A DNA stretch of 60,651 nt, filler included, from Jimgerdemannia flammicorona (taxonomy: Eukaryota), in the NCBI GenBank assembly GCA_003990765.1. It is 3 parts of 3 records of this genome, joined end to end, with 100 filler letters (N's around TTAATTAATTAA, not from the genome) between each part and the next. Parts side by side here need not be neighbours in the genome. Positions count along the whole stretch, not along the records: positions 40,505 to 60,651 come from RBNJ01001749.1; 2 more parts are not named here. One strand, 5' to 3'. The notes beneath the pieces are model-generated. The model worked only from the letters and a program-made list of their open reading frames with translations. It was not told where the DNA came from and searched no databases. The translations under genes and the position numbers were made by a program. This document shows, piece by piece, positions 1 through 60,651 of this stretch. How positions within the stretch are numbered: the first letter of the stretch is position 1; each line of letters opens with the position of its first letter.

Positions 1-2420
1 CCCCAACCACACCACCATCCTGTCAAGGTATCCTCCATAAGGTACTGCCATCTTGCTAACCGGCTCCCCAAGCTCTGTCGCTCCCCCTCCTCAAATACAA
101 ATAGCCAGTGTCCGGCCAGCCCAACCCAAATAGCCAAAGCCCAGCCTAGCATAATCCACTCCTCCCCTATCCCTCCTATCAATCGATCCCTCAGGTCCTC
201 CCACCTCCCCCGTACATCATCACCCCTATGCTGTACTCCCAAGCGGACCCCAATGGCCTGCCAAAAGTCACCCAACATCTCGCACTCCCCTAGCCAATGT
301 TCTGGCGTCTGTACCAATCCACCTTCCTGCCCTACATTATTGCACTCCTCACAGTCAAAGCAGCCCCCGGCAACAAGGTGTCCTGAGCGGAAGTTAAGCA
401 TCACATTCCTCCTCAGCACCCGCCACCAGACTATCCAGTACTTCGGCGGCATCCATTTCTTTACTGCAGCACTCCAGGTCCAAACCCCCTGTCAGTCCCA
501 CTCCTCACCAATTCCAACTCCTTGCCAGCCACTAGGCCACAGATCCTGGCCCGGTCCCCTTTGACATTCGATGCCATCACGAATGTTGAACTCCAGTAAA
601 GGCATGCCTCCCAGAAGAATGCTATCCCATCTCCACATCGCCGGGCCCCAAGCCCTCTCCCCCTCCTCCCCTCGCCAGCGAATACCAATATGGTGCGCCC
701 CCTCGGCAACACCCCACCAGAAGCCTTTGTATCTCAGTTGCGCAGTATTCTGAAGCCCAACTAATGAAAGGAGATCACCCGTCAAGCCTCTAGGCGATGT
801 CCTCCTCTCTCATATCTTCTGCAGCAAGGGGACCCAGCCCCCTCCATGCAACTCCACCGCCCTCCTCAGCCACCAAGCCCGCAAGCAGTGTAGTCTCTTG
901 GGGAAGTCTACCAGCCCAAGACCACCTCTTGCCACCAGTAAGGACAGAGTCTCTCAACCAATCTGACTTCGTCTGCCAGCCCAAATCCATCCTTTGGCCA
1001 CCTTCACCAATCTCTTCACCACCCAGGCTGGGAAGTCCAGATGATAGGCCAAATACCACAACTTCGGCAGCCAGTAACCATTCAAAATCGAGATCCTTCC
1101 TGCCAGAGAGAAGTGTTTACCCCCCCAACCCCGCAGGTCCTCCTCCCAAATTCCAATCCTCTGCTCCCACCACAGCTTGGACAAAACAGACCCATAGACT
1201 GACAAATAGATGCCCAAGTACCGTACCGCCTCTCCAGTGGGGACAATTGTTCCAATAACCTCGCCGCCCACCAGGCCATTGCCCAGCACCATTGTTTCGC
1301 ACTTGTGCCAATTCAGCTTTGCCCCAGAGTTCGCCTCATACCACTCCACTGTCTCCTGGAGCTCCTTAATATCTGCATTCACTCCCAAACCAACCACCAT
1401 GTCGTCTGCAAAGGCACCAACCTTCCAGCCAATTCCATAAATAGAGAGCCCCATGATCCTCTGCCGAATCCTGTCCATGAGAGGTTCCAAGGAAAGAGCA
1501 TACAAAATGGGGGACAGTGGGTCCCCCTGGGGCACCCCCCTTCCTAGAGGGAAAGCCACCCCTCGATGCCCATTGCACACAAGCGCAGCCCTACTCCTTT
1601 CCAGTAGGCTGACCATTGCCGACCGAAATGGGGCCGGAACTCCAATTCTATCTAATACTTTCGCCAGCCAGACGCGCCGCACCCGGTCATAAGCCTTCTC
1701 CTGATCCAAGAAGACAAGACGCCCATCCAGACCACAGGCTCGAGCACCTTCAATAATGCCATGTACCCAGGCCGTGCCATCTCTAATGAGCCGACCCCCT
1801 ATGAAGCCCCTCTGTTCAACACCCACAATTTGCTGGGCCACCTTCTGTAGCCTTGCGACTACCACCTTAGTCACCAACTTCCTGTCCATGTCTAGCAACA
1901 TTATCGGCCGCCAATTCTTCCAATCTTCTTGCCTTCCCTTGTTCTTATAAAGCAGCGTCACCAGCCCAAGGTCTTGCTCCCCCACCCATCTCCCAGACAG
2001 CAATATAGAGTCACACAGTGCCATCAGCTCCCCCAATATGCCCGGGACTCCAACCATTCGCTTCCAGAAATCCCAGGGGAGGCCATCCTCCCCAGGCGCC
2101 ATGCCCAAGGCTGTCGTGGCAAGAACCTGGTGGATCTCGTCCTCCTTTACAGGCATCACCAGGTCACCTAGTCCCTCAGCTCGCGGTGGGTGCCAATCTT
2201 CTAATGTTTGGTCAATGGCTGTAGCATCTGCCCCACCCTCCTCCTCACTCCACAATCCACTCCATCGTGCCTTCAGCGTTCCAAGGATGTCCTGTACACC
2301 ATGCACTAGTACACCATCCGAGTCAAGTACCCCTTCCCACCGCTGCTGTACCCTTCTCGCTCGAAGTGTCCTTGTGAGAAACTTGGGAGGCCTTTCCCCC
2401 TCCTCCACCCCCTGCTGCAA
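1..2420 (-). mobile_element. 5'-truncated L1/Tx1-like LINE, subfamily A, least-mutated copy (RT and C-terminal Cys/His region; 3' end off contig)
   Basis: Homologous to ORF2 of 8011-13885. RT motifs WRPIMLL, DQEKAYD, GVPQGDPLSP, AFADD, VRYLG. Retains many CpG. Confidence 0.93.
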
Positions 2421-2462
2421 GACCTCTTTAGCAGACATCCTGAGCTCCAAAAAATTCGCCAA
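954..2462 (-). pseudogene. LINE reverse transcriptase fragment (502-aa open stretch; first ~14 aa come from a subfamily-B ORF1)
   Basis: ORF track shows all RT motifs, no endonuclease upstream, and a premature TGA at 954 where the paralog has SWE. Confidence 0.88.
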
Positions 2463-3090
2463 GATGGCCTATGTCAACACTGACTTGTGAAAAAAGGGGC
2501 ACACCACCAGTTCACTAGAGCCTGCCACCATCATAGCCTTCCTCTTATTCTCAGATACTCTAGCAATTACCCCAGCCACTAACTCAGCCCCAGGAATACC
2601 AGTCTTGACTGCACTACTTCTGGACCCCTGGCCCCTGGCAGGTATCTGACTAGTTACCTGACCAGTTACCTGGCCAGTCACCTGATTCCTACCTCTGTCA
2701 ATACTACATCCCTCCTGCCCTACCCCTATGGGCCTAGTAGCTGCCCTCCTGCCCCCCATCACTGTGCACTAACTCTTGATACCAGCCTGCCTTCCTTGAT
2801 CACCTACTCCTCCAGCTCTAGCACCAGCCCCAGCCACTACTGCAAAACTCTTGAGGAGACCCAGGCCAGGCCTCCTTCTCTCTAAATACTTAGAGCTCAA
2901 TGAACTCTGGGTCACCATTCAATAAAAACTTCACAGAATTTGATGAAACTTGTTGTAAACTATTACTAGACTCCTGCTGCACCCTGTACACTAGTATAGA
3001 TGAAGTGGAAACTTGAAAATGTATTGCTTTTCACGAAAGATGTCCATGTGGCTTAGCTCACTCTGAATGGTTTGAGCAAAAGAAGTCTCC
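2421..3090 (-). mobile_element. 5' end (5'UTR and ORF1 start, ATG ~2918) of a subfamily-B LINE (copy B3)
   Basis: Aligns by eye to 19390-20066, e.g. gtggcttagctc..ctctgaatggtttgagcaaaagaagt, and shares the GQVT 12-bp repeats. Confidence 0.85.
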
Positions 3091-3302
3091 TCTCAAACAC
3101 CTATCACCAGTGTACCACCATCAGGACCCAGATGCCAAGAACTCAGCCCAGGCCACCCCAAATGTCCCCAATCTCTCCCATCAGTTGCCACTTGACCACC
3201 TGACTAGTGGGGCCCCCTGCTCACTCACTCTCATTATCTCAATAGCTTTCCAACATTTGTCAAAATCCCTCAACCCCTGAACATACCATCAAGACATGCT
3301 CT
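3091..3302 (-). mobile_element. Host LINE B1, ORF2 C-terminal fragment
   Basis: Homologous to 14605-14815 (aaacacctatc.ccagtg...). Continues at 4821 across a TSD. Confidence 0.75.
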
Positions 3303-4820
3303 GGGCTAGTGAGAGGGACATCATTGGAATAATTGTCCCCACAGGAGAGGTGGTGCAGTATCTGGGCATCTTCCTCTCTGTATATGGATCTGTCTTACCA
3401 TAAGTGTGGTGGGAGAGAAGGGTGGCCATCTTGTGGGAGGCTCTTAGAAGTTGGGGGGGTCACCACATCTCCCTGGCAGGGTGGGTGTTGATTTTGAATA
3501 TCTACTAGTTCCCCAAGCTATGGTATATGGCCTATTACTTAGACTTCCTGGCTTGAGTAGTAAAGAGGCTGATAAAACTGACTAGAGATTGGATTTGGGC
3601 AGGGAGGAGGTCCCAGATCAGTTGGGATACTCTTGCAATACCAGTGGTTAGGGAAGAACTAGGCCTTATGGATTTCCCTAGGTAGCTGCATTATCTGTGA
3701 GCTTGGTGGTTGAAAAGGATGGTTGAACTGCAGGGAGGGAGTTGAGTACCACTGATGCAGAAGGTGTGGGAGATGAGATTTTTCCCTTGGGCATCCTCAG
3801 GGGATTTGCTCTCTCTGGTGGGTCTGAATGGAAGCCAACAGCTGCAGTATAAGGGCTTCTGGTGGAGGGTGGTAGATGGAGCATACTGGATAGGCCTACA
3901 CTGATAAGACAATGAGGAGAAGGTGCTGTGGGGCCCAGCTATATAGCAATGGGACCAACTTCTTCTGGGGGGGGTTCTGCTTGCTGGGTTTGATATTGGT
4001 GATAGAGTGAAGTATCAGAGGGGACTTGGTTAGGATCTATGGCCAAGTAGTTGGCAGGCAGTGAGAATTAGTGAGAAGTGGGACTGGGCAGGAATCTGGT
4101 CCTGGAGTACTGAGGTGTAGAGGTAGCTTCCTCCTAAGTTCTGGGTGATATGGTGGCAGATGCTGCAGAGGAATATCATGTTGAATTTCTGTACTAGGCA
4201 TCTGGTGGATGGTGGCTGATTAGATTGTGAGGAGTGTTATAATGTAGGACAAGTTGGGGGATTTATGCAAACACCAGAATATTGGCTGGGAGAGTGTGAG
4301 TTTCTGGGGGACTTTTGGATAGATATAGGAGACTGACTGGATGTGGAGAGGGACCAGATGGAGAGAGAGATCACTGGAAGGATTTGAAATCTCGATTAGT
4401 GGGAGGTGTCAGTAATGAGTGGCTCACTGTAGGGTGGGTTTTAGTAGTGTGGGTAGGGTTGGCTGGACATTGGCTCTTTGTTTTCAAGGAAAGATGATAG
4501 ATAGGTGTGCAAGAGAAGTTGTTAAGGTGGGAGGGGTTGTTGGGAGATCTGCTGACTGGGTGGTGGGTTGGTTGGGGTCCCCAGGGTGGGCAACATTGCC
4601 ATCTGGTGGAAGGGATCTGTGACCAGAGTAGTGGGTGGATAGAGATAGTGTTTGACAAAGTGGTCTTTCATTGAGAGGGAATGGGAGAGGGGTGAGAGGG
4701 AGGGAGCCCTCTAGGGGGATTGGGTAGGGGTGGGTACTGTATATTATATAGAGAATAGACAGATGTATTAATAAAGAAAGAAGTCTGAGTAACTATAAAA
4801 AAAAAAAAAAAAAAAAAAAA
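3303..4820 (+). mobile_element. 5'-truncated subfamily A/C LINE with poly(A) tail, inserted in B1
   Basis: Homologous to 12395-13885 and 59260-60651. AATAAA ~4770 and A-tail 4797-4821. TSD CAAGACATGCTCT at 3290-3302 and 4823-4835. Confidence 0.9.
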
Positions 4821-7800
4821 ACCAAGACATGCTCTAGTGTCTGCACCACACCCCTATCCAACTCACAATACCACTTACATTCCCTTACACCTTCTGCCTC
4901 CATCTACTCTGTCTAGTACCTCAGCATGACATTTTGTTGCAAGAATCTCTACTATATCATCCAAAACTTTGGTGGTACAACCTTGAGCAAGGAGGTCCCC
5001 CAACTCCAAATCTGACCCCACTTCCAATCTTCCCCAAGCCCAGCCTTCTGCCAACCAACTGGTCACCTCAAGAAGACCTGTCCAGATCTATTCCATTGCC
5101 CCAGACAGAGAGTATTCCATCAACTAGTGGCCACCAATATGAATATCTCCTAGTCACCACTATTACTGTTTCGAGTTTTCCTTCTCACTCAGCTCCAGAC
5201 CTATGAGACTCATTGCCAGTCAAGCTTCTACAATACTCCACCCAAACCTCTGGTAGTGTAATCTGCTAGCTCTTCTAACCTGAAGCAAGCCTTGCAAATT
5301 CTTCAGAACCTCACCATGGGGGCAAAACCTGACTTTCCAATTGTCCATAGCTAGTTTGCCCCAACTATACCCTCCTAATTCTGCCAGTCAACAACCCCAC
5401 CAGCCTCGAAGTACCTTCAGCCGCCTTCTAAAATCCACTGCCCTAAACTGCCATCTACTGTCTGCATCACCACAATCTTCTAACTAATCTGTGGTCTTTT
5501 TCTGTACCACAGCCAATCTTCTACCACCTTCTTCAGTTTCTGTACCACCCATCCAGAAAAGTCCAAATGGTACCCCAAATATTATATCTTTGGTAGCCAA
5601 TATACATTCAATACTACAATCCTCCCACCAAGGAGAAGTCTCTTCCTGACCAGCCTACCAAAGCACTCTCTTACTTCTGTATCATTCCACACCACTACTC
5701 TTTCAGCAGCACTGTCCCATATACCAAAAACCAGATACTCAAATATTGAACTGTCTCTCCAATACTGACCAGTCATCCAAAATGGCCATGCTCTCCCAGA
5801 CCAGCTCCAAGCTCCATAGTCTCACACTTGCCCCAATTCAGCTTTGTCTCTGCCAGCCTCTTGTACTATCCTACCCCTTCCTATAATCTTTCTATATTTG
5901 CCATACAGTATAACCCTATCACCATATCATCAGTAAAGGCCCCTAGCTTCCAGACCACATCTCATATCTTCAATCTGATCAGCCTCCCCTTCAGCCATAC
6001 CAATAAGGGCTCTAAGGACAAAATATAGAGCAGGGGTAAAAGAGGATCCCCCTGTAGCATACCTCTCCCTAAGATAAACTCTAGGCTAAACCATCTATTC
6101 ATTAGGACTACCACCTGGCTACCTTGTACCATGTCTATCAGTTTTCAAGCCTCCACTATACCAAATCCTGCTTTCCACAGTACTGCCTCCAAATAGTTCC
6201 ACTGCACTCTGTCATAAGTCTTTTCCTGATCTAAGAACACCATTCTCCCATCCACTTGCCAGCTTCTACAGCCCTCCAAAATATTTTGCACCCAGGCTAT
6301 ACTGTCTTGAATCTGTCACTCCTTCACAAACTCTTGCTGTTCTTCTCTCAGGCCAATCTATCATTGTAGAATCTTAAACACCAACTTCCTATCCATATTC
6401 AGTAACATAATGGGCCACCAGTTCTACCACATATATTGATCCCCTTTCTCCTTATAGAGCAGAGAAACTAGCCCTAAGGAGCTATTGCCAATCTAGCAGT
6501 CTTTGATCAATACAAAGTTTGTTATTTCAAAAAGCCATCTCCCAAACTCAATCTGAAACTCCTTCCAGAACTCCCAAGACAGCCCATTCTCCTCCGGCAA
6601 TGAACTAGCTGGTATCTTCCTCAGAACCTCCAATACCTCTTCAAGGGCCACTATACTCATTACCACCCCACCTATCTCAGGCACCACTACCACTGGCCAG
6701 CTGCCAACCAGATTGTCATTATCCTCCAGTAAAGCCTCTCTTCTCACTGGCTCTCCCTTCATTCTGCCATAGAGTGTACCATTGATCAGAGATCTTTCCA
6801 AGCATATTGTTCTCTTGCAACACCAAAGCCCAGCTGTGCCACACTCTCCTGGCCTTCAAGACTCCCAATAAGTATTTAGTAGATCACTCTCCTTCTTCCA
6901 ACCACCTCACCCACAGTCTTGCCAATAGCCCATCAATCACCCTATCTTCTGCTGCCTTCAAATCCAACTGCAACTCAGTTATCTCCTTGGCCAACTGAAT
7001 GTATCATTTCCCTGATAAATTCTCCCCTTCTAGGGATCTCAGCTGCCAATGAAGCCCCTGTTCAACTCTCCTTTCTCTATCCTTCTGCTCTCTTCCAGCT
7101 ACTTCCCCCACATTATGCCAATATGTACCTGTCAAATGTTTAAATTTCTTCCACCACTATATTATTGACTGTATACTGTTCTTCCACTACATCACTTCCT
7201 GTCTTATAATTGTCACAAATTGATCTCTCTCTACCTGTCTTTTGAGTAGTGCTATATTGAGTCACTATCTACCTCTACCTCCACTGACTATCTGAAATCT
7301 CCCACACACCTCTACTCTCCAGTGATCTGACCAAGGACACCACTATACTCCTGTTGAATCCAATCCATTACCCCAGCATTCTGCTATCAAAATGCAATCA
7401 ATCCTAATTCTAACCAAGTTCTTAGCAATCAGGTGCTATCTAGTAAATGGCCCTGGCTGCTTCTCTTGATATTGTCATACCCCATCAACCAATTCCATAT
7501 TTCTCTCAACCTAGAGCTATCACAAGAGCTCTGCAGATATAGTCACATCAGCTCTACCATCAGATCTATCTAATATTCTGTCATACACTATGTTAAAGTT
7601 CTCTCCCAGAATGTCCAGCCCAACCTCATCTCAGTCTCTCCAAGCCAGCCAACCCTCCACCCATTGGTTTCACTCTCTACCAACCACTGGTAGATAAGTA
7701 GAGCTGACCACTAGTCCATCTCTAGCTCTTTCTTTTAATCTCCCCCAAACCAATTAATCACCATATACCTCAACCTCCATTAGCTCACCTCTCTCAAGCC

Positions 7801-8010
7801 AACCAAAATACCCACCTGCTCATTCCAACCTATACTTCCATATCATTCTCTGCTCTAATCCTCACAATCTTGCTCCCCATAGGCTCGAATATCCTGATAC
7901 CTCTGAATCTTCAGCTATCAAAATAGATGCCTTCACTTCACTCCATCATGTAAACCATTGACATTTAATGATAAGATACATAGACTGTTTATCATCATGA
8001 ATAAAAATGT
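4821..8010 (-). mobile_element. Host LINE B1, decayed ORF2 (endonuclease and RT)
   Basis: Colinear with 14800-18045. Remnants GLSWEFWKEFQ, LNVYWLPK, PWSDH. Many stops. Confidence 0.88.
7994..8010. repeat. 17-bp target-site duplication ATCATGAATAAAAATGT (partner 13886-13902)
   Basis: Exact repeat on both sides of the LINE. The empty-site equivalent is visible at ~18030-18050. Confidence 0.95.
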
Positions 8011-8092
8011 CATCTCTTTCCAGTACCATTTGGGTTACACAACCTTTGGAAGGTACTTTCAACATCGTTTTCGGCAAAAAGAGACTAACAAC

Positions 8093-10117
8093 ATGGCAAC
8101 CGACAGACAACCTGAGGTGCATACTGGGCAGGGCAGCCCTAGCGCTTTTGACTGGCAGCAGGTGGGGAGGGGGCCAGGCCTGGGGGGAGGTATGAGGGGC
8201 CTGCTGGCAGGTGGACATAGAAGGGGTGGAGGAGGTGGTGGAGGATCAGGATCTGGGAGGGCAAGCTTCACGGAGATGGTGAAGGGGAGACAGCAGGCAT
8301 CGGGGCTGGAGGGCTGGCTGAAGAAGGGCAAGGAGACTGAGAGGGCAACAGTACCGGGGGGTGCGGCCCTTGGAAGGGGGGGCAGTGGAGCTGCAGGAGT
8401 AGTAACTGGGGGGGGTGTGACTACTGATGGTATTGGGACTGTCGATCTGGAAAAAAATCCAGATGTGATGGCTGATGGCGAGGCTGAGCGGCTGAGGCTT
8501 CGAAGACAAGGGGACTTGGCCAATGGTATAACGGGTCTGGCGGTAGCCCCATTACTCAAGAAATCGATTTCGGCATTCGCAGTCACACTATGCTTCCGGG
8601 ACCTGGCGGTGACAGCAAAAATGGTGCTGGGGCTCATCGCTAAGCAGGTGGCGGGTGCAGCATCTGTGAAGTTTCTGAAGGGACTGGAAGGAGTGGAGGT
8701 GGGTTTTGAGGAGGTGGCACTGCTGGAGGAGGCACTGAAGGTTGGACTGGTGGTTGGGGAGGTATGTATTCCAATGGCGCAGTACCTGAAGTGGGACCCC
8801 AGGGTGGTCCAACTGCTGGTGAAGGGAGTGCTGACAGTGACAGCAATGGAGACAAGGAAGAGAGTTGAGGATTTCATGGCGGAATATGGCGAGGTGGTAG
8901 ATATCGGGTTCAGGGTCTGGGAAGGGACCTCACTCAGGACTGGTGACGTGGATGTGAGGATTCGGCTGGCTGGGAAGAAAGCCACTGGGAAGGCAAGGGA
9001 TTGGCCTTTGGTGATGGTCTAGGGAGTGATCCTGTGTAAGGTGACAAGGGTGAAGGGGAGTGAGGAGGAGGAGGAGGATTTACTGGAAGCACTCGAAGAG
9101 CTGGGGGGTGCTGTGGAGAGGCGAGCGAAGGCTTGGGAGGCTTTTGAAGAGGCGACACACTTGGAGGTGGTGGATGGAAAGCGGATTCGAGTGACCAAGG
9201 AGCAGTGGGAAAGGGCTCAGAGGCATAAGAGGCAGAAGAAGTTGCTGGCCAAGCTGGATAGTGGACCAATGGGGGAGGTGAGCAAGGTGAAGAGTGCAGG
9301 GGGAGCTACAGTGAGTGTCTGGGCTGGCAAGGGGGAGGGGAAGGACAAGAAAGAGGTAGGGGAGGACAAGAAGAAGGCTGGGAAGGACCTGTATGTGGAT
9401 GGTATACTGGAGGTGTGGGAGGAGAACTGGGTGGGCTCCCCTACCCCTACCCCTCTCATCAGGCATAGCCTGGCTTCCTGGAATAGGGTGGTGGAAGATG
9501 TGCCAATGCGAGGGGTCCAGAGGGTACAATTCGGAGTTCCAGAGGTAGCGTATGGGGGACAGGTGGAGGCGGATGGCGAGGAGGAACTGGTGGATGTCCC
9601 GGAAGTATGGGATGAGTCTGTAAGTGCTGGAGCTGACACCACAATGTTGGATGGAGGGAGGCCGGCGACTCCGGGGGGGAAAGAGGTGGGGAACTTGCTT
9701 TGGATGTGCTGGATGATGAATAACCTGGCAGTGGAAGAGTTGGGGGAAGTAGACTTGCGAGTGATGAGTGATGAGCATTGGGCGAGAATACTGCAGGGGG
9801 ATGGCATGATGAAGGTATTGAAGGTAGAAATTCTTGCGGTGTACCTGGAGGAGGAAGGATATGAGGTGGATAAGGAGAGAGAGGAGGAGATGGCAGTTGT
9901 TGCTGGAGAAAGGGTTGAATACTGCTGGAACAAGCAACATGGACTACAGCTCTGGCAGGAAGCATACATCGAATACCGAGAGGAGTTTGAGGAGAAGGCC
10001 GATGGTGAGGTGAATGAACTGCTGGCTGGATTGGAGGCTCAGAGGGCTGATGAGGAGGAGGTGGCTGTGGAACATAATGTGGACAGGACACAGGAGGAGA
10101 TGAGCATAGAGCAGTAG
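8093..10117 (+). pseudogene. LINE ORF1 (Gly-rich N-terminus, putative RRM-like middle, acidic C-terminus) with one in-frame TAG at 9020
   Basis: ORFs 7958-9022 and 9026-10117 are in the same frame. Homologs at 54963-56987 and 18050-19910. Confidence 0.85.
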
Positions 10118-10150
10118 AGGAAGATTGATGACATCACATATATCATTAAT

Positions 10151-13100
10151 ATGAACAGTACAACCAACATTTTTTCTTTGAACGTGAATGGGTTACGGGG
10201 CGCTTCTCGAGTAGGAACATTTTTACTTGGATGAAGGGATTAGAGGCCGATCTCTTCCTCTTGCAGGATGTCCAGTGTGAAGATGACTCTGATAGGTTCG
10301 AATGGACGAAGGAATTGGGAGGTGCGGCAATTTGGAAGGGCAAGGTTGGGATTTTGGTTAGGAAAGGCAGAGGGGAGATACAGAATGTGCAGTGCTGGGG
10401 GGAGAGACTGGTCTGGGGAGAGTGGATTCGGGCAGGCTGGGAGCCAGTTATGGTTGGTTCCTGCTACTGCCCTGCAGTACGGGGTGAGAGGGTCGATTGG
10501 ATGAAAGGCTTACAGGAGAGTGGATTACTTGCGGAGGCCGGGGTGGATGTGCTAGGGGGAGATTTCAATATGGTTAGGGATATACTGTTGGATAGATCAG
10601 ATGGAGGACGAGGTGCTGAGAGCAGGAGTGGAGGGCTGGTGGCATGGGAGGATGTAGAGAGGCTGAGTGCGCTATTGGATGCTAGAAGGGAGTGCTGGGG
10701 GAGTAGGAGGGTCTATACACATTGGGCGGGGGGTCTGGGGACTAGAATCGATTGGATTTTGACAGCCTGCTGCTGGGGACTAGATGTTTGGAAATCATTG
10801 GAGGTGGAATGGTGTCCATGGTCGGATCACTGGGGGCTTTTGGGACAGGGGTGCTTTGGGGGAAGTGGGGATGGGCCTGGACATTGGTGCCTCAATTCCT
10901 CCTTGTTAGATGACAAGACCCGGTGGGATGAGTGGGCTAAAGACATTCAGCTGAGGGTGGAGAACTGGAGGCAGGAAGGGGCCACAGTTGGGACTCGGTA
11001 GATGAGGATGAAGGAAATGGCCAGGATTTACTGGAAGGAGGCTGGCAAGGAGGCAGGGAAGCAGCGAAAACAAAGAGTATGCTGGGCCTCTGCTAGATTG
11101 ACGAGGCTCCTGGAGGAGTGGGCAAGGCTGACGATGTTGGAGGGAGAAGAAGATTGGCGATTAATGAGGGTGAAAATGGAAGTTGGGGAACTTCAACAGG
11201 TGCTGCGGGAGGAGGAAGAGGCGAGAGTACAGAGCTTGGCAGCATGGCTTTGATGGCAGGATCTGGAGGAAGGAGAGAGGCCTTCCAAGCTTCTTACAAG
11301 GGCTCTTAGGGCAAGGTGGGTCCAGCAATAGTGGGAAGGGGTATTGGACTCTGATGGTGTACTGGTGCATGGTGTATAGGACATTCTTGGATCACTGAAG
11401 GAGCGATGGAGTGGATTGTGGAGTGAGGAGGAAGGTGGGGCAGATGCCGCTACAATTGAATGAACATTGGAGGATTGGTACCCACCACAAGTCGAAGGGC
11501 TAGGGGACCTGGTGATGCCTGTACAGGAGGAGGAGATCTACCAGGTTCTTGTCGCGACAATGTCTGGTATGGTACCTGGGGAGGATGGGCTGCCCTGGGA
11601 CTTTTGGAAGTGAATGGTTGAGGTCTCAGGGGTGATGGGAGAGATGACAGTATTGTGTGACCTTATTCTACAGACAGGTAGATGGGTGGGGGAGCAGGAC
11701 CTTGGGCTGGTGACGCTGCTCTACAAAAATAAAGGAAGGTGGGAGGATTGGAAGAACTGGCAGCCGATAATGCTACTAGATATGGACAGAAAGTTGGTAA
11801 CTAAGGTGGTGGTGGCGAGACTATAGAAGGTGGCCCAGCAAGTTGTGGGTGTTGAGCAGAGGGGATTTGTGGGTGGTCGGCTCATCAGGGATGGCACTGC
11901 CTGGGTGTATGGCATCATCAAAGGGGTGAGGGCATGTGGACTGGATGGGCGTCTAGTTTTCTTGGACCAGGAGAAGGCTTACGACTGGGTGCAGAGAGTC
12001 TGGCTGGAGAAAGTTTTGGATAGAATGGGGGTACCGCATCAATTCCGGTCAACAATGGTCAGCCTACTGGAAGGGAGTAGGGCTGCACTCATGTATAATG
12101 GACATAGAGGGGTAGCATTCCCCTTGGGAAGGGGAGTGCCCCAGGGGGACCTGTTGTCCCCCATTTTGTATGCTCTTTCTCTGGAACCACTTATGGACCG
12201 GATTAGGCAGAGGATAGTGGGGCTCTCTGTCTTTGGCATAGGATGGAAGGTTGGGGCCTTTGCTGATGACATGGTGGTGGGCTTGGGTTCAATTGCTGAT
12301 GTTGAGGAGCTCAAGAGGACTGTGGAGTGGTATGAGGAGCATTCTGGAGCTAAGCTGAATTGGTATAAGTGTGAGACGATGGTGCTTGGTAATGGTCTGG
12401 TGGAAGGGGAGGTTATAGGAACAATTGTCCCCACCGGTGAAGCAGTGCGGTACTTAGGTATCTACTTGTCAGTCTATGGGTCAGTTCTGCCCAAGCTTTG
12501 GTGGGAACAGAGGATTGGAATCTGGGAGGAGGCTCTGCAGAGTTGGGGGGGAAGATATTTCTCTCTGGCAGGGTGGGTCTCAATTTTGAATGTCTACTGG
12601 CTGCCAAAGTTGTGGTACCTGGCGTATCATCTGGACTTCCCAGCCTGGGTAGTGAAGAGATTGATGAAGTCGGCGAAGGGATGGATTTGGGCTGGCAGGC
12701 GGAGTCAGATTAGTTGGGAGACCTTGTCCCTACCAGTGGCAAGAGACAGCCTTGGGTTGGTTGACTTCCCAAAACGGTTACACTGCTTGAGAGCATGGTG
12801 GCTGAAGAGAGCAGTAGAGTTGAGAGGAGGTGGATGGGTTCCTCTGTTACAGAAGATATGGGAGAGGCAGGCATCACCAAGGGGCTCAACTGGTGATCTC
12901 CTCTCCTTGATTGGGCTTCAGAACACTGCCCAACTACGATATAAAGGTTTTTGGTGGGGAATTGCTGAAGGAGTGCACCGCATTGGCATTTGTTGGCAGG
13001 GGAATGAAGGTGAGGAGGATTGGGACCCGCCGATGTGGAGATGGGACCATATACTGCTGGGTAGTGCTTCTTTAGTTGAGTTCGACATTGGTGATGGTAT

Positions 13101-13806
13101 GGAATGCCAAAGGGGACCAGGCCAGGATCTGTGGCCTAGCAGTTGGCAAGGAGTTGGAATTGGCGAAGAGTGGAACTGACATAGTGTTTGGACCTAGAGC
13201 GCTGCAGTGAGAGCATGGCTGCCACCAAAGTACTGGGTGGTCTGGTGGCGCATGCTGCAGAGGAACATTATGCTCAATTTTCACTCAGGGCACCTGGTTG
13301 TAGGGGGTTGCCTCGACTGTGAGGAGTGCCATAATGTTGAGCAGGAGGGGGGTTATATATAGATGCCGGAACATTGGCTAGGAGAGTGTGAGGTGTTGGG
13401 GGATTTTTGGCAGACAATTGGGGATCACTTAGGGGTACAGAGTAGGAGTGATGAAGTGCAGGGGCGATAGGAGGACTTGAGGGTTAGATTGGTAGGGGGG
13501 ATAGGGAAGGAGTGGCTTACTTTAGGTTGGACTTTGGCAATTTGGGTGGGGTTGGCCAGTCATTGGCTATTTGTTTTTGAAGATGGGAGGAGGCAGAGCT
13601 TGGGGGACCGGCTGCTGTGATGGCATAGGCTTATGGAAGATACCTTGACAGGCTGGTGGCTAGGTTGGGGGATGCGAGGTGGTCGGAGGCATCGCTTGGT
13701 AGAGAAAATCTGTGGGCAAAGTGGGGGGAGAGTGGGGGTAGTTGGTGAAAGGGTGATTTTCATTCGTGAGGAAGTAGGGAGGGGCCCCCCGGTGGGGATT
13801 GGATAG
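10151..13806 (+). pseudogene. LINE ORF2 (APE endonuclease, reverse transcriptase, C-terminal Cys/His finger); frameshift near 10210 and several stops
   Basis: MNSTTNIFSLNVNGL, GDFN, RIDWIL, SDH, DQEKAYD, QGD, FADD, CLDCEEC...EHWLGEC. Ends PPVGIG*. Confidence 0.92.
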
Positions 13807-13885
13807 TGGGTCGGAATGATGTATATTTATTCATAGACTGGTAATAAAGGCGGAGTCCAAGTGACTTTAAAAATAAAAAATAAAA

Positions 13886-14296
13886 ATCATGAATAAAAAT
13901 GTTTAAAGCTCTACCAGAATCACCACCACCTTTTCAGCCTGACTATAGATGATTTCCTTCTATTCCTTACAAATAGTTCTCCAGATATAGACTCCATTCA
14001 TACTGTTGCAGAAGATATCCACTCACTCAGATATCAACTTCCTGATGTCTGCTATATGGTCCTCATCTACCTCATACTCTTCATCATCTAGAAGTGCCAC
14101 CACCATTACTGTTACCAACTTTGGCCCCTGTAATGTCATATTGAGGAACCCTTCCCAGGCCTCCTGAGATCTATTAAACACATTCACTTCCTTGATATCC
14201 TCCTCTGCAAGTTCCTCAAGCACTGCTTGATACTAGTCATCAGCTATTATTGCCAGGGGCCCAGAAGTGGCCAGTCTTGGGGTCCTAATCAACTCC
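13886..14296 (-). mobile_element. Host LINE B1, ORF1 C-terminal part
   Basis: ORF 14023-14223 (LEELAEEDIKEV...) is homologous to 18169-18369. It resumes B1 exactly after the TSD. Confidence 0.85.
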
Positions 14297-17200
14297 TTTT
14301 TTTTTTTTTTTTTTTTTATAGTCTCTTGGACTCCTTTATTATCAATCTAAATAATATTGAACCCCATTCCTAACCACTATAAAGATAAATATATTCCAAT
14401 ACCCATCAGCTAACTCCTTCCTTCTATTTCACTCTATGATCATTTAACACTAAGTTATCTCAGCTCCTCTGAACAATATTCTGCACCTTCCTCAGAGCCC
14501 TCAGCTGATGCCACTTCCCCTGAAACCACCACTCTTATATTACCTCCTGAAGAAGCCACTGCCACCGCTCTACCAGTTCACCAATTCCCATCCAAAGATC
14601 ATGTTTAAACACCTATCTCCAGTGGGCTGCCATTAACACTCATACCCCCAGAATCTGGCCCAGACCCCCCCATATATCACCAGTCACTTCAACCAGATGC
14701 TGCTTAACCACCAGACTGATAGGGTCTCCTGGCTGCCTCTCCTCAGAGGCCCAATATCTCTCCAATGTTCACCAGTAACCTTCGACCTATGGACATTCTG
14801 CCATAACATACTCTGGAGTCTGAATCACCCCTCCATTTACCTCACTATACCACTCACATTCCTTAATATCTTCCTTTACTATCCAATCTGTCCTGTACCC
14901 CAGCATTATGTTTCTCCTCAAAAATTGCCACCAAACTACCCAAAACTTCAGTGGTAATACCTTGAGCTAAGAGACTCCCCAGGTCCAAATCTGACCCCAC
15001 TCTCAGCCATCCCCAAGTCCAACCCTCTGCCAGCCCACTGGCCACCATTCGAGGGGGCCAGACCTGATCCACTCCATTGTCTCAGTCAAGAAGTATTCTG
15101 CCAATCAATGGCCACCAATACAAAGACCCTCCAACTTCTACCATTATTATCCAGGATCTACCCCTGCACCCATCTCCAGCCCCACCATTTCCATGGTCAG
15201 CCAGGCCTCTACAATACCTCACCAAAACCCCTTAAATCCCAGCCAACTGATTCTTTCCACCTGAACCAACCCTTGCATATCCTTCCAGATCTCACTTCAG
15301 AGGCAGAATTTGATCTTCCAATTGTCTATAGCCAGTCTGCCTCAGCTATCCTCCCCCAACTCTACCAGTCAACACCCCCATCAACCTTGGAGTACCCTCA
15401 ATCTTCTCTGGAAGTCCACCAGACCCAGCTCTCCATCAGTTGTCCTAAGCACCACTATCTCCCAACTAATCTGCAGTTGCCTCCCTTTCCACAGCCATTC
15501 TTCTACCACCTTCTTCAGTCTCTGTACCACCCATCTAGGAAAGTCTAGATGGTACCCCAAATACCATAGCTTTGGCAGCCAGTATACATTCAATACCACC
15601 ACTCTTCTCACCAAGGAGAGGCATCTCTCTGATCATCCTATCAGTGCCCCCTCCCACTTCTGTATTATACTGCACTACCAATTATTCAACAACACTGTCC
15701 CATAAACCAAGAACTATATGTCCAAGTACCAAACAGCACTCCCCACTGCTACTGTTTGTCCAATGCTTCCATCTCCTCCTAAACCCACCCCTAGCTCCAT
15801 TATTTCGTATTTGTCCCAGTTCAGTTTGGCACCTGCCAGCCTCTCATATTGTCTAACCCCTTCTCATAGGGTCTTGACATCAGCCAGACAGCCTAGCCCC
15901 ACTACCATATCATCTGCAAAAGCCCCCAGCTTCCACACCACATCCCCCATCTTCAATCCCATGAGTCACTCTTTTAGCCAAGCCAATAGTGGCTCCAAGG
16001 AGAGAACATAGAGCAGGGGGGAGAGTGGATCACCCTGTAGCACACCCCTCCCCAGGGCAAACTCTGGACCACTCCACTCATTCATCAGTACAGTCACTCT
16101 AATGCCTCACACCAGGCCCATCAATCTCCCTGCCTCTACCATGCTGAACCTGGCCTTCAGTAGTACAGCTTCTAAATAATTCTACTGCACCCTATCATAT
16201 GCCTTCTCTTGATCCAGAAAGACCATTCACCCATCTACCTGTCAGCTCCTGCAGCCCTCTAGTACATTCTGCACCTAAGCTATACTGTCTCTGATCTGTC
16301 TCTCTTTAACAAAACCATGCTGGTCCTCACCCACTAGTTGACTGATCCACTGTTGCAACCTCCTAGCCAGAATCTTGGACACCAATTTCCTGTCCACATT
16401 CAGCAGCATGATGGGCTGCCAATTCTTCTATACACACTGATCCCCCTTCTCCTTATACAACAGAGAGACTAGTCCCAAAGAACCATTGCCAATCCAACCA
16501 CTATTGTTCAGGACAAAGTTTGCCATTTCTATAAGCCAATCACTGAACTCAACCTGGAACTCCTTCCAGAATTCCCAAGGCAGCCCATCTTCCCCAGGTG
16601 AGGATCCCACTTACACTTTCCACAAGACCTCTATCACCTTCTCCAGCATCGCTATACTTATAACTTCCATGCCTATCTCAGACTACACTACTACTGGCCA
16701 ACCACTCACCAAGTTGACATTGTCTTCTAGCAATATCCCATCTTCTCTAAGCCCTCCTTCATCCTACCAGAGAGCTTGCCATTACCCAGAAATCTCTCCA
16801 GCATTTCCACAACTTTAGTCACCTCTGTACCATTTTCCTGCAATACAGAAGCCCAGCTATAATGCACCCTCCTGGCCTTCAAAACTCCAGATAGATACTT
16901 GGTGGGCCTCTCTCCTTCTTCCAACTGTCTAGCCCTCAGTCTTGCCAGCAGGCCATCAATCCTCCTATCCTCTGCTGCCTTGAGGTACATTTATAGGTCT
17001 GCCACCTCAGCTGTCAGTTGGGAGCACTTCTCCCCTGATAAGATCTCTCCTTCCATCTACCATAGTCACCATCTTAACCCTTGCTTAACTCTCCTCTCTT
17101 TGTCTCTCTGCTCCTTTCCAGCAATCTCACTGACATCTCACTAATAGGCTCTTGCTAGATATTTGAATCTCCCCTACCACTGGCCAATTGACAATTCTCC

Positions 17201-20066
17201 ATCCTTCCACTATACTACTTCCTGCCTAGCCATCTCCACAAACTGATCCTGCTCATCCGGCCTTTATAGGAGGGCCACATTGAGATACCAGCGGCCCTCC
17301 TCCCCACCAACTGCCTGAAACTGGCCACACACCTCTACTCACCAGTGATCAGACCAAGGACACCACCATACCTTGACAATATTCAGGACATTTCCCCTGC
17401 CTTCAGCTACTAGAAGCCAGTCAATCCTTGTGCCAACCAGTCCTTCTTCAACTGAGTGCCATCAGGTAAAGGGCCCTGGTCTATCTCTCTGCCACTGCTG
17501 GACCCCATCTACTAGTCTCATCTCTCTCTCAATCTGGAGTCATCGAGAGAGTCCAGTAGAGCCTGCTATACCAACCCCCCCATCTGATCTATTTAATGTT
17601 TTGTCATGAACCATGTTAAAGTCCCCCCCAAAATGTCCAGCTCAACTCCCACCTAGTCTTCCCACACCAGCCAGCCCTCCACCCATTGATTTTGCTCTCT
17701 GTCTACTACTGGGGGATATACTAAGCCCACTACTAATCTATCACCTGTACCTCCTTTCAATTTGCCCCATACCAATCAATCACCATAAGTTTTAGTCTCT
17801 ACCAGTTCTTCTTTTCCAATACCAACCAAGATTCCAATCTGTTCATTTCAACCAGTACTGCCAAACTATTCTCTGCTCTACTCTACATAGTCCTGCTCAC
17901 CATAGGCATGAATATCCTATAGAAGTACTATGTCATACTTGCAAACCTTTAGCTATCAAAACAGATGCCATCTTTTAATACCATTACACAGACCATTGTC
18001 ATTTAAAGATAAAATATCTAGACTGTTCATTATTATAGGTGAAAATGTTTAAAGCTCCACTAGAGTCACCACCACTTTCTCTGCCCTGTTCCAGATTATT
18101 TCCCTTTATTCCTCACAGATAGCCTTCCAGATATATACTCTATTCTCACTGCCACAGAAAGCCTCCACTCACCCCAACACCACTCTCCTAATATTAGCCA
18201 TTCTCTCCTCATTAACATCATATCTCTCATTATCCAGAAGTGCTACCACTATAGCCATCACCAGCTTAGAACTCTGTATAGCTATATTTAGGAATCCCTC
18301 CCAAGCCTCCTGTAACCCCTGAAAGACATCCACCTTCTTGATATCCTCCTCTGCAAGCTCTTCCAGCACCGCCTGGAATCAGGTATCCAAAGTCAACTCC
18401 AAAGGCCCAGGGGTGGCAAGTCTGGGGGTCCTACTCAACTCCTGCAGTACCTTGCAATCAACTGAGACATCCAAGGCAACATCCACCAAGTCATTCTCCT
18501 CTGAGTTCTTCTCTAACCTCACCACCTCACCTGCCTTCAGATACTCTTAGTATATATTAGCCACTCTAGCCATTTTGACATCCTCTAATTGAGTCTCTAG
18601 TACAATCTCTGCAAAATCCTCAAAACCACTCTCTCTCATCTCCTCTCTGTTCACTCACTTGCCTGTTACTGGAGCATGTACCAAGTTCTCCACCCCTCTG
18701 AGCTATGAGAAGGAAACCTCAGCCGCCTCTACTCCTTTCATCTGATGTTTGGCTGCCTTCTTTTGCACTATCTCCTCCTTTTTAGAACCCTGAAGGACTG
18801 CCTGCAAATACTCTCAGTTCACTCTCCACTATATTTTCTACCTTCCATCCATCAGGACCCAAATCCAGTCCTTGGCAAATTCCTTCCATCTCCTCTTTTG
18901 CAGATCCTTGGTGGCTTTCCTCTCCTTCAGTACCAGTAGTAACTCCTCCTCCTCCTGCTCAGATCCCTTCCTCTGTCAGACCTTACACTCTTGACCACCA
19001 ATATGGATCACCTCTGGCCAATCTCTTCTGAGCCCCATGGTCTCCTTGCCCTCCAGTCTAATCATCACTTTACAGTTTCTGTTCCATAGCTTAGTCCTCT
19101 CCCAGAACATAAAGCCAAAATCTACCATTTCCCCAAAGCTCACCAGCACCTCTGCCACTATCCCTTTGGTCTCCTGTCTCTTCAGAGTTGGCAGCCCTTC
19201 AATCACCAGTCATACAGCATACAGATCTCATCTCAGATACCTTGCTATCTCCACCTTGATGTTCTTGACCACCAGACCTTTCTCCAGAGCCTTCATGATC
19301 TTTTTCTCTTCTATAAAGCCAATCTCCACTGTCTCTGCTAACAGAATGAACTTCAGAGACTCTGCACCTACTACCTCCTTCTCCACCAATCTCAAAATCT
19401 CTCTGACCGACATACTCAGCCCTAGGAAGTTTGCTGAAATTACCCAATTTGTGAAAGAATGGGCATACTACTAGTTCTCCTGAGCCCGCCACCATCATCT
19501 TCTTCTCCATACTTCCAGAGACTCCTATAGTCACTCCTCCAGTTCCAGCAGATTCTCTCTCAGCCACTGGCCCAATCACTAGTCTAGTTCTAGGAATGCT
19601 AGTCCCAACTATCACACCATCAGACCCCTGACCCCTGGCAGCCACCTGACTTATCACCTGACCAGTCACCTGACCCCCCCCCCCCCCTGTCAATATTACA
19701 CCTCTCCTGCCCTACCACCATGGGCCTTGCTCCAGCCCTCTTACCCCCGACTATTATATATCACCCTTCTACCATAGTGGACCTCTCCAGACCTCCAGAC
19801 TCTCCCCCTGCACCTCCTGCCCCTGTTGCCATTGCATAGCTCTTGGGAAGGCCCAAGCCAGGCCTCCTCCTCTCTAAGCACTCAGAGCTCGATGAATCCT
19901 AAGTTGCCATCAGTCAAAAACTTGATGGAATTTGATAGAACTTGTTATATGCTGTGCCCAGACTTCTGCTGTAGATGAAGTAAAAACTTATAAACATGTT
20001 GCTTTTCATGAAAGGATATCTGTGTGGCTTAGCTCTCTCTGAATGGTTTGAGCAAAAGAAGTTCCC
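14297..20066 (-). mobile_element. Full-length decayed subfamily-B LINE (copy B2; ORF1 ATG ~19910, ORF2 ATG ~18030) inserted in B1 ORF1
   Basis: Poly(T) 14297-14317 is the tail, with AATAAA and hairpin next to it. RT and EN remnants (EDGLPWEFWK, EEGERPTKYL, LNVYWLPKLWY). The 5'UTR is shared with B3. Confidence 0.9.
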
Positions 20067-20069
20067 GGT

Positions 20070-20153
<84 letters not shown>

Positions 20154-20253
20154 NNNNNNNNNNNNNNNNNNNNNNNNNNNNNNNNNNNNNNNNNNNNTTA
20201 ATTAATTAANNNNNNNNNNNNNNNNNNNNNNNNNNNNNNNNNNNNNNNNNNNN
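20154..20253. other. Artificial contig linker N44-TTAATTAATTAA-N44
   Basis: Exactly 100 nt with stops in all six frames. Identical to the second linker. Confidence 0.98.
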
Positions 20254-20338
20254 TTAATCAAATATAATATCCACCAGTCCGTATTAGACAAATGTGGTTT
20301 TTATTTTATTTTATTTTATATAGAGCAAAAAATACAGT

Positions 20339-20344
20339 CACGTG
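20339..20344. promoter_or_regulatory. E-box (GTCACGTGAC palindrome) ~56 nt upstream of RMT2 ATG
   Basis: Perfect 10-bp palindrome. The same core sits at a similar distance from other genes of this contig. Confidence 0.55.
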
Positions 20345-20399
20345 ACGATGGCTGGAAAAAAAAAGGGGGAAAAAAGAGCGCGTTCTGTTAGAAGCAATC

Positions 20400-21922
20400 A
20401 TGGCAACAGAAGAGCGCGTGGCGAAAAAGCTGAGAATGGAAAAGACCGAGATTCCCTCACTAATACAACAAGACCCTTTGGTTGCTGAAGGGGCTGAGGT
20501 GTTGGTGGAAATGGTGAAGGAGGAGGACAAAGAAGAGGAGGAAGAGGAGGAAAGGTACACGGAAGAAGAGAAGGCTGCAGGCGAACAGTTGCTGAAAGCT
20601 GTCGCCGACGGCAACCTGGTATGTTCACTTACAAAAGCTCTTCATCGTGCCCAAAACTTCACGAGTAGTTACTGGAACATTTGACCAAAATTCCCACAGG
20701 ACCAAGCCAAAGCGGCCGTCGCCGCCTCCGCCGACATCATGTACCGCGACGAGCTCGGCCGCACACCCCTGCACATCGCTGCGGAGCACGGCCACCTCGA
20801 AATTATTACCTGGCTCTTCTCTGAGCGGCACCCATGGAACGTGATCGATTACAGTGACATCACCGCAGGCGAGCTGGCGCTGCAGAACAAGCACGATGCC
20901 GTGTATGAGGCGCTATTGAACGAAGGGTGCCGCGCCGAGTTAATCTTGCGCGCGATATCGGCGGTACTCGGCGATGATGATGAGCCGAGCACGGATTACT
21001 TGCAGCAGAAACTCCATTACGATGATGACAGGCTCATGGACGCTAATAACGACGCAGTGATGATGGGATGGGAGGGTACATTGCTCATATTGGCATACCA
21101 GCATTAATTGTGAATGACGCCGTCATTTACCCTGATCCTATCCGCTATCTTTGTCAATCTCAGGCCCTCTCATGGCGGAACACGCGAAAATGATGTGCCC
21201 ACAATCCAGCCTCTCCGTCCTCAACGTCGGTTTCGGTCTCGGCCTGATCGACACAGAGTTGCAAAAACTCAAGCCGCAGGCCCATGTCATTATCGAGGCC
21301 CATCCGGACGTATACGCACACATGCTCAAGCTTGGATGGGACAAGAAGGAAGGCGTGTCGATCTTATTTGGGAAGTGGCAGGAAACAGTGCCGTGGATTG
21401 AGCACAAGTTCGATGCGATATTCTTTGATACGTATGGTGGTAAGCGATGCTTGTCGCCTACGTTTCATCTTTGTTTTTGGAAGTGATGCCAAACGATAGG
21501 ACCTATATCTCACAATCCATTTGATACTATCAACTATTCTCTCAGAATTTTATGACGACCTTCGAAAATTCCACAGTACCATTCCCAATATGTTGAGCCC
21601 CAATGGCATCTATTCTTGGTTCAATGGTCTTGGAGCCACCAATCAGTTCTTCCACGACGTCTACTGCCGAATATCCGAGCTGGACCTTCGTGAATTGGGG
21701 CTATCGACTGAGTATGTTGAGATGGCGACGCCGACGGCAGACGAAAGGGGAGTGTGGGATGGTGTTCGACAAAGGCATGTGCCTTTTCTCTTTGTGTCTC
21801 GCTCCTTTATATTGTTTATATTGAATCGCATATCATCGTATTTATATGCATACACTCTTGTCTATAGATATTGGGTACTGGATACCTACCGATTGCCCAT
21901 ATGTCGTTTCTTGACTGAGTGA
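20400..21922 (+). CDS. RMT2: Protein arginine N-methyltransferase 2 (ankyrin repeat plus RMT2/GAMT-type MTase); exons 20400-20618, 20700-21075, 21164-21439, 21546-21774, 21868-21922
   Basis: Ankyrin GRTPLHIAA. RMT2 motifs VMMGWE, VLNVGFGLGLID, IIEAHPDV, FDAIFFDTY, SWFNGLG, RYWVLDTYRLP. Splice phases are consistent. Confidence 0.93.
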
Positions 21923-22265
21923 AATTTGTGCAAAAACGCAATGGATACCCGCAAACGGATCAAGCGCTCGACATTGTGTACATCAATAAATTACCTGGAT
22001 GTCTCAGATTCCATTGCCCTTTCACGAATTGCAAATTCGGATCGGTTTGAAAACCTTCGCTGCAATATTATCATAAGGTATTATACAAGATTGATGTAGA
22101 TGTACTGCGTCGCAGTTTCATTGGTATATCGTTCTTAGAAACTTCAGATAGCTAAGAGCGACAACAATTACTAAAAAAGTACTGGTCCTTCGTCACAAAT
22201 TGCAATTCTCTTACGTCACCGCTCACCCCCATCCCGGAGCCCAGAGCAAAACACTAGATAGCCTC

Positions 22266-25200
22266 TTAATGACCCGACGACGACGGCGGCCATGCCGGCT
22301 TGAGCGACTTATCAAATTCGCCATAAAACCGATTCGAATCAAGGACACGGTGATCAGATCCACCAATTTGTGCGTGACAGTGTGGACAAGTGGTGACCTC
22401 AGTAGCACCGCCGCATTCGCCTATAATGGTAGCCGACCGATAATGTGTTATTTTGATTGGGTTTCACATTGCTGAAGCACTGTTTACATGAAACCACGAT
22501 AAGGTGTATGAAAGGAAACATACCGATATAGTACGGGTGATTGTTCGGACACACAAACCATCTTCCGCCCACAATATTAAACACGCCATGTTTTGTCTCC
22601 TCATTCATTGCTGATATAATTTCACTTTTTTCTTGCTCTGTTAACCGTTGTCTACTTTCCTCTTGGCGCGCTTTGATCTCGTTGACAAGGGCAACCTCGG
22701 TTTTGATGTATCCGTTGTAACGAAGAGCAGTATAGATAGGCTTCTCGCATGTAGGACATTGCCAGAGTTTGATTGCAGTATGTTCCTCTGCGTTGAAGAG
22801 AATGACGTATACAGAGGTCAGATATAACAGCATGCAAATGTGGAACCGGTTAAAAGAATAAATTATTGAACTCGTACCAGTTTTGACTTGGTTCGCGAAA
22901 TACATGTCTAGATATTCGACCGAGAATACTGCAAAAACATTGCATGTGTACATCACTAACGACATTTTAGCCCAATAGATTTTGCTGGATGTTCCTACGT
23001 ACCACAGCCACACTCTGGCAGCTTGTACATCCGTTCGACTTCATCGAATTCTCCCAGCGTTCTTAACGAGATGCTGCATTGTATTTCGGGACAGCAAGAT
23101 TTGCAAGGCGGACACGGTTCTCCGCAAAGTCCGAAACAAGTGTGACTATACAACGATTTGTGGTTAGCTGTTAATGAATCGGATGTTATCGGTTTGCGCG
23201 CATTCCCCTCTTCCTTCCATGATGTCCAACTTACCCGCAATCAAATCTCTTTTTACACCGTCTATTGCACGGAGGTCGATCGCATTTCTGTTATTGATAC
23301 AATATTAGTGGTAGAAGCCAGAGAAAAGGAAGAGCATGATTGAGGTATATGGGATTGAAAATACTACCTCATAACAGTACCTATTGCACTTATAATGCGG
23401 GCACTGACGGAAGCAATGGCGATGGCAATGAAATCGTGAGTGTACGTATCCGAACATTCATATGTTTACGGCAAAATGAGCATATGCTTACTTCGTAAGG
23501 GCAATCCTGCACACATCGAGTGCAAAATTTCCAGCATTCACGTCCACATTTGTTGCCATGCGAGCACACGTACGCGCATTTTTCCAAGCACCGATCCGTA
23601 TGGTTGTCAGGATTTCCGCACCCTGTCGAGACAAGTGAAATATTGAAGTCAACGTATATTTCAAACAAGAACATTTGATTATGCTCCATCAAAATTGGTT
23701 CTTACCTCTCGAGCACATGTGCCCGCATATCAACCGTTTTGTGCATGGTTGAGTACAATCACTTCGTTTGTGTGTATGTTCTTTCCCACACTATTATTGA
23801 TCCAGAATAAAGCGCGAAAGATAACGGCTGAGAAAATTCCTAAGAACGATAAATCTGCGAATTTGACGACTGTCAGGTCGAGATTACATACCTGATTCAT
23901 GCAAGGATGGCCACAGGGCAACTTCTGCTCGCACTTCTCCGGACAGACAACTAACCTCCCGCATATAGTAAGCACCTCATGCCCACAAGCCAGACTTCTT
24001 GTCTCTTGCGCGGTACATACAAGCCTCGATGTATAGTCTCGATTCTGCTTCTTGAAGCATTCGATATTTTTGACATGTCCACACGGAAGGCGATATTCCA
24101 CGAAATTATGACATTTGGGGCTCTCCAAATTGGACGGCAAAGCATTGCAGCGGCACTTGAATTGATGTTGACAAGGCAATGTCATGGTCACCTCTTCCTC
24201 GCACGGCGGGCATTCATCTCGTTGCTCGCATTCATGGCATTTTTTTGGACATTTATGTGTGCATCTATCGAGACGTGGACGCAGACAATCTCGCTCGCAT
24301 TTGATGAGCGAGTGGTCTTGTTGGTGGCATAACTGTACCGCCAAAAACAATAGAGGGATAAGAGAGAGCGAGCAAATAGAAAATAAATGGGCATACGAAT
24401 ATATTCTCAAAGTCCTATTCAACATGGAAGGGTGGCTTACACATAAACTAGATTCGTACCTTGGGACACACATGGCCGCAGTCCAACAAAGTTTTGCAAG
24501 GTTCCTAATGTATCGATGGAGTTGCCAATTATTGTTCAAGTATTATATGAAATAAAACCGGCTTTCAAGTCATCGTGAATTACCGTGCAACCGCCATCTG
24601 GAATCTCATCAAAATCCTTCGCTGATGTAATCACTCGTCGACGTTCAGGGTGGTTCTGGCAATGCACCTTGATCCGTTCGCTAATCAATTCTGTAAAGGG
24701 AGAATACGTCAACATCAGGCTATTCCTCGCATATCAGAAGCTAACGCGTAGAGAAGTATAAGCACCGAACCTTGTGCAGTAAATGTCTCGATGATTTGAT
24801 CCCATCCTGGCATTCTCTTTAAATTCTGCCCATCCCCGAAGATATACAGTCCATGCTGAGCCCTAGACAAGGGCAAGACGACACGTTGATCTCCTAGTAG
24901 CATGCCATGTTCCTCTGAACAGTTTCCGCTTGCCATCGACACGATCACAATGATGTTCTCTCGACCGCGGTATGCCGATGCAGTTTCAACGACAATAGTA
25001 CCTTTGCCGCCGGCTGAGGGGCTGGAGATCAGCCGAGGATGGAGTGCGTCCACGATGACTTTTTTTTGGCCAATGCATTGTGTGAGAATGGTGATTTCGG
25101 ATGGATCATATCCCTGTTGCCAAAGATAAAACGCGAATCGAGCAACAAGCTGTCCCTCCCAATCACTGATACCGTGAATCCCGTAGGAACCGTCTTTCGT

Positions 25201-28200
25201 TCCCCGTTTGTGCGAGAAGAAGAATGTGTTGGAATCAACGCCAAGAACATTGGGAAACTTGGATGGCGATAGATGTTGCTCAAGCAGCCTATCATAAAAG
25301 GGTGCGACGAGAGAACTGATTGGCAAGCTCATGCGATATTGTTGTTTCAGTTCAACATACTTTCCACCAGACTGAATCCAACGTTTGAGAAGCGACACAT
25401 CGAGCTTGAAGTCGGTGGCGAGAACGCGGTTGTATACTTGAGGGGTATCAGAACAAGTATCGCCAATAAGCACAACGTGTTCTGTCTTCGGTGAGATTAA
25501 GCATGACATGAGCTGCGCTTCCATCATTCTGGCCGAGTCGACAACGCATACACGAGGATCGAGCGTCTGGATTAGTTCTCGATACGTCGTAGCGAACGTC
25601 GCGGTCATTCCAATCACTCTCGCGAACCGGCATCTGGCAATCCAACGATTCTTACGCAGGTCATCCAATTGACTGTAGAGTCGGTAGAGATCATTCAGGG
25701 AGCGACCGATCTGTTCGTCAATGGAATGCAAAGCCTTGTTGGTGAAATCTTGCCGGATCTGTTTACGTCGTGGAAGGGAGAGGGACCACAGATTTGGTGG
25801 CACATTCTTCCATACTATTTCGACCAACTCTTTAGGGATTTTTGGATTCTTTACTCGATCATCGTCCGGATTGCCGGTGAGTCTGATGATCCGCTTACGT
25901 CGCCGTTCATAGTTACTGGGATCGTCACAAAGAATCAGATGTTCGTCCACATAATTCATTGCCGTATCTTGGTTTAATAGACGTAATGTCGCGACATCGG
26001 AGACGGCACATCCGTGGCTCCGCCGTTCATTATCACTATCACCCGACGAATCTATCTGCTCAGACACCGACCTTGCCTTTCGTCTCGCACCAACTCGTCC
26101 AGAAGTGTTACGCGATCTCTTCGGGGGGTAGTCCAGCCACTCCGAGAGACAGCTCTTCAGTAACTCCGCCCTTCCGCGATGACGAGTTGCATCGCCAGTA
26201 TTCAAAAAGGTCCCAAGGTATTGGTGGGGAATCGAGTTGATAAAATATTCGTCCGATTGAGCTTGGATCCTCACCTGCCAGAGGTAGGCGAGCTTCGTCT
26301 GCGCTGCTAACATTTCGGTGATCAGCTGTTGGTGATGCCGTTTTCCGTTATCCTCACGCGATTCGGCAACGGCATGTATCTGACGGTCCCAGAGCAGCAC
26401 GTTGTCGGTGAAGGGTCCGAAACGCACGAAATCAGGAATCGTTGGCAACAACGTGCTCAAAATATCATCCAAACCAGCTGCCGTATCCGCGATGACCAAG
26501 ATGGGCTGATAGAATTGGCCATCCTTCAGAGCTTGGTGAAGCAACTGCACAATCTTCGCCGCCAGGAATGTCTTACCAGTACCCGGCGCGCCAGCCACAA
26601 CCGCCACCCGATTCGCCAAAACATGCCGCACCGCTTCCATCTGAGAAAAAGAAATGTTATAGATTTGTTGGCGATTGTCGCCCAGATACTCCGGCCAAAT
26701 CTCCCCAGGTTCGACCCGAGTACCCTTAAAAGCCGACTTCATGATGCATGAAATGTCTAATTTCCGCTGGAACAGATATTCTGGGACGAGCTTGTCATTT
26801 TGTGGCAATTGTCCCGAGAAATCACGCACAGTCAACAGCGAGGTAAGCAGGGACGGAACGGCAGCCGTGGAATTCTGGAAGTTATTTGCGGCGGATTTCA
26901 ACCATTGCAAAACAGGTTCGAGAGCCACAAAGTTCGGTAGCGATTCGAAGCACTCGTATGAGGCGTTCAGCTCCAGCTGAGTGAATTGTTCTTGTGAAAA
27001 ATGTAGTCCAACTACGCCTTGCTTCTCGTCGCTCGTCTCGTCGTTGTTGTCGATCAGAAGCTCGCGCACAACGGCGAACGTGACACTGTCCCGCTCGTTC
27101 TCCATAAACAAGGCAACCAGAGATCCGTGCTGGAAGTAGGTCTCAAAGTCATCCAACAACCGCGAGACGCGGAACCGAAACCTCACGACCGGTTCAAACC
27201 CGTACCCCAAAGTACTCGAGATCGCGCGAAGCTTCACGAACCACAGCGCGTTTGGACGCGACAAGGTTCTGGCGACTCCTACTCGTGGACGTATTGGCTC
27301 AATGCTGGCAGCGTTGGATTGTCGCAGTGGATCGACGATTTCGGCACGGAGCAGCGAGAAATGGGTGTCTAGGTATACATCAATCCGATCGGCGGGCCAC
27401 GGTACAGTGGCGAGATTGGCGTGCATCTTTTCGTGGGTCGGAGGGTCATTCTGCGAGATTTCATCGAGACTGGGCAGAATCGGCGTGGTATAGATCATGG
27501 ATTGATGCTCCCGGATCCATGTGACATCGCCCCCCCCCCCGTCTACCGGCTTCTTTGTTAGCGGGCGTGCGGTTGGGAGAGACTTCGTGGACTGGCTGAT
27601 GACCGCTGACCTATCTTTAGCCATTTGTACCGTCCTCATCTCCCTAAGTAGCCCCTTTGCTGCCTTTGTTTCTCGAGCATCGAATTTATCCTGAATCTCT
27701 TCCAACTTGTCGTTCAGAACGTCAGTGGGTATCACCTGCGCGCGATCCGGTATCTTCGTGACGAAAAGCCAAAATAGTTTGAGTAGCGGCATGTATTCTT
27801 CGGAACTATTTATACTCGTTTTGAGGTGACGCACCGCGGTTTCCAAAAATTCTGTAAGGTGAGTGGAAAGGGCGTCGAGAACATCGAGCATGGTGGAGTC
27901 TCGGCCTTTCATCATTTGATGCGAGGAGAGAACACTGACAAGCAGAGCGAAGTTTCGATAGCTGACTCGAGAGATTTTTCTGATAAGCTCCCCGGCTGCG
28001 TGCAGTTCCTGCACTTGAGCATTTGGCGACAATCCCTGGAACTTGATAAGGAATCGGGACACCTCGTTGTCGTCTCCAGAATTGATCAGATACGATCCGC
28101 TATCGAGTGCATCGACGGAAGGGTTTGGCGTTGGATACCTTGACAACGGATCGGCAGCACCTCTCTGTGACTGCGACATCGACGTCTCCCTTGACGTGTC

Positions 28201-29358
28201 CGGCGTTCTGGCGTTTAAAGTGGCGGCGAGCGATTCCACATGCTTCGCGTGATATTCCGGCCCTTCTTGATCAATAGGAGGTGCAGATTGTGGCGAAATA
28301 GATGTCTTCGCGCTGCTGATATGCAGGAAGTCGAACGAACGCCGCTCTTCCTTCACCGATCCGTTTTCAGCCTTATCGCAATCGTAGTCTTCTCCCAAGT
28401 CCCATTTAACCATAGCTATTGCTTTCACCTCCTCAAAATCCACCTTCACCCGATCACCTCCTTTTCGTTTGCCCTGCGAGTTGTGGGGTAAGGATTCGTT
28501 CAGTTCAAAGGAGCGTGATGGTGACTCCATGGAACTGGTTCCTATTCTGATGTTTCGGACGTGTGATGTATTGGTTTGGGGGGAAGATTGAGATGCGGTA
28601 ATATCTGCCTTGATCATATGTAAAGGGATTTCATGTTGTGCAAGTTCGGTTCCGTTAATTCGACTGGTTGAATATGGCGACGAAGAGTGCACTCGACCAC
28701 GAGCATGCAATGGTGAATGCTCTTCTACATCATTGTGTTGCGGTAGTGCTTGTAGCTGATTCGATGAAGCTGTTTCTGGCCGTCGTCGATAATCACTTTG
28801 ATCGTGAGCGTTTGGGAGCGCGACAGTCGGCGGGGTGATCCGCGCGGGAGCCTGCATGATAGGCTGAGGGGGAGCCTGCGCGGGAGCCTGCGCGGAAGCC
28901 TGCACGATAGGCTGCGCGAACCATCTCCGCGATTCGTGCGAACTTCGTACTGGGAACTGACCGGTGGAAGAGGGCTCTTCAATTAACTCTGCCTGCTTGC
29001 CAGTACGTGAGGGTAGCGACTGTAATGGTTCCCGGCCCGCGGGCCATTTCGAGTTTTCCCTCGGAACGTCGTTTCCGGTGATAGAGACTCTACCTCGAAT
29101 CGCCTCTTCATTCTCGCCAGTTCTGTTTGAGGATGTCTGTGGCGGCTCCGAACGTTGCACTCTGCCAACTGAATTTCGCTGGGCATCGTTAACGGCACGA
29201 AATACTATGCGGAGTCCGTCTGCATTTGCCGGAACCCCGCTGTTTCGCCGAAACTTTTGTGGAGGGGAGTAAGAGTCAAAAGAGGCCCTCTCTGGAAGGT
29301 TTCGCAACAAGTGGACAATCTCTCGGTGGATATCTCGTTCCTGTGTTTGGGAAGACAT
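22266..29358 (-). CDS. ZNFX1/Hrr1-family SF1 helicase-like protein with NF-X1 zinc fingers, RING-like domain and C-terminal RZ finger (multi-exon; 4.6-kb exon 29358-24771; true start uncertain)
   Basis: GAPGTGKT, VIGMTAT, LIGD, QYRM, LSRA. Then CQNHP...DGGC, LPCGH repeats, CPTC..I..ALRY, and WFVCPNNHPYYIGECGG...CPHCHAQIGG. Stop TAA at 22266-22268. Confidence 0.88.
28842..28917. repeat. Imperfect 12-bp coding tandem repeat (QAPA/QASA units) in the disordered N-terminus of the ZNFX1-like protein
   Basis: Repeated agcctgcgcggg-like units. Confidence 0.7.
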
Positions 29359-29681
29359 GGAATTCCAAAGTTGCAAGCAGGTAAGAACGGAGCAGTATAC
29401 ACACCCAACGCCAATATTACACTGTCATGGTCAGGTGATACAATTTTTTGGAGGTTTGACTGGTATTAATCAACTCCCAAGGTGCAATTGATGATTTTGA
29501 CAATTCATAAATAAACCAAGTTCCAGATCTTGCAAAATATATAATTCTATGAGTGGCCGCCACGAGAAGGTAATCGACACGGCATAAAGATTTTATAATT
29601 CTTGCTGAATTGTATATCCAATGCTGCGCGCTCCCGCACTCACATATACATTCAGTGGTGTATGGTTGATGGTGACGGAAG

Positions 29682-30122
29682 TCAAATCACAAACACCGAC
29701 GGCCCATCTATAACCTGATGCCCTGCCTGCTCAACAATAACCCTCCTCGCCTCTTCCACGTGCGCCTCCTTGATTAGTACATAATCGGTGTCGTAGGTGC
29801 TGACGACGAAGATGGGCACGCCCGCATCGCGCAGTGGATCGGCGACGGTGGTCAGAATCCCCACCAGGGACAGGTCGAGGACGGCTTCAATCTTGAGACA
29901 ACGCCAGCCCGGTTCGACTTTAGTGGCGTCGGTGAGTGGGGGGCCGTGTGTGTAGGCAGCGGGGAGGATGACGGAGAGCTCGTCGGTCGTTTTTGAGATA
30001 GTGTACCAAGGAGATTGGAGAACATCCGCTGGGACGACGGTTGAGCGGGGGAGGCGATGAACGGTGAAAAGGTCGGGATAAAGAACGAGGGTTAGCTTTG
30101 ATTGCTCTTGATGGGATGACAT
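29682..30122 (-). CDS. Small intronless ACT-domain protein (ACT_7/CASTOR-like, 146 aa)
   Basis: TISKTTDELSVI and GWRCLKIEAVLDLSLVGIL...GVPIFVVSTYDTDYVLIK are signature motifs of the family. Confidence 0.88.
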   Translation of the reverse strand: MSSHQEQSKLTLVLYPDLFTVHRLPRSTVVPADVLQSPWYTISKTTDELSVILPAAYTHGPPLTDATKVEPGWRCLKIEAVLDLSLVGILTTVADPLRDAGVPIFVVSTYDTDYVLIKEAHVEEARRVIVEQAGHQVIDGPSVFVI

Positions 30123-30184
30123 GGTCAGAGAAAGTAAGCTAATAGCTTTGAAAACCAATGTACATGTGATCATGGGCATGTGAC

Positions 30185-30665
30185 TATTCTATATTTTATA
30201 TGCTAACTTGAACTTTAAAAAAAAATAATATAATAAGAAAAATACTATTTAAAAATATTTTATTACTTAAATACTGAATTTATATTAAAAGTATATATTA
30301 TTTATAAAATTTAATTTTAAATTTTTTATAAATATATATTTAACTTTATATTTTATTTAAAATAAATGAATAATTAGTTGTTCTAATCTTATTTTATATT
30401 AAAAAAAAAAAAAAAACAACTTTCAAATTAATATTATTAAATAATAAATATAGAGTTTTAATTATAATATTTTATAAAAAATATAGCAGTTTAATAAATT
30501 ATTTAAAAATACTAAATCAATTAAAATTATTGATATACTTTTTACAAATAAATACTTTCTGTAAGTAATATAAATATATTACTCGCTAACCAATATTAGC
30601 AAAAGTATTTACCAGAAATCTTATAAACTATATCTTAAAAATATTAAATATTTAAACCAAATAAC
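30185..30665. repeat. Extremely AT-rich island, probably a hypermutated transposon relic
   Basis: Abrupt switch to almost pure A/T inside a ~50% GC gene region. Internal A-run at 30401-30416. Confidence 0.5.
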
Positions 30666-31075
30666 TGATGCCTTAATGCCTACTGCAATCAATATCACTT
30701 CCCCCACTTTCAGCTTTCGTTAGTGCTATTTCTGGATCCGCATACTTGGCCTACACAGGGGAGGTCATCGAGAAGTATCCGCGTCATGTTCAATGCTCTT
30801 TTGGCGGCGGGCGTCGCCACAAAGCAGTGGTAAGTAAATACTACATCAAGCCATCGTGTTAAAATGTTGACCTTTCCCTTCCATTTGCTGGCTCGGTTGA
30901 CAAATATCAAATGCATATTACCTACTCGAGAGCATTTCCAACGGCAAACCGTGATGTAAAGTTGGTTGTGGTCATACGCTCCGTTTTTTATCGTTGGGAC
31001 ACTGATACATCACGTGAGACCCCGATTTGTTTGTGTAGGGGGGGGGGGTTCCTTGTCCATATCAACTCTCGATCC

Positions 31076-32269
31076 ATGGCCGATAGAAAGAGAAAGCTCG
31101 AGGAACTCGTCGCCAAGCGCAAGGCTCAGAACGAGGCTCCCGCTCCTGAGGAAGAAAAGTGAGTCCAGCAACTTTCGCACGTGATCCACCCCGCGACGCG
31201 TCGTTCACTTCATCCTGCAAAACAAGCTTTTGCTCGTTCCATCTCACGAGTCGCACTTGTATCCGTGATGCAGACCGAAACCCAAACCCAAGCCTGCACC
31301 GTCACCTGCAAAGAAGGAGTCCAGGCCTGCGCCACGTGGTCCGCCCCGGCGCGTGAACGAGGACGAGTACGACAAGGAAGACGGTTTCCTTGCCGACTCT
31401 GATGAGGAAGGTAAGGTTTGCGAGCATCGACAGCGTCGTGAGATATATACGTACAGAATTGGTTCTGGTAGCAATTAGATAAATTTCGCTGGAAGTTCTT
31501 GCGCATACGGATTCTTGAGCTTTTGTACGGGCTGTATCGTTATCTCAATCACGGGTACAGGATTTTAATATGAAGGGTATAAGCGACGATAACAAGGGCT
31601 CGATTTTCACTTTTGAACTGGTCTCCGTATAACTCGTTTCCATATCCTGTTTATATTCCCTGAATACATTTCCCTATATCACAGGCGAAGAAGCTTCCTC
31701 GAACTCTGAGAACTCCGAAAACTTCTCCGACGCCTCGGACGACGGTTCTGACTACAATAGCAAGAAAAAAGGCAAATCCTCCTCGTCCAAGGCGAAATCC
31801 AGGTCGAAAGCTCCTTCCACCTCTAAGAAGTCGGACGCGAAGAGGGACGCGAAGTCTAGAAAGGCACCGCCCAAGAAGAAGAAGAAGAGAGGATCAGATG
31901 ACGACGATGATATCAGTGATGAAGGCTCGGATGTGTCTGGTGAGTTGCGAGAGTATGGTTTGGCCGAGGAATTAATATGTACGGCTTGTGTGTATCAAGA
32001 AAGGGTCTTGAGAGCAACATCTCAGAACGGAGCAGAAATGATAAAAGTCCCGTTTGAAAACACGCCTTCAACCTATCACACATCTTGGCTGATTCGTACA
32101 TCTAACACATTGTATTTACCCGTGCTTCTTCATATATCACCCTCCTCTTTCAGGTGATGACGAGCTCGTCATCGACAAAACGAATATCATTAACAGCGGT
32201 CGCCGTACCCGTGGAAAGAAAATCGATTACACGCAGTTCGGCGCCGATCCCGAAGGCGACGATGATTGA
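31076..32269 (+). CDS. CHZ1: CHZ-domain histone H2A.Z chaperone-like protein; exons 31076-31158, 31274-31410, 31685-31939, 32154-32269
   Basis: Last exon encodes DELVIDKTNIINSGRRTRGKKIDY (CHZ motif). Acidic/basic low-complexity body. GT-AG introns keep frame. Confidence 0.8.
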
Positions 32270-32630
32270 TGGCGTGCGCATAAGAACACGTAGAATGGAC
32301 AGACCTATCATTGGCGGTGGTGGTGGAATATGTGCTTTGTGATAATGCGACAAATAATCGGGTCGTGCAACAGGGCTGTTTGCTCCGTTACGTGTTCTGT
32401 TTTCCATGAGTTGGCTGGCACTAATACTTCTGTGCTATGAGAAGTTGGAAAGTATTTTCTTTCACGATTACATATTTGTTGGTCAAGTACCAACGAGAGG
32501 AATATATTTTGTCTTAATCTTTCTTCATTATAATATTTTGCGTATTCCAATACGTTACTTACTATGCAAGAGTGGTGTGTGCTGAAAGTAAGACAGTCCC
32601 ATCGTTGCCCCTGTCATTCTTGGCTGCACC

Positions 32631-35505
32631 ATGGTCGCTCCAAAGCTGTCGCAGAGACTAGATCCCTTTCACCTTTTCCTTGCTGCCACCGTCTTTGTCA
32701 TATTTCTCGCTGCCTCCTTGCGCTACTTCACCGGTATGCCACGTCAGAAACCTAGGACACTGACAAACACGAATCTCCGCCTGACACATCATTTACACCT
32801 TTGCACAGATGCCCCAGACCGCAACCGTTGCCGGTCTCTCCTAAATGATGGCTGGTGGATCGACTCCAAGTTCAAAAACTGGCAGCCTACAGGCTGCACG
32901 ATGCAGACTTACAATTCTGATGCCGTCGTTAAGTGCCTTGGCAACACTCATGTCCTCTACATCGGCGACTCCGTCATCCGCCAGCAGTTATTCGGCATGG
33001 CCGAGAAGGTCGACGCAAATATCGTCACTAAGGGCGAGAAACATTCAGACCGTGTCTTCACTTCCTCCAGCATTACCTTTGAGTTCTGGTGGGACCCTTT
33101 CCTCAACGCTTCCCATACCATCGACATCCTCAATGGCGTTGCCAAGTTTCGCCCTTCCCTTCTTGTCCTAGGTACGGGATTATGGTACCTGAATTACCTC
33201 GAGGGCTCTGACGGCCTCGCCGCTTGGAAATCGATTATCGATCGTACAGTCCACCAAATCTCCAATCCTACCATTGCCGCCGACATAGCTGCCACCATTG
33301 TCCTTGCACCCGTCGAAACGCCCAAGTACACCCTCCTGAACTCCACCCGACGTTCCCGTCTATCTCCCTCCAACATAGAGGCCATGAACGACTACCTGTT
33401 CCGCTATAAGGACGAGGTGTTCATCCCTTTCGCGTGGAACCGCATGGTCGAACAATCACCCTCGCTCACCGATGACGGATTGCATTTTGCTGATATAATT
33501 GCGACGAAGCAGGCCGATATCTTGCTCAATTTCAAGTGCAACGATCAGTTGCCCAAGCAAGCGCCCATGGGAACAACATGTTGTTACACGTACCCGCAGA
33601 CTAGGTGGTATCAGAACGCAGTTTTCTTGTTCTTTTTGGCGTGGGTACCCTTGGGGATGTATTTTCGATCGACCGGTAGACAATTTTTTTTTTGTTTGTT
33701 TGTTTGTTCGTTTATTTATTTCGCCATCGTAATCTGCAGTATCCGTTGGATATCCACACATGATTGTAATGATATTATCAGACTCTTGTACCCGTCTCCT
33801 TACGCTCTCCACTCCTTTATTCTTTACCCGTCTCATGTCGGAATTACCATACTCGCGTTGCAATTTAGATGACAACCTCTCTGTGTCTGCCAAGCGCTTC
33901 GTCAACCGTATATTCCCCTCTGAACCGGTTCTCGTCGCCCTCTTTACCTTTGGCTTGGGCATCCTGTACATGTTTTACAGCGACCGTACACAAATATTCG
34001 CCAAGGCGCAGAAGCAGTTCAATCCTTGGGAATTCGGACCCATGATGCTGCTGGCCCTTATCATCGGTCTTGCCACACTCAAGCATCCCAAAAAGGACCC
34101 TATCACGAGCGACGGCGGGTTCCTGAACCGCGAGCAGACGGACGAGTGGAAGGGATGGATGCAGCTCGTGATCCTCATCTACCATTACTGGGGCGCGTCT
34201 TCGATCTCAGGGATCTATAACCCGGTCCGCATCCTCGTGGCGGCCTATCTCTTCCAGTCGGGCTACGGTCACTTCTTCTTCTTCTATAAGAAAGGCGATT
34301 TTGGCGTCGCTCGTATTGTGTCGGTCCTCGTTCGCCTCAATTTACTTACCGTCGCTCTCGAGTACGCCACGGGCAACGACTATCTGAGTTACTACTTCAC
34401 CCCCTTGGTCTCCTTCTGGTTCCTCGTCATTTGGGTGACCATGTACGTGGCGAACAAATATAACAAAACGAAGTGGGTTCTTTGCCTCAAGCTTGTCGTG
34501 GCATGCGCTATCACTACCTGGCTGATCCACTACCCTGGCGTTCTGGAGCGTGTCTTTTCAACGCTAGAAATCGTGGCCAACGTGCACTGGAACGCCAAGG
34601 AATGGCGCTTTCGTCTCGCCCTTGACGCCTACATTGTCTACGTCGGCATGATCGTTGCCTACATTTACATCCGTCTCCAGGACCTCAAGATTGGCGACCG
34701 CACCAATTGGCCTTCGATAAAGCGTTATTCGATCTTGGGCGCTATCGTTGTTATGGTTTGGTACTTCTGGTTCGAGCTCACCCGTCAAGACAAATTTGTC
34801 TACAATGCCTACCACCCCTTCATTTCCTGGCTCCCCATTGTGGCGTTCACGTTTCTTCGCAACGCGACTCCAAACATCCGCAACACCACCTCCCGTTTCT
34901 TTGTCTTCTTCGGCGGCTGCTCACTGGAGACTTTTATCGGCCAGTTCCACATGTGGCTTGCCGGCGACACCAAGGACCTGCTCGTGCTCGTCACGCCTGC
35001 GGGCTGGGCGACAGGCCTGGGGTGGTGGGCCAACTTCGTCGTCAGCTCGGCCGTTTTCGTATGGGTGTGTTGGGGCCTCGCGTGGTCGACGGCCGTGATC
35101 TGCGACTGGATCTGCGGGACCGGCGGAAAAAAGAGGGGCGCCGTCGCTCCGGCGCCGTCGGCTCTGACCAATGGCATGACGCATCCACATAGTAACAAGC
35201 ATGCGCCTGGCAATAGCGAGCAAATGATCCCGTTGGTGTCCGGTGCGGAGTTTTCGGCCGCGGTGCCACATCTTCATCATCCTCACGAGATCGTCAGCGA
35301 TGCAGGGGGGAATGGGGCGGCGACGGCGGTGGAAATCGTATCACCGAGGTCGGGGAAGGGTGAGGTCGGAGGAGACGGTGAGGGTGAAGGGGGTGAGGAG
35401 GTACCGAAGGAGGCGGGTTCGTTTGTTGAGCGGGCGTGGGCGGATCAACGGGTTAAGGCGGTAGTTTCGGTGGTGGGGCTAGTAATTTTGAATCGGTTGT
35501 GTTAG
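32631..35505 (+). CDS. CAS1: Cas1p/CASD1-family O-acetyltransferase (SGNH-like luminal domain plus 10-TM acyltransferase); exons 32631-32733, 32809-33675, 33869-35505
   Basis: IGDS, FWWDP, DGLH motifs, then FLNREQTDEWKGWMQ, YLFQSGYGH, EWRFR, SLETFIGQFHMWL. Confidence 0.92.
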
Positions 35506-35874
35506 GTACACTGAGAATGTAAGGTGTTCGAGGAAAAGGGATGTGAAGTTCTGTGCGATGTTGGCAGATTTGTGCGTGAGCACCCATTATTCCAAAGCAT
35601 CGTTGTAGATAATATTATGACAATAGAAGACATTTTTGTTCGGACCATATTTGGGGACACGATGACGAATCTATTCGTTCGTTTGCCTTCTCAGCAATCT
35701 GCATTCCCGATAAATACAATTCCACTATTGGTAGTCTATCATGTATTCAAGTATCAATCCTGAATGCGTCAAGCAGTGATTTAATGACAGCAGACAGAGT
35801 CCATGCTGTCCAAAATCGGCATGATTCCGAAGACACTTCCCTGACACCGATTTAGCCCACCACTCACCCTTTCG

Positions 35875-36286
35875 CTACTTTTCCTGTTCCAAAACCCTCC
35901 TCCTCTCCGCCATCTTCTGGTCGTGCTTCCGCGAGTAATAGAACGATCCGGAGACAGCCGCCAGGAGGGTGAAGCCCTGCGCCGCGACGCGCAAGCGCAG
36001 CATCTTATTTGCGTAGACGCGGTCCCCCGTACGGAATCCGATAGTGGCGGCAGCGAGGGCAAAGCACGTGAGCCCGATGCCTGCGCAGAACGATGAAGAA
36101 GGAGGAGGGTGAGTGTGCGAACGAGGAAGGAGCCCGTCGAAGAGGGACGGCTGGCTCACCGGCAGACACGAACGGTTCCTCCTTTGCCTTGCGCATGAGT
36201 CGATTCCATCCGCTCTCGTATTCTATCAGCTTGTAACGCTCGTACTCCTCGTCCATGGATAGTTCTTTGGGCTTCTCGGACGACAT
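35875..36286 (-). CDS. RCF1: HIG1-domain mitochondrial respiratory supercomplex factor (Rcf1/HIGD2-like); exons 36286-36160, 36080-35875
   Basis: RKAKEEPFVSAG...ANKMLRLRVAAQGFT is the HIG1 signature, with two TM helices. Confidence 0.85.
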
Positions 36287-36426
36287 GGTTGTGGTGATCG
36301 AGCGATTGTTGGAATTGGAAACATTGGCCGAATTTGTCGCACGTGACGTCTTACTCGGTTTTGGGTTTTTTTCATTTTCAGCGCGTTCAATAAGTATAGC
36401 ACTAAAGGAGTATATAATGCGAAAAA

Positions 36427-36457
<31 letters not shown>

Positions 36458-37447
36458 GGAAATACCAAGCAATATATTTAGATAGACTCAAACCTGCTCG
36501 CCAGCCTTCACCGTACCAGTTCATCGGGCTCAAGGCTTACGCCTGTCGCCAATGTTGCTCGCGTTTAGGAAACGAAGGTCGCTGATTACGGATACGACGA
36601 CGTGTCGCATCCGCAAAGATGTCGTCAGCCGCATACGCAACCAGAATCATGCAACAAGTCCTCGTCGCAGCAAATGTGCATCTTGTCGGCGACGCGTCCT
36701 GTGCCGTTCTCACTGTAGTGAAAGATAAGCGGGTTCTTGGTCGGTAGAGCTCCCGCTAGTGAATGGACGGAGACGAAGGGATCGTGCGGCCTCCCTCAAA
36801 CATAGTAAATGCTATGCCCGGTTTCGCGCAGAAGGATGTGTGTAATTGGCGGTGGCAATCTTGATGTATCTCAGGGCTCTTGAAGATTCGAAAGCTGGTC
36901 CCGTTACTTTTAGTATATCAGCTGGAAAAAATAGAGTGATTCTCAAAGAAATGTGATGGCGTTTGAAGGGTCAATGTATGCGTCCAACTCATCGTGACGC
37001 AAGCCTCCGCTTGAGTGGTGTCATCAACCGAAGTATTTATCGAGCCAGCATTTTGTCGATATTGGATGATCGGCGCATTCGGCAATTGCTTCCAGTAATG
37101 ACAGACAAACAATGTAATGATGGCTTCAACCAATGATCACGACCGATCTAGTTCCATTTTTAATGGCGTGACCCATTTGGACACGTGAAAAATGGATCCC
37201 GTTGTCAACTACATGTTTTTCTTATCGCAAAACACAACTGAAAAAAACCCCTAATGGCATCAACCCGTATAAACGTAAAAAGGGAACCAACGACATCAGA
37301 CGCGATCTAGACACAAAACATCACTCTGATTCCCCGACATATTGTTTGTGGTGCAAAACTATACTGAGTTACAGCACGGTATCGAGAAGGTTCAGTAGTG
37401 AGTTTCATGGTGATGAGGATGGATACTGCGCCAAGCAATTGCGCGAT

Positions 37448-37988
37448 TCACTTCTTGCCGGATTTCTTGATGCCACCGCCGACTGGGTTGGTGGGATGAA
37501 GGGGTGTAGATGAGAAACATGCAAATGAGGAACAAGTTCCCAATTCAAGATTGGGTATTGGACGGATACTACATGGTAATGAATGCTATTCCGGGTTCGG
37601 GATATAAATATATACGTACGCAAAGGACCGCCCTTGGCAGCCTTTTCTTGCATCTCCTTCAGTTTAGCTTTGTCTTCTTTTTGTCTCTGCTTGAAGGCGG
37701 CGTCTTCCTATTGTGTATATGGGTATCGCCGTGAGAAAATGTTAGATTTAAGGGTATGTATGTAACACAGACCTGGTTGTAATCGGCATAACAGATAGAA
37801 GGCACATACCTCATCTTCTTCGACGACCTTCTTCTTGGGTGCCTTAAGGGGCTTCGCCTTACCACCTGAATGACACGGATGGGGGGTCGGCGGTAAGATA
37901 TTTGGAGGGAAATGAACAAGCGACGGGGAAGACGACAAGCGCTACGAGTTCATTGAGCTGTTTAAGCTATACCTTGACGACCAGACAT
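37448..37988 (-). CDS. TMA7: Translation machinery-associated protein 7; exons 37988-37973, 37865-37810, 37707-37620, 37482-37448
   Basis: Spliced product MSGRQGGKAKPLKAPKK...GPLLGGGIKKSGKK matches the family consensus. Confidence 0.95.
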
Positions 37989-38173
37989 GTTGGAGCGGAC
38001 AGAGGGGGAAGAAGAAAAAAAAAAAGAAGGAAGTGGGGAAAGCGGCGTCAGGAGTGATTTGTTGATGGACAAAGCACAGATCACGTGGTTAGGATGCGCA
38101 GTCGGCGCTGATGTCATCGGCTTGACGTCCCGTTTTTTGGCCCTCTGCTCTTGAGCCCTCGAGCCCTCGTGCC
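37989..38173. promoter_or_regulatory. 185-bp divergent promoter between TMA7 and the DUF1992 gene, with central CACGTG (38082-38087)
   Basis: Head-to-head ATGs. The E-box is nearly equidistant from both. Confidence 0.6.
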
Positions 38174-39250
38174 ATGAGCAACTTGCTCACCAATATATCC
38201 ATCCCCACAAGGAGAATAGCCCTGCCATCACGCGGGCTTTCCTTCTCATCCATGCTCCGCACCTCCAATCAGGACTCTCCCCCCCCCTCGCGCACCCGCC
38301 TTGTCTTCCCAACCGATACCCCCGAGGAAACCCAACGCTCCCGAGCAACCCCCACCGCGAATGACCCACCCTGGACGGGCGAAGAACGCGTGCAAGATAC
38401 CATCCTCCGTATGCTTGTCGACAAGTACAACAAGCCCCTTCGCGTTGAGGGCGCCGCTCGTCAAGCGATCCCCAGACCGACCCCGCTCCACCCCGTCGAC
38501 TTAAATTTTCATGCTAACACAACACCCGACGATTCCGCTGAAATCAGCAGCGCCAAAAAGGCCCGCGAGCGCGAGGCCCGCGTCCGCAGTCGTTTACAGA
38601 ACCGCCTCTCGAGCGCGCGGGACAGGGCGTTCGATTATCGCTCAGGTGTGGTCGCGGGTGGCGATAGTGGGCGTGACGTGGCGGGGGTAGAGGTTGCGGA
38701 ATTGGAGGTGGAGAACGACTCGACGCGGCCGACGATGACGAAGGACACACTCCCGAATTTTACGCCGATGGATTTGCGTCGACCAGTGGATATACAGATT
38801 GAGGCTGCTCGTGCGCGGGGGGACTTTGACAACTTGCCCGGGCGCGGCAAGCCGTTGCCTGTGGACGCACAAATAAATAACCCATTTATAGACACGACTG
38901 AGTACCTAATGAATCGGCTCGTGCAGCGGCAGGGTGCCGCGCCGGCGTGGGTCGAAATGCAAAACGAGGTCGATCGGGAAGTTAACGCGTTCCGGAAGGA
39001 GCTGAGCACTGGGTGGCGGAAGCTGGTTAATGGGGAGGGGGAGGGAGATGGAAAGGTGGGGAGGAGGGCGAGAGAGGACTGGAAAGAGGGACAGAAGGCG
39101 TATGTGAATGCGGCGGTGAGGATGCTGAATGGCAAGATTAGGAGTTATAATGTCTTTTGTCCATCTGTGGTTCAGAAGCCGTATTTGTCGGTGGAGGAGG
39201 AGTTGAGTAGGGTTTGCGAGGTGCGCGAGAAGGACAAACATGCACTCTAG
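38174..39250 (+). CDS. DUF1992 (DNAJC28 conserved domain) protein, probably mitochondrial, single exon
   Basis: IEAARARGDFDNLPGRGKPL, EYLMNRLVQRQGAAPAWVE and GEERVQDTILRMLVDKY motifs. Arg/Ser-rich presequence-like N-terminus. Confidence 0.88.
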   Translation: MSNLLTNISIPTRRIALPSRGLSFSSMLRTSNQDSPPPSRTRLVFPTDTPEETQRSRATPTANDPPWTGEERVQDTILRMLVDKYNKPLRVEGAARQAIPRPTPLHPVDLNFHANTTPDDSAEISSAKKAREREARVRSRLQNRLSSARDRAFDYRSGVVAGGDSGRDVAGVEVAELEVENDSTRPTMTKDTLPNFTPMDLRRPVDIQIEAARARGDFDNLPGRGKPLPVDAQINNPFIDTTEYLMNRLVQRQGAAPAWVEMQNEVDREVNAFRKELSTGWRKLVNGEGEGDGKVGRRAREDWKEGQKAYVNAAVRMLNGKIRSYNVFCPSVVQKPYLSVEEELSRVCEVREKDKHAL

Positions 39251-40404
39251 GGATTTGCAGAGTTGCTCTCGGTATTGTCTCGTTGGGAAAACTAGCTTGT
39301 CAGTGATTTGATAATAAGCACAACAACAATCCTTTCGAAATGGACTTTTATTGTCCTTCAGTGTTCGAGCTACACATCTTTCCCTAAACTGCATGTGTCT
39401 TATGTGTTTATGAAAGTTGGAACAATACCACCTTTGCATGTGCATTGTACATGTACATCTCGACGGCATGTTGGCTCTCGACATGTCCCATGAAGAAACA
39501 GGCTGCCATTGCAAAAGGACAGATCGGCATCATTGTTGGTATGTACTGTGGCGGTTGATATTTGAGTGCAGAAGCATTTCAGTAAGATGGTGCCATTATT
39601 GCTTTTTCGGATCCTGTTTTAGCAATACTTTGTTTATATATATATATATATATTATTCAAATACTTGATCTGGCTAAAGTGCTGTTTATTCGTCAATCAA
39701 AATAATGGATATCAAAGACTGGGATAGAATATAATACGTTTTTACATCAGAATTGTTTATAAGCTCAAGCTAGAATAGGTTTGGTATTGCATGTAAAAAT
39801 CTCTCTGAATCTTATTACTATTATTTTATATTGTCTTTTTCTTCTCTCTTTTTAACTATTTTTAAATTAAAAGATTATAATTATATTACTTATATTTGCT
39901 ATTATAAATAAATCCTCGTCACTTGCATTAGTGACAAATAATAATTTTATTTTTCAGTATATCACATAGATGTACAAAAGATCACATGTACATTGATCAT
40001 TAGAAATCATCAGCAATTATTAGCCAGGAACCCTTGTGCAGTAAGAAAGCGAGAAGGGAATGGATGATCCGGCTGAAAATATATTGAGCAAAAAGGTCAG
40101 TTTGGTTGATTGTGGAATAAAAGCAAGAAAAATAAGGAATAAGGGTATATGCAAATCCACTCCATCAGGCTGACTTTGTACGTATTTGTTTGGAATTATG
40201 AATGGGTGTTTTTTGTGGATAATAACAACGTGCAGATTTTTGTGGGAGGAGACAAAAGAAAACAAGAATGTTGTGGAGCAAACGTGACGCCCCCACCAGC
40301 AAATAACTGTACAGAATTCTGGTGCACACCGGGCAATCGATCACAAAGGCAAAAGATGAAGCGGAAGGAGGGAAAACGAAAACGAAGACGAAGACAGAGA
40401 CACC

Positions 40405-40504
40405 NNNNNNNNNNNNNNNNNNNNNNNNNNNNNNNNNNNNNNNNNNNNTTAATTAATTAANNNNNNNNNNNNNNNNNNNNNNNNNNNNNNNNNNNNNNNN
40501 NNNN
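40405..40504. other. Artificial contig linker N44-TTAATTAATTAA-N44
   Basis: Identical to 20154-20253. Confidence 0.98.
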
Positions 40505-41555
40505 TATAAATTTTAAATACTTTTATTTTTAAGTATTTCTAGATATCTCCAGTAGAGATATATCTCTAGAGTAAAAATAGCATAAGTCTCAAATATTATT
40601 GATAGCTAAAATATAGAAAAGTAGTCAGATAAGGATATGCTAAAATTGATATATAAAATAATAAGTAATATATAACTGAAAATATATTGAGAAAGAACTT
40701 ATCAGTCAACTGCTTTATTTATAAACCTTACTGAGAAATACCATTTTGCTTATCTTCAATAATTTGATATTTTAGAAATAATATAGATCTGATTTTATAA
40801 TAGTAATATACTAACTTTTTATATTGAAACTAGTATATATATATCTGAAATCAATACTAACTAATTTGTCTCTAATATAGAAAAATCAATTAATATATAA
40901 TAATTCTACCTAAATGTCAAAGTTTGAACTATATTTATAACTATATATCTAAATGGTAATTTTAGTATTATTTTTAGTTTTAGTATAACTATATTATATA
41001 GCTATCTAATTTATTATTATATAAGATATAAAATGATTATCTGATCAGCTATAATAATAGCAAAATCACTACTACTATATCTAAGTATCACTTTATCAAA
41101 ATCCAAAACATAAGTATATTTAATAGATATATTTATCTCTATTTTAATTATAATTTTCAATATTATTTCTCTTAGACTTTTAAGTATACTTCTATAGTTA
41201 TTGATTAGACTCTTGTTGATTTATAGTATTATATACTCTTTTTAAGGATATCTCTTATCTATTGAGTCTGTATTCTAATAGTAAGTAGTTCTCTTTCTCT
41301 ATATAAATATAGTCTTTTTTTTAGACAATCACTTATCTTACTCTTAATGAGATTATAGATTACTAAAACTCTAGTTAATACTAATATATTAATATATAAA
41401 GATATATTACTAGATATATATAGTAAAGCATAAATTTACTAGAGAAATTTTTTCAAAATTATTATAAACTCATTATATATACTAGTATCAGTTAAGATTC
41501 TATAGATAATTTTTATATACCGATAATTCATTCAGAGGTAGTAGATTTGTAATAC
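40505..41555. repeat. AT-rich, TpA-rich, CpG-free decayed repeat of unassignable family
   Basis: Composition only. No ORF of 60 aa or more. Confidence 0.45.
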
Positions 41556-41556
41556 T

Positions 41557-41762
41557 ATTTTTTTATTTTATTTTATTTTTATTTTTATTTTTATAGTTAC
41601 TTAGATTGCTATATTTATTATTAAGTCAATCTAACCTATATATAATACAAAGCCTCAGCCCTATCAATCTCTCTAAGGGGATTCTCCCTCACTCTCTTAT
41701 AATTAAAGATCACTATCTTATTAACCACTATTACTCTCTTACTACTTTTCTACAAATCTACT
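41557..41762 (-). mobile_element. 3' end (poly(A)-like tail) of a decayed LINE that hosts the LTR elements
   Basis: T-rich tail 41557-41592, reverse AATAAA, and a degenerate ORF2 end. Resumes at 49366. Confidence 0.75.
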
Positions 41763-44467
41763 TGTAAGAGGGTTACTTATTAGGGTAACTGTTACATAGT
41801 TCTGCACACACTCCTTTCTCCACTACCTTACTGGTCATAAGGTTTGGTAGGTGACCTTCCAAGTCCCCTTTCCCCTATTATTACCCCTCTACCTTGGGTT
41901 GGTTTGCTGTGCCTATAGGGGCATGGTGGGAGGAGGGCAATGGTGATGAGTTGCCCCTTTATCGGTGTCGGATCAGTGCTTTCTCTACTTTTTCACAGAT
42001 TCTGGTACCTTTGGCTATATCTGGGGTATACCTGTTTTGGTGCAGTGCCTTCTTCCTTTTGCTGTTGCCAACAAGGTATTGTCTCAGTGTGTCTCGGGCT
42101 ATGTAGGGAGTCGGCCAACCTTGGGCATCAAGTGCTCAGTGTAGATTACCTGCAGATCCTCGGTACCTGTGGTGGGGCCCTCTGGCTTTGGCGAGCTTCC
42201 CGGCGAGCACAGTTCTGACATAGGTGACTGCTTTTCAGGTGTTATCAGAATGAGAGGGGAGATGGCCATCACAGATAGGAGGAAGGGCAATAATGGTGAT
42301 CCAGTAAGATACCAGGCTGGGGGCAGTCATTGGGGCTAGGGCAGGTGCTGCTTTGGTGGGGCCTTTTGATTGGTACGGCATGGTTAGGTGGTAGGTATCA
42401 CTATCAGCTTCTTTTGGCAGTTAGCGGGGTTGGGCCCCAGTCGTCAGAGGGGATCAGGAGGCCCGAGGCTACCCATTTCAGACATCTTGGCTACACTCAA
42501 CAGGAACCAGGAGCTGACATGGCAATGTGATCGAGGCCTGCAGGCTTGAGTAGTGGAGTATTGGGGGTTTCCTCCTGTCTCACGTGTAAGTCCTTTACTC
42601 ACCTCGACTGGGAGAACCAGGCCCTACCCATTGTGTTGTGCTTTGATGAGGGTTTTTTCTTTGCCTGTCATTCTCTTTGAGGTGGCAGGGGCTATTCTAT
42701 TTGGCTTGGACATAGCCTTGTATATACATTGGGTTCTCAGGCATGCACTTTCAGTCATTGGCATATAGTTGGATTTCTCCTGGTAGTAGGGAGAGCATGG
42801 TGCGCAGAATGAGGTGTGAGCCTATCAGCCCTGCTGCACCTGGTATGGTCGAGCTGCTGAACAATAGCTAGCCTAGGTTAATGGGGGGGCAGTGCTTAGT
42901 GGGTGGTGGGGGAGGGTTTTGGCCTATATAGTCTAGGTTCCCTTCCAATAAAAATCCGCAGGACATGAGTCCGTTAAAAAAAAAAAAAAAAAAAAAGTTA
43001 CATAGTTCTGAAAAGGTTTTCTAGAAGTTCTGAATATTCTGGAAGACTGTTTTCTTTAAGGTTAAGATCAATTTCATATGGAGTATATTCTCTATACTTA
43101 TCGATTTTAAGATTGAGTTAATATTTCAACCAAGTCCTTTTTCAGACATTCAGGATTTTCTATATTTCAGGAAGTTTAAGAAACTAAGACCAGCTTAGTT
43201 GAATTGGTATATTGCTGCAGACAATACTTAATTAGAAAATTTCATAATATAGTTAGGAGTGAGATCTAACAGAGAGTAGATTTACTTAAAAATAGTTTAT
43301 GAGTTATTAAATAGATTTATTTACTATTCATGATATTGCTATACTAGGAGTAGTTGTGTAAAGAGATATTGTAGAGAAGTGTTCAGAATTGTTCTTATCT
43401 ATTCAAGTCTATTTTAGTCTGAGATTCTGAGGTTTGAGGAAGGGGGTATTTATACTAATAAGAGGCTATCTAGACTAGGCTAAATATGGATATAGTACTT
43501 AGTGCCTTGCTGAGTTAGAATGTAATCATATAGTATAAGAGTGAAGTGATATATCAAGAGATTGTCTGACTGCTGAGTCAGTTTACAGTTATATTATACA
43601 AGACTAATCTAACTATACTAATGACTGCTAAGCTATCTATAGATTTAGACTCTATCTGAGTAGTCTTTAATGATATCACTATTGATAACATTATCTCTGG
43701 TAAGGTCTGAGCAGTTTTCTGACTTCTGATATCATCAGTTTTAAAGATATTGTCATCTCTGTCTCTTGCAAAATTAAAGCTGTCCTCAGTGGTGGTAGTT
43801 GTACAAGAATAACAGGTCTTAGTTCTCTTTTTTTTTTTTTTTTTGAACTGTTAGTATATTTGTGAGGACTGACCATCTTTATCTAGGACAAGGGCTCTTA
43901 TTGTCATGGCTGGGGGTTCAAACCTCTCAGAAATGATATTTTCTGTAATCTGAGACAATTTCTAGTAGTAATATCTATTATATGGATAGACTTGAGATTA
44001 GTTTCAATAATGTCAGCTTTCTTGAGTTCAGATGAAGTATCTGTTATTCTCCAATAGAGGTGATACAGATAGAGTGAACAGAGTTATTCAAATGCATTTT
44101 GCTTCTACTAAGTAATGAGGTCTTGTATAGTTATAGTATATCTTAGTCTTGAGTTGATAAGTGTGGTTCATGAACCTTTGATAGATGAGATAGAATTCTT
44201 CTCATTTTAGTTTAAGTTTGGTACTTCAGTTTCCTTTTGTAATAGTACAGTATACTAAGACTAGTTGTCTTAATGAGTAGAGATTCAGGGTCAGTCTTTA
44301 GTTGTAATACTTCTTCTGATATTTTTGTATTTTAGTAGTAAGTCTTCATGCTTACTGGCATATTTTATATAATAGGTAATCTCTTATATTATAATCTTAT
44401 ATATGATTTCAAAATTGGTTCTGAGGGTAATATATAATTTTGGTGGCTTGGAGGTTATATACTTATA
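41763..44467 (-). repeat. 3' LTR (~1.5 kb net, interrupted by the 1.19-kb retroposon)
   Basis: Colinear with 47854-49365 after removing 41805-43010. Confidence 0.92.
41805..42996 (+). mobile_element. Non-autonomous ~1.19-kb poly(A) retroposon (SINE-like element X), copy 1
   Basis: Perfect 14-bp TSD GTTACATAGTTCTG (41791-41804, 42997-43010), A-tail 42976-42996, absent from the sister LTR. End-to-end match to 53697-54877. Confidence 0.92.
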
Positions 44468-44630
44468 ACTCTCCCCTTCTTAGCTTTCAATATTCTTATT
44501 GAGGTCTTCTAATTTGATCTAGTGTTGTTATATCATTTGGATGATTTTTGTAGCTGTGTTTATTGAGGATTTATTTAACTTTATATTTTTCTTGGTCATT
44601 AATAATGACAGATGCAGATGGTTTTGCAGT

Positions 44631-45161
44631 TTAGTTCAGAAATATGTCTTGAACTTTCTGGGGTAATGATCTGACATAGTTGTCAACTTTGGAAAAATCT
44701 TCTTTGAGATTTTCATATTCTCCTTTAGATAAGTAGATAGAGATAGCAAAGAGAGAACATTTTTTGACCAATTTCTTAAGTTGTAATTTGTTGATGTGAG
44801 TGATCTTTGATTCAGAGTTACTAAAGCTGAGTGAATCTTTTTTGCCTTGTAGTTTGAAATTGTAGTATTCCTTCTTGATAGTTAAAGAATAGTTTACCCA
44901 ATTGATTATAAGGTTCTCTTGTTTTAACCATGAGGTTCCAAGGATGATTTCATTATCAGGAAGTAATATAATCTGGAGTATAACATATACTTGGTAGTCA
45001 CTAATTTGGAAGTGTAGATTGTAGACTTCCTTGCTAATGATATGTGAGGTTCTATCAGCTATAACAACTGCTTGAGTCTGTTGTACTGGATAGGTCAGGA
45101 CCTTGAGTCTGTTGGCTGTTTCTTTATTGATAAAGTTGTCTGAGGCACCACTGTCTATCAT
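44631..45161 (-). pseudogene. Retropepsin-type aspartic protease of the LTR element
   Basis: IDSGASDNFI and IILGTSWLKQENLIINW motifs. Confidence 0.88.
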
Positions 45162-45899
45162 AATCTTAACAAGTGCTCAGTTGACAAAAGCTTGAAATAT
45201 AAGCAGTTTGTCTGATCCAATGCTAGTGATTTTGGTTGTAGGAGTTTTCCTTCTGTTAGTTCTCCTCTAAGCTAGTTCATTGACACAAGAGAAGCAATTG
45301 TTAATCATTCAGAAAGAGTACATTCTAACACCATAGGGGTATTGGCCACTTGGTACAAATCTATCTTCAATTTTCTTATAGAATTATTCTTCTTTGTTTA
45401 TAGTAGATTGAGCTGAGGTCTTGTTTGATGAACCAAATTCTTTGGATCCTTGGATGGTGGGCAGTAGTTCAGAGACTTCTTTGACTATCAGGATTGATTC
45501 AATTTTCTTGAATAGGATCTGGATAATACAGAAACCAATGGAGATCTTGAAGGATATCCAACTATGGTTTCAGATGAGGACAATGATTTCATCTGTAGTC
45601 TTCATCAATAACTCCTCCTTCTACTGAAAGTCCTTTCAATACTAGGCTGCTGTGATAGTATATTCTTCCAATATATCCTTTAGAAATTTGAATACTGATT
45701 CCTATATAGACTTACTTGACTTCTCAGTTGGAAACTATAGCTTCTTCAGCTACATACAGATCATATCCAGCTGCTTTTTGACTTTCTTTAGTTGGGGCCT
45801 TGGCAGTTGGTCTTAACTTGACAAAGTCCAATATCTTGGTGGTCAGATTGTTGAGGTGATACAGAGTAGTAACAGTTGCTCATATTGCTGTTCAGGTTT

Positions 45900-46000
45900 T
45901 TTAGTTGGGGCAGGTACTGACCATGTATCCTGTCTTTCAGCAGTAGAAGTATACTCCACTTCTTTGAAGTTTATTTCTTTCTCCTTTGGTGAGTTTCTTG
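45900..46000 (-). pseudogene. Mutated Gag CCHC zinc knuckle
   Basis: Reads KLTKGERNKLQRSGVYFYC*KTGYMVSTCP. Reverting three transitions gives CFYCRKTGHMVSTCP. Confidence 0.8.
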
Positions 46001-47853
46001 AAGGTACTTGGCTGAGTAGGTTCAGGATTTTGGAGTATCCAAGAGGTAGATATAGAGAGAGCTCAAGATGTTTCATACTTGGGTTCTTCTTTCTTAGTCT
46101 AAGTTTTTTTCTTGTTGTTGAATTGTCTTCAAGGCAGAATTGGTCCAGCTATCAGAATTTTCTTGACCATAGTCTTGATTCTTACTAGGCACTATTATTG
46201 ATAATCACAACTAACTAGGCATCCTTGTTCTTGGATTTTTCTTGTGAGTTATTCAGGTAGTACATATATCAAATAAATGGTCTGCTCTTATACTATTTCA
46301 TGCTTTATCATTGGTGATATATCCTAGACCAATGGTGTTTAGGAGTGACTCAAGTTTTGTACAGAAGGTTTTAAATTTCTCCTTGTTATATATATCAAAT
46401 TTGAGGTTGTAGAGTTTGACTCAAGATTCAGCAATCATGGTTTCACTGTAATATTGAGTAATTATGAGTTGTTTGATTCCAAGGGCTATAGGGTGGTCTC
46501 CATATTCTGGAGTATTATTTGCTGCATTTTAGGCAACTACTGCAGGTCAGGTGTCCTATGTAAGGGATTTTTTAAAGAGAGTTTACCACCATTCTTTAGC
46601 AGGTTCTTAGAAGAATGTAACAACTCAGTAGATATAAGCTATGGTAGTAGTAAAGAGTTGTTCCAGAGTGTGGTCTTGATTGTTTATCAGAAGGTAGTTA
46701 GCAACTTGCTTGTTAGTTCATTGATTGGCTTCAAAATTAGTATCAACTATACTAATAAAGCTTTGGACTTCTTGTGCAGTACCATTGAAGGTAGGTAGGC
46801 TCAGACTTTTTGTTAGTCAGACTTGTTCAGCTAAGGTAGTAATAGTTGCTATCATTATGACTACTAGGGCTATAAGATCTAGAATCTATTGGTTTGCCAT
46901 ATTGTTTACTGAAGGTAGTTGAACTACTAGTAATAGTATTACTAGTATAACTTGAGGTACTGATGTAGAGTGTGATGGTATTCTTTGAGTCTGTGTAAGT
47001 TACTAGAGTAATAGTTGTGGGTCTGGAGTAAGAGCTTGATAGATAGCTGTCTGTTACTATATAGGTGTGTATTTTGTTCTGATAGAGATATATCTTCTTT
47101 AGTAGTATATTTGGGATTGAATTTACTGAGATACTCCTTCTTCTCTTTGGTTTGGTCCTCATATAGTTGGGTTTACTTGGATAGAATCAGTTGTATATTG
47201 TATTTCAGATGGGCTTAATTCAAAATCAAGTTCTGTTTCAGTATTAATTTCAGATTCAGGTGGGACTATAGCTGGGCCTACTTCTGGTTTGGAGTCAGGT
47301 TGTTGATGAAGGATTTCTCTTACTTCTCCTTTAAGAATATGGTAGGCCTTGCAATTCTGAAAGTAATAGTATAAGGCAGTCTTAGTTCTTATATAGTGAA
47401 AGTCAGTAAAGTTGAGTCACTTAGCTATGGAGACTTAGGTTTTATGAGGAACTAAGGCTAGAAAGATAGCTGCTGGTTATCCTAGATTGCTTGGGTTTGT
47501 AGAGCTGACAAAACTCTTATTGAGAAGAGTAAAGAAGACTTCTATAAGACCTTCTTTATCTTGACTTATAGGATGTAAAGCAAGGAGTTTGGTATAAAGG
47601 ATTTTGCCTATTTGCTGATTTAATTAGAGTACTTCTTTTTGTAGATAAAGTCTATCCTACTTGTTGTAGGTATAAAGGTCAAATTGTTCTTATATATTAG
47701 GTTCAATTCTCTCTAGATTGTCAGATAGTTCAGAATAAATTCCAGTTTAGAGATTGGGCTTTATATCAACTTGTAAGAATTCTTATAGAGGTTTATAGTA
47801 GGATAAGGAAGTATCTTGAAGCAGAATTGAATTATAAACTATTACTACTAAGT

Positions 47854-49365
47854 TGTAAGAGAGTTACTTATTAGAGTAACTATTACATAGTTCTGGAAGA
47901 GTTTTCTGAAAGTTCTGGATATTCTGGAAGACTATTTTCTTTAAGGTCAAGATTAATTTTATATAGAGTATGTCTTCTATACTTATTGATTTCAAGATTA
48001 GATTGATATCTCAACTAAAGTCCTTTTTCAGACTAGTTCTGAATGTTTAGAATTTTCCATATTTCAGAAAGTTTAAGAAACTAAGACTAGCTTAGTTGAA
48101 TTGGCATATCATTGCAGATAATACCCAATTAGGAAATTTCATAACATAGTTAGGAGTAGGATCTAACAGAGAGTGAATTTACTTAAGAGTGATTTATAGG
48201 TTATTAAATAGATTTATTTGCTATTTATAATATTACTATACTAAGAGTAGTTACATATGTAAAGAGATATTATTGGGAAGTATTCAGGATTGTTCTTATC
48301 TGTTTGAGTCTGTTTTAGTCTGAGATTCTGAGGTCTAGGAGAGGGGATATTTATACTAATGAGAGGCTATCTGGACTAGGCTAAATATGGATATTACATT
48401 TAGTATCTTGCTGAGTTAGAATGCAGTCATATAGTATAAGAGTGAAGTGATATGTCAAGAGATTATCTGACTGCTGAGTTAGTTTACAGTTATATTGTAT
48501 AAGGCTAATCTAACTATACTAATGACTACTAAGCTATCTATAGATTTAGAATCTGTCTGAGTAGTCTTTGATGATATCACTATTGATGACATCATCTCTA
48601 GTAAGGTCTGAGCAGTTTTCTGACTTCTGATATCATCAGTTTCAAAGATGTCATTACCTCTGTCTCTTGCAAAATTAAAGCTATCTTTAGTAATAATAGT
48701 TATATAAGAATAACAGGTCTTAGTTCTCTTTTTTTTTTTTTAGACTATTGGTACATTTGTGAGAACTGGCCATCCTTGTCTAGAGTGAGGACTCTCATTA
48801 TTGCAGCTGGGGGTTCAAACCTCTTGGAAATGATATTTTCTATAATCCAAGGCAATTTTTAGTAGTAATATCTATTATGTAGATAGACTTAAGATTGGTT
48901 TTGACAATGTCAGCTTTTTTGAGTTTAGATGAAGTATCCATTATTTTCCAATAGAGGTGATACAGATAGAGTGAATAGAGTTGTTCAAATGTATTTTGCT
49001 TCTACTAAGTAATGAGGTCTTGTATAGTTGTAGTGTATCTTGGTCTTGAGTTGATAAGTATGGTTTATGAATCTTTAATAGATGAGATAGAGTTCTTCTC
49101 ATTTTGGTTTGAGTTTGATACTTTAGTTTCCTTTTGTGATAGTATAGTATACTAAGACTAGTTGTCTTAATGAGTAGAGGTTCAGGGTCAGTCTTTAGTT
49201 GTAGTACTTCTTCTAATATTCTTATATCTTAGTAGTAAGTTCTCATACTTGCTGGCATATTTTATATAACCAGATGATCTCTTGTTTTATAATCTTGTAT
49301 ATAGTTTTGAAATTAGTTCTGAAGGTAATATGCAATTTTTGTGGCTTGGAGGTTATATGCTTATA
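47854..49365 (-). repeat. 5' LTR (1512 bp)
   Basis: Starts TGTAAG, ends CTTATA, and is followed by TSD CTACT. Confidence 0.92.
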
Positions 49366-51214
49366 CTACTCTATTAGTCAATAATAGTAACCCTCTTAGG
49401 GGTCTCAATCTGCCTACCAGCTAGACAAAATATTCTCTATCAATCTTTTTCATTATACTAGGTACTTCTCTAAACTCAACCTCCTATCCTCCTTAAAAAT
49501 ATATAACTAATATTCTGCCAGCTCTATCTATACTACTAAGACTCACTCTATAGTGAGCCACTCATTTTCAATATATCTCATCAGTTATATTTGCAAATTC
49601 TCCCACTGTCCTTACTCATCAACTACTTCTCTCACCACTCTTAGGTACTTCTTAATAGTAATTTAGAAGTCTTCAAGAACCTCACACCCATCCAGCTAAT
49701 GTTTAGATATCTGTACAAATACCCCTTCTTATCCTATATTCAAGTACTCTTTATAATCAAAGATATCACTTACTATCAAGTATTCTGATCTAAAGTTCAG
49801 CATAATATTCCTCCACATCAAATACTGCTATACTATCCAGAACTTAGGAGGGAGTTATCTCTGCACCTCTGTATTCTAGTTTCAAATACTTGCTCAGTCT
49901 CACTCTTCATCAATTCCAGCTATCTGCCACTCTACTAGCCATAAGTCCTGACCCATTCCTTGCTGATACTCTACTCCAGCACTGAGATCAAAATCTACTA
50001 GTAGTGAACTACTCAATAGGAGATAATTTCATTATCATATTGCATTACTCCAAGTGATCTCCCTATCAATACAGTTCAATGTGATGAGTACCATCTACTA
50101 CCCCCTATCAGAAGCCTCTGAATTATAAGCACTGGCTGTTATCCAGTTCCACCAGTAATATTATATCTCCTAAAGAGCCTCTAGAAGAAGTTTGCATCTC
50201 CCAAATCTTCTATAGCAGTGGCACCCATCTATCTCCCTATAGCTTAGTAGTATGCTTCAATCATTAAGCTCTCAAACAATAAAGCCTCCTAGAGAAGTCC
50301 ACCAGACCAAAACTACTCTTATTTACTAGTAGTATCAAGATCTCTCAATCTATCTAACTCTGTCTACTAGTCCAAATCTAATTTCTGATTACCTTCAATA
50401 GCTTCTTCACTACCTAGGCTAGAAAATCCAAATAGTAGGCTGGATATCACAACTTTGGTAGCTAGTAAATATTCAGAATTGAAATCTATCTTATTAGAGA
50501 GATATGACATTCCCCCCAGCTCTGAAGGTCCTCTCTCCATGTAACTACCTTTCTCTCTCACCAGATTCTTAGCAAGACAGCTATAACTGAAAGAAAAATA
50601 TTTAAATACCTCACAGTCTCTTCTATAAAAATAATTATTCCAATAATATTCTCCTTTACTAAGTTATTTCCCAACACTATTGTCTCATACTTATATTAGT
50701 TGTGCTTTACTCCAGAGAGTCTCTCATACTATTTTACAGTTTCTCACAATATTTCAACATCTGAGATAGAGTTAAGGTCAATCACTATATTATCAGCAAA
50801 TACTCTTATCTTTTATACTATCCTATAGATAGAGAGCCCAGCCACTATATGTCAAATTTGATCTATTAATAGCTCCAATAATAGAGTATATAAGATTAGA
50901 GACAATAGATCTCACTGAGGCACCCCTCTCTCCAAAGAGAAAGCTATACTATAGTATCTATTATACATAAGTACTATTCTGCTACTCTCTAATAGACTAA
51001 TTATTAAAACTCAGAAGTACTAGAAAAGACTAATTCTATCTAGTACTTTTCTAAACCAGACTCATCTCACCTAATTATATACTTTCTCTTGATCTAGAAA
51101 AACCAACCTTTTATCTAGTCTACTAGTTCTTACTCCTTCAATGATACTATGCATCCATACTGTCTTATCCCTAATAAGATGACTTTTAATGAAGCTCTTT
51201 TGTTCCTTACCTAG
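49366..51214 (-). mobile_element. Host LINE, heavily mutated ORF2 (C-terminus and RT)
   Basis: Remnants VFLDQEKV, RGVPQ, FADN. Colinear with subfamily A ORF2. Cut at 51214 by another LTR. Confidence 0.82.
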
Positions 51215-53278
51215 TATAAGAGGGTTTCTTTTTAGGGTAACTGTTATGTAGTTCTAGAAGGATTTTCTGAAAGTTCTGGATATTCTGGAAGACTGTTTTC
51301 TTATAGTCAAGATCAATTTCATATGGAGTACATCCTCTATGCTTATTGATTTCAAGATTGGGTTGATGTCTCAACCAAAGTCCTTTTTCAAACTAGTTCT
51401 GGATATTCAGGATTTTCCATATTTCAGGAAATTTAAGAAACTAAGACCAGCTTAGTTGAATTGGTGTATTGCTGCAGATAATACCCAATTAGGAAATTTC
51501 ATGATAGGGTTAGAAGTGGAACCTAACGAGGAGCAGATTTACTTAAAAGTAGTTTGTGGGTTATTAAATAGGTTTATTCACTATTTATGATATTACTATA
51601 CTAGAAGTAGCTGTATGAGGGGATATTGTGGGGAAGTGCTCAAGAGTTGTGTTTGGATTATTCAAGTCTGAGATTCTGAGGTCTGGGGGAGGGGGTATTT
51701 ATACTAGTGAGGGGCTATCTGGACTATACTAGATATAGATGTAGTACTAAGTACTTTGCTGAGTCAGAATACAGTCATATAGTACAAGTGTAATCTGATA
51801 TGTCAAGAGATCATCTGACTGCTGAGTCAGTTTACAGTTATGTCATACAAGGCTAATCTAACTATACTATGACTGCTAGGCTATTTATAGGTTTAGGCAC
51901 TGTCTAAGTAGTCCTCGATGATATCACTATCGATTGCATCATCTCTGATGAAGTAGTCATCTAGGAAGAGTGATTCGTAGATTACTTCTCCTTGTTCACT
52001 AAGGTAATAATATATTGGAACTTTGTCTCTATCCCACAAGATGGCATCATCAGTCTCATATGCTGGGTAAGATATTGGTGGGCGAAGAAGGGGTGCATTG
52101 TCTTCACTTTCATCAGATTTGTTGACTGCATATCTTCTGTAAGTTATAGTACTATGAGTTGTGGGGTTGTAGTAAGTTGGCAGCTGTGGTTCATGTTGCT
52201 CATACTCAGGTGGTGGAGTTGTTGGTTCAATCTCAAGGGTTGTCTGAAGGTACAGGTTGTGTTCTCTGGTCTCTTCATTATAGTTGAAGTAGTCAGGGGT
52301 GAATGCGGGTTAATATTCGTACCAGTGGTTATTGTCCCAATAAGTCTTGTATGTGGTTATGAACTGTTGTAAGTTCATCGACAAGGTTGGTGGTGTGATC
52401 AGAGTTGGTAGAGATCCTTGGCTTGAGGTCATATCAGCATCAGAGGGATCATTGTCTTCTACTTCATCTTCATCGAAGTGGATTATATTGTAGATATCCT
52501 TCATAGCATAACCAACTTGAGGCATTTGTAGGATATGGTCATCAGGATGTGAGAAGGTTCTGTCTGTAGTTTCAACATACTTGAGGTACTTGTGGTTGAG
52601 TTCTTGTATCATTTCATTGATTCAGCTGTAGGACAGAGTAGCAACCATTTCGCTGGTAGTAACTCGGAGGTGGGGAATAATGGTACTATACTCATAAAAG
52701 AGTTCTCGATGTTTGCAGGTGATGAGCTTCTGGTGTTGAGACATCTGGATAATGTCTATATTGTGGTAGTGTTTGACCATGTCTTCCAGGAGGTAGCCGA
52801 TCTGGTAGTAGCTTGAGATTTATCCAATTCAGTGGGCCTCACTAAACATATTCAGAGCATTCCATCAGGCTTCCACAAAATAGAGGGGTGCTAGACTATG
52901 GATATTTATGAGGGTAGAGGGAGTGTGGCTCGATTGATAATGGTATTCCAAATATCAGCATGGGTGCAGTTATAGATCTCAGTAGTCATGGTTGTGTATA
53001 TTCAGAAGTTGTGGTTGTTATTTGTTTTGGTTCTCTATTCAACACATCTCGGTGCTCAGTATATATGCATTTGGTCCTGATTGGTAAGATTCTATTTATA
53101 TAAATCTTGTATTCTGTGACTTTGTATTGACTCAGCTTTGTGCGCTATGACTTTGGTTTGACTCAGCTTTATGATCAAGCAGGTGATTTCCAGATTTGTT
53201 TGGAGGTTGTGTGTGATTTCAGTGGCTTGTTCAGAGAGTGATGTGTGATTTCGGTGGCTTGGAGGTTGTGCACTTACA
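51215..53278 (-). repeat. 3' LTR (~2.06 kb) of a related LTR-element subfamily
   Basis: First ~730 bp and last ~40-60 bp match the 1.5-kb LTRs. Ends CTTACA, with PPT at 53279-53292. Confidence 0.85.
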
Positions 53279-53696
53279 ACTCTCTCCTTCTTAGCTTTCG
53301 ACATTCTTGTCAGGGCCTTCTAATTTTGTTCTAGTATTGTTACACCATTTGAGAGATCAAAAGTCTAGTAAAGTCCATTTTTCTCAAAAAGTGGCATGCT
53401 CATAGTATAGTTGCCTAATGTATTGGATTCACATATTAAAGTGTTGTGTGTTCAATGCCATGTACCAGAAGTGATTCTGATATCATTCACTGCTGGAGAA
53501 TTTCCTCTAAGGAATCTTCTTAAATATCTATGCCTTGTTTCCCACTAATAATATGGGAAAAATAGGCTTACTTTCAGTTTTGCTATTTTTCCAGAGAGTC
53601 AGTATTCTAGTCTTGTTTTGCTGAGTTCTTGATTTTTGATAATTATAGTGTTCAGGAGGATAATATATAGTTTGTATAGACAGGCACCTTTCTTCT
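53279..53696 (-). mobile_element. 3' internal region of the second LTR element (truncated by later insertions)
   Basis: PPT-proximal ~70 bp match 44468-44540. Confidence 0.65.
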
Positions 53697-54877
53697 GCAG
53701 CTCCTTTCTCTGCTATCTTACTGGTCACAAGGTTTGGTAGACAACCTTCTGAGTCCCCTTTCCCCTAATATTACCACCTCTACCTTGGATTGGTTTGCTG
53801 TGCCTGTAGAGGCATGGTGGGAGGAGGGCAATGGTGATGAGTTGTCTCTTTATTGGTGTCAGATCGGTGCTTCCTCCACTTTTTTGCAGTTTCTGGTACC
53901 TTCGGCTACATCTGGGGTGTGCCTGTTTTGGTGCAGCATCTTCTTCCTTTTGCCATCGCCAACAAGGTGTTGTCTCGATGTGTCTCAGGCTATATAGGGA
54001 GTCGGCCGACCTTGGGCATCAAGTGCTCAGTATAGGTTACCTGCAGGTCTTCGGTGCCTATGGTGGGGCCCTCTGGCTTTGGCGAGCTTCTGGTGAGTAT
54101 GGTTCTGGCATAGGTGACTGTTTTTTGGGTGTTGTCGGGATGGGAGGGGAGATGGCCATTACAGATAGGAGGAAGGATGATAACAGTGAACCAGTAGGGT
54201 GCCAGGCTGGGGGTGGTCATCGGAGCTGGGGCAGGTGCTGCTTTGGTGGGGCCTTTTGATTGGTGCGACGTGATTAGGTGGTAGGTGTCACTATCAGCTT
54301 CTTTTGGTGGTCAGCGGGGTTGGGCCCCAGTCGTCAGGGGGGGTCAGGAGGCCTGAGGCTACCCATTTCAGGCATCTTGGCTGCACTCAACTGGAACTGG
54401 GAGCTGACATGGTAACGTGATCGAGGCCCGCAGGCTTGAGTAGTGGGGTATTGGGGGTTTCCTCCCACCTCACATGTAAGTCCTTTACTCATCTCAACTG
54501 GGAGAACCAGGTCCTACCCACCATGTTGTGCTTTGATGAGGGTTTTTCCTTTGCCTGTCATTCTCTTTGGGGTAGCAGGGGCTATTCTATTTGGCTCGAG
54601 CATGGTCTTGTACATATGTTGGGTTCTCAGGTGTGCGCTTTCAGTCATTGGCATATGGTTGGGTTTCCCCTGGTGGTAGGGAGAGCATGGTGCACAGAAT
54701 GAGGTGCAGGCTTTTTTTAGCCCTGCTGCGCCTGGCATAGTCAAGCTGCTGGACAATAGCTAGCCTAGGTTAATGGGGGGGCAGTGCTTGGTGGGTGGTG
54801 GGGGAGAGTTTTGGCCTATATAGTCTAGGTTCCCTTCCAATAAAAATCCATGGGACATGAGTCCGTAAAATAAAAAA
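53697..54877 (+). mobile_element. Non-autonomous ~1.18-kb poly(A) retroposon (element X), copy 2
   Basis: TSD AGGCACCTTTCT(T/C)CT at 53682-53696 and 54878-54892, short A-tail, and the same 5' start as copy 1. Confidence 0.9.
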
Positions 54878-54892
54878 AGGCACCTTTCTCCT

Positions 54893-57800
54893 ATACAATT
54901 TACATTACACAAAACTTCAAGCAATGGTTTTCGATATAACTCGGAGAAAAGGTATTATAAGAATGTCATCAAGCAAGAGTTCTGATGGGCATGCTGGGTT
55001 AGGTGGACCTGGGGCTTTTGGCTGGCAGAAGGTGGGGAGAGGTTATGGACTGAGGATGGGGGCTTTTGGAGAGTCGAAGGTGGGAGAAGGCTCTGGAGGT
55101 AGATCAGTGTCTGGTGGATCTAGAGGAAGGTCTAGTCCCTCCAGCTTTGCTGACAAGGTGAAGGTGGGTGGATGGTCTACTAGGACAAGGGCTGGCACTG
55201 CTGAGGGGAAGGGCAAGGCTAGTGTCAGGAGGGGAAGTGGCCCTTAGAGGGGAGTGGTGAGCATAGGGGCTGGTGGTGCTGTGGCTGGGGGTGTGACTAT
55301 TGATGGGAGGTGACAGGGGATCAGGAAAAAAAAAGAGATATGACAGCTGATGGTAGAGTGGAGCAGGGGTTCCCGATGCAGAAGGAGGATCTGGCTGATA
55401 GTGTAATGGGGCTGGCAGTGGTGCCATTACTCAAGAAATCAATCTCAGAGTTTGCGGTGACACTGTGCTTCCAAGGCTTAGGGATGACAGTGAGGATGGT
55501 CTTGGGGCTTATCTCGAAGTAGATGGCTGGGGCAGCTTTGGTGAAATTCCTGAAGGGTCTGGAGGGGGTTGAGGTGGGCTTTGAGGAGGCGGGCCCACTG
55601 GAAGAGATGCTGAAGGCTGGAGTGGTAGTTGGGGAGGTGGTGGTCCCTATGGTGTGCTGTTTGAGGTAAGACCCCAAGGTGGTATAGCTGCTGGTGAAGG
55701 GGGTGCCCACAGTGATGAAGGAGGAGACAAGGAGGAGGGTAGAGGAGGTGATGGTGGAGTATGGAGATGTGGTGGATATTAGCTTCCAGGTGTAGGAGGG
55801 GACAATGATTAGGATAGGTGATGTTGATGTCAGGATTTGGCTGGTAGGGAGGGAGGCTACAGGGAAGGCAGGTGACTGGCCCTCAGTGTTAATGTGGGAG
55901 GCCTTCATTTGTAAGGTGTCAAGGGTGAAGGAGAGTAAGGAGGAGGAGGAGGATTTTTGGAAGTATTGGAGGAGATGAGTGGTGTGGTGGAATGGCAGAC
56001 AAAGGCCTGGAAGCTCTATGAGGAGTTGACACACCTGGAGATTATAGAGGGGAAGTATATCCACACTGACAAGAGGTAGTGGGAGTGGGCCCAGGGGTGC
56101 TTGAGGCAGAGAGAGCTCTTAGCAAGTTGACAGGAGGAGAGAAAAGGAAGATAGATGGGGCTGAGGGGTCTGGAGGTATTGAAGCCAGTGTATAGGCTAG
56201 CAGAGGCAGAAAGGAGGCAGTGGTGATGGAAGAATGGGTTGCGAAGGTACTGGGCAAGGATCCCTATATGGATGGTACTTTTGAGGTCTGGGAGGAGGAG
56301 TCAGATAGCACCCCCCCCCTACTTATCAGGAGGGGCCTAGTGGGGTGGAGAGGGGCAGCAGAAGATGTACCAATGCAGGGAGCCCAGCGAGTTACCTTTG
56401 GGGTCCCAGATGTGACAAAAGGGAGTCAGGTGGTGGCAATTGGTGAGGATGAGCTGGTGGATGTCCCAGAGGAGGAGTGGAATAAGGATGCCAGTGTAGG
56501 TACTGATACTATGATGCTGGATGCAGGGCAGCTAGGGACCCCTGGAGGGAAGGAGATTGGGAATCTGCTATGGATAAGCAAGGTGATAGATAACCTTGCA
56601 GCTGAGGTATTGGGGGAAGTGGATCTGAGAGTCATGCCAGAGGAATACTGGGCATGGATTCTGCGAGGTGATGGAGTGGTGGAGGTGCTAAAGATGGAGA
56701 TTCTTACAATATTACTGGAAGAAGAGGGTTATGAGGTGGATGAGGTGAGGAAGGCAGAGATAGTAGTTATCACTAGTGAGCAGGCTGCCTACTGTTGGGT
56801 GGAATGCCATGGTTTGCAGTTCTGGCAGGAGGCCTATAGGGAGTATCAGGAGGACTTTGAGGAGAAAGAGGATGGGGCAATGGTTGAACTTCTGGAGGGA
56901 TTGGAGGCACAGGGAGCTGAGAAGAAGGAACTGGCTGCAGAACACATCTTGGATTTGGCACAGGAGGACTTGAGTGCAGATTTGTAGAGGAGAGGTTTAA
57001 TCTTTAATAATATTTCTCATGAACAGTACAACTAACATTTTCTCTCTCAATGTGAATGATCTTCGAGAATCTGAGCAGTGTAAGAACATTTTTACATGGC
57101 TAAAGGGATTGGAGGCTGATCTCTTTTTACTGCAAGATATATAGTGTGAGGATGAGGATGATCAGGTAGAATAAACTAGGGAATGGGGTGGGGCTACTGC
57201 TTGGTTTAGAAAGGTAGCGATTCTGATAAAGAAGGATAGAGGAGAGTTGGAGAGAATCAAGAGCTAGGGAGATTGCTTGGTCTGGGGTGAATGGCACTGG
57301 CTAGGGTGGGAATCAGTGTGGGTGGGCTCTTGTTACTGCCTGGCGGCTAGGGGAGAGAGGATTGTGTGGATTAAGGAGCTACTGGAGGAGGGCATTCTCT
57401 TAGAAGAAGGGGTTGATGTTCTTGGTAGTGATTTTAATATGGTTCGAGATTTGCAGCTGGATAGGACTAATGGAGGAAGGAATGCAGGTGGGAGGAGTGG
57501 TAGTCTAGATGTGTGGGAGGAGGTGGAAAACCTTAGCTCCTTAGGGGATATGGGCTGAACATAGTGGGGCGACACCAGGGTCTACATGCACTGGGTAAAT
57601 GGCTTAGGGACAAGGATTGATTGGATTCTGACAGCTAAATGTTGGGGTGCTGATATCTGGAAGACTTTGGAGGTGGTGTGGTGCCCATGGTCTGATCACT
57701 GGGGACTGTTTGGGCAGGGGCAGTTTGGGGGAAGTGGAGATGGACCCGGACATTGGTATCTTAACTCCTCCCTGCTGGCTGAGAAGGGGTTGTGGGATTC

Positions 57801-60651
57801 ATGGGTAGAGGACGTCCAGGCAAAGATTACTTTGGAGGTGGGAGAGTTTATCTGTGGGTGTCCATTGGATGAGATTGAAGGAGGCTGCGAGAGTTTATTG
57901 GGGTGGAGCTGGTAGAGAGGCAGGGAGATAGAGGAGGAGGTGAATACAGTATGCTTCAAATAGGCTGAGGAGATTGCAGTTAGAGTGGGTGGATTTGCTT
58001 ATATCTGATGAGGTGGAGGATTGGAGGTTAAAGAGGGTGAAATTGGAAGTTGTAGAACTACAACAGGTGTTGAGAGAGGAGGAGGAGACTCATATGCGAG
58101 GAATGGCAACCAGGCTAAGATGGCAGGGGCTTGAGGAGGGAGAGCGGCCTACTAGGTACTTATCTAGACTCCTCAAAGCCAGATGGGTGAGACATTGGTG
58201 GGATGGGATCTTGAATACTGAGGGAGAGTTGGTGTATGATATATAGCAGATCCTGGAAGTATTGAAGGAGAATTGGTGGGGTCTGTGGAGTGAGGAAGAA
58301 GGAGATGCTAATGTGGAGGTGATTGGTGACACACTGGAGGAGTGGGAGCCACCACAGATAGAGGGGCTGGGTGACTTGATCTTACCAGTCCAGGAGGAGG
58401 AGATCCAAGGAGTCCTGGTAGCAACTAAGCTTGGGACAGTGCCAGGAGAGGATGGGTTACCGTGGGACTTCTGGAAGAAGATGGTGGAAGTCCCTGGGAT
58501 GCTGGGAGAGATGGCGGCCCTCTGTGACTATGTTCTTCTAAGTGGCATGTAGGTTGGAGAGCAGGACTTAGGGCTGGTGGCCCTATTGTATAAAGATAAT
58601 GGCTGGCATGAGGATTGGAAGAACTGGAGGTCAATCATGCTTCTGGATATAGATCAGAAGTTGGTGACTAAGGTGATTATTGCAAGGCTACAGAAGGTTG
58701 CTCAACAGGTGCTGGGTGAGGAGCAGTGGGGCTTTGTAGGAGGTAGACTTATCAGAGATAGAACTGCCTGGGTGTATGGCATTATTGAAGGGGCCCAGGC
58801 CTGCAGACTAGATGGTAGACTGGTTTTTTTGGACCAGGAGAAGGCCTATGACCATGTTCGGCGGGTTTGGCTGGGCAAGGTACTGGACAGAATTGGTATT
58901 CTGCCACAGTTTCAGGCCTCTATGTTGAGTTTGTTGGAAGGAAGTAGAGCAGCGCTGATGTATAATAGTCACAGGGATTTGGCATTCCCCTTGGAGAGAG
59001 GAGTCCCTCAAGGGGACCCGCTGTCCCCTATTCTTTATATACTCTCCTTGGAACCTTTGATGGACAGGATCCATAAGAGGGTGACTGGGCTCTCTGTGTA
59101 TGACGTGGAGTAGAAGGTGGGGGCCTTTGCAAATGATATAGTAGTTGGACTTAGGTCAGTAGTGGATGTAGAGGCTCTTCAGGAAACAGTGGAGTGGTAT
59201 GAGGCACACTCTGGAGCAAAGCTCAACTGGCATAAGTGTGAGATGATGGTGCTGGGGAATGGGCTAGTGGGAGGGGATGTCATTGGAACAATTGTCTCCA
59301 CAGGAGAGGTGGTGCAGTATCTAGGTATCTTCCTCTCTGTATATGGATCAGTTCTACTACAAATATGGTGGGAGAGGAGGGTGGATATTTGGAGGGAGGC
59401 TCTGAAAGGTTGGGGGGGTCATCACATCTCCCTGGCAGGGTGGGTGGCGATTCTGAATGTATACTGATTCCCCAAGCTGTGGTATGTAGCATATTACTTA
59501 GACTTTCCTGTTTGAGTGGTGAAGAGACTAATGAAACTGGCTAGGGATTAGATTTGGGTAGGTAGAAGGGCCCAGATCAGTTGAAATATCCTTGTTGAGC
59601 CAGTGCTTAGGGGAGGCCTGGACCTTGTTGATTTCTCTAAGCATCTACACTACCTGTAAGCTTGGTGGTTGAGAAGGGCTATTGATCTACAGGGTGGAGG
59701 TTGGGTACCATTGATGAAAAAGGTGTGGGAGATGAGAGTCTCCCCCCAGGGGTCCTCAGGGGATCTACTCTCTTTAGTAAGTCTGAATGGAAGCTGACGG
59801 CTATGGTATAAGGGCTTCTGGTGGGGAGTGGTCGATGGGGCACACTGGATAGGCTTGCACTGGCATGGCAATGAGGGGGAGGTAGTATGGGGTCCAGCTA
59901 TATGGAGATGGGACTGTCTGCTTCTAGGGGGAGTTCCACTTGCTGAGTTTAATATTAGAGATGGAGTGGAGTATCAGTGGTGAATTGGCCAGAATCTTTG
60001 GCTGAGTAGTTGGCAGGTAGTGAGGATTGGTGAGGAGTGGGACTGGGCAGGGATCTGGTCTTGGAGTACAGAGGTGCAGTGGTGGCTTCCTTCCAAGTTC
60101 TGGGTAGTGTGGTGGTGAATGTTGTGGAGGAATGTTATGTTGAACTTCCATGCTGGACATCTGATAGATGGTGGTCAGCTGGATTGTGAGGAGTGTTATA
60201 ATGTTTGGCAAGTTGGGGGATTTGTACAAATGCCAGAACATTGGCTGGGGGAGTGTGAGGTGCTGGGGGACTTTTGGATAGCTGTAGGGGACCAGCTAGG
60301 GGTTGAGAGGAGACCAGATGGAGAGAGAGGTCGCTGGGAAGAACTGGAATCTAGACTTGTGGGAGGTGTCAGCAATAGGTGGCTTACTGTAGGGTGGGTT
60401 GTGGCAGTGTGGGTGGGGTTGGCTGGACATTGGCTCTTTGTTTTTGAGGAGGGGTGATAGATAGAGATACAGGAGAAGTTGTTGAGATGGGAGGAGTTGG
60501 TGGCAGATTTGCTGATGGGGTGGTAGATTAGATGGGGACCACAAGGTAGGCAACATCGCCGTCTGGTGGAAGGGATCTGTGAACAGAGTGGTGGGCAGGT
60601 AGAGATAGTGTTTGATAAAGTGGTCTTTTGTCAAGTAGGGGTAGGGGGGGG
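54893..60651 (+). mobile_element. Near full-length decayed A-related LINE (subfamily C; ORF1 ATG 54963 to ~56987, ORF2 ATG 57019 to contig end)
   Basis: Colinear with 8093-13760. MNSTTNIFSLNV, SDFN, RIDWIL, SDH, DQEKAYD, GVPQGDPLSP. Many stops. Confidence 0.93.

Follow-up and report, generated by a model that had tools for sequence, protein, structure and literature searches.

A candidate RNA-blind pseudo-helicase ubiquitin ligase of the ZNFX1 family in Jimgerdemannia flammicorona and related fungi

Human ZNFX1 unwinds RNA and carries an E3 ubiquitin ligase whose activation needs ATP and RNA together (PDB 9q9z; PMC13710534; 10.1101/2025.09.05.674436; 10.1101/2025.10.14.682297). That ZNFX1 links the sensing of RNA to an unusual E3 with two sites was shown only recently. 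RNF213 also joins an RZ transthiolating E3 to a P-loop module, and its ligase requires ATP binding but not hydrolysis (PMC12075652). It differs from ZNFX1-type proteins by its AAA+ core, which is not an SF1 helicase, and homology is limited to the RZ finger. In UPF1, the Q665A and DE636AA substitutions block hydrolysis but not nucleotide binding (PMC3575847), and the triple mutant N524/K547/R843 (NKR) cannot bind RNA (10.1101/2025.03.24.645002). Mucor RnhA (MUCCIDRAFT_143979, P0356), Hrr1, and SAD-3 belong to the same family as the protein described here (PMC5384783). Znf3, which a first-pass annotation had counted among its relatives, is described in the accessible part of PMC4778953 as having a putative ribonuclease domain besides its zinc fingers, and not as a helicase of this family.

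The gene analyzed here lies in a window of 60,651 nucleotides, the whole stretch of J. flammicorona DNA under study. Unlike the UPF1 mutants, which are engineered loss-of-function alleles, it is a conserved gene that also encodes an E3, and its product naturally combines equivalents of the hydrolysis-dead and RNA-blind changes. Retention of the fold after loss of catalytic motifs is known from other helicase families, in RecC, AddB, and the C-terminal cassette of Brr2; to our knowledge, neither these proteins nor Utp25 carry an E3 ligase. Utp25, again from another helicase family, is described in the accessible part of PMC9539457 as a pseudohelicase that kept the helicase fold after catalytic motif loss.

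Gene Structure and Domain Organization

The 11 GT-AG introns of the gene were deduced from transcript contigs in two of two runs (X1 and X2; table 1). The spliced frame is without break over 2032 aa up to a stop codon at 22268-22266, the start codon ATG 29358 being taken from the database models P0002 and P0179. Exon 1 is open over its 4588 nt, from the ATG to 24771, as previously noted, and all the motifs quoted at that time (GAPGTGKT, IADTAAGLD, VVDSAR, LIGDTCSD, TASAYRGRE, and SRA) were located in the minus-strand ORF 29424-24715. The gene is expressed as a spliced transcript, the evidence being the GT-AG joints in the X1 and X2 contigs; no listed run is recorded as RNA. The motif substitutions are not sequencing errors, because X1 is identical to the genome over 24771-28159, the 19 single-base differences listed for X2 hit no motif residue, and orthologs share the losses. 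The coding polymorphism (10 nonsynonymous and 8 synonymous differences, pN/pS 0.37, p 0.035) shows, within the limits of 18 differences, no sign of decay. Among the five frames scanned, a part of those present, four neighbor genes were identified by Pfam: ACT_7, Cas1 acyltransferase, HIG1, and DJC28. No HMG-box frame was noticed beside the gene.

Table 1. Features of the pseudo-helicase gene (positions along the window)
Feature	Position	Strand	Basis or detail
Whole gene, 12 exons, 2032 aa	22266..29358	-	transcript joints X1 and X2, spliced frame open
Exons 1-4	29358-24771, 24690-24584, 24504-24460, 24332-23892	-	transcript joints
Exons 5-8	23790-23706, 23622-23492, 23403-23368, 23287-23235	-	transcript joints
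Exons 9-12	23145-23003, 22928-22878, 22787-22524, 22420-22266	-	transcript joints
N-terminal low-complexity region, about 430 aa	28066..29358	-	translation
Domain of about 150 aa at ZNFX1 ARM position	27622..28065	-	position, weak profile match
UPF1-like helicase core (stalk, 1B barrel, RecA1, 1C, RecA2)	24771..27507	-	phmmer, AlphaFold2, Foldseek
1B barrel	about 27243-26938	-	within UPF1-like core
Q-motif Gln906 and Walker A GAPGTGKT (Lys929), both kept	26569..26643	-	sequence; GAPGTGKT at 26592-26569
Motif Ia region	26410..26493	-	IADTAAGLD at 26493-26467
Walker B/motif II VVDSAR	25528..25545	-	Asp1274 kept, Glu lost
Motif III LIGDTCSD	25447..25470	-	sequence
Motif IIIa/IV Tyr1341-Arg1342 (ZNFX1 H1073/R1074, ATP contacts), kept	25333..25338	-	
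Motif V TASAYRGRE and RecA2 RNA Arg	24928..24984	-	motif V at 24984-24958
Motif VI LSRAQ, arginine finger Arg1499 (ZNFX1 R1223), kept	24856..24870	-	
Cys/His-rich NF-X1-type zinc-finger stalk, exons 2-9	23079..24661	-	Cys count, alignment with ZNFX1
Miz/U-box-like E2-binding domain (CSISL ... CGC ... CPTC)	22744..23078	-	
RZ finger	22350..22625	-	sequence, Pfam PF20173; Cys in ECGG, 22418-22407; His in IGGSDH, 22367-22350

The encoded protein has the domain order of human ZNFX1: a putative ARM-like domain, UPF1-like core with 1B and 1C, zinc-finger stalk, Miz, and RZ. Its N-terminal region is Ser/Pro/Gln-rich and, by inspection, poorly conserved. The 150-aa domain that follows gave a weak hhalign match to canonical ZNFX1 N-domains (probability 42%, E 2.7e-4) and no BLAST match to P0387; it is probably a homolog of the ZNFX1 ARM domain. 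Human ZNFX1 (9q9z) was the top match of the core both in phmmer (E 8e-53) and, for the AlphaFold2 model (pLDDT 82, pTM 0.85), in Foldseek (E 6.5e-34, TMq 0.54). According to this model the core fold is intact; the core has 1B and a large 1C and is nearest to ZNFX1.

C-terminal to the core, the stalk is rich in Cys, with 48 between residues 1536 and 1830 of the spliced model. The fingers had been reported as intact: this holds for the RZ finger (Pfam PF20173, E 5.7e-11 on P0179), and a Miz/U-box-like domain was recognized, whereas the NF-X1 label of the stalk is drawn from the Cys/His pattern and homology, the family not being called by the Pfam scan. The Miz domain has a Leu at the position of human F1575 and, unlike human ZNFX1, a Glu at the linchpin position Q1623, which is Gln in 20/24 Mucorales and Arg in Endogone. 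A Miz-type allosteric E3 like that of ZNFX1 would be expected to have a hydrophobic E2 loop and Gln or Arg as linchpin. The RZ finger has its four Zn ligands, the Ile of the ubiquitin-binding helix, and the catalytic dyad of human ZNFX1, of which the Cys is conserved in 29/29 and the His in 28/28 clade members. An RZ was found in 29 of the 57 members, and those without it look like truncated gene models. Over the 55 pairs formed by 11 Mucorales species, mean identity fell from 0.82 in RZ to 0.67 in Miz and 0.46-0.50 in the pseudo-helicase core, against 0.74-0.78 for the RnhA core in the same species set. Miz and RZ, which by their sequences appear to retain the catalytic residues, are the most conserved parts of the protein, and its core evolves far faster than that of RnhA.

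Loss of Coupling and RNA-Contact Residues

The ATP-binding set is present in this protein: Walker A Lys and Thr, Q-motif, and two arginines. The residues expected in an active SF1B helicase are replaced by Ser1275 for the catalytic Glu (ZNFX1 E1007) and by Ser1303 for the gamma-phosphate Gln of motif III (UPF1 Q665), and motif V has lost its Asp and Gln and kept its Gly and Glu. Likewise, the three groove residues corresponding to UPF1 N524/K547/R843 are Ala960 (motif Ia Asn, ZNFX1 N659), Phe983 (RNA-contact Lys/Arg), and Ser1477 (RecA2 RNA Arg, ZNFX1 R1201).

Alignment with orthologs revealed that most of these losses are a clade-wide state, an extent that the first-pass annotation had missed. 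With gaps left out of each count, the motif Ia Asn, motif III Gln, motif V Gln, and R1201 are invariant in canonical relatives (261/261, 267/267, 264/264, and 263/263, respectively) and in RnhA (34/34, 33/33, 33/33, and 33/33), and absent from Mucorales (0/46, 0/46, 0/47, and 0/47), Endogonales (0/3 each), and Glomeromycotina (0/7 each). Because the lost residues are present in every one of these 261-267 canonical relatives, the substitutions are more than chance. All three UPF1-NKR positions are lost in 54/55 clade members (Mucorales 45/45, Endogonales 3/3, Glomeromycotina 6/7), compared with 0/250 canonical and 0/33 RnhA proteins. Loss of the Walker B Glu, which had been stressed earlier, is real here but as a clade trait restricted to Endogonales (3/3), the Glu being kept in 47/47 Mucorales. 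The nucleotide pocket follows another distribution: Walker A Lys is found in Mucorales 46/46, Endogonales 3/3, and Glomeromycotina 2/7, the Q-motif in 46/46, 3/3, and 0/7, and R1074 and R1223 in 47/47 and 46/47 Mucorales and in 3/3 Endogonales each.

By sequence, the RecA core keeps its fold, with the ATP pocket retained in Mucorales and Endogonales, but has lost the residues of the ssRNA groove and of hydrolysis coupling (the Gln of motifs III and V and, in this protein, the catalytic Glu as well). The clade forms a natural separation-of-function series with the ligase intact throughout: the residues of the RNA groove and of coupling are gone in Mucorales, the catalytic Glu as well in Endogonales, and Walker A in most Glomeromycotina members. 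The input that an RZ ligase needs is thereby directly testable.

An Old Paralog Branch of ZNFX1

With motif columns removed, the gene groups with ZNFX1 paralogs from Mucorales, Endogonales, and Glomeromycotina in one clade (support 100/98). Within this clade the tree follows the lineages, and an old ZNFX1 branch inherited vertically in Mucoromycota is the best explanation. The canonical sequences nearest to the clade come from protists, under the names Perkinsus and Rigifila, a placement to be taken with caution in view of the long branches. No Umbelopsis or Mortierella member was among the matches listed. A metagenome search for Mucorales synteny or DNA of the gene gave 48 pattern matches, 0 confirmed, and we found no description of the clade in the literature searched.

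The canonical paralog sought after the first-pass annotation is present: the same genome has canonical paralogs. It contains an RnhA-like gene (L040, L038). We rejected the identity of the gene with the sex-locus helicase RnhA, in view of the four Pfam-identified neighbor genes and because RnhA is a separate canonical protein (P0356). RnhA flanks the sex locus, is 1100-1380 aa long, has canonical motifs in 33-34 of 33-34 sequences, and lacks ARM, Miz, and RZ. An ortholog of RnhA, Hrr1, or SAD-3 was also rejected, the gene lying outside the RnhA/Hrr1 clade with noncanonical motifs, as was the view of the two genes as halves of one Mucoromycota duplication (tree and AU test; p 4e-5 against a sister relationship to RnhA/Hrr1, a group named after the tree was seen). 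Comparison of the rnhA primers with a subset of the proteins gave no match and was uninformative. The gene may plausibly correspond to the "e.gw1.14.1.1" helicase of PMC5384783.

Proposed Function and Alternatives

The evidence leans modestly towards a functional, RNA-blind pseudo-helicase of the ZNFX1 family that acts as an E3 ubiquitin ligase and whose dead motor would serve as a nucleotide-binding switch or scaffold. The earlier proposal of a pseudo-helicase paralog keeping its ATP pocket and E3 modules is supported. Helicase activity is very probably absent and, with slightly less assurance, so is canonical ssRNA binding: the protein would neither unwind RNA nor grip ssRNA in the usual groove. 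An active E3 is likely, though a shade less so; the E2 would dock on Miz and ubiquitin would be passed on through the RZ cysteine. By analogy with RNF213, where ATP acts by binding without hydrolysis, the motor may be a conformational module that gates the ligase and has nucleotide or a partner as its ligand; nucleotide gating itself is plausible but falls short of probable. Furthermore, such gating cannot be a function common to all members of the clade, because Glomeromycotina members are mostly devoid of Walker A; for the same reason ATP binding is not universal. The clade member probably senses something other than RNA, and its role might lie in cell-autonomous defense or in the quality control of RNA granules, alongside the active helicase RnhA. 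More tentatively, an ancient Mucoromycota ZNFX1 branch may have turned from an SF1 helicase into an RNA-blind nucleotide or partner sensor switching a Miz-RZ ligase. It would have arrived independently at a logic like that of RNF213 and would complement RnhA, the RNAi helicase that has no E3, in the control of viruses, transposons, or endosymbionts.

Nucleotide would be irrelevant if the dead core and ARM-like domain were only a protein-binding scaffold through which the ligase reaches a complex with an active helicase, either RnhA or another ZNFX1, motor and ligase then working in trans. Most Glomeromycotina members lost Walker A and kept the E3, Miz or RZ is found in 0/34 RnhA-type proteins, which also lack the ARM-like domain, at least 11 Mucorales species have both genes named, and human ZNFX1 ubiquitinates in trans (10.1101/2025.10.14.682297). 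We nevertheless consider this adaptor role unlikely: ATP-contact residues are conserved at 96-100% in Mucorales and Endogonales, whereas 55/89 other canonical columns are below 90%, the clade is not sister to RnhA/Hrr1, and two canonical helicases of this genome (C1800 and C6387) have an RZ match on the same contig.

The first-pass annotation had proposed an RNA clamp, scaffold, or nucleic-acid-sensing ligase that binds ATP without hydrolyzing it; such a clamp or RNA-sensing ligase would be locked on RNA like UPF1 DE636AA. An intact Walker A with a broken Walker B fits this reading, as do R967, kept in 3/3 Endogonales, and the RNA binding of the human ARM domain (PMC13710534). Since the RNA-contact residues are lost too, clamping or sensing through the canonical groove is not supported, and we regard it as improbable. 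The equivalents of K446, K990, Y1043, and K1186 are also gone in 3/3 Endogonales, the K547 position is acidic in 23/47 Mucorales, and the acidic blocking helix is unrecognizable in the Mucorales rows, where the alignment is uncertain. Some basic residues of the 1C patch persist (mean K+R of 5.0 for Endogonales and 3.2 for Mucorales, compared with 5.5 for canonical proteins), so RNA binding outside the groove is possible.

Even less probable is a divergent protein that still works as an ATPase or translocase but on a different substrate. Mucorales keep the Lys, Thr, DE, and both arginines, so members with the catalytic Glu could retain slow ATPase, and conserved clade-specific changes occur, such as Trp at two positions; but in this protein neither the catalytic Glu nor the motif III Gln is present, and the core evolves much faster than RnhA. 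A decaying duplicate or annotation artefact, suggested by the fast-evolving core and by mobile-element ORFs on neighboring contigs, is hardly credible for an open 2032-aa spliced transcript under a pN/pS of 0.37, with orthologs in three fungal lineages, a tree tracking these lineages, and a near-invariant E3.

The clade suggests that pin moulds and mycorrhizal fungi share a conserved but unstudied E3. Annotation pipelines call these proteins helicase or hypothetical protein.

Gene Structure and Family Placement

The ZNFX1-like gene is located on contig G000:C1748 of this genome (window about 20254–40404), N runs at 20154–20253 and 40405–40504 separating the joined contigs. Its minus-strand frame 29424–24715 comprises 1569 codons without a stop and contains all the motifs quoted in the first-pass annotation, at the coordinates it gave; residues 640–1550 are 100% identical to P0002, an NCBI Jimgerdemannia flammicorona model of this gene. 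Transcript contigs of both public sequencing runs X1 and X2, neither on record as RNA, lack 11 GT-AG introns, and the window spliced at the transcript joints encodes 2032 aa, with a stop at 22268–22266. Because the contigs show GT-AG splice joints, we consider the gene to be transcribed. Database models are faulty at the 3′ end: P0002 lacks Miz and RZ, the C-terminal ubiquitin-ligase (E3) modules, and the second model, P0179, retains 12 residues of intron origin within RZ. X2 differs from the window at 18 coding sites, 10 of them nonsynonymous and 8 synonymous, and, in the N-terminal region, by one 3-nt in-frame insertion and one 165-nt gap; pN/pS (0.37, one-sided p = 0.035) points weakly in the expected direction.

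Human ZNFX1 (9q9z) is the top solved structure by sequence (E = 8e-53) and ranked first again in a structure search with an AlphaFold2 model of the core (912 aa, pLDDT 82, pTM 0.85). Sequence searches returned orthologs from Endogone (52% identity), Mucorales (27–32%), and Glomeromycotina. They group together with a support of 1.0 in a FastTree phylogeny of 266 cores and of 100/98 in an IQ-TREE mixture-model tree of 48 selected rows with motif columns removed. In the latter, the Endogonales and Mucorales grouping received 100/99, and the closest canonical relatives of the clade are protist proteins, with long branches. A single group uniting this clade with RnhA/Hrr1, named post hoc and involving long branches, was rejected (AU p = 4e-5).

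Helicase Residues Lost and Kept

Besides the clade's proteins (47 from the Mucorales group, 3 from the Endogonales group, and 7 from Glomeromycotina), we scored 34 of RnhA type and 268 from the rest of the family, omitting those of ≤550 aa, the redundant cluster members P0130–P0178 and most of P0314–P0333, Aquarius, Dna2, and the duplicate entry P0002. Gaps were excluded from each n, unnamed proteins were assigned to groups by tree position, and human numbering was transferred by way of a bat ZNFX1 (P0423) and the alignment with 9q9z. The motif Ia Asn, the motif III Gln (presumably UPF1 Q665), the motif V Gln, and R1201 are absent in all clade members scored and invariant outside the clade. 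The equivalent of E1007, the catalytic Glu of ZNFX1 (10.1101/2025.10.14.682297), is missing only in Endogonales (3/3).

RNA binding is abolished in UPF1 N524A/K547A/R843A (10.1101/2025.03.24.645002). The three equivalents, whose spacing was verified on the UPF1 of this genome (L006), are all missing in Mucorales (45/45), Endogonales (3/3), and Glomeromycotina (6/7), and in none of the canonical proteins (0/250 family, 0/33 RnhA-type). Reduction of the 1C basic patch is only partial, which argues that not all RNA contact has been lost. UPF1 Q665A and DE636AA block hydrolysis and retain nucleotide binding (PMC3575847). The ATP contacts described for ZNFX1 (K625, T626, R1074, and R1223; PMC13710534) are retained in Mucorales (46–47/46–47) and Endogonales (3/3). 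Just 2/7 Glomeromycotina members have the Walker A Lys.

Walker A is broken in Glomeromycotina P0180, P0181, P0182, P0191, P0192, P0222, and P0269, whose Miz-RZ tail is near-identical wherever the model is complete; Dentiscutata erythropus has two such members. Outside the clade, the ZNFX1-like P0058, P0063, and P0093 (Sodiomyces, Colletotrichum, and Cutaneotrichosporon) have partly odd helicase motifs, which may reflect independent losses or gene-model errors.

The E3 Module and a Possible Nucleotide Switch

RZ was found in 24/47 Mucorales, 2/3 Endogonales, and 3/7 Glomeromycotina members, Miz in 25/47, 2/3, and 3/7, and both in 0/34 RnhA proteins; clade members without a match look like first-exon or partial gene models. 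Among those scored, the RZ catalytic Cys (29/29) and His (28/28) are always present, and, as described for ZNFX1, this protein has four Zn ligands and an Ile in the ubiquitin-binding helix. Its Miz linchpin residue is Glu, so the RING-like route may be weakened. Across 11 Mucorales species, RZ (mean identity 0.82) and Miz (0.67) are more conserved than the pseudo-helicase core (0.46–0.50); the RnhA core scores 0.74–0.78.

The data show the fold, that the gene is expressed, which residues were lost or kept, and how old this pattern is in relation to three fungal lineages. We propose that the protein would neither unwind nor grip ssRNA canonically and that its Miz-RZ would be an active ligase. 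Human ZNFX1 E3 is described as an AND gate of ATP and RNA, an RNA-binding mutant being deregulated and active without RNA (10.1101/2025.09.05.674436), and the RZ ligase RNF213 as switched on by ATP binding, not hydrolysis (PMC12075652). Because the ATP pocket held (96–100%) while 55/89 other canonical columns decayed, we favor, for Mucorales and Endogonales, a core that would act as a switch holding nucleotide. Alternatively, the protein could be a pure adaptor whose ligase works without such a switch. The ligase persists in Glomeromycotina members that lost the pocket and can therefore endure without it, which keeps this explanation viable.

Paralogs, Literature, and Other Window Features

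The canonical paralog that the first-pass annotation suggested looking for has five candidates, ZNFX1-like loci L002–L005 and L007, canonical in the parts read. RZ also matches on the contigs of 2/5, so the pseudo-helicase is not the sole helicase-E3 predicted in this genome. Three more RZ-finger matches (L045, L046, and L050, on G000:C331, C1409, and C1856), on contigs without a ZNFX1 helicase match, are possibly RNF213-like proteins. The RnhA-like gene is split over two short contigs (L040, L038), and its sequence breaks off at motif III.

Mucor RnhA (P0356), whose motifs are canonical, is required for epimutation (PMC5384783); the same paper names another, distant helicase, e.gw1.14.1.1, without studying it, which may belong to the pseudo-helicase clade. 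This mention was the sole match to six locus tags searched in the literature. The rnhA gene is sited at the sex locus (PMC9963178, PMC7928374, PMC5982828). P0369, a Funneliformis RnhA-type model, contains Argonaute/Piwi Pfam domains and is either a real fusion or a merger of neighboring genes.

The pseudo-helicase observation is real. In literature covered without most subscription journals, we found no paper on ZNFX1 in Mucoromycota; nor did we find an account of an inactive ZNFX1 paralog in fungi, earlier notice being possible. Utp25 was the sole match listed for pseudohelicases.

Other features of the window (window coordinates)
Feature	Position	Strand	Context or basis
Reverse-transcriptase frame	954–2468	minus	strong GC-skew region
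LINE-like endonuclease frame	10150–11001		within strong GC-skew region
Reverse-transcriptase frame	11827–13179		strong GC-skew region
Convergent gene	about 20350–21900	plus	
ACT_7 protein, neighbor gene	29682–30188	minus	Pfam
Cas1-type acyltransferase, neighbor gene	32592–35505		Pfam
HIG1 protein, neighbor gene	35875–36487	minus	Pfam
DJC28 domain protein, neighbor gene	38126–39250		Pfam
Retroelement-type aspartyl protease frame	44631–45176	minus	AT-rich stretch
Reverse-transcriptase frame	58553–59113		strong GC-skew region

Very strong GC-skew blocks, of about 0.3–0.55 in either direction, lie within window positions 1–20153 and 54000–60651. The convergent gene, which we take to resemble Rmt2, an ankyrin-containing arginine methyltransferase, lies in a region into which the transcript contigs of the helicase gene extend.

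Follow-up and report, generated by a model that had tools for sequence, protein, structure and literature searches.

The window, meaning the whole stretch of DNA analysed here (60,651 nucleotides from Jimgerdemannia flammicorona, GCA_003990765.1), contains two copies of a polyadenylated element, referred to as X, together with several LINEs. Copies 1 and 2 of X are independent full-length insertions, each with its own TSD and A tail. The features on which the argument draws are the following, with the strand given where one is assigned.

Element X and the LINEs of the window

41805..42996, plus strand: X copy 1, whole insert (6 junction letters, 1165-nt body, A21 tail), with TSD and empty site fixing its bounds
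41791..41804, no strand: upstream TSD of X copy 1, GTTACATAGTTCTG, exact 14 bp, single in the paralogues at 47853-47901 and 51217-51258
42997..43010, no strand: downstream TSD of X copy 1, GTTACATAGTTCTG, exact 14 bp
41811..41860, plus strand: 5' head of X copy 1, resembling the 5' termini of LINEs D and F; proposed internal promoter or start-site module
42947..42952, plus strand: AATAAA of X copy 1, the only one in this copy, 23 nt upstream of the A tail
42961..42972, plus strand: terminal hairpin of X copy 1, GGAC-ATGA-GTCC, a 4-bp stem present in both copies
42976..42996, plus strand: A21 tail of X copy 1
47853..47901, plus strand: empty-site paralogue of the host repeat split by X copy 1 (second paralogue at 51217-51258)
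53694 (or 53697)..54876, plus strand: X copy 2, insert (4-7 junction letters, body from 53701, short interrupted A tail)
53682..53693, no strand: upstream TSD of X copy 2, AGGCACCTTTCT, 12 bp exact, or 15 bp to 53696 with one C/T transition, by direct reading
54877..54888, no strand: downstream TSD of X copy 2, AGGCACCTTTCT, at the 5' terminus of LINE F
3303..4821, plus strand: LINE B, 5'-truncated, tail A25, TSD of 13 bp (3290-3302 and 4823-4835); comparator for TSD length and tail
8010..13885, plus strand: LINE D, full-length candidate partner, with APE and RT domains, AATAAA and an A-rich tail
7994-8009 and 13886-13901: TSD of LINE D, 16 bp
about 8093-10117, plus strand: ORF1 of LINE D
from 10150, plus strand: ORF2 of LINE D, with APE and RT
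54880..60651, plus strand: LINE F, of the LINE D family (about 68% identical), exiting the window, with the head motif at its 5' terminus

The two copies are found where a sequence-only reading of this DNA had located them, are colinear, and share a start base directly after their TSDs. Their common sequence begins at 41811 in copy 1 and at 53701 in copy 2, and is preceded by unlike junction letters (6 nt and 4-7 nt, respectively). Compared by blastn, positions 7-1182 of copy 1 are 87.8% identical to 53701-54878 over 1179 columns, and 133 of the 139 substitutions are transitions, the remaining 6 being transversions. The same reading had assigned a TSD of 14-15 bp to each copy; this holds for copy 1, with its exact 14 bp, and for copy 2 it must be reworded as 12 bp exact, or 15 bp when one transition is allowed. 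These lengths of 12-15 bp are in line with the 13-16 bp of the local LINE TSDs (13 in LINE B and 16 in LINE D).

At the 3' end, both copies present an AATAAA followed, after about 25 nt, by the A tail, and the AATAAA of copy 2 (54839-54844) occupies the place homologous to that of copy 1. The tail abuts the downstream TSD in both copies, as A21 in copy 1 and as a brief A run with interruptions in copy 2. The end composed of AATAAA, hairpin and poly(A), as earlier described, is present, with a hairpin that amounts to a 4-bp stem. A larger 3' fold, with a z of -2.58 in copy 1 and 0.00 in copy 2, was not kept, and the 4-bp hairpin alone was retained. Two copies in neutral decay hold no signal for covariation. 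No internal or tandem repeats were detected in X at E below 0.5, the A tail excepted.

Both paralogues of the host repeat split by copy 1 read through one copy of the 14-mer without interruption, and so represent the empty site of this insertion (for copy 1 alone). Since two paralogues give the empty site, the observation goes beyond chance. The idea of a long non-autonomous element inserted by LINE-type target-primed reverse transcription is accordingly supported by the TSDs, the A tails, the empty site of copy 1, the lack of coding capacity, and an apparently high-copy family with a common 5' end. Copy 2 adjoins the 5' end of LINE F. A putative 18-bp TSD of a minus-strand LINE (14279-14296 and 18425-18442) was left out of account: a 403-nt stretch with 72% similarity ends there, and the match may reflect homology instead of duplication.

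Coding capacity and the 5' head of X

The absence of a long ORF conserved between the copies, already claimed from the sequence, was borne out by ORF comparison and by searches of Pfam and of protein collections. Checks on a corrected sequence and with frame-wise profiles revealed no coding capacity and no Pfam family: the two copies, merged and corrected for deamination, give a longest ORF of 102 aa, whereas 300 shuffles average 143, and no family was matched at E 0.01 or better in 12 of 12 frame translations. RT, APE and other domains are absent from every frame, as judged by Pfam and by comparison with the LINEs of the window, and no parent ORF or protein homology that would mark a processed pseudogene of a coding gene was found for X. 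A sense ORF starting about 130 nt into the element stays in frame for about 92 codons in both copies and reaches 142 aa in copy 2, with a translation rich in W, C and G, as expected from base composition. Among 1.84 billion protein representatives, X gave four matches at E 0.001 or better, three of which are singletons of 68-111 aa on contigs of 571-903 nt. The fourth is an unrelated Mycena protein.

Regarding the type of head, ARAGORN predicted 0 tRNAs and Rfam gave no match near threshold, in agreement with the claim that X has no tRNA head. Copy 1 had no Rfam match at E up to 1, and those of copy 2, mir-1270 (E 0.55) and LhrA (E 0.73), are attributable to chance, since their 19.5 and 14.4 bits fall far below the gathering scores, which are 90 and 100. 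Rfam likewise detected no ribozyme in X. No pol III A or B box was found within 1 mismatch of the box consensus strings, and the sense strand carries 8-9 T runs of at least T4, beginning with one near base 180.

Over its first 50 nt or so, X is similar to the 5' terminus of LINE D, which is full-length. For copy 1, this comparison has a score of 43, with shuffles averaging 22.2 (z 4.9, 0/2000 shuffles). Among 1939 LINE D windows, the four that score highest lie at offsets 0-9, and, in the reciprocal test, the best of 369 X windows also lie at offsets 0-9. A four-way alignment of the heads of both X copies and of LINEs D and F agrees with this similarity, which is lower in the other pairs (copy 2 with LINE D, z 2.75 and p 0.0135; copy 1 with LINE F, z 2.55; copy 2 with LINE F, z 3.0) and concerns a short, CT-rich stretch. 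The head motif occurs 4 times against 0.45 expected, in a post hoc count.

The remainder of the element is different. Comparison by blastn with the LINEs of the window revealed no colinear likeness to LINE bodies or 3' UTRs (best E 0.21), and the 3' ends of X are unrelated to three LINE tails (z -0.6 to 1.6, with LINE-LINE controls at z 9.6 and 3.5). Protein-level likeness elsewhere in the window, searched by tblastn, was also absent (best E 0.16). The statement that X has no similarity to the local LINE bodies therefore stands for bodies and 3' tails, but has to be amended for the terminal 50 nt or so at the 5' side. This LINE-common head lends indirect support to an internal promoter in X, of which it would probably be the location.

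The X family in soil metagenomes

Contigs from four soil-metagenome runs cover the element, with 1855, 210, 118 and 174 contig pieces aligning to the stretch at 80% or more likeness. The one candidate RNA run, available as contigs, owes that label to a tool's guess. The first of these figures refers to metagenome contigs of one soil run and is not a genome copy count, the copies in the window being two. The pieces of this run (run X1) are distributed among likeness classes of 99+ (188), 95-99 (464), 90-95 (840) and under 90 (363 of the 1855). Contig depth is 0 at 41600-41707 in 4 of 4 runs and at most 0.36 at 41708-41761, and rises to 11-116 in the bin 41762-41815. Loose contig ends with unlike flanks are located at 41811 and 41817, and they differ from one another, with a pair agreement of 0.55 in run X3. 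The cover thus begins at one 5' base. In run X2, a contig with a depth of 27 has a block resembling X upstream of base 1, so that longer or nested copies of X may exist.

Small shares of X words appear in 20 runs from 14 studies, most of them soil metagenomes. A transition-tolerant 34-letter X pattern had 0 matches among metagenome contigs. Two metagenome loci with an exact 20-mer (L001 and L002) were rejected, their likeness to X being confined to a 20-21-mer and thus ascribed to chance.

Proposed cycle, rival readings and known systems

The most probable explanation, held with good though not full confidence, is that X represents a family of non-coding, non-autonomous non-LTR retroposons of a Jimgerdemannia-like (Endogonales) fungus, propagated by the cycle proposed here. 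As far as the sequence can indicate, X is best read as a pol II-type, polyadenylated retroposon with a LINE-like 5' head that would be trans-mobilised through its poly(A) tail. RNA polymerase II would start at base 1 of X, by means of an internal promoter in the LINE-common head of about 50 nt, and the transcript would be cleaved and polyadenylated about 25 nt past the sole AATAAA, as the layout of the sequence suggests. The ORF2 protein of a LINE would then take the polyadenylated RNA in trans, presumably recognising the tail and not a LINE-like 3' sequence, because X has no 3' similarity to the local LINEs. Target-primed reverse transcription up to the transcript's 5' end would finally produce the TSD of 12-15 bp and the few junction letters, which is the outcome observed. 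Co-residence, TSD length and the common head point to the LINE D/F type as the candidate partner of X. The L1-like label given earlier to the local machinery was examined as far as the APE and RT domains.

Many of these characteristics, namely the TSDs, the A tail, the full length and the AATAAA, would be expected equally if X were a non-coding RNA of the host, or an mRNA that has diverged strongly, copied again and again from one master gene by the LINE machinery into a processed-pseudogene family of inert copies. The lack of coding capacity would also fit, and the 1.1-kb WEIRD RNA of Magnaporthe provides a fungal precedent of similar size (PMC2104539). This origin is nevertheless unlikely: the LINE-terminus-like head argues for descent from a transposon, X is represented by a very large number of pieces, whose likeness varies widely (from 99+ to under 90 in run X1), and the window contains no parent locus. 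Moreover, WEIRD is described solely as fused to LINEs and never solo (PMC2104539), whereas X stands alone with its own TSDs.

It is very unlikely that a longer autonomous element, lying outside the window and regularly cut short at one position, has X as its 3' part. The first base is identical in the two copies and follows the TSD directly in each, this start aligns with the genuine 5' terminus of a LINE of full length, as a transcript start would, and the loose ends at 41811 and 41817 are unlike each other. RT, APE, other domains and LINE similarity are, in addition, missing in any frame of X, although the upstream X-like letters of the run X2 contig, and the frequent 5' truncation of local LINE insertions, such as LINE B, would be compatible with such an element. 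Scarcely probable is the option of a small peptide or protein, restricted to the lineage and encoded by X as ROPIP1 is by Eg-R1, in which case X would not be strictly non-coding. The sense ORF shared by both copies and the peptide reported for Eg-R1 (PMC6022598) speak for it, but ORF length in X is under the shuffle expectation, the composition of the translation is predicted by that of the bases, the only relatives are the three short singleton ORFs on tiny contigs, and Pfam offers no family.

The non-coding retroposon X of this Jimgerdemannia-like fungus counts as a new family but does not found a new class, its kind being placed by the published descriptions of Eg-R1/Egh24 and NARTc/RIME. 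The notion of an undescribed fungal SINE-like class is not supported, since pol II-type, AAUAAA-bearing elements without boxes are already known in Blumeria (PMC6022598). These are Eg-R1, Egh24 and BG_Non-LTRs, characterised there as 'SINE-like' non-autonomous non-LTR elements with a conserved 5' region (PMC6022598). Eg-R1 and Egh24 share with X a fungal host, a non-autonomous non-LTR nature, an abundance that in X is apparent, and the lack of a long ORF, together with features inferred or demonstrated in Blumeria, namely the lack of A/B boxes, internal T runs and the AAUAAA signal (PMC6022598, PMC4641428). The pol II-type transcription of the Blumeria elements has been inferred or demonstrated (PMC6022598, PMC4641428), and the RNA and peptide of Eg-R1 were demonstrated experimentally (PMC6022598), whereas the pol II type of X is predicted from its sequence. 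The 5' region is alike among the non-LTR elements of one genome both in the Eg-R1 type (PMC6022598) and in the head that X has in common with LINEs D and F, which is short, and weaker for copy 2. Insertions of Eg-R1 are described as having no genomic poly(A) stretches (PMC6022598), while copy 1 of X has A21.

In trypanosomes, a LINE and its non-autonomous partner have a common 5' promoter head, and the first 77 nt of L1Tc (Pr77) constitute an internal pol II promoter with the transcription start at +1 (PMC1874656). The pairs NARTc/L1Tc and RIME/ingi resemble the case of X in that a non-autonomous element and an autonomous LINE have their first tens of bases in common (PMC1874656). Rather tentatively, and with less than even confidence, the head of X may be seen as a portable internal pol II promoter or start-site module, taken from a LINE by a non-coding parasite in an early-diverging Mucoromycotina fungus. 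If true, the head of X and the LINEs would parallel the Pr77 system of trypanosomes, as a counterpart that arose independently in a fungus, and the X family a sizeable contributor to the unusually large genomes of Endogonales, that of Jimgerdemannia being about 240 Mb (PMC10386755).

Other systems are similar in part. In the WEIRD RNA and the MINE chimeras, LINE machinery has copied a fungal RNA that is non-coding and about 1.1 kb long, with direct repeats of 10-20 bp, but WEIRD is joined to a truncated LINE by template switching (PMC2104539), while X stands alone and has a tail and TSDs of its own. Classical SINEs, including Mg-SINE (PMC2104539) and the AfuSINEs, are also non-autonomous, LINE-dependent and TSD-flanked. 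As a classical SINE, X was rejected: it has no small-RNA head, no pol III head or boxes, a body of 1165 nt (1.17 kb), T4 runs, and a 3' tail unlike those of the local LINEs and not derived from them. The SVA elements of hominids are, like X, kilobase-scale, non-coding, polyadenylated, TSD-bearing and mobilised in trans by LINEs, but they combine SINE, VNTR and Alu-like parts, and X has no SINE part, internal repeat or tandem repeat (tail excepted).

The host of Eg-R1 is an ascomycete and that of X belongs to Mucoromycotina, the two being likened by description and not by sequence. Eg-R1, with a length of about 0.7 kb, is shorter than X. NARTc and RIME have kinetoplastid hosts and are much shorter than X; the 3' end of RIME is common to ingi, whereas X has no LINE-common 3' end, and an HDV-like ribozyme is found within the Pr77 region.

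X was not found by title or abstract among the papers listed on Jimgerdemannia transposable elements or on Endogonales repeats and genome size, and a search for Mucoromycota non-autonomous elements, SINEs and LINEs retrieved no paper. No general principle is altered by X, because pol II-type LINE parasites and common promoter heads are already known elsewhere. It does supply the LINEs of a mycorrhizal lineage that is little studied and swollen by transposons with a defined partner of non-autonomous type, and its LINE-common head is a concrete candidate for the internal promoter of fungal LINEs. The inclusion of X in repeat libraries would avoid its misannotation as hypothetical genes. Three short ORFs from X-like contigs are already present in protein collections.

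Two insertions and their target sites

X, a retroposon family of about 1.2 kb, is present in the window as two copies. The sequence-only reading had described these as colinear, and reading both stretches together with their alignment confirmed it (87.8% identity over 1179 columns, blastn). With a cut-off of E 0.001, blastn showed no third copy in the window; its remaining matches are A or T runs.

41805-42996: X copy 1 insert, ending in A21
41791-41804 and 42997-43010: target duplication of X copy 1, an exact 14-mer, GTTACATAGTTCTG
53694 (or 53697) to 54876: X copy 2 insert, with a short, interrupted A tail
53682-53693 and 54877-54888: target duplication of X copy 2, AGGCACCTTTCT, 12 bp exact, or 15 bp with one C/T transition allowed

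The insertion point of copy 1 is 40 bp into an AT-rich LTR-like repeat, of which two further copies (47853-47901 and 51217-51258) are uninterrupted and carry the 14-mer GTTACATAGTTCTG once; they are the empty site of copy 1 and fix the boundaries of the insert. In the soil-metagenome run named X1, three contigs go from 41804 directly into the sequence after 43010. The sequence common to both copies begins at 41811 in copy 1 and at 53701 in copy 2. Before it stand junction letters that differ between the copies, 6 in copy 1 and 4-7 in copy 2, as is common where the 5' side of a non-LTR insertion meets its target. The repeat bearing copy 1 has, a short way upstream, a reverse-oriented LINE 3' fragment (41558-41696) with a T-rich run, about 75% like positions 4694-4821 of the resident LINE B.

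A non-coding body with a LINE-like head

No ORF beyond about 92 codons is common to both copies. When a script merged them, preferring C to T and G to A wherever they differ, open frames reached 102 aa at most; in shuffles the longest frame averaged 143 aa, with a 95th percentile of 205 (n=300). None of the 12 frame translations, with the letter X at stops, reached E 0.01 with any Pfam family, and the two weakest rows (E 0.059 and 0.16) fell far below curated cut-offs. A sense ORF of 149 aa in copy 2 matched 1 protein among 24 candidates, and the read-through sense frame gave 4 matches at E 0.001 or better among 1.84 billion representatives. Three of these, each a singleton 68-111 aa long from a contig of 571-903 nt, probably represent ORFs predicted on further copies of X; the fourth, a Mycena armadillo-type protein (E 9e-5), is unrelated. 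As far as can be tested on its sequence, X is non-coding.

A pol III SINE is ruled out by several nulls together with the 8-9 runs of T4 or longer on the X sense strand: ARAGORN found 0 tRNAs in the entire window, Rfam returned no row for copy 1 and, for the region of copy 2, two at chance level, and no A or B box lies in X within one mismatch of the consensus strings. A composite like SVA is likewise ruled out, tandem and internal repeats being absent. Nor is X a piece of the local LINEs, the best matches being E 0.21 (blastn against the masked window) and E 0.16 (six-frame tblastn). Several LINEs in the window carry endonuclease (Exo_endo_phos) and RVT_1 domains.

3303-4821: LINE B, truncated at its 5' end; tail A25, duplication 13 bp
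8010-13885: LINE D, full length, with a 16-bp duplication, ATCATGAATAAAAATG, at 7994-8009 and 13886-13901
8093-10117: LINE D ORF1, about 670 aa, interrupted by one in-frame stop, rich in Gly/Glu and ending in an acidic tail
from about 54880: LINE F, of the LINE D family

The ORF2 of LINE D contains APE and RT, and the element also carries an AATAAA and has an A-rich tail. Its ORF1 reached E 0.01 with no Pfam family, the two rows given (E 0.011 and 0.033) being under their cut-offs. Minus-strand LINE pieces at 1-3302, 4836-8009 and 13902-14296 appear, from self-comparison and target duplications, to be one LINE split twice by the nested LINE B and LINE D. The LINEs (1-20153 and 54880-60651) show strong strand asymmetry: their sense strand has a GC skew of about +0.4 to +0.5 (G 0.38 and C 0.13-0.15) with no matching T excess, which looks more like a coding strand that is intrinsically G-rich than like one-sided deamination.

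The most useful new detail on X is its LINE-like 5' head: over ~50 nt, the start of X is similar to the start of LINE D, and a common block is visible in a four-way alignment of the heads of both X copies, LINE D and LINE F.

Head comparisons by transition-tolerant score against shuffles
Pair; score; shuffle mean (sd); z; shuffles reaching the score, or p
X copy 1 and LINE D; 43; 22.2 (4.2); 4.9; 0/2000
LINE D and LINE F (LINE control); 42; 20.4 (4.1); 5.3; 0/2000
X copy 2 and LINE D; 34; 22.4 (4.2); 2.75; p 0.0135
X copy 1 and LINE F; 28; 17.6 (4.1); 2.55; p 0.018
X copy 2 and LINE F; 30; 17.7 (4.1); 3.0; p 0.0095

The likeness is placed at the termini: the copy 1 head against 1939 LINE D windows, and the LINE D head against 369 X windows, both have their top four at offsets 0-9, and for the copy 2 head window 0 ranks 8th and offset 3 first among the 1939. 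A head motif written from the four sites occurs nowhere else in the window, giving 4 places against 0.45 expected, a post hoc count that shows only that the block is no common low-complexity word there.

The downstream flank of copy 2, met during the search for its empty site, aligns with the LINE D start. The insertion point of copy 2 falls among the first dozen or so bases of LINE F, at the very 5' end of that LINE (53682-54900). The LINE F terminus resembles the head of X itself, and this adjacency may have arisen by chance or through a 5' joint assisted by homology.

At the 3' end, X is unrelated to three LINE tails (z -0.6 to 1.6), against z 9.6 and 3.5 for the LINE-LINE controls. A terminal 4-bp hairpin is kept in both copies; small stems can be drawn by eye near LINE tails too, and since stems of this size are common by chance, the hairpin was given no weight.

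Proposed mobilization and known counterparts

X combines full-length copies, a target duplication of LINE-like length, an A tail and, roughly 25 nt before that tail, its single AATAAA. It would be transcribed by pol II from base 1, using an internal promoter in the LINE-like head, and its RNA would be polyadenylated and taken in trans by the LINE ORF2 protein via the tail, the presumed recognition point because X is without LINE-like 3' sequence.

Blumeria Eg-R1 and Egh24 are described as lacking A and B boxes, with internal T runs and AAUAAA, and as polyadenylated (PMC6022598). In trypanosomes, the first 77 bp of L1Tc form an internal pol II promoter starting at +1, a head also found in the non-autonomous NARTc and in RIME/ingi (PMC1874656). 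X differs from both the Blumeria elements and trypanosome NARTc/RIME in host lineage, size and the absence of a LINE-like 3' end. The sequence-only reading, which suggested that X may be an undescribed fungal SINE-like class, was right in outline but not in claiming a new class, the kind being known in Blumeria and trypanosomes: X is a new family of a kind already described. Literature searches that reached neither Repbase nor Dfam nor the original paper on Endogonales genomes turned up no description of an X-like element in Endogonales or Mucoromycota.

Distribution, composition and surroundings

Sampled X words turn up in 20 listed runs (14 studies, chiefly soil metagenomes), and their share nowhere exceeds 0.20. 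Four of these runs, aligned to the window at 80% or more likeness, gave 1855, 210, 118 and 174 contig pieces; those of run X1 comprise 188 at 99% or more, 464 at 95-99%, 840 at 90-95% and 363 under 90%. In all four, depth is 0 at 41600-41707, at most 0.36 at 41708-41761, and climbs in the bin holding base 41811; contigs with unlike upstream letters stop at 41811 and 41817. Depth is back up after 43004 because the flank itself is a repeat. This pattern, drawn from the best-supported rows of short metagenome contigs with 207 further loose ends beyond those listed, is consistent with a high-copy family whose members share a 5' end. Against so simple a picture speaks a contig of run X2 (depth 27, at 41811-41941) with 30 letters upstream of X base 1, 24 of which, by eye, equal X at 41928-41957, an X[118-147]-like block; it could reflect nested copies or a longer X subfamily.

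The window is eukaryotic and fungal, the ORF at 33733-35505 being 99% identical to a Cas1p-domain protein under the source name Jimgerdemannia flammicorona, with other Mucoromycota next in rank. CpG observed/expected is about 1.1 in the genes at 22-39 kb, 0.06-0.37 in repeats and 0.24-0.26 in X. Transitions make up 133 of the 139 substitutions between the X copies, many, not all, at CpG, a pattern that fits cytosine deamination of repeats as a possible cause. The region 39500-53600 is decayed (about 30% GC, CpG observed/expected 0.06) and includes:

41762-44472, 47853-49372 and 51217-51947: LTR-like repeat, three copies
44631-45176, minus strand: aspartyl-protease ORF

With 52% GC inside this region, X looks younger than its surroundings. 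A T82 run followed by two 44-N blocks occupies 20072-20253, and a second pair of such blocks fills 40405-40504. Both pairs are gaps in the assembly or masked stretches, beside repeats.
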